Shown here: piece by piece, positions 1 to 64,000 of the stretch
Numbering within the stretch: the stretch's first letter is position 1
Layout: every line of letters starts with the position of its first letter
DNA from: Obrimoposthia wandeli
Taxonomy: Eukaryota
Assembly: GCA_977020255.1 (NCBI GenBank)
Contig: CDROCS010000004.1
Location: 558,001-622,000, forward strand
Direction of reading: 5' to 3'
Length of the DNA: 64,000 nucleotides
Translations under genes and position numbers: made by a program
Notes under the pieces: model-generated
What the model was told of the DNA's origin: nothing
Database searches by the model: none
Seen by the model: only the letters and a program-made list of their open reading frames with translations

Positions 1-144
1 AGAAAATTTTAAAATGTCCCGGTTTCAGAAATACTAATGCCGTTTATTCTGAGTGGTTTAGCGTTAAGGCTATATATGAAGCTGCAAGAAGAGAAACAAT
101 GAAATACCTTTTATGAGATAACTCCTCGTACAGCATAGGATAAA

Positions 145-1158
145 TTGAAAAATATGCGACATGAAGAAAATGAATCAATTGATGAGTACATGTCAGAAAT
201 AAGAAGAATTTTAGGTAGGATTGATAATTGGGAGAGGTCAGTATTTTTGTCAGGACTACCATCTGAGTTGGCATTAGAATTGGAACGTAGTAGGCGGAAA
301 TATGTAGACAAGCTGGTTGAAATTAATCGTCGGTATTTGGCGATATCGGAAAGTAGAAGAGAGAGATCCATGTTGACAGGGAATAACACTGATCAAAGGC
401 TAGACATTTTCATAGGACGTGGTGGTATTAGTATTGATAGTGTTAATACATATAAAAATCTGAAGTGGTCAATGATGATAATGGTTCAAAGGCGGACGAG
501 AAGCGCCTTAAAAAGTCTTACAAATCATATATATGCTTTAAGTGTAAACGCTTAGAGCATTTTGCTAGATATGGCAAAATGGGAAACGATCAAGGGAGTT
601 TGTAGGCGCCAGCACTCTCCTGTTGTCTAATGTGGCATTACCAGTTTAAAAATGGAATAAAGAAAACATTCATGTAGAATAAAATGGGATCAGGTTGGCG
701 GTTAATGTAACAAAATTCAACGGTGTAAAATACGTAAGTATTATAGATTTTGGTGCGTCTCGTTTTGCGATTTGGAAAACTGTAGCTTATGAGAGTGAAA
801 ATGAGAAAAGTGCTCCAGAGTGTATTCTGTGAACGAGGATCTACAGTTGAATTGATAATAGATAATTACATTTTATTCGAAGAAGTTCGCTAACTTTTTG
901 AAAATTTGGAATTTAAGGTTAATTTATATAGCTGTTAATCGACCTAGCTCCAATGGAATTGTTGAAAGAAACCATCGCACAATCAAACAGATTGTAACAA
1001 GGTCAATGTATTCTGCTGAAGAGGCAGTTTGGTGGTATAATAATATGCCTGCCAAAAGAAAAGAGCCCCCTAGCTTGAGTATTTATAATTACAAACCAAG
1101 AGGTTTGGCAGTACAGGGATCTGATACAGATATACCAAGTAATATTGACATTATTTAA
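145..1158 (+). mobile_element. Degraded Ty3/Gypsy LTR retrotransposon (gag-like ORF plus integrase core fragments)
   Basis: ORF 145-555 is gag/capsid-like (ENESIDEYMSEIRRI). ~692-830 reads RLAVNVTKFNGVKYVSIIDFGASRFAIWK and 898-1158 reads RPSSNGIVERNHRTIK...EEAVWWYN, both matching Gypsy integrase core motifs. Stops and deletions are present. Confidence 0.75.
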
Positions 1159-2779
1159 AAAATTGTAGACCATGAATTAGTTTGGGTGAAGTCATCAATG
1201 GAAACACAATGCACGAAGCAATGGTTAAAAGGAGAAATAATTAAACAATATATTAGTTTTGAAAGTCTAAGATGAATTCCTAAGATGAAATTTAAAATAA
1301 TTAATTTAAAATAGTAAATGAATTTAATTTACTGACAAAAATCGATTTATCAACTCAATATAAACTTCAGCTTTATTTAACTTTACAGACGAACTTAGAA
1401 CTTATTAGGCATAAATTTAGGATTTATTGTATTAATAGGTATGGCGCAATTTGCATAGTTTAACTTTACTTCAACTTTATGTTATCGATTTAAAGTATAA
1501 CTAAGGTAAAAGATTCCAATTGGAGCATATTTGAAATTATACCTAATTTGTAGATCACTCTGAGAAATTTAGATTTAACTGCGTTGTCGAGGAATCAACC
1601 ACTAAGCGGTACTCAAATAGTTAAACAATAGTTACTTTGAGCTCTAAATATTTTGACTATTAATAAATTACTTATCCAATGTATTTTTGGATTTTAGAAA
1701 ACAAAGAGTTACTATCAAAATTATAAACATGCTTTATTCATTAGAGGGTTCAAATTATTCATGAAACTTTTCATTCTGTTTACGACAATAATGTATGTCA
1801 CTAAAATTAACTTACCTCTATTGCATTATGAAAAATTTGCAAGTTACAGTTAAAAGTAAAAGTTCTTCAAATGAAAGTAGCAGAGTATGGCTTATTTTGA
1901 ATCAATCTCTTGATTCTTCAGAGCATATTTTGACTACTGAGAACTTTTAATCTCGCTTCTTATCTTTATTTATTATTCGATGTTGTCTATTCAACAATTT
2001 TGAAAATTAAAGAAGCTAAATAATATTTCCTTATCTTCACCTAAACATTCAATATAAATTGTTACTGTTTCTTTCAGACTTTTTTATTTTACTAGGCTAA
2101 AACAGAATTATTTAGAGACACAGTAAATATTTAATAAATATGCAGTTTATCATACAGTATATACTCGAGTATATGTAGAATTTTAAAAACAAATTCCAGA
2201 TAAAAAAATTAAGAGTCGACTTTTACCCTACCTTAGTTTTTAATGATTAAAATTGCATTTAAAAAAGTGTAGCTAAAAAATCAATACAAAATCAATCACT
2301 ATCTTCCAGTCATTTCCTTGAACAGCATTATAAGGGGTATCAATTTCATCCAATTTATGTATATTGATGAAATCAAGACAATTGAAGATGAACAAAAATA
2401 AAACTGAGGAAATATTACTTGGAGATATAAACAGTATAAACAGTATACAAATGTTATATATATTTTGGTGAAAATATTATTCATTTAAAAAGTAAAATAA
2501 AGAAAATTGGTTATATCCTCGATGAAAATATTAAAATAAACTTTCAAAATAATACGGTGATAAGAATATGCAACAGTCAATAGCAAAACTTGTGTTTATT
2601 ATATTAAGACTTGATTTTCCCAATTCTTTACTGTTTAATATGTCAGTTTATCAATTAAATAGACTACACTTAATTTGAAATAATGTCATCAGAACCGATC
2701 AGGGGACAAGAATTAAATTCAAGATCATACTTCTTAATCAAAAAAGGTATTCTCACAAAAGCCCAAATATTTATATTAA

Positions 2780-2990
2780 CTGCAGATCGGTCATGAAATT
2801 CTCAAATAACAAACGAATTCATCGATTATTTGAAATGTATGATCTGAAATTTTACAACAGTCTACTGTTGTATATAAGAAAATGTAACAATGTTGAAAAA
2901 TTCAAGAAATAGCTGAACATTTTAGTATTCAAAAATATTAAAATGAAAAATGAAAAATGTAGGATATAAGTGCTATATTAAATATATCAA
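2780..2990 (+). mobile_element. L2/CR1-clade LINE 3' end fragment
   Basis: Shares TTTACAACA...TGTAACAATGTTGAAAAATTCAAG...GCTATATTAAATATA with the copies at ~52.1 kb and ~60.2 kb, which translate to the LINE RT C-terminus. Confidence 0.55.
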
Positions 2991-5064
2991 ATATGGCAGA
3001 ACCTAATTTGAGAAGTTTAGAAGCAGAAAAGTTGGTCTTTCAAATTGATGGTGTAATAGCTAATAGGAAAAGAGCTACAGATCTGATATCAGCACCTCGT
3101 AAAGGTCTAATCTCAAATGATATTTCCCAAACGAGAATTTCGGTCGAATTCGGAAAACTGGTACAGGAAAATGTACAATTCACACCGATATGATGGGTCG
3201 ACTATTTGGTGCAGTACAAAAAGCAGCAGTGACATTTGTTGCTGCCTGACGCCCATGAAAATGGAAATGTCTCCTCGCGACAGCATATTGTTGTTCTGGC
3301 ACACTCCAGACAGCAGCAACAGAAGCAGCAGCCATGCCCACATCAGTCGACTGACGGTTTCTGGTCAGCAGATTATATAATGAAGCAAAAAGACGGTTGA
3401 ATGCTAAATTTGCTACATTCTCTTCGAGCGAATTTGGACATTTTGTGCCATTTTTCGTGATACATTCCAGTGTAGGGTGTGGGTGTACATTTCTTCTGAC
3501 TTCTGTTGCTAAAACATTGTTAACTTAAAAGTATATTTCACATGTATTGCAAAAATATAGATCAAAGGTACAAGTGGTGCAACGATGATACAAGTAAAAT
3601 ATTTCAAAAAGTTCTCGGAAATTGATAATGGAGACACCATTTTGACATTATTTTATTATTATTACATTTTACTATACTAACCTTATCTTTACTAATATTA
3701 TTCTCTACATTTTTCTAAATGTAGCATATGTCCGGTTTATAGCTTTTCTTGTTAAATCGGTATCTAATTTAATATTTTTGAAATTATTTCATTCTGAATT
3801 AAATTAAAAAGGCACAAAATTTTAGTATTCGTTATATTATAATTTATTTATACTTTAAAATATTAATATTTGATTTTAAAACAGACACTCAATTCTGATC
3901 TAATTCTTGTTCTTATTTATTGTTGTAAAATGCAGATAAAATACGTTCAATCATTGGATTTGGAAGAATGCTATTGAAAAAATATTCATGACAATTGTAA
4001 ACGTGTGCGACTTTCCCAAAGCAACTGCCAATTAAAACATCCTTAGTAACAGTATGATAATTTAAAATTTTAAAAGATTGCCTGTTCGATTAGATGAACT
4101 GTCATTTTGATTTCGACTTATTTTTATTAAATCTGACAAAAAACAGTTCCAGAAATTCAAATTAATGTGTCAAAAATGAATTTCGTTGTTATATATATAT
4201 GCAATAGATCTTTTTAGTGATAGTAGTTAATACATATTTAGTTTTTATATTAAAAGATTAATTTTATATGCTCATTTAGGTAATATACTTGTTTGAACTG
4301 CTACTGTAGTAACAAACATATAATTGACAAATTTTAAACGATTTTATTATAAAATTATTTAATTTTTAAAAATTCTGTAATTTGCTAAAAAAATGCTGAA
4401 ATTTTACAAATTATTAAAAATTTGTTACAGAAATTTTCATGTTTTCTCACTAATATTGATGCATTTTCAGATGATTCACGAGTTTTTCTAATCATGGAAG
4501 ATTTGTCCACACAATCTTCATCTGTAGAATCACTTTAAACAATAACTGAGATAACAAAATTTTTGAATTAACATGAAAAGTTCAACTAATCAAACATTTC
4601 ATCTTCTTTATTTTCAACTTTTCAAACCATTACATGCAAAGTCAAATTTGACTACAAAATGAAAATTTTCCAACTACAGTGGTGGACAAAAAATATCTAC
4701 TCAATGATTTTGATTTTTTGTCCATTAAATTAGTTTATATTCAGCTAATAATCAAATAACTTAGTTTTGTGTATTTATTATTAACAATACAATTTTATAT
4801 GTTTTTTTTTTAATATAATTGTCGAAGAAAGATCATATGATAAGGATAGGGTTATATCAATATATGGTTTAAAATACAACAATTCGGAGATAAGCAGATT
4901 AACTTCCATTAATTTTTTTAAAGTCGAACATAATATTAAAAAAATTTATCAGTTAAAATATAGGAAGGAAAACCTAAAGTAACCAGTAAAAGAACCGATG
5001 AGACAAATAATTCGTTCCGTTATAAGAAATAATGACTAAAAATAGATGTCCAGATAAATAATCC

Positions 5065-5630
5065 AGAACTATTAGACAACGCATAAAATATGCCAAAAAA
5101 AATCCAAAATTGAACTTACAGATCTTCAAAAAAGTACTGTTTTGATTGCGGAATAAAAAATTGTTTATTGAGAAATGAACCCCCTTAAGGGGCCAAGAGT
5201 TGTTGTGATAAATGAAGCATATGTTCAACTATTGCACCAAAAAAGAAAGATGAAGAGGAGAAGATGAAGGCACATAGACTACCGTATCGATATGCCAAAG
5301 AGAAGATGGGAGATTGCTTATTTGGGTAGGTCGATTTGTTTTATTTATAACCTGAGTTAAGATAATTATTATTATATACAAATTAATTTAATTGAAAATT
5401 TAAATTCGGATATGTAAATGCTAGTTTTTGAGAATTATGCAGCTGACATTTCTTTTATAAAATAAGATCTTTCTTCAAATTGAATAAAGCGAATAATAAC
5501 TCCTCATAGAAATATTGTACATTCCATTATAAGTGGATGATGGAACTTCGAACAATTTATTGGTCAATAAAGTTATCAGATTTAAATCTGATAGAGAATG
5601 TGTGGTATACCATTACAAAAACGGTTAATG
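5065..5630 (+). mobile_element. Tc1-like transposase remnant
   Basis: IRQRIKYAKK...KKVLF* resembles the helix preceding the first catalytic D. YWSIKLSDLNLIENVW (~5548-5610) matches the Tc1 WPxxSPDLNPIENVW motif. Confidence 0.55.
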
Positions 5631-7149
5631 CATAATATACGAATGCTCGATAATTTATGAACCCTAGCGAGAATGATCAAAGAATGTTGGAATCAAATCC
5701 TCCACTCTTTCATAGACCACATAATTGGAAGCATGAATAAAAACGTAACAAAGCCCATGGATAAAAGAGAGTTCGGAATAGTTATTAGTTGTATTTTTTG
5801 GTTTTATTTTATGTATAAATAAACATTTGTAATTTAAAAAATATGTATATTTACAGTGTGATAATTTGTTTTTGTCTGCTACAATACAATGTTTTCATTG
5901 CCAAAATTAGTCAACATGTCCCTGATGTGACCATAAGTTATTCTCACAATAAATCTTCGAACATATATTGTACCAGCCGTTTCACAAGCCAAATGTTAAA
6001 TCTATGAGCATCAGAAAGGTTCAACGTAACAGAACCAACGGTACATTACTGATGCTAAAGCTGGACTATTCCAGAGTAACAAGTTCTAAGCAGTGATAAA
6101 GAATGCACTATATTTATTGTTGATATACATGTCTTTTCCACTGCTGCTGTTGGTGGTAATGGAGGTGTTTAGAAGCAGGAAAAGTCAATGGAGGAGAAAC
6201 TGCCATCTCAGAAGAGAAATTGTCACTTGGATTGGAAATTTATAAACCATAAGAGCAAAATGCAGGAGCACAGAAAAGAAGTGGCAGAGAAGCCAAGCAA
6301 AGAGAGAGAGAGAGAAAGATAGTAGAGTAAAGAACTATTCCCGAATGCAGAGTAAAGATAGTAGAATAAAATTGTTATAATCAAATATAGCAATTTCATT
6401 TGAAGAAAACAGAAATTATCTCAGCATCTATTTGCGGGGGAGGAGTATATAATCACACCGGGGGTCTAAACACTGACAGTGCTGAAAGTACAAGCTTGAA
6501 AAGAAGCATCTCAAATCCTCGACCTCAATTTCGTCTGATTTCTGAGTTACTTTCCCCAAACTCTAATTTGCCTTGTTTCGCAGCGTGAAGGAGCTGCAAC
6601 AAGTCTTCTAGCGGTATCAGCTGGTCTCTGTTTATTCTCGTCGCACTCTTTCTCTCTTTTTATCTATCAATCTAGCTATCTCTGAGATTCACAGGTCGAA
6701 CACAGCAGCATCAGAAACAGAAGCAGTAATGAGCTAGAACGATAGAAATTTGTTTGTAGAGCTCAGATGAGTGCACAATTCTCAACACGATGGTTTTTTC
6801 ATTCACGATGTGAAACTCATTATGAATGGTTTTAGGCTTTTTCTTCTTTCGTTCAGATATTTCACTGGGGAAGAATCATAGGATTTATTATTGAAAATTG
6901 CAGGTTTTTACATTGCTTTTCTGTTTTTAATGTAGAAAGTCTAGATTAGTTACGGATAGAAGAATTACATAGATAGACGCGGCTACATTATCAAAATAAA
7001 TAATTACTTTCATTTATTTTAGTATTGTGTATATAAATTTTTATTTTCTAATATCACTCATTACTCTTCATCATACATCAGAGAAACAAATCGTAATATC
7101 CACACCCACTTTATGGAAAATTATTAACAAAGAAGCAACAGGCTGATGA

Positions 7150-8230
7150 TATCCATGATAAAGACAAACAAATCGTTTTTTATTCCTTTGTGCTGGAAAT
7201 GAATCACACATTTATTTTTGCCAAATCAGTCCCAATGTTTCAATCCATACGCCTTTACCATCCAATAATGCTAAAATGGACCATATGTATAGACCAAGTG
7301 ATGACAGCAACTCCTGTCAAGGTGATGAGGATGCTTCTGTGCCAACTCCATCAGATTCTCAACTTATTACTCAGATTCAGCTTAATTTCCTTCATGAACA
7401 CAACTGAAGTAATTATATCTCATGCTCACATTAAACTAATGTCTGTTCTTCATCTACCGCATTAAACGAAAGGCAGATAAATTGATCTTTCTAAAATATC
7501 ATCTATTTTAAACATCAACAAAAAATTACATTAAAATATCCGGTTTCTGGGGAAATTCCCGTTCAATGTATAGCACAACTATAGTTTTGTTTCGTTGGCC
7601 GTTACAAATAGCACGTTCCCTACCGCAGCAATAGGTCATGACAGCCAGTAACCGGGGGTTTAGTACGATTAATTCATTCCAACCTCCCCCCACTGCTGCT
7701 ATTGCAAATGCTGCATAACCTCCAAAAGGTCGCTCGTCTTTGAGGTTTTGGCTCTATAAAAACACTATATTAATTTCCCGAATTAATAAACCGCACGTTT
7801 TAGTGCTCAGTAAATCTGTCCCTCCGACGGAGTTTAATTTTAATTATCTCATTTTTAATGTCTGCAACAAATATTCTAAAAATGAATTGCAAATTGACCT
7901 CTGATATATTCAACGGCCCACATACGAGGGAGGTCATCAATGACAACAATTCCGACAAAAATTTAAGCGAGCAGGTGCTAACGGCGTGGTGATCATTAAA
8001 ATTGACGGTAACAATATTTCAGGCAATCGTAAATCAGCTAACTTCAATGAGAATATAAATTATCCTTTGGAAAGATGTAATGCATTAGATGCAGAATGAC
8101 ATTGAAAATTAATATTGCCTGACAACTTGAGAGATATGCCTGATGTACACGGTGAAAGATTCCATCAGAAGATTTGACTATTGAAACAACGGTACCAAGG
8201 AGAATGGGAATATTGTTGATGGGAGAGAGA
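7150..8230 (+). mobile_element. DNA transposase remnant, Chapaev3(CMC)-like
   Basis: Fragments seen: YFC (~7215), SQLITQIQLN, DIFNGPHTREVIND (~7905-7945) and DVHGERFHQKI*LLKQRYQGEW (~8140-8210). These correspond to the DCYFC / GIFxGPQIR / SDEHGERFHQD...RYQGKW motifs. The family name is from recall. Confidence 0.65.
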
Positions 8231-11200
8231 ATCTATTATACAGTACAAACTACAATCCAGATCATATCAACATCTTGTCAAACAATACGTAATGAGCTAG
8301 TCGACTGATATATAGTGTATATGTAAACAAAATACTTTCATTAGGAAATAAACAACTGATGCAAAAATTTATAATTTAACATAACAAGCTGATAAAAGAT
8401 TTTGTCTAAACTAAGAATTTTTAAAAAAACTGAATGTATACAAACTTGATTTTTTGTGAATTATTAAGAATTGAAGAAGCACTTATTTTGAAAGGCCTTG
8501 TATAATCGATAGCAATTCAAATGTATACATATATGTGTTACAAATTCTGGGAACCAGCTTCAAGGACAACATAAATTGTCCTGGTCGAACAAAACAGAAT
8601 AATCAGATTTTCTCTTCAATAATTACCGTTGCCTCCACTTAATAGTTAAAACTAAAATGTCGAATAAGACTGAAAAAATTGCAAATTAATTCAGATGCAG
8701 TTTTATGGAAAATTAATTAACTCGATTGCTCTACTTCTTTAGAAAACATTGACAAACATATTTACGTAGATTTTCCTCGCATATTGTGTTGTCAGAGAAA
8801 TTCTCAATTTCAAAATACTTTTATTTAATTAACATTTTAATAGTTGAACCTCAGGGATATAATTCAAGGAAACATACACAATGTTACGACCTAGATGAAT
8901 CTGCACACACTTTTAATCTATTAGCAAATTTCCTGAATTTATTGACTAATTAACGAAAATGAAACTAATGCTTGAATAGTTCTCTTAGTACTTTACCTTT
9001 CGCAACAATTATGTAAACAAAATTAATTTATTGTCAGTATCCAAAGTTAATTAAAATTTTCTAAAGGACCAATTTTTTGCGCATATTTGCAAAAACGTCT
9101 TCCAGGCATTAACATTTCAACAGTTAGAGTAGTAAAAGTGACAATTGAACGGCATGACAGCACAAGAGCTACCCGTTCTATGTTGTGTCATCATTCCGTA
9201 GAATCGTCACTTTATTGTCGGGCTCTAATTTGCTGCTATTTTTAGATTGTTGATTCATGGACTTTAAGACTTTTCTCAAGGCTATTCATTGGTTGCAATT
9301 TTTAGATTTCTGGCATGATTTCAAAAACGAGCTACATTCAAAATTTTGCACTGAAATCAAATTTGAATTTAAAATCTAATATTTAACTTTAATAAAACAA
9401 AAAATGATTTAATTTTTTATGAAGAAAAATAATTTAATTGTACCTAAATTTTACATTTGGTGCGTAGATTGTGACGAACAATGCCGTAATAACGGGTAAG
9501 AAGAAAAGTTCGATTGTGTTGGTGAAGGAGATGATGTCAGATTATAGTCATTTGATGTTTTAAACGATGATAAAACCAGTTTTAGTGGAGTAATATGTGT
9601 TATTTGTAATACAATGTTGGTGAAGGTCTTGTGCTATTTTCTTTACCCAAAGGCCTAGATGGATAAAACATTTAATCAATTTTATCCGAAATTGAACAAT
9701 TGTGATTTATTTGAACTTCTTGTTTTAAGAATGGTTATGTCGAAAAACTGGTTTAAAACGTTTTGAAATAAATAAATTAAATTAAACTTTTTGTGCTCGA
9801 AATCTTGGGGACTCATGTAATTTTAGTCTGAAACTGTTGGGTTACGTTTTTCTATAATAGTATGTATGATGTATGATTTCGGTTTTTTAATGAATTTTTG
9901 AGTAGATTAAGGCTCACAATGAGTTTCTTTTAGTCTTTATTCCTAAATGTTCCATAGTAATTTTTGACACAAAATTTTGAAAATTTAACAATTGAAACAT
10001 TTCATAATTCCGTATTCGAAAATAAACATTTGAAGAATAGGACTAAATTCTGCGTCACTATTGTTTTTTATTTATAAAAATATGTTTAACTTTTAGTATA
10101 TGGAAAATATTTATTATAACCCAATCAAACTAGTAATCAAATTGTACATTACTTTTATCGAAATTTTAAGTAATGCTCTGAATTTATTACTCAATTTATC
10201 AATTAACAAAAATCATCGATATTCCTTCCATTATAGAAATTTTTTGTTACAGCTATTACTGCTCCAGATATTTGAAAATACCCACTCCAATCTTGGTTAA
10301 AAAAGGGAAAAGAAAGAGACAGGAACAGAGCTTGAATGAGTTGAATATTCAATTCCTGATGTTTATTCTGTCAGCCTGGAATTCAGGGTACCTGGAGCTG
10401 ACTGTGGGATGAAGGCAGGACGATATGTGGAATATTTGTCCAGTTGCTGAGTGCAACAATGGTAAGGGAGTGAATTTGATGAGCTGCCTGGGATATGCAT
10501 TCGGGAGAAGGGCTTTGTTTGATCAGCACTGACAACACTGGTTGTGAATTACCAGTCCGATGTGCAACTTGCCAAATGTTGTCTCTTCTTCATCTTCTGG
10601 AGGGACTTCCCAAATAGACACTACATGAGCTTACTTCTTAGCAGAAGAAAACAACAATACAGTGACCAGTTAGCCATGCACTTGATATTTTCTGATTTCT
10701 GATAAACATTATGGAAGTCCATACTATAGATGAGAAAACCTGAGATTTTCTGATTTTGATATTTAGATTATAAAATTAGATGCTTTTTTTGTAACAGTCG
10801 TGAGAAAAAGAAATATTTTCAAAGTGCTAACAAGGAAAAATACTCTATTGAAAACACTTAAATTCATTGGTATAGGTTTTATAGCTAAAGAGACAATATT
10901 CATTTTTCATTTAATGTATCTTATAAAGGAGAAAACTTGTAAAATAAATTGGTGAGAAGCTTGTTTTAATTATAACTATATTCAACTTTTATTATAATGT
11001 AATAAAAAATAATTCAGAATTAAAAGATAATTTTATATGATTTATTCCAATTAATAAAAAAAATTAATTTAAACTAATTTATTAAAAATAACGTGATAAA
11101 TTTAATATTTAGGTTATTTAATTTCGTTCTAAACATATCTCAAATTCTAAATAATTTTTTTAAAATTGAAATAGTGTTTGCTAAACTTATATATTATTAG

Positions 11201-12534
11201 ACTAATAAAGTAACATTACTTTTCATAAATAAGCTTATAGTTAAACCTGTTAAGCACCGATGTACTATATAAATATCATGTTAATTTTCTTGAATAAAAA
11301 TGTTTCATTGTTAAACTTCATAATATTATATTAATATTTAGAAGGTTAACTAAATATGTGATAATAAAATTAAAAATATAAAATTCATAACCAATTTCTT
11401 AAATAAATTTTTAAAAGTTAGATTTATAGATATTTTTAAAATTGTAACTTTTGAATAATTAAGTATTTTCTATATCAATCTATTTAGAATAAAAAACTGA
11501 GGAATATAATGAATATTACGGCTACATCTTAGATAGATAGCTCTTATAGATTTAGAATAAATACTTATTTTTTATTTCATTTACTATATATAATAGAGTT
11601 GCGAAAAAAGTTAACTTTTGTTTAGATATTACTATTTTCTAAATATTCATATAACTTAAAATGTCTAAATTTAATTTGATTTCTGATGCTATTTCTCAGT
11701 TAAAGACAAAAGATATTGATGACATGTAGTTGGAGAGGAACTAAATGAAAACTATCAATGTATTAGAGACGTTCTTGGAACCATATAAATTCTCAATATT
11801 TCAAATCCACCCAATTCTTCCATACATTTTTAGGAAGATTGTTAAAGAAAACGACAAATTATATCCTCTTTCTAGGATTATCAGACGAAAAACTGAAGAA
11901 TGTTTAGATCAATTATGTCAGAAGTTGAAATTGCTAATATATTTTGATACAAATATTGATGCAACTTTTACTTTTTCAGCAGATGGTGTTTTTTAATATG
12001 GCAATCATAAAAATAAGTATTATTATTTTATATTTAACCGTGCTTAACGAGTAATAGTTGAGTTTTAGATAAATTGGTTTCTGGGAGGAATATTTTTCAA
12101 CTACAATTTCGATCTATGCTCACTACTTAAATTTTTAAATACTTCACCATAACTTCACCATAATATAAATTGTTAATTAGTCAAATTGATACAAAATAGT
12201 GAAAACTCTTTAATTCATTGTATCAAGGGGTCTATTTATATGTGTATATACTATCACAAACATTTATGCGAGAAATGATTTCAAGCTTACCATAATATAC
12301 AATATACATTATTTTATGTTTAAAAAGTGTATGCATTCATTGTTTGATATTGTTTTTCTTTTATTACTTATTAATTATTGTTTATTTTATACTATGAAAA
12401 TGGGAAGATGAAATGCTATCAATATAACATTTTAGAATTAAATTTTATGATATAGGAACAACATAGTCAAATTTCACATCTATTGAAACATAAAAAGGTT
12501 GGCACGATTTATTGCCACAAATTTAATTTGCTAT

Positions 12535-12830
12535 AAATGCAACAGTAAATACTTCTTCAAAACATTCACCGTATGAGGTCATTTTTTGAAGAAAAATAAC
12601 AATTCAATCATCAAATGCAACAAGAAACAATAAAGTAAATATCATTCAAGACGTAAGGAAGAGCCAACAAATCGCAGCTGAACATTTAGGGAAGTTAGAT
12701 AATGAAAGAAGAGGAGAAAGGATATTTGAAGTAAATGAAAAGGTACTTGTTAAAAAGTACTCAATTAAAAGAAGCAAGAATAGTGATCAGTATGAAGGCT
12801 CATATAGAATAATATTAAATTTTTAGTCCA
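12535..12830 (+). mobile_element. Gypsy integrase C-terminal fragment
   Basis: NATVNTSSKHSPYEVIF*RK and FEVNEKVLVKK...DQYEGSYRII match the YN..HS.T..SP.E..FGR and GPY/F motifs. Confidence 0.6.
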
Positions 12831-15524
12831 CGACAGGTATCAATTCAGTTTCTAAGAGAAATCCTCTCCAGGATAATCGAATGGCTGAAGAAGTGCAAAT
12901 TGGAATAGTGATGCGGAGAGTTACGTAATCAGAAATCGGAATTATCCTACTTACAATTAGTTGTTTAAGTATTACTATTTAAACCTGAATAATATAAATT
13001 GTGTTGTGGAATCTAACTCTTGAGTTATGTCTACAATATAAAATATAACTTATCCAAAGTCTAAATTGGTAGCGGCGCTAATTATCTTTCGAATAATGTA
13101 TACATTTTATAATTATCCCATAAGTTATGTTCCCTCGTAAAGTGAATATTTTATTTTATATCGAAGCATTTCAATGTGAATAGAAATGATAAAAAATAAT
13201 GTCCTGAAAATAAAAAAAGTATTTAATAAAGGAATTATTTTATTTATGAAACTTTTTCAACAATAATTAATTTAATGACAAACATATAAAAGGAAACAAA
13301 TAGTATATTTTCAAAGCAGAAACTACCGATATTTCTGTTTACGTTATTTCCAATCAAAATCAACTATCAACTTGTTACAAAATGTCCATGTAACAAAATA
13401 ACTGCGCCATGCCTCTACACATTTTTAATATCAGTATTGGAATGGAAGATAAACATGTTTTGATAATCTCTCTCATGCATATTTATCCAGAGAAGAAATG
13501 AGAAAATAAAAGTTAAATTTATGTACCGAATTCATAATTTGCTAGTTTAACATTGCTAATCTTGTTACAGATCCAACGTTGTACTAATATCTAAAATTTC
13601 GATTAATTAATACCTCATGTGATTATGTATTCTAATTGATCAATAATAACTCTGAAAATTATTAAATTAAAAATTATTTCAATTCGGCATGTATTTTTAG
13701 AGGTATTTGATAATAGGGTGAAACCGCTAATATTTGATTGTTTAATTTGAATTTATTAACAAGTTAGATATTTGCTACACATGAACTAGTTAGGAATATA
13801 ATTACAAAATTATAAGAACAATTTTATGATAGCTAAGAACATTTGTTTTTACTTTTGAAAATAATTATAATTTTTTATATTACACAAATAGAATAATTTA
13901 TTAATAATTTAGAAGAAACTTAGAAATACTAAGGGTTGAGAAAATAATATTGATACATAGGTGATAGCAAATTCTCCAGACTCAATTTGGAAAATAACTG
14001 TACTCTACACAACACAAATTTTGTTACTTATATATAACAATTCCTTAATAGAGCAGAGTTTTACACTGATTTCAAATATGGTATGAAAAACATTTCAGCT
14101 TATGAAGAATTTTGAAAATATTAATTTTCAAATTATTATGCACATATATTAAGCAATACATGTATGAAGTAACTTTCAAATGTAATAAGTAAAGAAATAT
14201 ATGTATTTGAATAAAAACATCTATATATTTGTAAATTTCTCTTTTGTAGGATGTTTCCGCAATTTTTTGTGCAAAAGTCAAAAACAAACTGTAGCATTGA
14301 CGGATTTGATTTTCCTGAATATCGCTACTCTAAAATGCCATTTGCTTATGAAACTGTTAATAAGCTAAATTTTCTGGAAAATATAAATGAGAATGAATAA
14401 AATATAGTTTCAATGACATTCGTATTCGGAGATTTTTATAAGCTAAAAAGGTTCACTCACTAATAACATATAGTTTGTTGACTTGATCTTTTCCAAGAAG
14501 ACATGGACGATTTATAGAAGGCATTCCATGTACACAATTTCACACAGTTAAAATATTTGGTTCAAATAAACTTTTTAGAATTTGTTTTCTTAAAACTTGA
14601 TATTTATTTATAGTTTTTTCTTAGAATCATAATTCTCGTTAGCTCTAATTGAATATGCAATTGGGATAGAGTGAAATATAATACGATTATAACATAACAC
14701 TATTCGTTAAAATAACACACATCCCGACAAATATAAGTTTTATCTGTTTTACTAAATACTTTCTTAGATCATGGGTTCTAGAAATTCCAACTCTTGCAGT
14801 TTTTAACCTAACATCTCTGACTTCTACTGACAATTGTACATATCTTATTAAAAAGGTAATTTTTCAACACTTATCATAAAGGAACCCATCTTGATCTTCA
14901 ATTGCACATTTGAAAAACTATCACGTTGACTTTTAATCACTAAATTTCAGCAAATGCAAAAAAAGTGAATTATTGATGCAACCACGTTTTGAAGGCATTA
15001 GAAATATTCTATTTATTATAATATTTGAATATAAAAAAAAAAAAAAAAAATTTTTTTATATAATTATTATAAATTATATAATTTTAAAATAATAACAGTA
15101 ATGATAATTTTAAAAAATATTAGAAATCATTTACTTAAAAATCTGAAAGTGATGGAAGAATTTCGAGAGCGAATGAAAAATCAGCGTGATAAAAAAGAAT
15201 TTAGAAAATTATATTTATCGTTAATTAGCAAGAGTTAAAATTTCTCGTCCTGTATAATTTATATACTGTTTTCTCTCATATGTTATGTAAAATTTTATGT
15301 AATACAGGCTGGAGTTGTGTAAGTATATTAATTTAGTGTCTTCATACATGTTTAATTAATATTTTACGTTATATGATGTTATGAATGAGTTTGATTTAGG
15401 CAATTGTTATTTTAAATAAATTTCCCCTAACATAATTAAATTTTTAATTTTAAATTAAACCGCTGGTCTTAAAGATTTTCTTGCTCTTTATAACATAACA
15501 TATGTTAAATCGATATAGCACCGA

Positions 15525-15699
15525 AGTAGGTGGATGTGTCCGGTCTAATCCACACCCCGCTTGTCCTTTAAAACCGTGCATGTGTGTGGAGTGAAATTTC
15601 ACTCCACATACCTACACGAAATTTCACTCCACACACATGCACGGTTTTAAAGGACAAGGGGGGGAGGGGGGTGGATTAGACCGGACACATCCACCTACT
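15525..15699. mobile_element. 175-bp non-autonomous mini-Polinton (TIR-only, MITE-like)
   Basis: Arms 15525-15600 and 15618-15699 are near-perfect inverted repeats starting AGTAGG and ending CCTACT. They are flanked by the direct repeat CACCGA (15519-15524, 15700-15705). The same TIR ends the Polinton at 37321. Confidence 0.92.
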
Positions 15700-17703
15700 C
15701 ACCGATATCCAGCCATTTATAATAGTGTATATTTGCAGTCCCAAGCATTTTTATTGCATGCCCCCTTTAAGAATATTTTATGTGGACACCCCCAGATTCC
15801 ATATAATTTTATTAATTTATTTATATCCTTAGATAAATTACACATTAAATGCAAAAGAAAAGGATATATATTATTTTTAAAATATTACATCTGAAATAGT
15901 CAAATAACCAACTTGGGGTCACGATCCGTAATTTGGGAACCTATGCTATAGTAGGTGCAATGAATATTGGAAAATTCGAAAATTTTAACCTAAAATGATC
16001 CTAATTTCTTTGAAGTCATTTCGTGGCAATCGGTAATTCTAGGTACACTACATCTTTTAAATATGGTGGTGTACTATGTTCTACATAAAATTAGGCAAAA
16101 GAATCAAATTATGTTGATAAAATAAGCTAGGAGTTGTAATTAAGAATATAATTACTTTTTTAAATTTTAATGGTTAAATATATTTAATAAATATTAAAAA
16201 GGAAATTGGAAGCGACTAACAATTCGAAAATTACTATACTTGAATAGACGTGAATGAATCAATATGTGCTAAATTCGTCAGCTGTCAATGTGAGCTGCCG
16301 AATTGGATGTACATATGTTTGAGAGAATGAAGTTAAGCAATAGAAGTTACATATAAAAGTGATTAATGACTAGGATATTCAATGAAGAAAATTTCACAGT
16401 AGTTGAAGTCAAAAATAAACAATTAAAAAATAACTCGGACATATAATAATCTTGTGACAATCTGGGGAGACGAAATTTACATAATGAAACAACTAAGGCA
16501 AAGTCGTTAGTATTCCTTTAAAATTATTTTTCTAATTTGTTGACTTATTACCAAAGAATATCTCAAATTATGAATACATTTAGTACTAATTAAATATAAA
16601 AAACATTAAATGAAGAACACAAATCGAGATGAAAGCAAAAAAAAGTCTGCTACTTTAAAAAAATACATAACATAGATATAATAAAACCATCGGCAATTTG
16701 AAAGCTAAAAATGGGTACATATTGACAGACATTTAATAGCAACTTCTTAATGTTCCTTCAGAAACAAATTATGTATCAAGTGAAGTAACGAAATACAAGT
16801 CAACTCATTGGATACATAATATATATCAATGGTTCTAAATGTTTTTTAAAAAATTAGATATATATTAATATATATCATAAATCAAAACTTTAAATAATCT
16901 AGTCTTTTGCATTTTTTACTGTATGAAAGCTCCAATAGAAAGCTCCTAATCCTAACCCTATCAATGTATTTATTGTTCTTTTTTAAATTATAATAAGTTA
17001 AAGCTCAATTCAGAATCATTCATTTTAATAAGATTGCAAATTTATTCTGAAATTTATTAATGGTTTCAAAAAATTGAAATAAATTGAAGTCCGTTTTTAT
17101 TATTTATTAATACAACAACAACAACAAAAGTTAGAGTTTTATAAAGTTTATATATTTTTGAATATTTATGGAAAATATTTTTAATATAATTAGATGTAAA
17201 ATAAATGACGATCATCAGCAATTTCCTGATTATTCAAAAGCATCATAGTACAGTCAGTGCAGTAGATCTAATAATATTTTATATTCTAAGTATTTTTTTA
17301 TAAACAAGTGCAATTAAAAATAATTATATAATTTAATTTAATTTTTTCCTCTAAGATTTGTTCAATGAACGACAAAGGAATATTATTAATTTAATGTATT
17401 GTATGTTCATTTTAATAAATCGCAAAAATTATTCTCTTTGTCTTTTGACTTATACTATCATACTTATTGAAATTTGGTTAAAAATGTAGTAATAGTTTAT
17501 GATAAATTTTTTAAACCGTTCATACATTAAAAGTATTACTGCAGAATTAAGTTAAATATATTCCATTTGGAAAATCGCGAAAAATTAATCTTCTCATTAT
17601 AAGATTCTCTATTATATCATGTATGTGCATAATTTTCCTTGAGGTAGACCTGTGACAACACGCGATGAGAATTTGAACAAGGTTAAGGCTTCGCTTGCTA
17701 AAG

Positions 17704-18001
17704 CAGTGGTTTTCAACCTTTTTTGCTGTTGCGAAACACTCTTTAGGTTTTATATATATATCTCGCGACATGATTAGAGATGGGAAAAAAAGTTTTTTTA
17801 AATAACTGATTGTTTCTTATGGTTAAAAATGTCTAATTCAGTTTTTAATAATAATAGGTGTCATAACCGTTTTATCTGGTCATTCAGTCATTCACATTCA
17901 GAAGTTAATTTTTTCATTAAATTATCTGGTGTTTAAAATCATCTAAATTTTTTTGCAATACTTTTGTATGACGTTTGTGACACACCGGTTGGGAAACATT
18001 G
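17704..18001. mobile_element. hAT (Charlie-like) MITE
   Basis: Left end CAGTGGTTTTCAACC, right end GGTTGGGAAACATTG. The 8-bp flanks TGCTAAAG and GGTTAAAG fit a decayed TSD. Confidence 0.65.
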
Positions 18002-18429
18002 GGTTAAAGATAGCAGTACTTTTTCGTTGTTCATATCAGATGAGTGTAGGATCCAAACGTTAAAAGCCCATTTATTCCTAAAAACGTGTAGATGGTGACG
18101 AGGAGAGACGACTGAAGTTTGTTGAAAAGATGTAAACAAGATTTGATTATGATCATTCGTCCCTCTGAAACTTAACATCAAGTGACAAGTGCCCTTACAT
18201 CTCTATGGCAATGTAAATAAGCACAATGTACAATATAGGGCTATGGAAAATCCAAACATAAGGTACTTCACTAAAAATGGTAAGATGCAAAGTGTTACAG
18301 TTTGAGCATTGATGGAGAGCAGAGCTTTGACTTTGCATTTTTGGACAATACAAAGAGTGGCGAAAAAGTTATGAAATATTTAACACTAAGGTTGTAGCTT
18401 TGTTTTCACATGTACGGTACAAAAACTAC

Positions 18430-18575
18430 CTACCCAAAAGATTAGATGACTGGGTTTTAAAGAGTGGCCAGTAATCCCTCCCTCCTTGTGACTATTGGTT
18501 CTGCATGAGTAGGTTTACACTCCAGGTAAATACTCAGTCACTGAAAGAGAAAATCACTGCTGGAACAAAAAAACA
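18430..18575 (+). mobile_element. Tc1/mariner C-terminal fragment; a related copy lies at ~19055-19125
   Basis: EWP...PCDYW-like reading. The string AGGTTTACAC.CCAGGTAAATACTCAGTC.CTGAAAGA.AAAATCACTGCTG recurs at ~19056. Confidence 0.45.
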
Positions 18576-20080
18576 TTTAGTACATTCACCAATGCTTTTA
18601 AGAGTTTATCTAAGATTATATCTATGTTATGAAAGTAATGTGTTCCTTTTTAAATAAAATTTTGTTTTATGAATGTTATTTTCTATGCACATAGACTTAA
18701 ATTACTCTTATTATTTAAAAATATATATTCCAAGAACGTTTGACTCACTCTATATATATAAATCTATTTCGAATACTTTTTTAATATTCATTCAGAATTG
18801 TTGTAACAAAAAATTATACAATACAAAAATAAATGATTTAAAAATTACTTTTAAATAAAATACTTTAATACATTCAATTATGTAAATTATTACTTTTAAA
18901 TAATACCCTGTAATTTTTTTAATCCGTACCTTTTGGTCTTCCTGTCAATCTAACCTTATAATAAGTTGGATGCGACTCAATGGTTTGTCAACACCGTTTT
19001 TTAAAATCTTTTGTAACTATATTATAAGGTTGGTTCTGCTTTTATCTGCTTGTGCAGGTTTACACACCAGGTAAATACTCAGTCGCTGAAAGATAAAATC
19101 ACTGCTGAAACAAGAAAAAGACATTTAATATCTTGACCAAAATTTAACTCTAAGAAATATCATGCTTTTAAAAATAAATTATCGCATTTGCTGATTCATT
19201 TTCACCATACTAAATCAGTTTGCTTTCTTTAAATGTGTCTCATTTTGGAGTCAAAGCGCCATTATCTGATACCTGGATTTATGAGATGAACAATATTGAA
19301 AGCTATACACTGGGATAAGAAAATGGGTGTGGTTCCATTCATCAAACGAGTGGATTATTCAAAAATGAAACATGAAATTTTTATTTGTAAATACAAAAGT
19401 ACTAAAGTTTACGTTCTCATATTTTGTAATAAAAAATACTTGGCTAATCCAATAATAATACTTTAAAAATAATGTAGGTTTTATTTTAAATAAATATCAA
19501 TAGTGAAATCTTGCTAATACATAATGTAAAACTAGATTTTCTCTTTTGGAAATATTCTAATTTTGATTTTACAACAGTATTGTATCACAGATTCTACAGA
19601 TTTACAACTGCAACTGCACATGAAATACGATTGAAAAATGACAAAATAACCTCCATATTTTAATTGATAAATTAAAACAAATACATAATTGTATGTTTGG
19701 TCTTCAAAAGATAGGACAATTTTTTACAATCATAAGAGAATTTTTATCGGCTTAGAATCATTTATATTATTTAAATAATCAGTTGAAGAAAAAACAAGAT
19801 TTTTTTTAATATTCCATAAATGTGGTGATTTTAAAGTTATATGCATCTTATTGATCAACAAACTGGACATACATACTACACATATTTTAGTGCGAGTGGG
19901 AATACAACGCGAAAAGACCCTTGGGAACAACTGGAATTGCTACAAAAAATCTCCAATTTGTAAAGGTAACAAGAATGTGATCAATTATATATAGATACTT
20001 CTCCCATCACTGGATAATAAACTTGGCCTAATGAGACAATTAACGAAGGATCTTAGCAAATATGGTCATTGTTTAAAATA

Positions 20081-20830
20081 CAGGGTGATTCATAATTAAT
20101 GACATTTATGAAATAAATATACGGTAACAAAAATAACATTTATTTCATAGATATTGAACACACGCGAAAACTTATGTATAAATAATTCCAAAACAAAATT
20201 AATCAAACAAGTGTTGACCACATTACCTTTGATGACGAAACACACTCATACGATGAAACTTATACTCGAGCAAAATGTTCATGTAAATTATTCTGAGGCT
20301 GTTACAAGAAATGTGATAGTTCAGTACCAGATAGAAAAAAGGTAGCACATTGAAGAGTGAGGTTAAGTACGATAGATTCATTGTTTGAACACAAAACTGT
20401 TCAAGGTCACCCAGTGTCATACAGCGAGAATAATTCATCGGAAAATATAAAAATAATTGATGCTTGGAAATGAATTGGTGTGCTACAGTGATTTATTTCT
20501 ACAAATAATGCAAGAGAATGTATGACCATACTTTCGACATAGAAAAACGTAATCTTGTAACTTGATGCCACTCCACCACACTTTGGGTTGCAGGTAAGAA
20601 ATTTCACCGAAGACAAGTTTCGTGGTCAGTGGATAGGTCGAGAAAGTACTTCTGCTTTGTACCCTATCTACTCAGCTGATGTAATTGATGTGTGATTTCT
20701 TTTTATGGGGAGTATTGCGTGAAAAGGTCTATCCGCATCGCATCAACAGTGTCGATGACCTAGGAGAAATAACCATTGCAGAAATAAGACGAATTCCACA
20801 ACCTATGTTTGCAAATGCTTTTAAACATAT
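20081..20830 (+). mobile_element. Tc1/mariner transposon remnant
   Basis: TA-CAGGGTGATTC terminus-like sequence at ~20079-20092. LDATPPHFGLQVRN...KFRGQWIGR followed by FLWG..REKVY-like sequence (20560-20740) matches QDGAPPH...RWIGRG..WP.RSPDL...FFLWG. Confidence 0.75.
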
Positions 20831-21359
20831 ATCCTATAGATGTGTTTAAAATTATGGTAAACACTTCAGATGACATTTATATTCGAGGAGATGTTATGTT
20901 CTCATGTGTGTTCAATATATATGAAATAATTGTTATTTTTGTTACTGTATTTCTATTTCAAAAATATGTTACTAATTATGAATCACCTTGTTTATATCTG
21001 CAAATTTGCTTGTGTGAACATTTTAAAGCTGGTAATTTCTTTATTTTCGTGATGACTTCGTAATTTCTTCAAATCAAACTGCAGAGAGATTCAAATTTTA
21101 GTTTATAAATGATTCCTCTTGAATTGTCTATATTGTTAGGATTTAAAAGTGTTATACAAAATTCTCAGTAAAAATGAGTTTGATGAAAAATTGTAACATG
21201 TTACATTATTTTTGAGGATATTTTCAAACATCAGAGACGAAAAGGTTTCAAGCAGAAAGATATAAATCCTTCATCTATGTCTATGTGAATAACTTAACTT
21301 GTTATTATTAGTCTTGTGACTCCATATTAAGTACGAATGTGTCATGCGGTCCTGGAATG

Positions 21360-21590
21360 AATGTTAGTATAAAATGCTTGATCTATGGAGTATCATACAT
21401 TTAAACATGATGGCTATGTGAAGACGAGAGAGAAGTACATGAAAGAGCTTGCTATGACGCTGTTTAAAACATACATACGTCAAAGGTTTTGTCTAAACAA
21501 TCCATTTTCAAAATCACTAAATATTACTGGGGAATCTCCATCATACAACCACCTAAAAATCACCAAGATGAGTTGGATCACATGAAAAGT
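21360..21590 (+). mobile_element. Possible piggyBac transposase C-terminal remnant
   Basis: MLDL...TREKYMKELAMTLF...RQR resembles the piggyBac MLD...RR.FLKELA..L...R region. Confidence 0.35.
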
Positions 21591-22774
21591 GACACTATTA
21601 GGCAATTAAATCTTACATAACGTAATTATGCAAAAATAAAATTATGCATTATGGAGCAAACACGTCAAAATCAATTTTGTGTATTTATCGAGTTAAGCAT
21701 GAATAAATTAAAGGTTACCCAAATGTAAGAATTACATTTTACTTACCAACTATCCATATACCAAGGAACATGGAATACGGCAGAAGGTGCCAGGCCCCTC
21801 CTTGAAAATGGATGTAGACTATTAGTATATTTGTGCACTGCTTAAAAATGAAAAAAGAAAGTTACTGATATCTTATAATAGAATAATGAAAAAATCGGAA
21901 ATTTTGAAATATTTTTGATTATTTGAAATTTTGGTTCAAATACATTAAAGCTTTTTTTTCAAATTTGTCAAAAGAAATTACTAAATATTTAAAATAGGTG
22001 GTAGAGTATAAATGAATGTTTATAACTAAGTTTTTCGGTAAAAAATGTATATACATACTCGTTCTCCAAGATATTTATATATCAGTTTTATTTTTCGAAT
22101 ATGTACAAAATAAAAGAAATTAATAATTAATTCTACCTGTCATTTTCTATATTAATTTAAAGTTTTCTGGCATTCTTTACACAAAGAAGTGGCTCAGAGA
22201 TTCAACTAAATTTCCGCACAACTTGACTGTCGGCGTCATTATCCAAATTGTCACTTGAAGGAACTGACTGTGTAATATTCATTTTATTACTGGCGTCTCG
22301 AAAAATCCATTTGTCTCTTTAATTAACCCATCAATCCTACCTATTCACGAACGAAACCTAAACACAAATTAATGTATTGCAGTTATAGATGTAAACAAAT
22401 TGAGTTTAGTTCTTCATCGGTTTCAGCTATTGTTGCACTTTCAATATGGTTAGATGAAAAAAAATAGGAGAATATATATTTTATCATTGGATGCAATCAA
22501 TCGTCGCTATATTTTGTTACCCACATTTTATTGCTGCAGGAGATAAATGGATGCATTGTTCTGAAAATTGAAACTATACAAATAGTAAATATTCAACAAA
22601 ATACCTAAGTAAAGTTATTGAAGTGGAAATCTTCTTCATATTTTTTTATAAGTTTAAATACTACGTTGCTAAGAGTTTTATAACATCATATATTTGAAAA
22701 CCATGTTAAAGTAATTAATAGGGTAAATTTTAATGTAATCCAGTTAGAACACTGAGCCTATTTCTCCATCTCTC

Positions 22775-22955
22775 AAGCATGGTTAGCAGAAGTCCAGTTG
22801 ACAAACCTCATATTACAGACAACTAAGTACGTCCAGCTCCAAACAAATGTAGTGCTTCATATTCTAGAGTCAGCATACAGGTCCATGAAGTCGAAAGTAT
22901 AAAATCCATATGACGTAATAAAGGAAGCCATCGTAAAGACCATATCACTTTCTCA
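22775..22955 (+). mobile_element. Possible Gypsy gag N-terminal remnant
   Basis: AWLAEVQL...TTKY...NPYDVIKEAIVK resembles the WF..AE.QF...TKY...PY..LK..I gag motif. Confidence 0.4.
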
Positions 22956-23239
22956 GTGTCGGTTAGATCAGATATTGTCATTAATTCTGTTTTATTTAAA
23001 CCAATTACAAAATTGTTTATTAAAAAAATATATATATATTATTTATGAGTATATTTAGAAATTAGCTAAAATTACTTTTTAAACCTTTTGCCAAAATATG
23101 AGGTGTTCACAATTTTTATAAATTATTGAAAAAAGTTTTAATTTTTCTATTATCTTTTCTTTTTCTTATTATATTCTAATTTATTAAATTGGTTTTGCAT
23201 TAAAAGCATAATTTGTAGTTCCAATTGGAATACATTTTT

Positions 23240-23600
23240 GTTAAAATCTTCAAGGCATTTCCCTACAGTGCATTTTTTTCCAGCAGATATTTTTCACTCT
23301 TTCATCTTGATTTTTTTTATTTCCCCATTTATCTTTCCAAATTATTCTTAGCGTAGCCCATATATGCTGTTTTTGCTTCGCAAACTGTCCAAACTTTTAT
23401 CTCAGACTTACTTGTTTTAATGGGAATATATACTGTGAAGGGACCTTCATCTGAACACAAGAAGTAGTTCATAAATTTACATAGATTTATTGTAAAATCC
23501 TTAACTAATTTAGTACTTACTTCTTTATCTCTAACAGATTTTAGTCAAATCTCAATATACGATTTATACTATTAAATCTGTAGATAGTCGTGGTAATCTT
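23240..23600 (-). mobile_element. piggyBac transposase remnant
   Basis: Minus strand reads EGPFTVYIPIKTSKSEIKVWTVCEAKTAY, matching piggyBac GRCPF.QYIP.KP.KYGIKVW..CDA.T.Y. Confidence 0.7.
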
Positions 23601-24139
23601 TCTTTGACACACCTTAACACCGAAAAGTCAATGTTGAAATAAACTACTGACATGACTGCAATTTTTTCAAAAATATAATGAAATGTTGCACTAAAACTGA
23701 CTTTTTTACCTTTAAAATTGCAATTTTATAAAATTGTTAAGTTATTATTTATGTTACTACTTCCAACACAGTCTAAGTCTAAGTTAGTTTATGGTAAAAG
23801 TTGCTCTGTTCTTGAAACGTGTAAAGACAAAAAGCTACATAATAACTGTACTTTTTTAATTTACAAGGTGACAACTGTAAAGGTAGAGATTTAAAATGTA
23901 AATAATCACAAAACAAAGAACAAATTTTAAAAATCATTTTATTTTTATCAAACTTATCGGATTTTTTTATTTTATGGAGTTCCACATGTTTTCAATTTCC
24001 ACCAATCTCTCAATGATAAATCTCAAAAACATCAGAACTAACTGAAATGGCTCTTTGATCTTTTCTTTGAGTTCCAGCACTCTATGTAACTTAACATAAT
24101 ATACTTTAGATTTGATGAAACTTTACAGTAAATAATCAC

Positions 24140-24431
24140 AAGGAGTTAGGTTTGGTGAACGATTGGGTCAAGGTATTGTTGGCGATCCGCGACCCATCCA
24201 CCTGTTGGGGAAGACTTCATCCAACCAACTTTTTACAATCAAACCACAGAGAGGAGTTGCGCCGCCATGCATGAACTTCATCATTTGTCTTTCAGAACGA
24301 CTAAGTATTGGATAAAACCTTTTTCGAAGCGTTTCACAAATAACTTTCCCTTGTTCCGGATTCATCAAAGAAAAATGGCCCATAAACTGCCAAGCTGCAC
24401 ATTTGGCTCTTTGCTCAAATATATAAGACAT
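24140..24431 (-). mobile_element. Tc1/mariner transposase remnant
   Basis: MHGGATP....VKSWLDEVFPNRWMGRGSP matches QDGAP.H....V..WL...FP.RWIGRG. Confidence 0.75.
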
Positions 24432-27400
24432 TTTCTAAAAAAGTAAAATTAAATATCACTCCTAATACTTATTGATATATGAGGCATGAACACAAAATAA
24501 TTTGACCTTCAATAAATATTTTATAGCTAAAATAAATCTCTTCCTGTAGAATTATCACCATTTATATTATATTTTTTATTGATTGATTCATATATCTGAT
24601 TACATGCTCCTTAACTTAATAATTTTTTTATTGATTAGATTTGTGTTACCAATGGCCTCTACGTCAATTTTCAAGGAGGGTTAAGCCTTCTGGCTCCTGT
24701 TTTGGTCTATGACAAAAAACTGGAGCTCTTGAGACTGTGCCTAAAGGCCTTTAGGAAATGTTGCATATTAATGTATTTTTGTCACTAGACATTTTTTGTG
24801 TCTTCATCCTTATGTAGCGTCTGCTTTGTAATGTCTCTTTCGCATTACTAGAAATTGAATAGTGCAATTTGTTTGCAATTAGCTATCAAGGGAACTTAAC
24901 CAACATTACATGTCGGAAAAATGATTTATGTATTTTTTAATTTAAAATATTTATACTTTAAATCACAATCGGTTCGTAGTTTATGTCCTACTCTTAAATT
25001 AAAATGTGGATAATTGCGTCTTAAAATCTTTTAAAAATGTAATCAACAGCAAGTAAATTTTGTATATTTTAGCTACTTATAATGCAAGAAATTTGGATAT
25101 CACCTTTATTAGATTAGATTTCTTTACCATATTTAAATCAATGTTGCATAATGTTTTGTACTTCCATAACTTCGAACAATTTAGAACGAACAATTCTTAT
25201 GAAATAAAGACGACATAGGTTTAGAAAATAATATCATGCTTTACAAACAAATCATAAAATGAAAAAATGGTTGAATAAATTTCTATAAAGTTTATATAAC
25301 AAGCTTTTATTTGAGGTACCCTACCTTTGCTATCATTTATGAACCCATATAACCCTTAGCCGTATTAACCTTCTTCGAAAATAAAATAAATTGGCATGTT
25401 GGGATAAATTTTTCTCCTCAATATATCTTCTGTTTTTACTAACAGAAAATGGATGTTTGGTTTTCTGGAGCAGTTCTAATTTGACTTTATTAATGGAATG
25501 GATAATTTGTCGAAAAATATTGGTTTGTTGTTATCTTCAGTTATAAATCTAAACGTTGAAGAATCTTCACTGTATTTGCGGGATTTTGTTTTCATTTGAA
25601 GTTCATTTGTCATTTTGTTTAACTTAACACTAAAATAAACAAATTAAATATTACATAGCAAATTGAAAATAAATTAATAAATTAATAGTTTTTGTTAAAT
25701 TTTTTATTTTTAGTCATTTTAAATTTATATGCTTGAAAACCACGTGGATTGCAAGAAATTCTCCTTGGGTCACTTGTACCGCGCTGGGATTCCCTATTTT
25801 GTATTTTAGACAAATGTTGATATCTAATGGTGGAATTTTAATGTTTGTCATTTCATTGCTTCACTTTCTTCCAGTTTAACATGGTACTTTGAAAGAATTT
25901 TACAATATTTATATGTATTTGATAAATTTTTAAATATTGTCTCTCTTGACATTTTATAAAATAAGTAAAATTTCTATACTACAACACATTTTTTAGAGCT
26001 AAATTAAATAAAAAGTTTAATAAAAATTGATTTGATCTTATTTTTATGAATTTATAGAAAAGTATGTACGGAGCATCATTCCATTTATCTTCGAAGACCA
26101 CTTACTTTAATACTTTCTGCTGTTTTGATAAACCGTCATAGCAGGAGATTGTAAATAGACGGAATTATCGTGGAGTTGAATCACCGTGGAATTGAGATTC
26201 GCGAACACAAAATCACAGGGTAGTTTCAACAGAAAAAGAACAGAACACAGAATCCATTATAATCATACGGTTTTATAGCATTGAAAAATAAAACGTCTCT
26301 CAAATATCAGTAGTTATTATCTAATAGTAATAGTAAAATTAATATTATTGTTTTTTTATTATTCAAAACACCACAGATGATAATAGCTGCAGCTGTTTCA
26401 TGATTTGCAGATGTATTGGTGAATGAAAAGGTAGTAGTAAAAGCGAGGGATAATAGTCAGTAGCATACACCAAGTCAAAAGAAAGAATTTATAAAATCTT
26501 GAAATCCACACACAAACTTTTCATAATAGAACTCGTGTGTATGTCTGTTTGTTGGAAGATTTAAATGGTATTAAAACAGCGCACACCATATCATGTTGAT
26601 GTGGGTTTTCTAGTATTGTAGCGAAGATGAACGCACACAATTGTTGGTTTGTATGTTTTACATATTTATATGCTAATTTGAAAGCTTTATCGTCGTATTA
26701 CTATAAAATTTAAATATTCCAGTTGCCAATGTAAAAAATGAATAAATCTAGAACCCTAAATCGAAATATCTGTTGCCCAGAAATATGTGCATATGTTATG
26801 TGAATTTTCAGCAGATAAACAAATGGGTCACGACCATAAATTTGATCTCTACGATTTCATTTTCTCGTATATTGTTTCAGATTTGGTGCGTTTATTTTAG
26901 TGATATATAGATGTATCTATGTATGGATGTTAAAGGCATTGTAGAGTTGAAATTACCCAGTGATGTGAATCAAGTTGGCTTTGTCAATTATAGTGTCTTC
27001 CCGAATATCAAATTATTTGCCTGGTGTTATTTGACAATATCTTATTTACTATTTTCTCTGCCTCAACTCGACTCATTCCGTTTAATTGGTCTAGTTGAGC
27101 TTAAATTGCTCGGAAATTTATGACCAACAACATTAATATTTTCAGAATATTTTATGGTGGAACTTTTAATTGGATAGTTAGACTTCAATTAGGATATTAA
27201 TGGCAAATTTCTCGTATTGAATATTATGTTGCATTATCTTAGGGTGTTATTTGATTATCTGATTTTTATTTATAAGACTACAAAAGTGACGTCTTAAATA
27301 ATTGAATTTATAACAAAATACTTTGTACTCAATATTTATAATGAAATCAACTCTAATTATTATTGTTTCTAAATATTCATGAAACATATCTTAAGAAACG

Positions 27401-27477
27401 CTCATTGAATCATGGTCAAAAAACGCAATTTGAAGCAATATTCTTTGTAATACATAAATCACATTACATTTGATTAT

Positions 27478-27550
27478 GATCCACCCCTTCTTCGGGGTGA
27501 ATAGTAACGCCTATGTACTTTAAAACCGTGTATGTGTGTAGTGGAATTTC
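27478..27550 (+). repeat. Left TIR remnant of the Polinton
   Basis: TGTACTTTAAAACCGTGTATGTGTGTAGTGGAATTTC (27514-27550) is the reverse complement of the 37240-37280 TIR segment. The extreme terminus and TSD are lost. Confidence 0.75.
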
Positions 27551-28705
27551 ATACATGCAGGTTTGATCTTAAAAATAATAGTTGGGATAAGTGGGTTTTC
27601 TGGCTCACCCCCTGTGTGCAAGTGCGTCAGAAGACCCTAACAACCAGCAATATGTATGTTTCCATGGCAACAATAGCACGAGTCATAACTCTGACAACAA
27701 TGGAAAGTGTCGATACCATAACAATCATGTTTTATTGCTGTGTCAACCATGACACGTGTCGTACGCATGCCTTTTGTTTTAATATTCTAATTTTCGCGCG
27801 AATTTAAAAATTGACTCAATAATTTTTTCCTATTTTTTAAAAAGTATTTTTCAAATCTTTCAAAAATTAAATTTTTAGATAAAATTTATACTTTTAAAAT
27901 AAAATTTTACCTTATAAATTTAATATTTTTATAGAAATATTTTTATACATGAAACATATACAAAAAAAATGTTAATATCTTGTGGTTTAAGAATCAAGTA
28001 AAACAGAGCAAATGTCTAATTTATTGGATTATCAAATTCTCAAAAATCAATGTTCAAATTTCATCGAAGGAATAATAATTGATTTCTGTTAACTGACAAT
28101 GTTAGACAAATAATAATTTTGATTTGAGTCATGTAAAAAAATACAATTTCAATTTATAACAAATACAACACACATTGGTGTACAATTTGATCTACCCATC
28201 ACAAATTTGGGGATTTTTCCTAACCTAGAGAATGTGACAAATCATTATTAGCTGTTTTAGACACAGCACACACAAAACACAAAGTGCACAAAGAGGAAGA
28301 TGACGAAAATGTACAGGCTAAAACACACACATGTCCTAAAAATCCCGCACTATCTGAAAATCGATATCAGTTGATACAGACACGTATAACAGACACAGTT
28401 CCGGGCAGAGAGTAAAATCGTAGCTGAGGGAGATCTCATTGGTCTGCTAATGGGATTGCAGTTGTTACCAGGATGCCGTAATGGTAGGCAGAGAAAATGT
28501 GACTGCCAATAAGGATGTTGGGAAAAGGAGAGTTACAACAATTAAGTATGAATGTGTGTGTGCGACTTTATCCATGTATGCATGTCATTTTGATTTTACT
28601 TGGCATGTGTGTTTTTTGACTTTAATCTTCCCTTCTTATTTCTGGCTTCGCAATTGCCCACCTCAAAGTCAGAGATAAGTCTGCCATCGCCCCGATGAGC
28701 CGGCA

Positions 28706-29455
28706 GGAAAAACTGTAGAAGACTTATGGAAACGTAATTGTCTACGGTTTTGAAATGATGAGTGTAAACTAATAACATATAGTAGAAAGTACAACTTTAA
28801 GCGTATTTTTACAATTGTAGATTACTTGGTAGCAGTGTTATTAGGAAAACAGAGTATTTGTCTCGATCGACCGAATTATATAAGTCAAACGGTTTTGGAC
28901 ATTTAAAACTCAGAATGTACGAGCTCCAATATATAGAATTAGATAAATATCACAACGAATTTAATTGTAAGATCAAAATCGCAAATGGGGACGTTGATTG
29001 TTCTTTTTAGAATGTATGAATGTAACTCTAAATAATCAATTATTATCGGCAATGTTTAGGGATAACTTACTTGATATCAATAAATATCCCGTTAATTATC
29101 CTCTACACTTTATGAGTTTAAATATTATTATCGGGAAATTTAAGGATGAAAGCGAGGGTCAGGTTTTGTATGATGATTGTATTTTCCTACGCCCTAAATG
29201 CTACAGTTTACATGCATCTAATAATATATGTTTAACGAGAGCACAGGATGTCAAAGAAACAATCTTACACATAAGGCTTACCGGATAGTTTATTATACTG
29301 GGTGTATTGAAAGCGTTGAGCCAACTAGATTTATTTCAAGAGCCCATTAATTGTATTCCCATAAGTCAACAAAAATCGATTTGATTAGAATTGACGACAA
29401 GTGCTTTTGGGTAGAAAAGAACGCTAGCCTGGCTTATGGACACTTTAGAATTTAA
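28706..29455 (+). pseudogene. Protein-primed family B DNA polymerase (pPolB), C-terminal fragment
   Basis: GKTVED..., ICLDRPNYISQTVLD, IIGKFKDE...FLRPKCYSL and DDKCFWVEKNASLAYGHFRI* are collinear with the pPolB at 62276-63475. Several frameshifts; the N-terminal half is absent. Confidence 0.9.
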
Positions 29456-29716
29456 ATGGTTTTCATTTTTTGATTTTTTTAGTTTAGTTTTTTTTAATTT
29501 TAGATCCCTATGGCACCTTGACTCTAACTTTTTGTTATTTCAATACTTTTTTTAGGTTGGGCCTTATCTTTGCTGACAGATCTCATTGTGATGTTGTGTT
29601 TAATAAATGTATTAAAAAAATTTCGTCTTATGTCTTTTATTATTTTACCCTTATATTTTTAGGGATTTAAAAATAATTCAAAATAAAACATTAAAAATAT
29701 TTATTTTTATAACACA

Positions 29717-30098
29717 CTAATCGTATTGCAACGATAACCATAAAATACATAAATATTCACAGTTTCTCGTCACAGGATCCTGATATTGTATCTTGTTGTA
29801 AAATACTCTTCTTCGTCCTTTTTGAATAGTCGAAACAAGTTTGTGTGGATAATACATTGCAAGTGGATCAAATACATGTATTGTCCACTCTCTAACATAA
29901 ATAGCTATCTAATGTTCTCCTGGTAAATTTGAGGTATGAGTATTGATAATGTAACCTCCAGATTGAAAAAATGGGATCATATCAATAGGATAAACTCCAT
30001 TGAATTTATCACCCAGGACCTTCTCTGCTGATTCTTTTACTTGTACTGAACTAAATAAAAATTAATAAATATAAATTTTAAAAAATGTCTTACTCCAT
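29717..30098 (-). pseudogene. Adenain-like cysteine protease (Polinton PRO) with a 43-nt intron
   Basis: After removing GTAAGA...TTTAG (30093-30051): MDSVQVKE...GVYPID...IINT..NLPGEH*IAIY...VFDP...QYQD...RNCEYLC. His, Asp, Gln and Cys catalytic positions are present. A TAG (29911-29909) replaces the expected W. Confidence 0.85.
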
Positions 30099-30099
30099 T

Positions 30100-31304
30100 C
30101 TATAATATGACAGTTCTGTTTTATTGATTTGTATTTCCAAATCAAATACTCCTTAAATAAACTGCATTGAACTTAATTTCTAGTCGTACATTTTCATCTT
30201 TTGGTAGTTGGCATTGGTTTATATCAAAGTCTAGTGCCAAAACAAATATGAAGAACGGGCAGCTACTTTTAAACTCAGTGAAAGAAATACCATTGTTTAT
30301 ATTTTTATCTAGTTGACCCAAATTCCGAATAATAGATTGCGTATAAGCCAAAGCATAAGCGTTACCTTCGAAATCTGTTTTATATGTTTCGCGATAATCA
30401 GTATTTCTTGAAAGTGTCACTAAACCTACATTAAGATTGTCAAATCGAGTTGCATCTGTCGTATAATTTCCTAGAAACTTTGCAGTTTTTTGAAAAGAAA
30501 TAAAAATTAATTTTGGTATTCTTACATCACCAAAAGTTTGATCCTTATTAAAAGCTTGCGTACCAGTACCCAAAGAGTATGTTATAAGTTTAGTTTCTCA
30601 AATAGGATAACAAGCATTGTTTTTTCCATTTCTATATTATGTACCATTAAAACTAATTGATCGGTTTTAACTCTTCGGACATACAATTTTGCATCCAAAA
30701 TATCAAGTCTAGGTTTTAGAACGTCTGTGCTTATCAAAGAAATATTCAATTTATTACGGTTTCAAACGAAGATGTACATTAACACCAAGAATTAAATATT
30801 TCGGTTGTTCAAAGAAATTCAATCTCAAAGACCCACACATTTCGTAAGCTTTAGAACCCGCAATCCATTCTTTGCGAGTTGCAACCGTTTTATCATAACA
30901 AATGGTTGCCAAATTAGTATTTTGAGTATCAGTACTATAATTCAAAGACTTTTAATCAAAGCTTTATGAGCATAGGAAGAATTTCCACCTTCAATTTTGA
31001 CATTATTAAGAGTAACAATGGTATCACTAAATAAAGAATTAAAGAGATAATTAACAGGTGTTACATCAGCATTTTCATCTAAATTAGTACCATCCAGATT
31101 TAATACTTTTATTTGAACATAAACCAAAGTATCATTCAAATCTAAATATTCGCTATTGGAACCATTAATATTAAATTCTAAATCGGTTAAAGTGGTTCCT
31201 GAAACTGAGTTAACTAGAAATATTTCTTCAAAGGAAGCATTATCTTCCACTACTTGTGGAAGTAGTTTATCAAAAATACACAATTCGGTTTTGGCACAAC
31301 TCAT
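30100..31304 (-). pseudogene. Major capsid protein (double jelly-roll, Polinton PY / adintovirus hexon-like)
   Basis: MSCAKTELCIFD...LEFNINGSNSEYLDLNDT; GSLRLNFFEQPKYLILGV; DAKLYVRRVK; YPI*; FISF..., C-terminal EIQINKNRTVIL*. Frameshifts near 30945, 30755 and 30150. Confidence 0.9.
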
Positions 31305-31678
31305 TTTGCAAATATTGTTCCTTCAACATTCTTACGTTTGTTTATATTAATTTTTTGTTTCTTTTTACGTTTAAATCCACTACCTGCTTGGCTTTTATTT
31401 GATTTACCTTTTCTAATCAAATTAGCAACTTCAGGTAAAACATTATCAAGTTCATCAAGTGCATGTTTCTTAAAAGTTGGTATTAGTTTATTAACCTTAG
31501 ATGAAAGGTAATCCTTTCCTAATTTTCATATAAATCGCCCGAGTCTTTTTAAAAGAGGAAAGATAAATTTACCTAATGTTCTAAGCCAGCCAGATCCATA
31601 TTGTTTACCAACAAAATATGGTAATTCTCCACCTTGTTGGCTTTGACTATAAGCTTCAATTATTGCTGAATTCGCCAT
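31301..31678 (-). pseudogene. Conserved Polinton core/membrane-active precursor (pVI/pVII-like) with putative adenain sites
   Basis: Not in the ORF track. Reads MANSAIIEAYSQSQQGGELPYFVGKQYGSGWLRTLGKFIFPLLKRLGRFI*KLG...; after a frameshift, QAGSGFKRKKKQK...IFAK*. Its stop overlaps the MCP ATG (ATGA). Internal TGA at 31528-31526. Confidence 0.75.
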
Positions 31679-32669
31679 TTTGTTTTCTTAAATGTATTGT
31701 TAAACCTGTCTTGGCCCCGTACGTGAAATCTATTAGTTGTCCGGAATCATCTCTAATATTTACTTCAATATTGTTTATAGAAAAGAGAGAAACCGGAAGA
31801 TACATTGATTTATCTATACACATACCGACAGCGTCCCCATCTCTAGTTTCATTTTTAGATATCCATATTGTTCTCAAAAGTGGAACTCGCTGTCCTCCTA
31901 CAAGCGTTGGTTCTATTAAATTAGTATAAATATATAAATGATTAACAGCATTTAAAAGTTTTGCCTTATTTTTAGCTTTTATGGTTTTTATTGTATGGGT
32001 TTCAAAGGTATTTCTGTTTAAACCAAGGTTTTTAGTGAGTTTATCATTAAATGAAACCCGTTTTATGTTGCTCTTTACTGTAAACGTTAATTTACCATTT
32101 AATGTTACACATTTAACGAAATATTCACTACATTCCTTCTGTATTAATTTACATAAATCCACTTTACTAACTATTTTATAATCTTTTGAAAACATTTTCA
32201 GTTCCACTACAGTCTTTGGTCTCGTTTCAAGTAACAACACTTTTGCTACTCTACCAGGAACATTTCTAACCAACTTATCAAAACAAAATTGAAGAGCTTC
32301 TTTTTTAGATTCAAAGTTAATTTTAATAACTTGAAGATATTTTAATCGATTTTTAAATCTGACTTTGTTATTTTCAAATATTAATTTCACTTCTTTATCT
32401 ATACAATTGTAATATCATTGTCCTTTACTATCAAACCCGATCACAACTTTAGTTGTTTTTTCATGATCAACTTCTTTTGTAAACGAAATATGTGAGTTTT
32501 TTCTGATAGTAATTGGAGAATAATAAAAAGAAAATTCTGTTAAAGCCGCTTCCCATTCTCCTTGAAGATTTATAGGATTTTATCAATCGATAATAAAGTT
32601 ACTAGCGTCATTATCTGGTTGAGTCTTCAGGCATCCGTCACTAAGTAACACCATATACATAGACTTCAT
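31656..32669 (-). pseudogene. Minor capsid protein (penton, Polinton PX)
   Basis: Starts MKSMYMVLLSD...PDNDASNF...PINLQGEWEAALTEF at 32669. C-terminus LYIYTNLIEPTLVGGQRVPLLRTI...YLPV...INNIEVNIRDDSG...LTIHLRK. In-frame stops in the 5' third. Confidence 0.88.
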
Positions 32670-33644
32670 ATTATATTAGATGCTGATATCCAAGTTGGGT
32701 CTGAATAACCATGCCATTTAACAAAGTATTGTTTATGTTTACCGGTACCCTTAGATTTTAATATTTTTTGAATACGGAAAACGATAGGTTAATTTGATAT
32801 TACTTGTAGTTCTTGCTCGTAAAATTTATCGTGAACGATATTAATGTCAGCATCTTTAATAGTATACATTATTGGATTACTCTTTTGATCAATTTTTCTT
32901 ATACAAAATATTTCATCGCTCCAATTCTGATCAAAGTTTTAAATAAATTCGAACATATTCGTTTTTCTTATATTTAGCTTTTTTAATGTTTTCTTTTTTA
33001 TTCCTGTTCATCCAAATATCCATAGAGTTTTTATTAGTAACATCAACAGATCTCATTCCCTTGAGATCTCTATGTTCAGATTGATTATATGCATGTATTA
33101 TCTTAGTTAAAACTTGGATCCATTTTTTATTTCCTTCTTTTGTGAAAAACATTTTTATTCGATCTCTTAAAGTACGATTAAATCTTTCTACTACTGCCGC
33201 TTTGTACCGTGAAAACACAGAGTAGTGATTTATATTATTTTGTTTAAATAATGATTGAACTTGCTTATTATAAAATTCTTTTCCTAAATCAGTTTGCACA
33301 TTTTGTGGAATGTTCTCTTTTAATATTTCTTTAATGGCTTCAAACATAGCTATTGAAGACTTTGCTTTAACTGAAATTACACGAACTATAATATATCGAT
33401 ATCCCTTATTAATGGAAGAATATAGGATCATCTCCATCAAATCCATTTGCAATAAATTATTAAGACCGCTGGTTTTGTAAGCTCTAGTTGGAAACCTTCT
33501 TCTCATCGGCTTGTTCAGACTGTAGGCTAACTTGTCGCTCAGCCATTTCTGTGTTTTCTTGTAATTTTGTTTTGTTCTTTTTGCTAATTTTGAAACTCCG
33601 GTGTAGCCAATTGGATCTTTTGGATTGAACCATATCTTCTCCAT
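32666..33644 (-). pseudogene. Retroviral-like (c-)integrase with C-terminal chromodomain
   Basis: MEKIWFNPKDPIGYTG...RRRFP; DDE residues in QMDL / QTDLGKEF / VVERFNRTL. After a frameshift at ~32935: QNWSDEIF...FYEQELQ...YFVKWHGYSDPTWI*. The stop overlaps the penton ATG. Confidence 0.92.
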
Positions 33645-33730
33645 TACAACAATTTGAATAGAAAGAAAATTTAAATTTAGGTGAAGAAGGGTTAGCACCC
33701 ATATCTTTAGCTGATTTTATAAATAATTGT

Positions 33731-34060
33731 TTATGAACGTGTCGCAGCTATAATACTACTGATAATTGAAGCAACAACTGGAATAACAGACCCTACGAAA
33801 CCACCATTATGTTTAAGAACAATATTTCGTTTCCTTTTTTTATTTTTTACATTAGCAATATCTAGAAGAGTTTTTCTATATTTCTTTAATATATTTTTCC
33901 GTTTTCCAACTTTTACTCGACCCAAAACTATATTATACAAAACTTCCAATAAATCATCTACAACAAAAGATGGAAATGCTTTATGAATAATCATTCTCTT
34001 ATGAGAAGAGGCTTTGACTAAAGCTTTAAAATAGGGTATGCTTCTTTGTATTTTCTTCAT
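33731..34060 (-). CDS. Basic Polinton core protein precursor, adenovirus pX-like C-terminus
   Basis: Intact 109-aa Lys/Arg-rich ORF ending KHNGG|FVGSVIPVVASIISSII, which resembles the adenoviral pX xxGG|hydrophobic tail. Confidence 0.7.
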   Translation of the reverse strand: MKKIQRSIPYFKALVKASSHKRMIIHKAFPSFVVDDLLEVLYNIVLGRVKVGKRKNILKKYRKTLLDIANVKNKKRKRNIVLKHNGGFVGSVIPVVASIISSIIAATRS

Positions 34061-34196
34061 TTTAATAAGAAGGTTCAATTTAAATATTGTTTATATTCGA
34101 AGCCATTTAAGTTTTTTTTATTTCTAACTACAGATTTGATTAATTTTTTCACTTCTTTTACGTTTTACTATCAACTTCGTAAAAGGCATTGCAAAT

Positions 34197-34822
34197 TTAT
34201 TTTTTATAATTGTTCTCTATTTGTTTATAAACAGTTACTCCATTAGAATTAAATATGTCTGTTAAAACACGTAAATCATCTGGGCAAGTTTGTATAAAGT
34301 CAATAAATATATACCCATGTGCTTGTTTAGCAGCATCATGGAATGAATCAACTAGAAAGTTCTTATTTTGAGGAAACGCCTGTCTGACCACAAAATCTAC
34401 AACTGTTTGATCTCTAGGATTTTATGTACATTTCTTGTTCTATGGTGACCTCCTTGGTGAAAACGATTTTGGGTGATAAATATAACTGTTACTTCACGAT
34501 GTCTTGCAATTTTTCCAAATAAATTATTAAAGTCTGATTCCTTGTTAGCTTCCTGATACAAATCATTAATTATTATTACATCTTCTTTTTTCAATCTTTC
34601 ACACCAATTTGCATCAAATCCTTCAATAAATTGTATTCCCTTCATCTTGCAAACTTCTGTTTTGGTTAATCCGCTTTCCCCTCCTCCACCATGATGCCAA
34701 TAAATATTTTTGAAACTAGATTTGAAAAGAGATTCATTTTGCAACAATTTACATACAAAATGTGTCTTTCCACTTCCACTGAGACCAACTATTTGAAATA
34801 CAGCATTATTATTTAGCTCCAT
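34197..34822 (-). pseudogene. A32/FtsK-like genome packaging ATPase
   Basis: Walker A GLSGSGKT, Walker B IIINDL, RHREVTVIFITQN; then, after a frameshift/deletion at ~34415, KNPRDQ...RQAFP...HGYIFID. Confidence 0.9.
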
Positions 34823-34859
34823 TGCATATACTCTTTCATTTTTAATATTGTTTATATTA

Positions 34860-35132
34860 TCATAGAAGTTTCCTTATTGAAATGTACAATGTTAGAGCTA
34901 TTGTAGATGAAATACAAAAATTAATTAATGAATATTTGGCTATAATTTTATTTATTTGTGTATGATTTCTTAATTCTCGAATAACGTGTAATCTAACCAA
35001 TATTTCAATGTTATCTCTTGTTATATCATTATTTTTTAATTCTGATAAAATTTCTTTACCCCTAATTTTTCCAGAAAATATTTCATCGGCAAGCCAATCC
35101 ACTTCATTGTCTCTATTTATAGTATTATTCAT
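34860..35132 (-). CDS. Small hypothetical Polinton protein with C-terminal hydrophobic helix
   Basis: Intact 90-aa ORF from ATG 35132, co-oriented between the TBP-like gene and the ATPase; ends LINFCISSTIALTLYISIRKLL. Confidence 0.6.
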   Translation of the reverse strand: MNNTINRDNEVDWLADEIFSGKIRGKEILSELKNNDITRDNIEILVRLHVIRELRNHTQINKIIAKYSLINFCISSTIALTLYISIRKLL

Positions 35133-35160
35133 TTGAAACAATAAGTTTAAACGGGTTTGT

Positions 35161-35657
35161 TTATAGAAAAGATAACAAGTTGTAATAAGATATATTTTCT
35201 AAAATCAAATCAACAATGTCTGGATAATCAAAATTTTTCAATCCCAATATCATAACTTTACCACTGGAAAATATATTTACACATAGAGGTTTAAACTTCA
35301 AATAACTGAAAGCAGGAAAAATTTCTGGTTCAAACATGCATTCTTCTTTCATTTTCTCTGCAGTTTTAAAAAGATTTATCTGTTTCCCAAGATTAGCTGA
35401 AATCGTGATTGATTGTATTGCAGTGATTTGAATTCCAAATGGTAAATTGAACCCAAGCATTGGTATTTTGCATCCAATAACACGACAATTTCCTAAAAGA
35501 ATTCAATATGGAAATAAAAAAACTAACCTGTAGGAAAAATAACAACTGTGAAATTGTCAAACTTTTCTACATATTGTGTCGGCTTCCATTCATTGAATGG
35601 TAAGTATAAAACATCATCTTCTGTTCTACCTTTATAATTTGTATTTACGAGTTTCAT
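35161..35657 (-). CDS. Polinton-encoded TATA-box-binding-protein-like protein (two TBP repeats, 35-nt intron)
   Basis: Exons 35657-35528 and 35492-35161, intron GTTAG...TTTTAG, giving 153 aa with no stop. Repeat 1: TVVIFPTG|NCRVIGCK. Repeat 2: ISANLGKQINL...FEPEIFPAFSY...VNIFSSGKVMILGLK. TBP consensus is YEPELFPGLIY...IFxSGKVVxTGAK. Confidence 0.85.
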
Positions 35658-35769
35658 TAGACTAAAATTGTATTTTATAAAATCTTCTTTATATGTCTGA
35701 ACCTGCTTTTTTATTGCACGTTTCTTATAATTATCTTGAAAACCTATTATAATTGGATGATATATTTCT

Positions 35770-35890
35770 TCCAATCAAATTTGATTTTTAATATGGATTT
35801 AGTCCAATCAAATCCAATGCTTTATTTATATTAACCAATGAAATTTATGTCTTTGTTAGAAATTAGTATAAAAGAATGCGCCATTGGAGG
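35770..35890. promoter_or_regulatory. Putative divergent promoter with a CCAAT-box cluster
   Basis: CCAAT at 35771, 35804, 35814 and 35835, plus ATTGG at 35883. Lies between the minus-strand gene block and the plus-strand ORFs starting at 35935. Confidence 0.45.
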
Positions 35891-35934
35891 ACAAATCACA
35901 GTAAATGCATTCATATCATAGACAATTATCAACG

Positions 35935-36350
35935 ATGGACGATAGCCAACGGATATTAAGCGGTGACGAAGATATAGAAATGTTTGAAGAATCGGATAAG
36001 GATATGTATGAAGAAGTGAAACAATATTTCAAATACAAAGTCAGATTCTTGAAGAAGGCTCAACTGATTGCTTTAGTAAAGTGAAATAAGTGAAATAAGA
36101 AAGTTCAGCTAATATCTATCAAATATTCAAAAACCAGATTTTCAATATCTTAAACAGAAAATTGAAAAGGCAGTTCCGAATTTTACTTTCAATAAGAACG
36201 AATTTTATATCCGAGGACCTGATGAAGCATTTCTAGATGACTATGGAAGATATGTTGATATTGATGCGTTTCTAAAAAAGAATTCGACTTTATGGTTACA
36301 AGAAAGATGAAATGGGAACAAAGTTGTATATGTGGAAAATTGAATGTGCT
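35935..36350 (+). pseudogene. Degraded hypothetical Polinton gene (acidic N-terminus)
   Basis: MDDSQRILSGDEDIEMFEESDKDMYEEVKQYFKYKVRF..., interrupted by a duplicated AAGTGAAAT and by stops; inside the element. Confidence 0.4.
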
Positions 36351-36528
36351 CATTTTTCTATGTTTAAACTTTTTTCTTTTGCGTGTAATAAATTGTAATC
36401 GGTTTTACTATGTTTCTTTCATTTGGCAATTAATAATCAGTTTTAATTTTTAAATATTTGTATCTTATATGTATCTTATATGTATTTTTTTATAAACATT
36501 GTTTTTTAATCAGTTTCATTATTTTAGA

Positions 36529-36937
36529 ATGGATTCTCTTCTGAGATGTGTAGGAAATCTTTATTATCCAGAAAGAATTTCAACAGGAAAACTATGTAAT
36601 ATATTAGAGGCATCAAATTATACGAGTTATGAATCCTGTGAAAATATCTAAAGTGGAGAATAAATATCTCATCGAAATTTTAACAACATCTGATATTGAT
36701 CAATTGAAAAATATTTTGGGATTTTACATTCCTGATTATGTATATGAAGGAAATTGTTTTCAGCTTGAAACTGATTCCAGTCTGGATTTTAAATATGATC
36801 TAGGATATTTGATTGCTCCAATTCTAGATGAAGAACTATGGAATATCTCAATACGTCTCAATGGATATTTTGCTGATGACGGGAAAATGCAGCCTCTTTG
36901 GACTTTGAGTGAAGCTAATATGTTGTTTTATGTTTAA
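36529..36937 (+). pseudogene. Hypothetical Polinton gene, probably one frameshift
   Basis: MDSLLRCVGNLYYPERIST... (ATG 36529) probably joins ORF 36629-36937 (...WNISIRLNGYF...QPLWTLSEANMLFYV). An AATAAA-type signal overlaps the stop. Confidence 0.55.
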
Positions 36938-37239
36938 TAAATGTTTTGAAAAATAATTTTGACACGTATTTTGTTTTTTCTCCTCTCAATTATATAGATC
37001 TAATTTTTCTCTTATAAATCTGACCTAAATATTTAACATATAGTAATCTTTCTTAAAATAGTAGTAATATATTCACATTTGAAATCTCGTCTGCGATAAG
37101 CCGCCGGGGCCAATATGGATTCCCGTGGTCTTCTCTAACCACTTTTGAGATTCATGGTAAATTCAAAGTAAAATTTTAAAAAAATGTGGGGGGAAGACTC
37201 CCCCCTTCCCCTTTGGGAGGAATGGAGACACACATACAC

Positions 37240-37321
37240 GAAATTTCACTCCACACACATACACAGTTTTAAAGTACAGTGGGGGAGGGGGTGTGGATTA
37301 GACCGGACACATCTACCTACT
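37240..37321 (-). repeat. Right TIR of the Polinton
   Basis: GAAATTTCACTCC...GTGGATTAGACCGGACACATCTACCTACT; same layout as the arms of the 15525-15699 element. Confidence 0.9.
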
Positions 37322-37421
37322 AATTCTTGTAATATATTAAAATGGTATACATAATTATCATCTAAAATTTCATCTATCCCAATTCGATACTGACAAGGTC
37401 GATAGTGCTATTTTGATTGAT

Positions 37422-37578
37422 GTGGTCTTCTCTAACCAATTCGATCTCTTTTTGAGAAATTATATCCATCCATAGAAGATGGATATGAAATCTATACACA
37501 CATGTACATTTTAAAGGATATATGTAACCACTATAATGGGAAGGTGGAGGAGATGGATTAAATCGAACACTTACACCT
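37422..37578 (-). repeat. Older, diverged second Polinton right end
   Basis: GTGGTCTTCTCTAACCA (37422-37438) repeats 37125-37141. It is followed by ACACACATGTAC.TTTTAAAGGA...GGATTAAATCGAACACTTACACCT, which resembles the TIR. Confidence 0.55.
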
Positions 37579-38862
37579 TTTGTGATTTATTTTCTTCCAT
37601 GTAAAATTTGGATTATTTTAAAATATCTGTAAAATAGAAAAGGTAATGATATAACTTTTAACAATTACTTAACATTTCAAATTTAAAAACGGAAATTACA
37701 TGATTTCAAGTATTTCCATAGCCTTAATTTGGAATGACAAAAATTCACTCATGATCATAGGGCAATTTGAGATTAACTAATATTGTCTTAAATCCTTGTC
37801 AATATAAACACTAATAATAACCATTATTCAAAAAATGGTGATTTGATTAAATATATCATTTACAAAATAATTTATTTTTCAGGAGCTTTGTAGGGTAAAT
37901 TTAGGTTATGATTACTATTGATTTTGCGGCTTCTTCGACATATTAAACAAAAATTTCTCAAATTTTGTATTGAACTAAAATCACAATAACACTTTTCAAA
38001 ACATCCAGCATCTCTCCGTTTTTTATATACGAGAGAGGCTCCAAAACTTTGGCCAATGCAAATGACAACAGGCTGCTGCCAGTCCAAAATATTCATTTAA
38101 AATGGATTATTTTATGCTTAATTCTTATAGCCGCAAACTAGTACATTCACGTTTCTCCAATTTTCTTTTTAGAATCGGATTAATTAACTAAATTAGTTTT
38201 ATTTATTTGGACAATTAGTAAATAATTTAAAATAGAATTGCATGTTTAATCTTAAAATAAAAAAATTCCACCAGCACATTTCGATTTGACCTTGATATCA
38301 CTGATAGTATAATTCACCAAAGGTCCGACAGTGCTACATTTTCAATGTCAAATAAACAACTTTCTTCAACTAAAATTTCAGAAAATAGCCAGATACTAAC
38401 CGCGAGTGTTGGGAAACCCAGATTCCAACAAAAAATTAATACATAATTTATATGATAATAATCGTATGTCATATATATCAAATTACTATATGCAGCGACA
38501 TTGCTCAGCATATTTCTTATACAATTTTAAGTTAAACTCACAAATTCGAGTTTTATCGGTTTATTCTATAATTGTAATTTTAAATAAATTTATAAAGTTT
38601 AATTAAAGTAAAGGAATGTGACAATAAATTTTTTTTACGAATAAATTATAATTAAAGCTTATTGGAATTCTAATATATATATATATGTAAATTTACTTTG
38701 ATTTGAAATTCAGATAACATATAAAAAAGGAATGAGTTAAATATATAAAACTTGAAACATAGATAAAAAATTGCAATTAATAAATAAGGAAAGATAATGA
38801 TTTAATACTTACTATATATTTAAAACTGAACTCCCTCATTTCATTACACTTTATAGTAGAGG

Positions 38863-40903
38863 ATGGATGAAGAAGTAAAGTGCTACGAGTTAAAACATTC
38901 GGAAGAAGACAATTCTCAAGTGGAGAAAGCGAAAAATCCGCAATCTGTAAAAGAAGAGTCTCCCGAGTCGAAAGACTATATCATAGTTGTGAGTCTCAAT
39001 AATGAAGGAAAATTTGTAGTGTCTAAATTAAACCAAGACGAAAGCGATGAAAATGAAAAAGTGCATGATAATGAGTCAAAAGAAGAACAAATCAAAGTTG
39101 ATAAATTAGAAAAGATAGCCTTCAAGTGCGAAGATCAGAAAGTAAGAAAGCAAAAAGCAGAGGTAGTCAAAGTTGATAATCTAAAAAAGACTGAATCAAG
39201 TTGTGAAGGTCAGAAAGATAAGGAACATAAAACAGAAGTCAAAGTTGATGATCTCAAAAAGACTGAATCAAGTTGTGAAGATCAGAAAGATAAAGAACAT
39301 AAAACAGAAGTCAAAGTTGATGATCTCAAAAAGACTGAATCAAGTTGTGAAGATCAGAAAGATAAAGAACATAAAACAGAAGTCAAAGTTGATGATCTCA
39401 AAAAGACTGAATCAAGTTGTGAAGATCAGAAAGATAAAGAACATAAAACAGAAGTCAAAGTTGATGATCTCAAAAAGACTGAATCAAGTGGTGAAACGAA
39501 ATGCCAACATGTTCCAGAAGTTGAAAAGAAAAAGGCATCTTTAACTGAGCCCACGGCTCAAGTTCCAAGAGATCCAGTGTTGACAGGAACAGTGACAGCA
39601 GAACAGTTGGATATGGGTGTGTTTGTTCCTCTGGTAGCAGTGACTAAACAAGCCATATTTTTCTCGCTACATCCATTCATGACAGTGAGCACTCGCAATA
39701 CTGTGGGTGGCAGCAGCAATATCTCCAACAGCATTTGGGTGTCTATGCGAGATATCATAAAGCGCGAAGGAGTTAAAGGCCTCTACCAGGGATCCGGGGC
39801 TCGAACTGCCTTCATTTTCGGAGGTGAGCATTTGTTTTTCACTGATATTTGAAGAGTTTTTTCTTATGACTTATATATTTTGATGAATATCAGATTACCG
39901 TACTGCTTCTTCCTATCGCAGAAATGGCACAGGTGGGTTGTTATGAGTTACTGAAGAACGCACTCCAACAGAACAACTGTATGGGGTCCTCTGGTGCATC
40001 TACAGTTGCGGGTGGAGTGGCTGCCGCAGTCAGCAAGCTTCTGTCAATTCCAGTGGAGGTGGTCAGCCAAAATTTGATGATCATTGACAAGACCGCCAAT
40101 CAACAGAAACTAACCTCATTCCGGTTCACACAGAGCCAATTGCGCACGCCCTGGATACGATTCAATAGCGTGTGTGATGCCATCTACAAGAGAAACGGCC
40201 TTAAAGGCTTCTTTACTGGCTATGGACTACGAATGTTATCAACTGTGCCCAGCAATGCCATTTGGTGGGGAGCCTACGACAAAGTTACCAGTAAGTTTGC
40301 TTTTCATTGAAATGACAAATATTTATGATGTAATTGCAATTCATATTGGAAATACTAATTCTGTCTTTTCATCGCTCAGATCATTTGTACGGGCTATTTG
40401 AGCAGCCGAACAATGAAGATGTTGAGGAAAACACATTGAACAGAAAAGCCCGGCGAGTTGCAGTGCAGAGCGTAGGGGCAGTGGGAGCCAGTGTGCTAGC
40501 TAATATGTTGATGAGCCCAATCGATGTAGTGAGAACGCATCAGCAGGTACATGGATCCCAGTTCCGTGACACGGTAAAGAAGCTGATCGACGAGCAAGGA
40601 GTTTGGCGATGGATGAGTCGAGGGTTGCGGGGTCGAATGGTGTTCGGTATTACAGGGGGTTTGGCCACCCAATTCATATACGAGCGAATGAAGGAGTACT
40701 GTGCTAACAATACTGAGGCGAATATCAGCACTGCTAGACTGAGCCTTGACCAAGCCGAAAAGATTAGCTCCGATATACAACAAGATGCAGCAAGCCATGC
40801 ATTGTCTACTGTTCCCAACATCGTCCAGTTAGACATCACCGAACAAATTCCCAGTGATATCTTCATTTCTCGCTTTAGCAAAGAATCAGATGCATTTTCC
40901 TAA
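38863..40903 (+). CDS. Mitochondrial carrier (SLC25 family, SLC25A44-like) with long N-terminal repeat extension
   Basis: Exons 38863-39823, 39922-40290 and 40380-40903 (GT-AG, phase-consistent, 617 aa). Carrier repeats HPFMTVSTR, IPVEVVSQN and SPIDVVRTH, plus GLYQG...CYE, GFFTGY...WWGAYD and GLRGRM. EQLDM.VF and WWG.Y patterns fit SLC25A44. Confidence 0.85.
39094..39489 (+). repeat. Coding tandem repeat, 72-bp unit (KVDDLKKTESSCEDQKDKEHKTEV)
   Basis: Units start at 39094 (diverged, 75 bp), 39169, 39241, 39313, 39385 and 39457 (partial). The units at 39241, 39313 and 39385 are identical. Confidence 0.95.
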
Positions 40904-41044
40904 TAATGGTCACATTTAGATGGCATAGCTTTGTCAATAAATATAAATTATTTTATAAATTAATTAACATCCACTGTTAAATAACTGTTGCAGTTGTTAC
41001 TCCAATGAACTTCTAGAAAGGTCTATAAAAATAATACAGTTTTA

Positions 41045-41616
41045 AACTGTATCGACATAGACTCGTTTTATATTGCTCTTTACTGTAAACGTTATTTTAC
41101 CCATTTTTAATGTTACACATTTATCGAAATATTCAGTACATTCCTTTTGTATTAATTTACAGAAATTCACTTCATTATCTAATTTATAATCTTTTGAAAA
41201 CATTTTCAGTTCCACTACATACTTTGGTCTCGTTTCAACTAAAAACACTCTTGCTACTCTAGGAACATTTTAAAACGATTTAGATGAGGCTATATCAGAT
41301 CTCTTCATACCTACTACATGTCCACTATCAAAACCGAATTGAAGAGCTTCTTTTTCAGATGAAAATATAATTTGAATAACTTGAATAAATTTTAATCGAT
41401 TTTTAAATCTGTCTTTGTTATTTTCAATTCTAATTTTATCTATCACTGGGTGGTGTGGGTGGTGTGGGCGGTGGGCGGTGGGCGGTAGGCGGTGGGTGTT
41501 GGGCGGTGAGTGTTGGGCGGTGGGTGTTGGAGTGAAATTTCACTCCACACACATGCATGGTTTTAAAGGACAGTGGGAGGAAGGGGTGTGGATTAGACCG
41601 GACACATATACCTACT
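41045..41616 (-). mobile_element. Second, internally deleted Polinton copy (penton fragment + G-rich repeat + right TIR)
   Basis: 41065-41430 aligns closely with penton 32057-32390. TIR at 41534-41616 ends CCTACT. No left end found. Confidence 0.85.
41447..41530 (+). repeat. G-rich GGGCGGT/GGGTGTT repeat with G-quadruplex potential
   Basis: Nine GGG tracts with short loops directly inside the TIR. Confidence 0.8.
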
Positions 41617-42667
41617 CATGTTTTTCCTCTGAGTGATCGATAAAATTAGAAGTTCCTCTTCTTCACATAAAATTGGGGAAAATGAAAAAGTTTTCGTTAA
41701 ATCTTTTATCATATAAGGAATTAGTTTTAGTACATGTGCACCACGTTTAGCAAACAATTTTAAAACATAGTAAATTATTTTTAAATTATGCAGAAAGTTA
41801 GCACAAAAAAGTTTGTAAATTTAATATTTTATGAAATGGATTTTTTTTGGATAATTTTTAAATCAAAAAAATCTAAAAATCTAAATTTTTATATATGTAT
41901 CATATATAATTTAATATAAAAAGATTAGATTTTATATGGTCTCATAAGTTCCCATGTAATACTAACCTAAATTAACTAATTATACAAAATTAAAATAAAA
42001 CATAACTTACTAAATACACAATAAAATAACTATATAAAAATAACTTACCTGCATAAAATATTGTATGTTACGTGTATGTTTGAATTTTTCAAGTGTTGGG
42101 CGGTGGGTGTTGGAGTGAAATTTCACTCCACACACATGCATGGTTTTAAAGGACAGTGGGAGGAAGGGGTGTGGATTAGACCGAACACATATACCTACTC
42201 ATGTTTTTCCTCTGAGTGATCGATAAAATTAGAAGTTCCTCTTCTTCACATAAAATTGGGCAAAATGAAAAAGTTTTCGTTAAATCTTTTATCATATAAG
42301 GAATTAGTATTAGTACATGTGCACCACGTTTAGCAAACAATTTTAAAACATAGTAAATTATTTTTAAATTATGCAGAAAGTTAGCACAAAAAAGTTTGTA
42401 AATTTAATATTTTATAAAATAAATTTTTTTTTGGATAATTTTTAAATCAAAAAAATCTAAATTTTTATATATGTATCATATATAATTTAATATAAAAAGA
42501 TTAGATTTTATATGGTCTCATAAGTTCCCATGTAATACTAACCTAAATTAACTAATTATACAAAATTAAAATAAAACATAACTTACTAAATACACAATAA
42601 AATAACTATATAAAAATAACTTACCTGCATAAAATATTGTATGTTACGTGTATGTTTGAATTTTTCA
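41509..42667. repeat. Tandem duplication (~580 bp x2) of a Polinton end plus flanking DNA
   Basis: 41509-42091 and 42092-42667 are near-identical. Both contain the TIR (ending 41616 and 42199), followed by CATGTTTTTCCTCTGAG. Confidence 0.92.
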
Positions 42668-42795
42668 CCATCTATGTAATTGGTACAAACTGTGTCCCCC
42701 CCCCAATATAAACGATCAGTGTCTTAAATCAATTCATTTTGTATTTAAGTATTCTTAACATTATTTTTTATTCTTAAGTAATACATTTATGTATA

Positions 42796-44242
42796 TGTTG
42801 GGGTTTCTATTTGAAAATAGATCCTCGTATGGAGGCCCCTAAAGTGAGTTCTGTAGAAATAGAGCTTACAGATGGATGTGGCCTATTTGTTGTTTGTCTT
42901 ACTTACTTAGTCTCAAGTTTGAAGGTTTTGTGCTAATTTTTTGCGAGGTGTGTAAAGAGTTGTGTTCACAGATGTAACTAGAAGGGTTCTCGTAGTATAT
43001 GGTGTATATGTGTATATGGTGGATACCCGAAAGTAACTCTAGCCGAATTGTACGAAACACTATATTACTATACTGACTAAAAAGGTTTTTCTAACAGGTT
43101 TACAAGTAGGTTGTCGTACAGCACTTAGTTCGGACACACTCATTAAACAACGATAACCTTAGGTTAGCGTATGGTTTTATGCTCTCCCTAATAAATTGAG
43201 GATTCGGTTTTACGTTTCTTAATTAAAAGTTTCACTAATAACTTTAATTATCTAGACAACATTTTCGATCTTATCGAGATACCAAAATCGTTTACTAAAT
43301 TCTTTAGACACAAATACCAAAATCGTTTACTAATCTCTTTAGACACAAATATCAAAATCGTTTACTGATTCTTTAGACACAGAAACCAAAATCATTTACT
43401 AATTTCTCTAGACACAAATATCAAAATTATTTACTGATTCTTAGAAACAAATATCAAATTTTTTTACTAATTCTTTAAACACAATATCAAAATTGTTTTA
43501 ATAATTCTTTAGATACAATATCAAAATTGTTTACTAATATCTTACCAAGATCTCTTTTCTTTTCGATTGTTCCAAATTCAAATGATTTCACTTCCGTCCG
43601 GCTGCTTTCTGCTTCTGTCTAAATTACTCCTGTTATCCCCGATTGGCTCCGTTTCTATATTTTATAGTGTATTTTATTTTTATGGTCGAAATTACCTTTT
43701 GGTCAAGTCAGCTAATTCAACTCTATCTCTTTTGTTTATTCACTGTTAATTTAAGCTCGTTCCACTGATTTTTTTTCTCCCGGAATTCTGTTTTTTATAA
43801 TTTCTCTACAATGAAGACAATTATTACAATACCACTTAGGCTAAGTGATACTCACCTTCAGCTGGTCTGATCCCACGCTCTAAGGGGCTCTAAATCTGGA
43901 AGTGGTGCAGGCTGAATTTTCCTGCGCGTCGATTTATTCCGCGTACTTAATTTCAGCTGGAATTTCACACGAGACTTTTCTTCGTATTTTACAAATCTAC
44001 TTTATTTCTTCGAATTTGTTGTAATTATTTTTATTTGCCCTTCTGTTTAAAATTGCTTTTACATATACTGCAACACAAACGACCTCTTCAAGGTCCTAAA
44101 TTATTTTGATTTTTACTATTTTTAAATTATTTTTTGGTTTTTTAAATTATTTTCAATTCTATTTAACTTTCAATTCAAGGCTTACTTTCTCTATAAATAG
44201 TTTTTTTTTAAATTATTTTTTACAAATTTCATAATCTTAACA
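42796..44242 (-). mobile_element. Solo-LTR-like element copy 1 (1447 bp)
   Basis: TGTTGGGG...AATCTTAACA termini, TATA 4-bp TSD; ends are homologous to copies 2 and 3. Internal ~35-bp tandem array at 43281-43545. Confidence 0.7.
43281..43545. repeat. ~35-bp minisatellite, ~8 copies
   Basis: ACCAAAATCGTTTACTAAATTCTTTAGACACAAAT, progressively diverging along the array. Confidence 0.9.
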
Positions 44243-44949
44243 TATAAATAAATTTGAAATTTTCAATATTTTGCATAAATTACAAAATCTGTTACACAAA
44301 AAGAAATAAAAAGTTCATCGAATAATTACTATTTATTGACATCAAAGTTTATTGACAAATGCTTCTCAAAAAATAACATTTTGGAATATTTATTTAATTT
44401 TTTAGATTTTTCTAAAATTTATACTTTAGTAATGACAACTTCAAAGTAGAAGAGTAAATAATATAATTGGAAAACTATATAATTTTTAAAAAAATTGATA
44501 GATACTCCTAAAAAACATAGGTTTGAAGTATTGTTCGAAAAATTTTGATTACCATGATTTTGGTTGATTACAAAAGTCTAACATAATAAAACTATAAAAA
44601 AAGAAAATATATATTATAAAGAAAAAACTTAGAACAATAAAGATTATATTTCGGTTAAAAGTAAAAAATAAAATATCAAAAATTAATAAAACTTATTTTG
44701 CTTTTCTAAATCTCTTTCAATTTAGCAGAAACAAAAACATTTTAAATATTTTTCTTTAGTTTTAAATAATAAAAACTTTCAAGTAAGTCAGTTCAGAAAG
44801 TTGTTTTCTTCGTTCACATTTAATAATTTTTTGTCTGAAGGAAGCATGGAATTTAAAAAGGAAATTTATAAATATTTTATTTATACTTTAAAGGATAATA
44901 AATTTTTACCTAAATATTTTCATGATTTCCCACAAAGTAGATGGTGTGA

Positions 44950-45330
44950 TACGCACCATTACTAGAAACGGTTTATCAATATTTTAGCAGCCAAGATACC
45001 AGTTTCAAACATGTAGAAAGAGTAGGTCAACATCGAACATGTTTGACAGACGAAAATGTACCGTCAAATAAAAATTTAGTAACTGAAAATCCTCAAATAA
45101 CATGTAATAAAATCGTTGTAGAAACAAATATTAGTCATGGCTCTCTCGATTGGTCAACAATGTCTATATAAACTAATATTTTTGCAATGTAAGGGTGTAA
45201 TTGTTTGGAACCAGTCCCCATATAGTCCAGCTTTTATTTCCCATGATTGTTAGCTATTTACTTTCTTAGAATCTAAGCGCCGTCACAGAAATTTCCATAG
45301 CCATTACGACATAAAAGACTTTCTCCAAGA
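44950..45330 (+). mobile_element. mariner transposase remnant
   Basis: ETVYQYF..QDTSFKHVERVGQHRTCLTDENV...LVTENPQIT...ETNISHGS (HTH region) and QSPYSPA...DC*LF (PYSPDL motif). Confidence 0.6.
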
Positions 45331-47646
45331 CACCTGTAAAGCAATAGGATGGAAGTGAACGAACATTTGGAGGATTTAAAAACATAAAAAATGCATCAAG
45401 TAATTAACTGTCGTAGCTGGAAGTTTTCTAAAATTCAAATAGATATTCGTTGTTTTATGATATTTTAGCCCAACATTTTGTCAGACCCAATTACACGAAA
45501 TTTCACTATCCAATTCAGAATTCCATTGCGTGATTTTGCAAGCAGAATCTTGGGTCATTCTCGAATATTAATTGATTGAAAAATAATCATAAAATGTTAA
45601 CTGCTTCGTTCTAATTGATATTTCGTTATCAGTATGTTTAGAAATAAAAATCAGCATGGATTGCGACTGACATATGGAAAATGTACACGAAAAATGTAAT
45701 AATATATAATTTTTTTTTGACTCCAAGTGCAATATTCCATCTACGTAAAATGTCAAAAATATCGAAATAAAACCCATTCTTGATAAATGGTATTTGACTT
45801 TATTATGAATGTATTAAAGAACATCAACTATATATCCATATAACGTCGTGTGATAATTTTCAAGCCTTGGAAACAATTGAGTAGAATTAAATTTATAAAT
45901 TGAAATTAGTCATCATTTTATTTTGAACAGTGAATTACGAATGGCGTGCTAATAAACTCAACATATGTTGTATTTCTGTACATGTTATCTTTCCTCGAGT
46001 TTGTTTTCTTGTTCAGTAAAAAGTATGTATGTAATCATTCATAGGATTCTCTTTACTGCTCGTCTGCTCTGATTTTACTCCATAAATGAAAATTTGGCAA
46101 TTTAAATATTCTATCGCACAGGAAATTTTCTAAATATAATAATCGATTTAGTGCAATTTTTCCAAATTGGAATTTCAATATTTTATAGATTTTAATACAT
46201 TTTCAATTATTTTTAGTTTGGTACAGACTAAATTTCTTACATTTATCATTTACGATCGATTAAAATAAAAGACCCTTCTAGTATTTAAATTTTATATGAG
46301 ATGTAACCTGATTTTTGCTAAATTAGCTATTTTGAGAGGATGCTTTACCCGTACTTCTAATAAAATTTGAAATTAAGTGCACATCAACTGTACATAAACA
46401 CAATTATGTTAGCTTAATGTTTAGTATACTGTTTTATAGTTTTAAAAGTCAACAAAAAATATGATGAAAATCTAAAGAAATATTCATTTCGCAAGAAATT
46501 ATCGAAGTTGGAAATTATAGATTTAAATGATCTTATAAAATTACCTTTTTTATCTTAAAAGCTGGATTAGCAAAATTATTGTTCCCATATTCATTATTTA
46601 GAAAGACTATAAGTATCAATTATAACCTAGTTTTTAACCCTCAAATGACTACGTATAAATTTTAAATTTCATAACATTTAACAAGGCAAGAATCCGATTT
46701 GGTCCACCTCTGAATATCAAAATGAAACAATTTTAAGTAGAGGCAAGATTTATCAGATTTCATTTTGACTATGAATTATTACTAGATATCTGTAAAATAC
46801 AGAAATTTTGAACAAAACAATCAAATTGAGTTTAATAATTCTTAAATATACAAAAAAATTCCAATGAAAATGATTTAAATAATTATTTTTTATAATTATG
46901 TATTTACATATACTAATTTTTTTAGATACACTTTTACAACATTTTAAAACCACTTAAAATATTATTTTATCTCAGTGTTAGGATTAGGATTTGATAAATA
47001 TTAAATAATTGCTCTAATTTATATCAAAATAAAAGCCTTGAAAGCAAGGTTATAAATTAAATAAAATTTGTATTATTAAATTATTAAATTAAATTAATAA
47101 AATTAAGACGGGAATTAAAAATTAGGACCACGAAGGTCATGTGTAAGCGTGTGTTGTATTTAAGGGATTTTAAACTTAACCAAAGGGCCCCAAAAAATAC
47201 AGAGAAACTAAAATCAAGAAATTAGGAAATTTACAGAAGGCAAGAAGAAAGAAACGAAGCAATTAATAATCGACGAAGAAGAAATCTTAAAATTATTATC
47301 GTGGGAGCCAGAACTGCTGCAGCGAAGTAATCAAGCAGCATCAAAGTAAGTACGCTATTAATTTGGGCGAATTGACAGAAAACTGATTAGTTCCCACATA
47401 ACAGTCATCGCCATCGAGAAATCAGGATCGGGCCAGCGAGAGACACAAATCTCCGCAAATCAATCAACTCGCGCCGCTAGTCGAGTGAATCATCGTCGCG
47501 CCAGCAGAACCGGATCAGGAACAACTGAGGTAAATCTATATAAGGAAACAACACAATTACCATTCTTGCAGTCGCCAATTCAGAAAAACAGTAATTCAGA
47601 GATTGCCGTCTAAACCGACACAAATCAGGAATAATTGCCAGAGGTT

Positions 47647-47830
47647 AAATCAGGAAAGAGGAAAAATATTGTTCGTAAATCAGGAAATCAGAAATTGAAT
47701 CAGAGGAAAAATATTGTTCGTAAATCAGGAAATCAGAAGTTGAATCAGAGGAAAAATATTGTTCGTAAATCAGGAAATCAGAAGTTGAATCAGAGGAAAA
47801 ATATTGTTCGCGAATCAGTAAATCAGAGAT
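47647..47830. repeat. 45-bp tandem repeat, ~3.5 copies
   Basis: AAATCAGGAAATCAGAAGTTGAATCAGAGGAAAAATATTGTTCGT. Confidence 0.9.
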
Positions 47831-48083
47831 TGAGCGCCGTCTAAACCGACCAGAGAACATTCAAGGTAAGTCACGAAACTGATTTAGAGGAGAAGCGAAT
47901 TAAATTATTGTTTGTTCAGGAAGACTAAACAAGTGGGACCAATTAACATTGGAGAACTCGCTGGACGGAAGTATATCCAGCTAAGCGGGATCTGTGAGGA
48001 CAACTGAATCTAGGCGATCGAAGAGGAATTCCTTTAGCCAGCCACTGTTAACTGAGGTAAGCCAAGCCGAACTATCAATCGGT

Positions 48084-48530
48084 AAAGCTGAATTAGTAAA
48101 GTAATTGCCGTGAATTTTGAAGTAATTTCTGTGAATTTTAAAGCTGAATTAGTAAAGTAATTGCCGTGAATTTTGAAGTAATTTCTGTGAATTTTAAAGC
48201 TGAATTAGTAAAGTAATTGCCGTGAAATTTGAAGTAATTTCTGTGAATTTTAAAGCTGAATTAGTAAAGTAATTGCCGTGAATTTTGAAGTAATTTCTGT
48301 GAATTTTAAAGCTGAACTAGTGAAGTAATTGCCGTGAATTTTGGAGTAATTTCTGTGAATTTTAAAGTAAAGAAGTAAAGTAATTGCCGTGAATTTTGAA
48401 GTAATTTCTGTCAATTTTAAAGTAAAGAAGTAAAGTAATTGCCGTGAATTTTGAAGTGATTTCTGTGAAATTTAAAGTAAAGAAGTAAAGTAATTTCCGT
48501 AAATTTGAAGTGATTTCTGTGAATTTTAAA
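48084..48530. repeat. 56-bp tandem repeat, ~8 copies, two subtypes
   Basis: AAAGCTGAATTAGTAAAGTAATTGCCGTGAATTTTGAAGTAATTTCTGTGAATTTT starts at 48084, 48140, 48196, 48252 and 48308; an AAAGTAAAGAAG variant follows. Confidence 0.92.
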
Positions 48531-49113
48531 GTTCGCAATTGAAATTGGATTGTTCTGCATTTTACCTAAATTAGAGCAACAACTCTACTGAACTTTATCC
48601 CATGTTAGAGCAACAGCTCGGTAAACTACTCGTACTTTAGAGCAACGCTCTGCGAACTTGCCGCAATTTTAGAGTAAAGACTCTAGCGCCAACCAACCCT
48701 AAAACCTAAAATCGATACGTGGTTCATCCCCACTTGTGTAGAGACCTACGGAAGTATTATGAATTTTACTGTAACTTTTTAGAGATACGTACTTAAACGT
48801 ATTGATTCGTGTTAGTCTAGTGTGTTAATAAATAAACGATTTCCTACAACTAGAAAGCATTGTTCTAAACCCTTCAGATTAAGACACAACAAAAACCTTC
48901 AGATAAGAATTGAGACAGGCAAGCATAACATTAAGTAGGCCACAACCATCCTTAAGTCCTGCTTCTATAGAACTCACGTTGGGGCCCTCAACTAAAGAGG
49001 ATCTATATTAGAACATAGAGTTTCATATAGAAAGCCCAACATCAGCAACAATTTCTTTTTCTAAAATGAATTTATCAATAAATTTATCTGCAATAAAATG
49101 TCTCTAAATATAT

Positions 49114-50980
49114 TGTTGGGGTTTCTATATGAAACTGTTTTTCTAATATAGAACCTCTGAATGGAGGGCCCCAACGTGAGTTCTATAGAAGCAGGACTTG
49201 TAGATGTTCGTGGCCTACTTAATGCTATGCTTGCCTGTCTCAATTCTTATCTGAAGGTTTGTTATTTCTAATTTTGAAGGGTTTATAAAAACGCTGTCTA
49301 GTTGTAGGAAATCGTTTATTATTAAACACACTAAGTTAAACACGTTCTAAATTACGTTCTAAAAATGACAATACTATTCCTAAGACTTTCACAAAGTCTC
49401 TACACAAGTGGGGATGATTCACGTATCGATTTTATTTTAGGGTATTTGGTTACTAGAGTCTTTACTCTAATATATGTGCTGAATTTGGAGAGCCGGTGCT
49501 CTAAAAGTATGGTTTAAGTCTAGAGAGTTGTTGCTCTAAAATTATGGGCACGGTAGTTTGTTAATTTTCTGTAGAGTGCTCTCTCTAAATTTATGGGTAA
49601 TGTAGTTTGTTTATCTTCAATTCAGTCTCAAAACTCTTTTAATAAAAATTGGTAACAACTGTGGGCCAATTTTCTAAATCGATTGATATCAGCGCTATAT
49701 ACGATTATTTGAAATTGCAACAATTTTATCTCCAAAACTATCTTCAAAATTCAACGATTTTATCTTCAAAATTAGCTTCACAATTCAACGATTTTATCTC
49801 TAAAACTATCTTTAAAATATTCAAAATTCAACAATTTTATCTTCAAAATTAGCTTCACAATTACACAATTTTATCTCCAAAACTATCTTTAAAATATTCA
49901 AAACTCAACAATTTTATCTTCAAAATTAGTCAGGTTCACCTTCCTCAAATCCGAGAGATAGCTGCGTCCGGTCGAGTTTCCTGGTCCCAGATATCTGTCC
50001 GACAAGACCTCTTTTTGGCTCCTCTCTACTTTTCTAAAAAGGAAAGTTAATTTGTCTTCTGCGTTGTAGACCCACATGTTCTGTTTCTCCTCTGGTTTTT
50101 TGGCTTAATTTCAACTTCGGTTGCTTCTCTTAATTATTATGCAATTTTGGTTCTGTTCCTCGGTTATTATTAGTTTAATAGTTTTTCCTCTTCTGAATTC
50201 GGCCACGCTTCTGGATTTTAGCACTACTAAAAATATCAATGAATTTGATCCTAAGAATTCAAGATGAATACCTGTTTCTGTTCCTCGGTTATTATCAGTT
50301 TAATAGTTTTTTCCTCTTCTGAATTCGGCCACGCTTCTGGATTTTAGCGCTCCTTTAATTTCTTTTTCGAGCCAGCCAATTTGTGTTGCTCGGATTTTAT
50401 CCACGAGTCTTATATATGCCAGAAAGCGTATTGCCACGCTTTTATAATTGCTTTTCTAATGCTGCAGAATTTCTACGAGAGTAATTAATGGATAAAATCT
50501 CAAATCCACTTTACCTTCGGTTTCCTAGACAGTCGCCTGCTGTCTTGTTCTCACGGAGTGGATCGCTTCTCTTGTTGTCCTGGTAAGTGAGCGTAATGGG
50601 AAATTTCTAAATTGATTTTACCTTTTAATCAATTTCTTCTGCAATCCCGAACTGCGCCTCTAATGGGATCCTTAATTGATTTTCTTCTTCTTTAATGTAT
50701 TTCTAGCTTCTTGGGACTTTGTTGAGGCAATATATTCTCTGGCTATTCTTTTTCGGGGCTAATCTTTTTTTTGGACCCTTTTCAATCTAAACTCTCCTTT
50801 ATATACTTACACACGTTTACACATGACCTTCGTAGTCCTAATATTTAATTTATTTTATTTTAATTTCAATAATTCCAATTTTATAATTATTTCTATTTTA
50901 TTTAACCTTGTTCTCAAGGATTTTTATTTTAGTATAAAATCAATTAATTATTTTAAATTAATCAAAACTTATTCCTAACA
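49114..50980 (-). mobile_element. Solo-LTR-like element copy 3 (1867 bp), inverted relative to copy 2
   Basis: TGTTGGGG...ATTCCTAACA termini, ATAT TSD (49110-49113, 50981-50984). Internal array at ~49720-49930 and a direct duplication at ~50150/50275. Confidence 0.85.
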
Positions 50981-51659
50981 ATATTAATACATTTTTTGAA
51001 CTTAAAAGTTTAGTTTAGAAGAAATCAATAATATTAAATTTTAGCATTGTCAAATATATATCACTAAAAACCAATTCAAACTATTTATTAAATTAAACGC
51101 AAACACACTTTCATAAAAACAGTCATACACATTTTTTTACTTCTAAATTAATCCATTCTTCTGTTATTGAACTTTTAAATATTATCATATTTGATTTCGT
51201 TTTTACATATGCAATGAGTTACTGTTACCCTCACATATCCAATGATATTTAAATCTGTGGGATTAGCTGACCAGTCCAGAACATTAGCATTGTTTTCGGT
51301 AAACTCGTTTTTTGGTTTTCGTTACTGGGAAAAATTGAAAAATAAACTTCTTAACTTCAAATTCATTAAAATATCAATTATTGGTAGAGATTTTTTAATG
51401 TATATCTTCAAAGAAAGTGATGATTTGATTATCTTTGTGAGTGTTGCAATATAAATTGCATTTTAAAATAAGATAGAGCAAAAACTGCGGAAGTTCATTT
51501 TGTTTAAATGTATTACATTACTTCCGCAGTTTCGGTTTTATAATAAACAAATACCTATATGGTATGAATAATGCAATTTCAAATTTACAATAACAAAAGT
51601 TCAATTCAATTGATTGTTTATTTCAAGATTTGGTTTCGGTACTATTTTGTAAAACAGTG

Positions 51660-52280
51660 ATCTTTATATGTAAAATTAGTAACATAGCATAAGAAAACAC
51701 GTTACTATTTAGATAACTATAATGCTAACACATACAATTAATACATCAATACTTGATTTTAAAAATTCTTTACTGTCTAACATTCCAATATATCAATTAT
51801 ATCGCTTGCAAGAAATTTTAATCAAATCTGCATGAATTATTTTCAAATTAAAGAAAAGCGAACCAGTGAACAATTAATGAAGCTCCATAAGTTACTGATC
51901 AATGTCAGAATTGAATTCAAAATCCTACTCATTATCACAAAATCGTATTCTCTCACAAAACTCCAAATTTTTTTGATCTTTTCGAGTCTGGTGCAGTGAT
52001 CATGAATATTCATCTGAGGAGCAGCGATTAGCAAGGAAAAGTTTATCTTTAGAAATGTTCAGATACAAAACAGAGTGATGCAATATTTGATATTTATGCT
52101 TCAATTCTTTACAACAATTTACTGATGAATACAACAAATTGTAACAATGTTGAAAAATTCAAGTAGGAGCCTAAGACTTCCCTATTCAGAAAAAATGACG
52201 AATTGTGAAAAACAGGAAACGCTTCTGAGTAACAAATCAAAAACTTAATAGTTTTTAGCGCTATATTAAATATACTACTG
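51660..52280 (+). mobile_element. L2/CR1-clade LINE, 5'-truncated (RT C-terminus + 3' end)
   Basis: TSILDFKNSLLSNIP..QLYRLQ...LMKLHKLLINVRIEFKILL...FDIYASILYNNL...NNVEKFK..KTSLF matches SRLDYCNSLL...LHWLP...RI.FK...APKLWNSL. Confidence 0.8.
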
Positions 52281-53319
52281 TTGTTATTGTTAATGTTAAG
52301 TTATTTATTTCCAAATTGTCATTAAACGACTTCTGAAGCTTTGAAAGAATATCTCAAACCATATATAAAACACATTTAAAAAAGGCACATGAAAAATAAG
52401 AACTGAAAGTATTTTTACAATGCTGATAACAACCACTCATAAATCCTGCTATACTGACAGATACAATTACGGTAGATTACGCTTAGAACAATCGACTACA
52501 TGGTTGTAACTTTCGAAATTGTCTTCTATTACGATTCAAAAATAATTTATGGTGAGAGGTAAAAATAAATGTTTCGTTCCTGAAAACCCTAATTAAAAAT
52601 CACATAAATATTGGAATACAATGAACGAGAGAATTTCTGTGACCGGCAATCCACCACTGCGCTAATCGAGGAAATTTCTGTAGTGAATGTCGTAACAATG
52701 AACTGGCCTTTATTTCATTAGTAATGCAATTGTGTTTAGTTTCGTTTCTCTACCCTATTTCAATAGTTTTGTTTACTTCATTCTCTGAATTTCTTTTCTG
52801 ACTATAATTACATTTCTATGATTTTTTATTGGTTAATTTAACTTTCCAAGTGAAAATATCACGAGAAAATCTACCAAAATTCGCAGTGTATGGAAAATGT
52901 TGTACGAACAAGGAAAAAAGAATTGAATGAAATTTTGTACGGTAATATACATGATAAACAATTATATTAACACAAGGTTTAAAAGTAAAAGTTCACTAAA
53001 TATTTTTACGATACTGATTTAAATAAAATAAATTAATGAATAAAGTAAAAATATAAATATTTTAATCTATTTTGTGCATTTTTAACAACATCTAAATAGA
53101 AAGAATATTTAATGAAAATTTCAAAATAGTATAAAAAATAAGTGAAAAGCATAATTTTCTATGATAACAACATTTAAAAATTCCCTATACAAGTCAAAAG
53201 TTTGGATTTTATTGCAACCTTATTATTTTTTAAGATATTGATTTATACTTTAAATTTAAATATACTTATATTTCAAGCTAAAATTATTGCCTTCGATTAA
53301 CAATTGAAATAAATTTAAT

Positions 53320-54570
53320 TAATATTATCACATGAAAATCCATTGGGACTTTAGGAATGTTAGTTTCATGATAATTAAACTTCCAACAGAATTATAAATG
53401 CATAGCTACTAAATTTTTCGAAAAATATCTAATTAATGAGATAACTACAGCATGCGATTATTACAGAATACTTGTTTCATTTATTTCTTTACTGTTTTAA
53501 TATTTAAATTTATAAATTTATTCTCTTGGAAAACAATTTAAACAAAGCCATCAGAATCATATTCAAATTACTAGATGCAGGAGAAAATTAGTAGGTATGA
53601 CCGGTAATTGAACTGCGGGTCTCATTTCTTGTGAGTTGATAATTCAGCCTCTGAACTATTGCGGCTTCTCCTGTCTCCCGTTAACCCAACTAATGAATTC
53701 TAAGCGGAGTTTATGCACTTAAAATTGTCAACAACTGATTTTTATTAAATATTTATTTTAACAAAATTAAAGAAAATTACTTGAATAAGTGGAAATTTAT
53801 TAAAGCTCCATTGAATGCTGATCAGTCCCAAAATTGAATTTAATACCCCACATTTCATTAAAAAAATATCTCAAGCCTAAATATTTATATTAACATCTCA
53901 AGCTTGGTACACTGAGGATGCATTAGGAGTAACGATGATGACTGCAATTGGCTGACAAATTCTCAAATAATAATCAGAGGGCTGCATTATTTGAAATTTG
54001 GTGTTGATCCACTTTTAAAGTAAAAAAACGTTACTGACATACATTACATCCTTTATGAACCAAACTAAAGAATAATTGATGTATAAAGCTGAATTTCACA
54101 TTATTTGTATTTTGATTCAATTAATAACCATATTACAAATTTTGTGAAATTTCTGTTGCTTTCCTGTTACAAAAATAAACGATTGGCTATATCATCCAGT
54201 TTATTTATTCTTTCTATCAAAAACCCCAAATCAAACGATTTTTGGTATTTAAAAAATAAAATTTCTTAAATTGGTTCAAAAAATGGGGGAAAAAATAAGA
54301 TGAAACCTTATTATTGAAATTGTTAGGAGCCTGAAGATATTTATTTTGAATTTATTATTAAAATATAAATTATATGTTTTAAGTTCAATTTAATTATTAA
54401 TATAAAATTTTAATTAATATATCAGTAACCGTCAAATATTATGTGAATTTCCGTGTTGGTAAAGTGGAAGTGCACTAAATTTAAATAATTTACTGAAAAA
54501 TATAAGAAACTTTAACAATGTTGAAAAATCAAGCAGTCAGTGAAGATTTTACTATTCTTTTTTACTAATA
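53320..54570 (+). mobile_element. Fragments of further L2/CR1 LINE 3' copies
   Basis: Homologous to 51660-52280 and 57300-57800, e.g. GCATGCGAT, AAAGCCATCAGAATC, and AACAATGTTGAAAAATCAAG at ~54515. Confidence 0.45.
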
Positions 54571-55589
54571 ACAAATAGTTGGCGCAATGGAGATATTCAA
54601 AAAGTACCAAAAGATATAATTAGTCATTATATCCAAAGGGATATATCCGAACAAAATTACAGGGAGGCTATTAAAAGGATAATAAAAACCCATCGATATC
54701 CTTAAGTTTATTTTGCTATTTTTTGTCTGATGAATTCTCCTGAACATATAGTATATGTGCTGAATTTCTTTCGTAACTACTTTCAAAGTTTAAACGGTAT
54801 CATGGAAAATCAATTTATTTATTTAAATTAAAGAACTAATTCAAAGATTAACGATATGTTTAATATGTATATCAAAGTTAGTATCCAAATTATTGCAATC
54901 ACTTTAAAAAATAAATAAATTGAATCGGAAATATGCTTATGTAAAATTTAAAATGCAACAATAAAAAATTAGAAATAAAATATTAAAAAAATTTACACAA
55001 AAAAACAACATATTAATTGTTACTTTGTTTAAATAACTGAAAAACATCATTCATTGACTTTGGGAGTGTTTAAATAGTTAATAAATGAGTATTTTTAGTC
55101 AAGATATTAGAACTCAAATTTTCATAAATTGATTAGTTTTCTTTAATTTAATTTAATCTAACCTTTTCTAATTCAAAATAACATTAATGCTTCATATATT
55201 ATGAAATAAGGATGTTCTTCATATTCTACTTATTCTTCGTAAAACCGATATTGGTGCAATCAATTGTGAAAAGTGATTCATTTTGAGATATTATGTTAAG
55301 TATAAAATCATTTAGATTCGTTGTATCCAACAAAATACTCAGATTTATCGAATTGTTCGATATCCAATATGTGCACTAATTCCACTTGTCATAATAACGC
55401 CCATTGCTTTAATACGGTGAGGAACGTTTAATTGTTTTGTTTAAAATTTGTTATGAAACGAGATTTTTTGATGGTTAAGAGTGTGTGAAGGTTGCAGTTG
55501 TTTGAAATACGTCAACTTTTTAATTAGGATTCGATAAATTCTCATCTTCTGGAAAACTTAAATATGTCAAAGATTAGCTGCTAACGTTT

Positions 55590-56050
55590 ACTGACAATCC
55601 GGGATGAAACTGTGCTACGAAACCATCAACAGGTTTGCTGTAGAGTCTGATGTTATGCGTGTCACGGGAAGAAACTTGGCTATGACCCGGCATCCAAACA
55701 GACATCAATGCAATGGCCAATAATTACAAAGTCCAGGTAAATCGCTTGCCAAACGGCGAATGCAACACGATATCTCGATGCACTTGACAATCTGAAAGAT
55801 CCTACAGAAGTGACATGAAGAGCAAATTTAAATATAAAGTGTTGTTTCATCATGTTAATGCCCCATCCCGTACAAGCATAAGCTGCTCGTCTCTTGTTGG
55901 CCACGGGTTTGGAAATGCTTCATCGGCCACATTATAATCCTGACCAGGCCACTTGTGACTTTCAATCGCCCCAGATAAAGAGAAAGTTACAGGGCATTTG
56001 CGAGATCAAAGAGACAGCAGTTGATGACATTTTTTCTATGTTTTTTTCTG
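55590..56050 (+). mobile_element. mariner transposase remnant
   Basis: VTG..TW.GYDPASKQTSMQW; VLFHHVNAPSRTS; EMLHRPHYNPDQATCDF...IKRKLQG matches HDNAP.HT...HPPYSPDLAPCDF. Confidence 0.8.
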
Positions 56051-56699
56051 TTAGTGCCAAAGTGATTATGCAGAAAAATTGGATTGCTGAATTTATGGTT
56101 CCACAGACTAATTTGTTTTTATCTGTAAAATGTGTCTCCCGAAAACTCAAAAACCTTAATCTGAACCCAAAGGGGCTACATCAAAAAGGCCTACTACTTC
56201 CAATGCTGCAGAAGCTTGTAAAGGCACAATTGTGTATTGGCGAGAATTGTGACTATGGTTCGTTCAGCAGTCGGTCTATTTGCTCTGAACTCAGTTTGTT
56301 TGCTCTGTCACTCAACATATTCTCTCTGGTTGTGCTACCACACAGTAATTCAACTACACATGAACAATAGTTTTCTACAAATCGTCAAACACGACGTAGC
56401 TGATTTTAAATTTAATAAACCCACTAACCGCAAAAATTATTTAGCGTAGATGTTCAAATTTTGCTATTACTTTTTCATTAGTATTTATTTTAGAGATGGT
56501 TTCTACTTACTTATAACGAAACTTATCAAGCTGACTATACGATTGTGGGTTGATGTTTTGCTCACTAGATCTTATTATTTGCAACTAAAGCTGCGATTCT
56601 CTGTTAATTTGTTTTAACAAAAATAGGAAATCATCATGTCAGTTTATTATGTTCTCCAACAGCATAACACAGCATATATTAATTTAGTATCTAGCCAAT

Positions 56700-57800
56700 G
56701 ATAAATCAGAGCCACTGAATGAATTCTTCAAATTTCGTAGAACTTCGTGAATCTTATTGAACAGATGTGAAATGATTTGAAAGCTATTTAACCTTCTGAC
56801 AAGTATTCAACAATTGATGGTGAGTTTTCCAGTATACCATGATTAGAATATGGAGTATCAAATGATCTACCCAAGGTCTGATTTTGTGTCTTATACATGC
56901 AAGTTCGATTAAGAATATATTCGTTCAATTTGAAATGCAATATCATTTATTGCTGATGACATACAACTGCATAGGGGATGTAAGTTAAGCTACAATATAG
57001 ATAATGTGAGAAAATTGAAGATGTATCGAATGAAATAAAAATAGGGATTCAAAAGTACTTTAAAATTGTTAATCCAGTTAAAAAGCTACATTAACTTTGG
57101 TAACATATATATATACAGAAGATTCAATCAAAAAGAGAGGATTTATTCATGATAAGTTAAGAATATTGTTAAAATATGTATCTATCAAATAAGATTAATA
57201 AGTACACTTAGAAAATATTTATCAAAATATTTTTAATTTAAAAATTGAAATAAATTACAATGGTTTACAATCCTCAATGAAAATATGACAAACATTTGTC
57301 AAATTATAAATTGATAAGAATGTCCAACAGTCATATCAAAAAAAATTATCTGAAAAGAAAAAATATAACTACTGAAATAACTGCAATACTAGCGCATGCG
57401 ATTTTTATATTAAGCTTTGATTTTAAAAGTATTTACTGTTTAATATACGAGCTTATCGATTAAATTATTTACAGGAAATATTAAATAAAGTCGTCAAAAT
57501 TACATTCAATTACAAAAAGAGCCAGCACAAGTGATCACTTAATAAAGATCCATTAGCTACAGATAAATGCCAGATTTGAATTCCAGAATCTACTTATTAT
57601 AAAAAATGTCTTCTCTCACAAATGCCAAAATATTTACATGATACTCTCGGGTTTGGTGCAGAAAAATTGTTAAAAAGTCTCAATTAACTAACAAAGTGAT
57701 GTAATATTTGAAATCTGTGCTCTAAATTTTTACAACAATCTACCGGTGAAGGGAAGAAACTGTAACAATGTTACGATGAATAATGGAAATGGGAAGCGAA
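56700..57800 (+). mobile_element. L2/CR1 LINE remnant including the RT catalytic region
   Basis: FESYL...LEYGVS...QYHL.ADDIQL (GVPQGS...YADD region, ~56770-56970), followed by a 3' part homologous to the other copies. Confidence 0.7.
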
Positions 57801-58169
57801 TTAGAGTGATAAATATATTTTCGTAACTTTCTAATTTGTAAATACGAAAAAAAACTATTAAGTTTGTTTAATTAAGGTGCACGCAATATTCATTACCAGC
57901 TGCCACATAGCTAGAATATCTAATGATTTAGATTTCACCATTCTTCCCATCGCATGTATTTTACCGAACTTAACCCCTCTAATTTCTATTTGTTCAATAC
58001 GTCTAAGAAATTTCAAAAGTTCCTATGAAATAACCAAAACGTACTGAATGTTTTCAAAGGGCATTCCACGTTCTTCCTGATGGATGGAAAAAGTGTGTTC
58101 AGTATAATGATGCCTATCTATAAAATAATAATACTTAATACTGCATTTTTGTTAATAAAAATATGTTGT

Positions 58170-58840
58170 TTTATTTTTAAGCTATAGAACTTTCTAAACA
58201 TGAGACAGTTGTTTTTGACAGCTTTCACAAGGCAGAATTGGAAGTCGTAGATCTTTGCACTGCACCCTACTGAGCTGAATCTTTTGCGAGTTCCTGGATT
58301 GAGGAGACCGACAGGCTGAGTTGACGGAGAACGTCTTTGTTATCGAGGCGCCAGCAGTCGCAAATGCCAAAGGAGACAGTGTTAAATAAATAACATTCAA
58401 CCGGGAAAACTTCGTACTTGGTCTCGTTGCGGCTCTGTGCCATCGCTAAATTGTTTATTTTGTCGGAGTTTCAAGGAGAATGAGGCGGTTCTTGTGCTCG
58501 CCTAAGATTTATAGTTCTAATAAAATATCTGGCCTCACAAATTTTTATTGCAAATCCAAGCTAATGGTGTCAATAATTTGGCAGGAGTTCAAAGATATTT
58601 CTTGCCAGTTCGATATTTCTAAAGCCAACGAAATTCCTGTTTGTGCCCAGGTATCAAGCTATGATTGTGTTGCTCTCGCCATTGCCGGTAACATCAGTTT
58701 CGGTGGCAAGAACCACTCCGAGAGACTGATCGGATGTCAAGCCCTACACCCAGTTTGCCGTCAACCAAGATCGCGATGTCTTCCTACTTACAAAGACGAT
58801 CGCCATGGGCACAGTTGTCAATGTCCAGAGGGAAAAGTCG
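58170..58840 (+). pseudogene. Degenerate coding-like island, possibly WD40/beta-propeller
   Basis: GC-richer, with C-ending codons. Segments FHKAELEVVDLCTAPY*AESFASS, VK*ITFNRENFVLGLVAA and DVKPYTQFAVNQDRDVFLL fall in shifting frames with stops. Confidence 0.3.
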
Positions 58841-60039
58841 GTCAGTAAATTACTTTGTTTGCCCCTTCGTTTATATTTAAAGAAAAAACGTATTTTAATG
58901 TCATTTAAATGTGCAAATTTGAGGTTTTGTGCGTCTATTTTAAACATAAATTTTATTTAAAAAAATAAAAAATTTAAATTGTAATCCAATTAGTTTTGTT
59001 AGTTTCGATTGAGCAAGTAAGCAACGCCTATATTTTTTGCATGTGTCATTGGATTCCTTCATGGGCATTGTTATTATAATTCATAAACGTTTTAAAGACT
59101 AATAACCCCATTTAGTAACTGAGTCCCACAGCAGTTTCCTTCACAACAGAAGGAATTTGGGCCGAAGTACAAAGACTGTAACGTCCTAAACTTATTCTCA
59201 AACTCTAAATGAGTGCGCTCGCTCGATTTAATACGAATGCCAAGTGAACCATTTCTGTTTGATAAACCAAGTAAATATAATTATAACAATGTGAAGAAAA
59301 CATTTGCAACTTGAGGATGACGACACACAGACATATAAAATCCAGAAATATATTATTAGCAATTGTAAGTTAATTCTGCCAAGTAAAGGATAACAGCCAT
59401 ATGAGTCATCAAATGGTCAGAATGTACTTAGGACATTTCAACATGTATACGCGAAAATAAGGCTGTTGTCAAATATAATATACTTTAACAAGAACTTTGT
59501 ACTATAAGATATAAAACATTCTAAGATTTTCTAGTCATTTAGTGATCCTAATCTATTCATTTAAAATCCTAAACTATCAGTTTAAAACTGTTAAATACCT
59601 AGTATGTATTCAATTAAATGATACAAGGTATATTATATATGTAAGATAACCTAATGCAAATATAGTGGTAATGCAATATTTCTTTGAATACGGTAAACAA
59701 TATGTCTTATTTGTTTTGAAAGAAGTGTTAGTATACAAAGTGAATTAATTCAACGTACTTTCGATATTACATATTAACACATTTTAAAAAAAAAATATAA
59801 TAAAATGTTCTTAAGATCAAAGATTGTTAAGACTAGTTATTTCAAACTCAAACTGGTGCACCATCAGACTTGATTTTTAAAATTATTTTCTGTTTAATAT
59901 TTCAGCTTATCAATTAAATCGGTTACAGAAATATTTAAATAAAGCCGCCAAATTTATATTCAAATTAAAGACGTTTTAGTACATGTGAACATTTAATGAA
60001 ATTAGATTCTGTATTATATCCCAAAAACTTAAATATGTA

Positions 60040-60330
60040 TATGATATTCTCGAGCCTGGTGCAGTGAGCATGAATATGCAATCTTATGAGCAATTATGAT
60101 GACTGTGGATTGGTTAAGAAATTATCAAATAACAAAGAGTAATGAAATATTTGAAATTTATGCTCTAAACCTTTACAATAATCTACAGATGAATATTTAT
60201 ACTTTAAGAATGTTGGAAAATTCAAGAAGCAGTCAAAGATTTTATTATTCAGAAAAACAGGAAGCGCATTTGAGTAATAAATCATAGACATTAGATATCA
60301 GCGCTTTATTAAATATATTACTGTTAGTAT
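60040..60330 (+). mobile_element. L2/CR1 LINE 3' end
   Basis: FEIYALNLYNNLQMNI..., CTGGTGCAGTGA.CATGAATAT shared with ~51988, and the same terminal GCGCT.TATTAAATATA..ACTGTT. Confidence 0.7.
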
Positions 60331-60360
60331 TATTATTTTGATGACTGCATTATAATTTTT

Positions 60361-60735
60361 TTGGTGTTTGGAGTAAACATGACTGCATTTAACACTCCAG
60401 GACCCGGATGTACTAATTTTGATCACTACTCCCTTATATCTGGATTCCAGTTCATCATGCTCTCAAATGACTCTGTATTAAATGAATCATTTGGTGGTTC
60501 CCGTTTGTCGCAGAACCAATCAGTTCTCATTGAGTTTGACTTGGTCACAACTTCCCAGACTGGACTCGTGTGTCGAGTCTCACTGAGTTCAGCTAACTAC
60601 ACATTCCAGCTGGAGCTCCAAAACTCAGGACTCTTCTACTCGGATAGTCGTGAATTTAATGTGAGTGTACTTTATGTTGACTTATTTGGGATTGGTGGGA
60701 TCTTATTTATAACTAGATGTCAGCTTCTTCGTTAG
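60361..60735 (+). CDS. Putative exon or fragment of a secreted/surface glycoprotein
   Basis: Open frame (from 60328) in a GC-richer island. 6 of 9 Asn lie in N-x-S/T sequons (NMT, NDS, NES, NQS, NYT, NVS); hydrophobic stretches at both ends. No family recognised. Confidence 0.35.
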   Translation: MVFGVNMTAFNTPGPGCTNFDHYSLISGFQFIMLSNDSVLNESFGGSRLSQNQSVLIEFDLVTTSQTGLVCRVSLSSANYTFQLELQNSGLFYSDSREFNVSVLYVDLFGIGGILFITRCQLLR

Positions 60736-61197
60736 AGTCAGAATTTGTGTCCATCCTTTGCTCCTTCTGGCTGAATTCCTGATTCTTTCAACTGAATCGA
60801 TAATCCTTCTTGTTTCAAACGTCGCTTTTCAAATTAGTCATTGGTGGACATCCAAGATTTGACAGTTGCTATATCAACCCTTATAATGAAATATAAACAA
60901 ATATTTATTCCAATTTAGTTACCAGATGATACAGACTTGTTTCCTAAATGCCCAACTATTCCATGTATAGAGAATTTGAATTTTCCACCGCTCTTCCTAT
61001 TGAGTTGATGGATATTTGTTTAGATGTCTATCCTTAACTGATATACACACAAAACCAGATTGTACCTATATATGTAAAGCTGATTTTCGACGAAGCTGTA
61101 CAAATATGCTGCAAATTTAGACAGTTTGGATAATTATAATTAAATATTTAAAAAGTCAAAAGTGAGTATTTTTAAATGTTTATTGAATTAAAGAAGT

Positions 61198-61334
61198 GTA
61201 AAGTGTCGGTTCTAAAACAATAGCACACAAAGCCCCCCCCCCGAACAAGGCACAAGGAACAAAGCACATCTGGAATTCGTTTAGTCATACAGATGTGCTT
61301 TGTTCCTACTATTGTTTTAGAACCGACACTTTAC
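61198..61334. repeat. 137-bp palindromic (MITE-like) element
   Basis: Perfect 26-bp outer arms (61198-61223, 61309-61334) and perfect 18-bp inner arms (61255-61272, 61290-61307), with a 31-nt bulge on the left. Confidence 0.8.
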
Positions 61335-61744
61335 GTTTTGAAATTTGATTGGTCTTATGCGTCACTTACGATTATGTAGGTTAATATTCTGTAACATTAA
61401 GTATATAGTTCAAAAAAAAAATTAAAAATTAAAAAATTAAAAATTAAAAAAATTCTAAATTCTAAATTAAAAATTTAAATATAGAAATTAAAAAATTAAA
61501 TATGGAAATTAAAATTTTAATTCAAAAATTAAATATGAAAATTAAAAAATTAAAATTTTAAAAATAAAATTTTGAAATTAAACATAATTGACCGTCCCAA
61601 ATTTTTATTTGCAACTATTTAATTTACTTAGTACTGCGACCTCATTCCAGGAGTTAGACTGCCCCGCATAACCGGACAGCTATCGCAGTTTTTATCATAA
61701 GAAACGTTATTGTTTATAGTAGGAGTCTAGTAAAAAGTCTATGT

Positions 61745-61996
61745 TTATACATAATTATATTCATTGTCACAATCCATGCTTTCTTCTTCTTCTTCTTCTT
61801 CTTCTATTTTAATGATTGTTGCAACTTTAGGTTTAAAGTCTCCATTAAACAGGTGATACATATAAAGTTCTTCAATCCTTGAGACAAAAAGTTCTGGTGC
61901 AACAAATAAGTTAAAGTACTTTTCAGTATACTGGGCCATCAATGTAGGGCTCAGGTTATCATAGAGAGCTTGCAATTTTTCTTTAGAAGTAGTCAT
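61745..61996 (-). CDS. Small hypothetical protein with poly-Glu tail, probably a Polinton gene
   Basis: Intact 83-aa ORF downstream of and co-oriented with pPolB, with TATA and CCAAT elements upstream. Confidence 0.55.
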   Translation of the reverse strand: MTTSKEKLQALYDNLSPTLMAQYTEKYFNLFVAPELFVSRIEELYMYHLFNGDFKPKVATIIKIEEEEEEEESMDCDNEYNYV

Positions 61997-62030
61997 TTGA
62001 AATAATTAGAAATTGGTTGATTGAAATGTG

Positions 62031-62093
62031 TATATATTTATAGAGAATTTGTTAAAATTATCCAATGAAATTATCCAACGAAATTATCCAATG
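62031..62093 (-). promoter_or_regulatory. TATA box plus 3x13-bp CCAAT repeat
   Basis: TATAAATATATA (minus, 62042-62031) lies ~35-45 nt upstream of ATG 61996. AAATTATCCAA(T/C)G x3 at 62055-62093. Confidence 0.55.
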
Positions 62094-62275
62094 AGTAGCT
62101 AGTAGGAAGTCAAGACATGGTTATGATACATACAATGTATTAAAAATAAACATCAATAAAAATATATACATACTATAGCATTAAAAATATATACATACTA
62201 TTACATACTATCACATTAAAAATAAGAGGATATTAGTTAATACTTTCAAGAGGTTACCCCAGATTTTATATACAC

Positions 62276-64000
62276 CTATCTTAGACTATAGTGTCCATAT
62301 GCGACGGATTTGTTTTTCTCAAGCCAAACCCTTTTATCGTCATAACACCTTAACGCAATTTTATCATTATACATTGTAAATAATTGATGATTACGAGATA
62401 AAATACGTGTCTGACCGGCAGTTATAATTTCATCATCAACATAACACTTTATGTAATGCTCATGTCTGATTTCGGTTTGTTTAAGGGAGATACCCTTAGC
62501 CCTCATACTCGTTTTCAATGAGTAGCATTTAGGTTTCAGAAATACCCATTCATCATAAAGCACTGTCCCCTTGCTTTCATCTTTAAACTTTCCAATCACA
62601 TTTCGATGAGAATCGTTAAATAACTCATGTGTGATCGGGTAATTACTCGTATCTAACATCTGATCTTTAATCATTTGTTTTAAGAGGACATCTTTATCTA
62701 TATGCTTACACTCTAAGAAAAACGAGTCTGTATCCATTGCAACTATGTTGATATCACAATGATATTGCTTACGATACCGGTCAAGATCACTATACTGTAG
62801 TTGGTACATATGTAGTTTAGATAAGTCCAACACAGCTTGACCAATATATGATGGTCGATCCAGACAAATTTCTTTCTTTTGCATAAATAAAAGATTGAGA
62901 TTGTCGGTTATTTGAGTATGTTTCTTAAACCAAGGGCTTGAAACAAGTTTAATAAACTGACGATCATTCTTGGTAAGACGGATATCTTTACGTTTTTTAA
63001 GATTTTCCACTGTCTTACCATATATTGAATTATTTTTGAGTTTATAAAACTCTTTATCAAATGTAGTAGTACCCTCTGCCCGTTTCTGGCTATTGATATC
63101 AATATATGTTTTAAATATAGGAGCTTGATGAAACTTTATTGCTCTATGTACTTGTTTAATTTCTGCACCCAGAAACAAGTAAAATTGTAGTAGTTGTAAG
63201 TGTATGATGTAATTATTTTTATCCTCATGGGTCATCAACAGCTTTGAAGCTTTTGAGCCGGGAGGGATTTCTCTATTAGGCGCAATCGGTAAGTCATCAA
63301 GTTTATCATGAATACTGATGGGTATGCCTAAATCAATTTCCAACAAGTATCCATGTCCTTTAAGACTTAAGTCCTGCATATTACCGTGAATATCCCTCTC
63401 AGTTATAAGCTCAATTATCGCTTCAAAACCGTCATATACCCATGTAAAATCTGTATGTGGTAACGGTTGACTCAAGGCCCAGCCATATAAGTTATTTATG
63501 TCAATGTATAGGAGGAATGTTTAATCTGTTGTTTTAACGTAATGTTTATTGATGAAAGTCATCCCTCCCCGTATCCCTGCCTCAAACATGTTATACATTT
63601 CGGGATCATGCAATAAATCCACATCATACTCTAATGTTTTTAATGCGCTAGCCCAACTGAGACTAGGGATACTAAAGAAATTGAGCGCCTCTAGATTATC
63701 ATCATCCCTTACTTTCTGTCTAAAGGCCTCAAAAACATCACATAAGAGATACACGTCAAGTTTCATATACTCAAGCATGTAGTCTTTAATAGTATTACAC
63801 CCTAATACGGTCCACATCATTAGGGCTTCATTATATTGTTGATCAGTGACTCGAGAAGGAAACTCAGATTTAGCGGGTAACTGCGTCTCCATAAGCCTAT
63901 CAACACCACTAATATATTCATATGGAAATACCGCCTTACTTGTTGCAATATTAGGGTTTAGGTATTGTGTAGTATAAGGACAACTTGGCAAGTATGAAAC
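62276..64000 (-). pseudogene. Protein-primed DNA polymerase B of a second Polinton lineage; 5'-partial, one in-frame stop
   Basis: Open from the window edge: FPYEY, YMKLDVYLLCDVFEAFR (exo III), GIRGG; single TAA at 63523-63521; then in the same frame YIDINNLYGWA (motif A), YKLKNNSIYGKTVEN (B), MDTDSFF (C), GKFKDE, DDKR, AYGHY. Confidence 0.95.

Follow-up and report, generated by a model that had tools for sequence, protein, structure and literature searches.

The window (the whole 64-kb stretch of DNA analysed here) contains a mini-element of 175 bp, which is made up entirely of Polinton end sequence, joined at a palindrome, and lies inside a 6-bp duplication. We read it as a member of a MITE-like, non-autonomous family that derives from the host's Polintons and was inserted by the integrase of a helper element, and we give this reading a probability of about 0.55.

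Structure of the mini-element

The mini-element spans 15525–15699, begins with AGTAGG and finishes with CCTACT. Its outer parts are as follows.

15519..15524, + strand: left target-site duplication CACCGA (duplication-length test)
15525..15600, + strand: left arm, a Polinton end of 76 bp beginning AGTAGG (arm alignment)
15618..15699, − strand: right arm of 82 bp, the 25-bp unit 15618–15642 and then the outer end closing in CCTACT (arm alignment)
15700..15705, + strand: right target-site duplication CACCGA (duplication-length test)

The duplication is exactly 6 bp, since lengths of 4–11 were tested and only 6 gave a match. The chance of a CACCGA hexamer flanking the mini-element is 3.7e-5 from the flank composition, and that of any 6-mer match is 9e-4. 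An earlier note on this DNA had described a 175-bp element with these ends and this exact duplication, which is confirmed here; its view of the 6-bp duplication as a mark of Polinton integration agrees with the excerpt of PMC8097293. The terminus of about 82 bp that it gave is correct for the right arm, but not for the left one. When aligned, the two arms agree at 74 positions and show 2 mismatches; a further 6 positions are gaps in the C/G tract, the C tract of the left arm being 6 nt shorter than that of the right arm.

As single-stranded DNA, the mini-element is predicted to form a single hairpin whose loop is 17 nt long (−89.6 kcal/mol, z = −24.8), a stability reached by 0 of 200 shuffles. 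A microRNA precursor was considered and rejected, as none of the 23 Rfam matches reached the gathering score (best 60 against 100 bits). The longest stop-free frame has 35 codons, and the mini-element has no coding capacity for polymerase B or integrase. It is short, non-coding, bounded by terminal inverted repeats (TIRs) and flanked by a duplication, as MITEs are described, and its 6-bp duplication and inverted repeats with AG..CT termini are those of Polintons. It differs from autonomous Polintons in size (175 bp versus roughly 12–25 kb) and lacks capsid, ATPase and protease genes.

Related ends beside Polinton genes

The same end family was found at further places in the window, together with remnants of Polinton genes.

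27514..27551, + strand: decayed remnant of the mini-element's end family, facing the gene cluster, terminus lost (blastn 87.5% over 40 nt, E 3e-8)
28706..29452, + strand: protein-primed DNA polymerase B, broken fragments (tblastn 35–47% to ORF 62276–63520, E 1e-31)
30142..31322, − strand: double-jelly-roll major capsid gene, broken (40–47% to P0001)
31656..32414, − strand: open frame of 252 aa in the Polinton cluster, putative minor capsid from position alone
32931..33716, − strand: retroviral-type integrase remnant (Pfam rve E 0.0022, below cut-off; PDB integrase 4pa1 E 0.006)
34197..34873, − strand: A32-type packaging ATPase, in pieces (Pfam Pox_A32 on 34400–34873, the rest by position)
37228..37321, − strand: outward-facing end of the decayed Polinton, of the mini-arm family (90.5% over 95 nt to right arm plus loop)
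41528..41616, − strand: further end of the family, adjoining fragment 41060–41437; local duplicate at 42111–42199

The ends of the mini-element match those at 37228–37321 and 41528–41616 at 85–90%. Because matching ends lie next to decayed Polinton genes at other places of the window, the arms of the mini-element are Polinton TIRs, as had been proposed. Four of the six family ends in the window are single ends and not mini-elements. The Polinton copy at 27.5–37.3 kb is broken. The idea that the end at 37.3 kb had merely lost its palindrome was dropped: other contigs share a similar inner sequence, and this end is therefore a family variant.

For the gene assignments, ORF 62276–63520 resembles DNA_pol_B_2 clusters (Atlas, score 0.97), and P0001 resembles DJR-like/F54H12.2-like clusters (Atlas, score 0.98, with recognition below the tool's threshold). 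Pfam gave no match for the capsid frames, the polymerase frame or the 252-aa frame, and a PDB sequence search gave none for the polymerase. The Pox_A32 match of 34400–34873 has an E value of 9.6e-5 and 22.4 bits (cut-off 22.8), while the piece 34197–34421 has no match and was assigned by position. No relatives of the integrase remnant were found in viral_contigs. The end motifs had 0 matches in genome_contigs and, for two motifs, 0 in viral_contigs; two matches of 18–23 nt in metagenome_contigs, in DNA of 54–67% GC, were rejected as chance. As to the host, a word search with a carrier exon had no match, and the full search gave relatives of 43% identity at most. Of the 7 proteins looked up, the best with a name comes from a fluke (37%) and the following ones come from a chytrid, a choanoflagellate and an oomycete; a flatworm host is at most weakly suggested.

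The end could also come from a different DDE element, likewise with 6-bp duplications, that came to lie beside Polinton genes by coincidence or nesting. In its favour, AGTAGG fits the (AGT)2 motif, a vertebrate consensus, at 5 of 6 positions only, and the phrase "6 bp TSD" occurs in papers on GingerRoot and IS481EU. Moreover, the Polinton genes of the window are not enclosed by an intact element that has its two ends and a duplication; upstream of 37321, 41616 and 42199, the search for left ends with a matching duplication gave nothing but chance candidates, which had 2 mismatches and lacked end sequence. However, three separate ends adjoin Polinton genes in the expected orientation. Those at 27514–27551 and 37228–37321 enclose the cluster, and that at 41528–41616 abuts a paralogous gene fragment (41060–41437, 65% identical to frame 31656–32414). 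We therefore regard such a foreign origin as very improbable.

The centre and its palindrome

Two further features lie in the middle of the mini-element.

15585..15608, no strand: 24-bp perfect palindrome, centre GAAATTTC (self-comparison)
15593..15617, + strand: middle 25-bp unit, holding the 17-nt hairpin loop 15601–15617 (unit alignment, folding)

The earlier description of two TIRs placed head-to-head over 17 nt holds for the hairpin and its loop, but not for the loop as a separate spacer. The middle unit matches the 25-bp unit 15618–15642 at 22 of 25 positions, and the inverse copy at 15576–15600, which forms the inner edge of the left arm, matches it at 25 of 25. The loop is no foreign spacer but part of a third copy of the subterminal unit. 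The centre is asymmetric, with one unit on the left and two on the right. The palindrome is likely the point at which the two Polinton ends were fused.

Such a centre would also be left by a collapse in place, in which a full-length Polinton landed here and later lost its interior by recombination at the palindrome while the duplication was kept (a "solo-TIR", compare solo LTR). In agreement with this, the fusion lies at the perfect palindrome, and a 20-bp version of it occurs at 41528–41547 within a gene-linked end. The loop also joins the sequences that follow inwards from two gene-linked ends: bases 15601–15606 match the inner side of the end 41528–41616 at 6 of 6 positions, and bases 15606–15617 match that of the end 37228–37321 at 10 of 12. 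Polinton wreckage is plentiful in the window, and 96% of vertebrate Mavericks are decayed fossils according to the excerpt of PMC8097293. We regard a collapse as the main rival of our reading, yet as less probable than it, mainly from the evidence on other copies given below.

Abundance of the end family and other candidate head-to-head copies

Abundance was judged from contigs of three runs (X1–X3), all of one sample. On the stretch of the mini-element lay 28,271, 22,439 and 13,681 contigs, with a summed depth of 1e5–1e7 against about 48, 6 and 4 on its flanks; by the tool's own caution, summed depth is no copy number. Divided by the maximal 31-fold overlap inflation, it gives a lower bound of at least 3,194, 3,534 and 2,315 ends of the family. 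Contigs leave the terminus behind 15699 into unlike flanks (208 in X1, 111 in X2) and likewise before the left end (45 in X2, 30 in X3), in both cases with an agreement of about 0.4. The end family is thus very abundant in this sample. The 25-bp unit has several mapping positions, and end sequence also occurs in tandem arrays (joints 15708 to 15524 and 15662 to 15613), so that arrays or the termini of long elements may be the source of this depth.

At 15612, the loop base is common to 54–67% of the depth, or at least about 1,200–2,200 copy equivalents, and the gene-linked end 37228–37321 carries the other base at the matching position. Base 15559 was rejected as a marker of the short left arm, since this position can also take up the alignment of a subfamily that carries a G/C insertion block. 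Two contigs among the 24 records listed cover the three-unit centre, namely X1 record 1 (15561–15645, 6 substitutions and 2 gaps) and X2 record 10 (15577–15660, 8 substitutions). Each of them extends far into one outer arm only, and the two may share one locus. Both the asymmetric centre common to two diverged contigs and the very high depth of base 15612 argue against a collapse in place. In addition, if all of the thousands of ends had started as insertions of 15–20 kb, they would imply tens of megabases of full-length insertions.

Ten of the 15 joints listed (of 36) are other left-to-right fusions. Their centres all differ and their depth is about 1–3 times single-copy, so that they look like separate one-off deletions, which speaks for collapses. 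Their shorter sides measure only 20–30 nt, which repeats can also yield, as the tool cautions, and the distance between the two sides is fixed for just 2 of the 10. Among the 18 rows of loose ends listed (537 further rows exist), no large class lies at 15586–15592; this counts for a family of mini-elements, because two-unit ends running into another interior would produce one. No contig among those listed spans the mini-element, and neither a second complete copy nor a second duplication was seen; the 15 of 36 joints listed from this one sample include no empty-site joint.

The head-to-head variants span 47–136 bp of arm sequence. Varied sizes are also expected from defective copy-back (snap-back), in which the helper's polymerase would turn back on reaching the palindrome, and its short hairpin product would be integrated once in trans as a dead end, without amplification. 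The near-perfect hairpin and the palindrome as turning point would suit this explanation. According to excerpts, snap-back genomes make up a main class among the defective particles of AAV (PMC8235507), and the proposed Polinton model has a racket-shaped single-stranded intermediate (PMC4196379). However, a product of one end should have identical arms, and here there are 2 substitutions, a 6-nt gap and an unequal number of units; later mutation could explain part of this difference. On balance we think copy-back improbable.

A single copy only, the case that the earlier note had set against its own reading, is unlikely given the abundance of the family, the two diverged contigs with the same centre and the ten other fusions. 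Several copies are nevertheless no proof of movement in trans, since the palindrome allows any full-length copy to collapse in place with its duplication kept. Such a collapse can recur at many loci, and several mini-elements therefore need no mobility of their own. Even copies with different duplications would not decide the matter, because the end palindromes are direct repeats and independent collapses give the same picture.

Proposed origin and its meaning

Under the preferred reading, a family moved by a helper's integrase, two Polinton ends, each with a palindromic subterminal unit, would have been joined at that palindrome, through template switching in protein-primed replication or through microhomology repair, and all Polinton genes would therefore have been lost. 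The 175-bp form would have retained both termini recognised by the integrase, and the integrase of a helper Polinton would have placed it here and at many other sites. The helper's polymerase may also copy it, which is possible because the mini-element folds into the panhandle required by the published model. In excerpts of PMC4196379 and PMC5499653, the Polinton life cycle is a model that still lacks experimental characterisation. As a tentative extension, the host might hold hundreds to thousands of end-only hairpins of about 175 bp, copied and integrated by helper Polintons and outnumbering them, which would make these hairpins polintovirus satellites of true MITE size.

The earlier note's mobilisation in trans, its terminus of about 82 bp sufficient in cis and its origin or att site are conjectures. 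If the end-only element moves, its outer 76–82 bp carry all integration signals and perhaps the replication signals too, and Polintons join the element classes that give rise to MITEs. If the larger family of hairpins exists, its variants down to about 50 bp would amount to a set of natural deletions from which the minimal signals for integration and replication could be narrowed down; we found no map of such signals for any Polinton in the literature excerpts searched. If the mini-elements are collapses in place, genomes can rid themselves of long virus-like insertions by a "solo-TIR" route, and an intact duplication around a pair of TIRs is then no proof of mobility.

Comparison with known systems

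In Repbase usage, the "N" in Polinton-1N1_DR stands for non-autonomous. This zebrafish element is named in the excerpt of PMC9341505, and it resembles the mini-element, by name alone, as a dependent Polinton derivative. Non-autonomous Polintons are thus already known, whereas we found no TIR-only form as small as 175 bp in the literature searched. Tlr1 has sometimes been counted among the non-autonomous polintons, but the excerpt of PMC5499653 assigns it to the PLVs instead; it carries genes, unlike the mini-element.

Polintons have a 6-bp duplication, AG..CT termini and TIRs of 46–1,447 bp, as given in the excerpt of PMC8097293. The mini-element is like autonomous Polintons/Mavericks (polintoviruses) in its duplication, termini and inverted repeats, but intact vertebrate Polintons measure 12.7–24.6 kb in the same excerpt, while the mini-element is gene-less and all end sequence. 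The Polinton TIR remnants at eri-6/7 of Caenorhabditis elegans, which are linked to rearrangement, are likewise gene-less TIR sequence (bioRxiv 10.1101/2024.01.15.575659). They are 744-bp TIRs present as direct repeats or remnants, and the excerpt of that paper describes no miniature in which two TIRs stand head-to-head within a duplication of their own.

The snap-back subgenomes of AAV (excerpt of PMC8235507) are, by analogy only, also helper-dependent fold-backs of viral end sequence. Unlike the mini-element, they belong to a parvovirus with hairpin-primed replication, keep parts of genes and are packaged. MITEs such as piggyMITE (excerpt of bioRxiv 10.1101/2025.02.07.637071) share with the mini-element a short, non-coding body bounded by inverted repeats and a duplication of the parental type. 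The mini-element differs from them in that its parent is a self-synthesising virus-like element, that it has no internal sequence apart from the TIRs, and that its amplification as a unit is putative.

An element of 175 bp with a 6-bp duplication

The earlier note had described a 175-bp element made of terminal inverted repeats (TIRs) with an exact 6-bp duplication, and this is a real feature. The mini-element occupies 15525-15699, starts with AGTAGG and ends with CCTACT, and CACCGA lies on both sides (15519-15524 and 15700-15705). Among duplication lengths of 4-11 tested, the flanks match at 6 only, and the chance of such a match, from flank composition, is 3.7e-5 for CACCGA itself and 9e-4 for any hexamer. 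The flanks are unique within the window, and their GC content is 21-26% versus 50% in the mini-element. On folding, the latter gives one hairpin whose loop is 17 nt long (z = -24.8), and none of 200 shuffles was as stable. Its longest stop-free frame has 35 codons, and none of the 23 matches in an Rfam search of it attained the gathering score.

Polinton genes beside the same ends

The 18-nt end motif occurs five times in the window (0.01 expected), and a sixth, decayed end of the family was found at 27514-27551. Broken genes lie between the end at 27514 and that at 37321, which face each other.

Gene remnants of this cluster
Polymerase B fragments: 35-47% to the frame at 62276-63520
Major capsid protein: 40-47% to the comparison protein P0001
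Integrase: rve E 0.002 (below cut-off); PDB 4pa1 E 0.006
A32 ATPase: E 1e-4, slightly below cut-off

Similarity scored 0.97 for the frame at 62276-63520 against DNA_pol_B_2 clusters, in which 25-37% of members carry the family, and 0.98 for P0001 against double-jelly-roll (DJR)-like clusters, in which 22-30% of members do; the P0001 recognition lies below the tool's threshold. Next to the end at 41616 is a fragment that shares 65% identity with one of the frames in the 27514-37321 cluster. According to excerpts of PMC8097293, Polintons are marked by 6-bp duplications and (AGT)2 or (AG)3 termini, and AGTAGG fits this terminal motif at 5/6 positions.

Each gene match is modest singly, and no left end with a matching duplication was found in the window for the gene-linked ends (37228-37321 and 41528-41616), as might be expected if the end belonged to a non-Polinton element. 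As judged from sequence, the cluster is nevertheless a Polinton because the genes stand in this order together with these ends, and a non-Polinton owner is very improbable. The arms of the mini-element are thus Polinton ends, as had been claimed: the same family borders polymerase, capsid, integrase and ATPase remnants, and the 6-bp duplication fits.

The decayed Polinton with these four remnants (27514-37321) measures about 9.8 kb. It contains a TBP-like frame at 35161-35502 (Pfam TBP E 2e-11), to our knowledge an unusual passenger for a Polinton. Two further Polinton-related regions were observed.

41060-42667: Polinton gene fragment and end with G-rich 7/14-bp repeats, inserted directly after a host gene; a local duplication of ~580 bp comes after the insertion
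61745-64000: second Polinton-like element, extending beyond the window; its polymerase B frame (62276-63520, 414 aa) continues upstream in another frame

Internal anatomy and fusion point

The two arms, of 76 and 82 bp, share 74 identities, with two mismatches and a 6-nt gap in a C/G tract. At the centre, the 25-bp subterminal unit is present three times, once inverted (15576-15600) and twice direct (15593-15617, matching at 22/25, and 15618-15642); the inverted and middle units overlap in a perfect 24-bp palindrome (15585-15608). The loop matches inner-side sequence of two ends, over its first 6 nt that of 41528-41616 (6/6) and over its last 12 nt that of 37228-37321 (10/12). With this layout, the mini-element is a one-unit end joined to a two-unit end via the palindrome. 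The proposed head-to-head joint of 17 nt agrees with the loop length, and the loop, which lies within the middle unit, is end-derived and no foreign spacer.

By geometry, a palindrome in both ends of an element would be a direct repeat between those ends; therefore one repair or template-switch event could delete the interior while the duplication is kept.

Abundance of the end family

We aligned contigs from three runs of one sample to 15200-16030 (28,271, 22,439 and 13,681 contigs). Summed depth, which according to the tool is not a copy number, was 1e5-1e7 on the mini-element versus about 48, 6 and 4 on the flanks. Overlapping 31-mer contigs should inflate depth at most ~31-fold, and with simulated random DNA the inflation was 3- to 25-fold. 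After correction, the depth at 15540 alone yields at least 3,194, 3,534 and 2,315 ends in the three runs. Contigs leaving the exact termini into dissimilar flanks numbered 208 and 111 behind 15699 (runs X1 and X2) and 45 and 30 before the left end (X2 and X3). These hundreds of flanks agree with thousands of ends, because a simulated large young family yields few flank-bearing contigs (138/5,000 at 1% divergence).

In 221, 123 and 52 of the aligned contigs, the end belongs to a subfamily that carries an additional G/C block beyond 15656. End sequence also recurs in tandem at a period of about 80 bp, and in one case a left end lies close behind a right end (joint 15708 to 15524).

Other head-to-head copies and origin

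The three-unit centre is covered by two of the 24 contig pieces listed, each with 6-8 substitutions, so they do not derive from the mini-element locus; they may represent one locus seen in two runs. At least one further, diverged copy of this centre is thus present in the sample. Among the 15 joints listed (36 in total), ten link the left and right arms across a shorter centre, and their arm sequence totals 47-136 bp; two of the ten are present in two runs and two have known short inserts. Their shorter sides are 20-30 nt, often repeat-derived according to the tool, and the distance between sides is known for two of ten. The loop base at 15612 is common to 54-67% of depth (at least ~1,200-2,200 copy equivalents), while 96-98% of depth has a different base from that at 15609, which is almost confined to the mini-element; the end at 37228-37321 has another base at the position corresponding to 15612. 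Such depth and joint readings are complicated by the 25-bp unit, which aligns to several places, and by end sequence in tandem arrays. Among the contigs listed for the three runs, none spans a whole copy and no second 6-bp duplication was seen; the 15 joints listed include no empty site.

The mini-element is probably one of many. We put at roughly 55% the probability that it belongs to a trans-mobilised, MITE-like family. Two Polinton ends would have been joined at the palindrome, and the short form then inserted by the integrase of a helper Polinton; more speculatively, the helper's polymerase might copy it via a racket intermediate, which is part of the Polinton model in excerpts of PMC4196379. 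Repeated in-place collapse of full-length Polintons would also keep each duplication, and the varied shorter centres could be read in this way; with the base at 15612 so widely shared, we consider it less probable, although it is the main alternative. Dead-end copy-back products could likewise give head-to-head joints, and are improbable. The suggestion that ~82 bp suffices in cis depends on the trans-mobilised or the copy-back reading being right.

Other features of the window

139-1158: probable LTR retrotransposon remnant, with weak frames of gag-like and integrase-like type
2596-2935, 51738-52192, 57401-57813, 59855-60193: dispersed repeat family, 60-85% identical
20080-20991 (912 bp) and 48602-49542 (941 bp): fold-back/inverted-repeat elements
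46976-50980: 4.0-kb inverted-repeat element enclosing 45-, 56-, 34- and 77-bp tandem arrays
38860-40903: mitochondrial carrier gene of the host, spread over three frames, the first with a 72-bp (24-aa) repeat in 5.2 copies before the carrier domain; relatives at most 43% identical, and a single weak match with a name hints at a flatworm host
61198-61334: unrelated 137-bp fold-back with ~37-bp arms, near the polymerase frame

No clean duplication was found at the ends of the three larger inverted-repeat elements, and the 137-bp fold-back lacks a 6-bp duplication (flank matches of 2 bp only).

Comparison with known elements

Non-autonomous Polintons are not new; the 'N' in Polinton-1N1_DR stands for non-autonomous. 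That element is named in excerpts of PMC9341505, and Tlr1 is at times classed as a non-autonomous Polinton (PMC5499653, in part). The relevant passage of an anole survey comments on their apparent absence from that genome (PMC3014272), and C. elegans retains gene-less Polinton TIR remnants (bioRxiv 2024.01.15.575659, in part). The portions consulted of PMC6431247, PMC5718144 and bioRxiv 2025.02.07.637071 describe no Polinton MITE. Full-text searches, largely of open-access papers, found no TIR-only Polinton near 175 bp; such families may well be present in supplementary TE libraries. An autonomous Polinton carries genes, whereas the mini-element is gene-less and 175 bp long; it is Polinton-derived, resembles MITEs by anatomy, and stands out by its size and by a fusion point that would account for its formation.

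Follow-up and report, generated by a model that had tools for sequence, protein, structure and literature searches.

Why should a Polinton carry a gene for a TATA-binding protein (TBP)-like factor, and what would such a factor read? The question is raised by one locus in a 64,000-nt stretch of Obrimoposthia wandeli DNA (contig CDROCS010000004.1, positions 558,001 to 622,000; hereafter the window), where a 153-codon frame on the minus strand, 462 nt including the stop, is split into two exons around one intron. We call its product mini-TBP.

35528..35657, minus strand: mini-TBP exon 1, 130 nt from the ATG at 35657, 43 codons plus 1 nt, encoding N-lobe strands
35493..35527, minus strand: putative intron, 35 nt, GT...AG, phase 1
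35161..35492, minus strand: mini-TBP exon 2, 332 nt ending in TAA, encoding the final strand of the N-lobe plus all of the C-lobe

The sequence-only reading had joined two ORFs through this 35-nt GT-AG intron into a 153-aa protein; the frame is borne out, and we infer that the gene is likely spliced at 35527/35493. Read unspliced, it meets an in-frame stop directly after the donor. Exon 2, which carries the acidic stirrup and two Phe, matches Pfam TBP (PF00352, E 2e-11; 43.9 bits against a curated cut-off of 22.9) and the TBPs of the PDB (best E 3e-13). Four database proteins with 48-52% identity to exon 2 are each a single ORF, and all four align through the exon junction, three of them reaching the start of exon 1 as well. 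Parsing succeeded for 24 of the 29 copies picked by their promoter sequence, and 23 of these 24 window-family copies keep the GT..AG ends, at intron lengths of 35-43 nt. Two other Polinton families of this genome, with exons only 44-57% identical, carry another short GT-AG segment at this very position, and so does the metagenome contig L094 with an intron of 40 nt; the position is thus common to three families of this genome and one outside contig. A fourth mini-TBP Polinton family of the genome is intronless, and among 80 metagenome loci the gene is continuous in 68, ambiguous in one, interrupted by an intron in one (L094) and unparsable in 10. With a 47-nt intron in its own TBP gene, the host could plausibly accommodate introns as short as these. 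The host also has two head-to-head TBP paralogues (L132/L133, G000 C238) and two further divergent TBP-like genes (L134 and L135).

What kind of TBP would this gene make? The AlphaFold2 model is alignment-based and is that of a homologue, P0001 (52% identity to exon 2), which stands in for the window protein; its pLDDT is 96.9, against 31 for the single-sequence fold. With this model Foldseek ranks TBP first at a TM of ~0.75, and VIA gives Z 13.7 to TBP over all 146 residues at an rmsd of 2.7 Å, the first non-TBP match following at Z 6.2, so that a TBP saddle, as the sequence-only reading would lead one to expect, is predicted for the homologue. The modelled beta-saddle is two-lobed with a complete C-lobe. 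In the N-lobe the strands are kept but neither helix is, there being no helix of four or more residues before position 84, and an alignment of mini-TBP with archaeal-type TBP places a gap at the N-lobe helix region. The earlier view that both TBP repeats are present accordingly holds in full for the C-lobe, and for the N-terminal repeat only as far as its strands.

A similar division applies to the Phe residues said to be retained for DNA intercalation. Three DNA-kinking Phe are invariant among homologues (90/90, 91/91 and 90/90), whereas the fourth, a position that we map by motif, is Tyr in the window protein and variable in the family. In addition, a family-invariant Arg, Met and Asn stand where cellular TBP has Val, Thr and Leu; we take these positions to face DNA, in which case the replacements would fit a changed specificity. 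The Glu-x-Glu of the C-lobe stirrup is kept in 82/91 and 89/91 homologues. In PMC7221094 this glutamate pair is described as contacting TFIIB, and the basic patch of N-lobe helix H2 is assigned to TFIIA, TAF1, Brf and Mot1. TFIIB (PF00382) was not found as a multicopy family, the genome giving 12 matches as compared with at least 150 mini-TBP copies, and it is absent among the 44 element ORFs scanned, a search that may overlook a strongly diverged TFIIB. The retained stirrup, the lost N-lobe helices and the lack of a multicopy TFIIB together suggest a factor working with the TFIIB of the host and evading the N-lobe regulators; judging from the model, mini-TBP would contact host TFIIB and, having lost the N-lobe helices, would escape TFIIA, TAF1, Mot1 and Brf.

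Does the gene belong to the element? The mini-TBP gene is present in at least 150 copies in the genome with exon-2 identity of 96-100%, and when 10 copies were extended to 20 kb, paired terminal inverted repeats (TIRs) with an exact 6-bp target site duplication (TSD) were found in four and with a near-exact TSD in one. These window-family elements bounded by TIR and TSD are 12-18 kb long, and one copy of a second mini-TBP family likewise has TIRs and a 6-bp TSD. Mini-TBP thus lies inside TIR/TSD-bounded Polintons, as had been supposed. Window-family copies encode pPolB (PF03175), an rve integrase (PF00665) and an A32 ATPase (PF04665), and the relative L073 has an adenain-like protease (Peptidase_C5, E 1e-7) after the capsid gene. 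The window copy itself is truncated; it spans 28706-37321 with a single TIR, and its genes for the ATPase, integrase, capsid and pPolB are all broken.

37228..37321, no strand: terminal inverted repeat of the Polinton
35905..36365, plus strand: divergent ORF beside mini-TBP, broken here
35658..35904, no strand: putative divergent promoter region, six CCAAT boxes (both strands counted), no YATAAACR
34860..35132, minus strand: 90-aa ORF
34200..34873, minus strand: A32-like packaging ATPase (Pox_A32), broken in the window copy
33731..34060, minus strand: basic 109-aa core-like ORF with a weak Adeno_PX-like end (E 0.08)
32669..33716, minus strand: rve integrase, broken in the window copy
31659..32675, minus strand: putative minor capsid gene, by position and size only
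30160..31322, minus strand: putative major capsid gene, broken in the window copy
28706..29186, plus strand: pPolB C-terminal remnant (PF03175 in a related copy), where the element breaks off

The putative major capsid protein gives a weak Capsid_N match in two of seven relatives (best E 0.007) and aligns by hhalign to a double jelly-roll (DJR) protein at E 3e-4; it has no PDB match, and the minor capsid has no Pfam match. Mini-TBP is the first gene of the structural block and lies beside a CCAAT/TATA-rich divergent promoter, as originally described, with TATA-like words ~36 and 22 nt upstream of its ATG. The divergent ORF neighbours mini-TBP in 14 of 81 related loci and has no Pfam match; its product is a possible partner of mini-TBP. 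An assignment of this ORF to sigma-70 region 2 was rejected, as the Atlas leads were all below 0.9. Its homologues have their own GT-AG intron-like segment of 43-46 nt, located upstream, in seven of seven relatives checked (L052, L054, L057, L061, L065, L069 and L076).

Further traces of these elements surround the copy. At 15525-15699 the window holds a 175-bp self-inverted MITE-like element made of two TIR ends of the mini-TBP Polinton, and similar pieces flank other Polinton copies. A local duplication at 41051-42199 includes a minor-capsid fragment (41061-41427) and solo TIR ends (41534-41616 and 42117-42199), and the pPolB at 62540-63970 belongs to a second Polinton family and shares 51% identity with that of the window family. 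A host-like mitochondrial-carrier gene (Pfam Mito_carr) occupies 38863-40903, with a long charged-repeat frame upstream. In G000 (C1857, C550, C1859, C3084 and C4559; L144-L163) the mini-TBP Polintons fall into at least four families, often mutually nested, and in the first 2.2 kb of L039 (C2991) and L041 (C1895) short tandem repeats are strongly expanded just inside the TIRs. Mini-TBP Polintons also contain, or lie next to, accessory genes for BIR/IAP, ubiquitin-conjugating, KilA-N, PLA2-like and RING domains (L149:3-899, L080:225-719, L113:7136-9478 and L116:13315-13893).

How widely is the gene distributed, and is it under selection? A search with P0001 returned 102 clusters at E of 1e-10 or below among 50%-identity representatives, and a mini-TBP profile returned 1140 proteins at 1e-12, a total that may include canonical TBPs. 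A core Polinton gene is found in 40 of the 81 related loci (29 of the 39 that are at least 3 kb long), in several gene orders, and the loci without one are mostly short. Judging from these sequences, there is a wide Polinton-linked family of TBP-fold proteins of ~150 aa, mostly intronless. A stripped-down TBP-fold gene carried by Polintons is supported; the idea that it is private to one lineage gives way to a broad family, in view of the homologue clusters and the 81 related loci. No match was found with P0001 or the ATPase in the viral contig collection, nor in the phage collection. The scans of viral contigs did bring up one giant-virus-like contig (L051:9737-10282), which carries a full two-repeat TBP of 182 aa near PolB and ribonucleotide reductase. 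In a tree of 43 rows a 100/100 branch separates the 31 mini-TBP rows from the TBPs of host, plants, archaeal type and one giant virus, and mini-TBP does not group with the host TBP.

Among the natural ORFs of relatives the median dN/dS is 0.22 (67 non-independent pairs), a value that shows purifying selection. Within this genome, singleton pN/pS values of 1.0-1.2 indicate neutral decay of the copies. In the copies picked by their promoter sequence, an intact exon 2 is seen in 12/25 and an intact exon 1 in 22/28, and mini-TBP carries ~2 lesions per kb compared with 1.5-2.9 per kb in three neighbouring genes of the same copies. Hence the statement that mini-TBP stayed intact as its flanking genes decayed is true of the window copy, but not as selective preservation, and we reject the notion that selection within the host keeps it intact, as its copies decay like their neighbours. 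For variants shared within the window family, pN/pS is 0.77-0.95 for TBP (23 N and 7 S changes only) and 0.31 for the ATPase, which either argues against current strong selection on TBP in this family or reflects the small numbers.

What, then, could mini-TBP recognize? In window-family elements ATAAACAA occurs at 9-15 sites per element as compared with 2-3 in shuffles, almost always just upstream of a structural-block gene or a DEDD-like gene. The window copy has nine YATAAACR sites:

35158..35165, minus strand: overlaps the stop codon of TBP, ahead of the 90-aa ORF
34849..34856, minus strand: before the packaging ATPase
34222..34229, minus strand: before a short ORF downstream of the ATPase
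34088..34095, minus strand: before the basic 109-aa core-like gene
33728..33735, minus strand: before a small ORF and the integrase
32730..32737, minus strand: before the putative minor capsid gene
31772..31779, minus strand: before the ORF preceding the major capsid gene
31339..31346, minus strand: before the putative major capsid gene
30294..30301, minus strand: within the final part of the capsid gene, ahead of where the protease would lie

Among metagenome relatives, YATAAACR stands before 26/29 ATPase genes, 8/8 major capsid genes, 9/9 genes for the basic protein, 5/9 minor capsid genes, 8/19 integrase genes and 10/14 DEDD-like genes; upstream of these genes it was never antisense, and the shuffle expectation is at most 0.5 per gene class. 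Before the TBP genes themselves it is absent (0/67), and TATAWAWR precedes 27 of these 67 as compared with 9.2 expected. At conserved starts YATAAACR is found in 60 of 67 cases at a median of 38 nt from the ATG, 50 of the 60 lying within 25-60 nt and two at under 25 nt, a spacing that matches that of the canonical TATA before TBP genes. In the same upstream windows ATAAAC occurs 76 times and GTAAAC four times, and the motif is fixed across lineages with ~36% ATPase identity. As a control, the same genome offers C2184, a TIR-bounded Polinton that belongs to a different lineage and has DJR capsid, integrase, ATPase and pPolB; it has no match to the TBP profile and YATAAACR before 0/12 of its ORFs, although its 15.6-kb span still holds nine motif matches elsewhere, and this TBP-less control is a contrast with a single lineage. 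No TBP-less element of the mini-TBP Polinton lineage was found. In the C2184 element (G000:C2184:63278-78328, L216-L217, 15 kb) genes start after T-rich and then A-run stretches.

Based on our data we propose that mini-TBP is a late-promoter factor that binds YATAAACR and, through the TFIIB and Pol II of the host, brings about expression of the packaging, integrase and capsid genes, a reading that we consider fairly probable and in which we infer the DNA binding, the TFIIB contact and the timing of expression. The host machinery would express mini-TBP first, from the CCAAT/TATA-type region. Mini-TBP would then bind the element's own YATAAACR and once bound would bring in TFIIB and RNA polymerase II from the host, so that the packaging, integrase and capsid genes would be switched on in an early-to-late cascade. 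As the mini-TBP gene lies behind an ordinary CCAAT/TATA-type region, the host would be able to express it first. Since most copies are decaying and the window copy is truncated, the proposed role applies to active elements. The sequence-only reading had left the choice between a late-gene activator and a decoy for host TBP; the activator is now favoured and the decoy less so, given the motif specific to gene classes and the TBP-less control.

A decoy or repressor is nevertheless conceivable, if unlikely. Here host TBP or a paralogue would read YATAAACR, and mini-TBP would titrate TFIIB or occupy TATA boxes, thereby silencing host or early genes. A kept TFIIB stirrup with a lost coactivator surface also fits a dominant-negative protein, and the host has several TBP paralogues. 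Against the late-factor reading stand the lost fourth Phe, the lack of a clear purifying signal for TBP among the shared variants of the window family, and the related loci that show no core Polinton gene. In addition, host TBP alone may read TATAAAC; the title of PDB 1qn3 describes wild-type TBP bound to the C(-25) TATA variant, so that host TBP can bind a C-containing variant. Yet a decoy does not account for the fixation of a single non-consensus word ahead of structural genes from lineage to lineage, nor for its absence before the TBP gene and before the ORFs of the TBP-less C2184 element.

It is also improbable, in our estimate, that a host forkhead-type factor reads YATAAACR with mini-TBP working at other promoters. 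ATAAACA does fit what we take to be the forkhead consensus, RYAAAYA, but the strict sense orientation and the TATA-like fixed spacing are not expected of such a factor, and GTAAACA, a strong forkhead site, would not be predicted to be so rare relative to ATAAAC. We give similarly little credence to a non-transcriptional role in which mini-TBP bends DNA at the termini, in replication or in genome packaging. Its gene adjoins the packaging module in several layouts, and TBP lobes are treated as general nucleic-acid-binding modules in PMC7221094; against this, the TFIIB-contacting glutamates are kept and the motif marks gene starts. That the gene is a captured fragment or pseudogene of host TBP with a chance GT-AG gap is barely credible, for although the copies of this genome decay neutrally, the separate tree branch, the dN/dS among relatives and the intron position common to diverged families largely refute it.

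How does mini-TBP, as the proposed late-promoter factor, compare with known systems? It resembles cellular TBP (PF00352; PDB 7egb_P, 1ytb and 2z8u) in the saddle, the three Phe, the acidic stirrup of the C-lobe and the full C-lobe itself. It differs in its length of ~150 aa rather than ~180, in an identity of only 22-29%, in its separate tree branch, in the N-lobe helices missing from the model, in the lost fourth Phe and in its family-specific invariant residues. With the TBP-like proteins of Nucleocytoviricota (BFVD matches, and PMC7221094) it shares the character of a virus-type TBP with a diverged N-lobe regulatory surface. According to that paper, the stirrup of giant-virus TBPs is variable (~40% conserved) and these proteins are mostly paired with a viral TFIIB of their own. 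Unlike them, mini-TBP has a near-invariant stirrup, no multicopy TFIIB was found beside it, and its element is only 12-18 kb long.

The vTBP of beta- and gamma-herpesviruses reads the late-promoter word TATT. As presented in PMC7498053, this vTBP (ORF24/BcRF1/UL87) resembles our proposal in being a viral TBP mimic that brings host Pol II to late genes through a variant TATA word. It is large, includes a domain that binds the Pol II CTD, and acts in a six-protein complex. Mini-TBP, unlike it, is a bare 153-aa domain with only weak fold matches to herpesvirus vTBPs, and as the TBP core takes up all 146 aa of the homologue in the alignment, there is no room for a Pol II CTD-binding domain.

The element itself agrees with Polinton/Maverick elements in its TIRs, 6-bp TSD, pPolB, rve integrase, A32 ATPase, adenain-like protease and putative capsid-like genes. 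It goes beyond that description in the homologue of a basal factor, in the shared late-type motif and in the putative spliceosomal-type introns of mini-TBP and of the divergent ORF of its relatives. MELD viruses whose PolB is adintovirus-like are given a "TBP" label in the Fig. 5 legend of PMC8502044 (bioRxiv 10.1101/697771), thus marking a TBP-like gene in a polinton-related element, a likeness that goes by the label in the legend only. The label belongs to a section on non-animal datasets, and the extracted text of that paper discusses no function, motif or intron and shows no TBP in its maps of animal adintoviruses. Beyond this legend, searches of mostly open literature gave no account of the mini-TBP family or its motif, and term searches of PMC12220804, 10.64898/2026.10.13.758929 and 10.1101/2023.08.22.554363 gave nothing relevant. 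Accordingly, the suggestion of an undescribed system stands in that we found no paper on this family in the texts covered, and is weakened in that viral TBPs are known and that related elements bear a TBP label in the legend of PMC8502044, so that the gene is not wholly undescribed.

It is an intriguing, though still tentative, thought that a whole Polinton lineage relies on a private two-part switch for late genes, namely a TBP of 150 aa and YATAAACR, working with host TFIIB and Pol II and with the surface for host regulators shed. To our knowledge, how the capsid genes of Polintons are turned on is not known, and a dedicated factor with a defined motif makes their control testable by ordinary binding and reporter assays. 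If the proposal is true, a late-promoter strategy in the style of herpesviruses would extend to integrating elements of 15 kb, and nature would have supplied, in mini-TBP, a minimal TBP in which the recruitment of TFIIB is uncoupled from regulation through the N-lobe, a useful tool for taking transcription initiation apart. No viral system of the TBP type for recognizing promoters would then be more compact, and mini-TBP would act as a master switch for the virion genes of Polintons.
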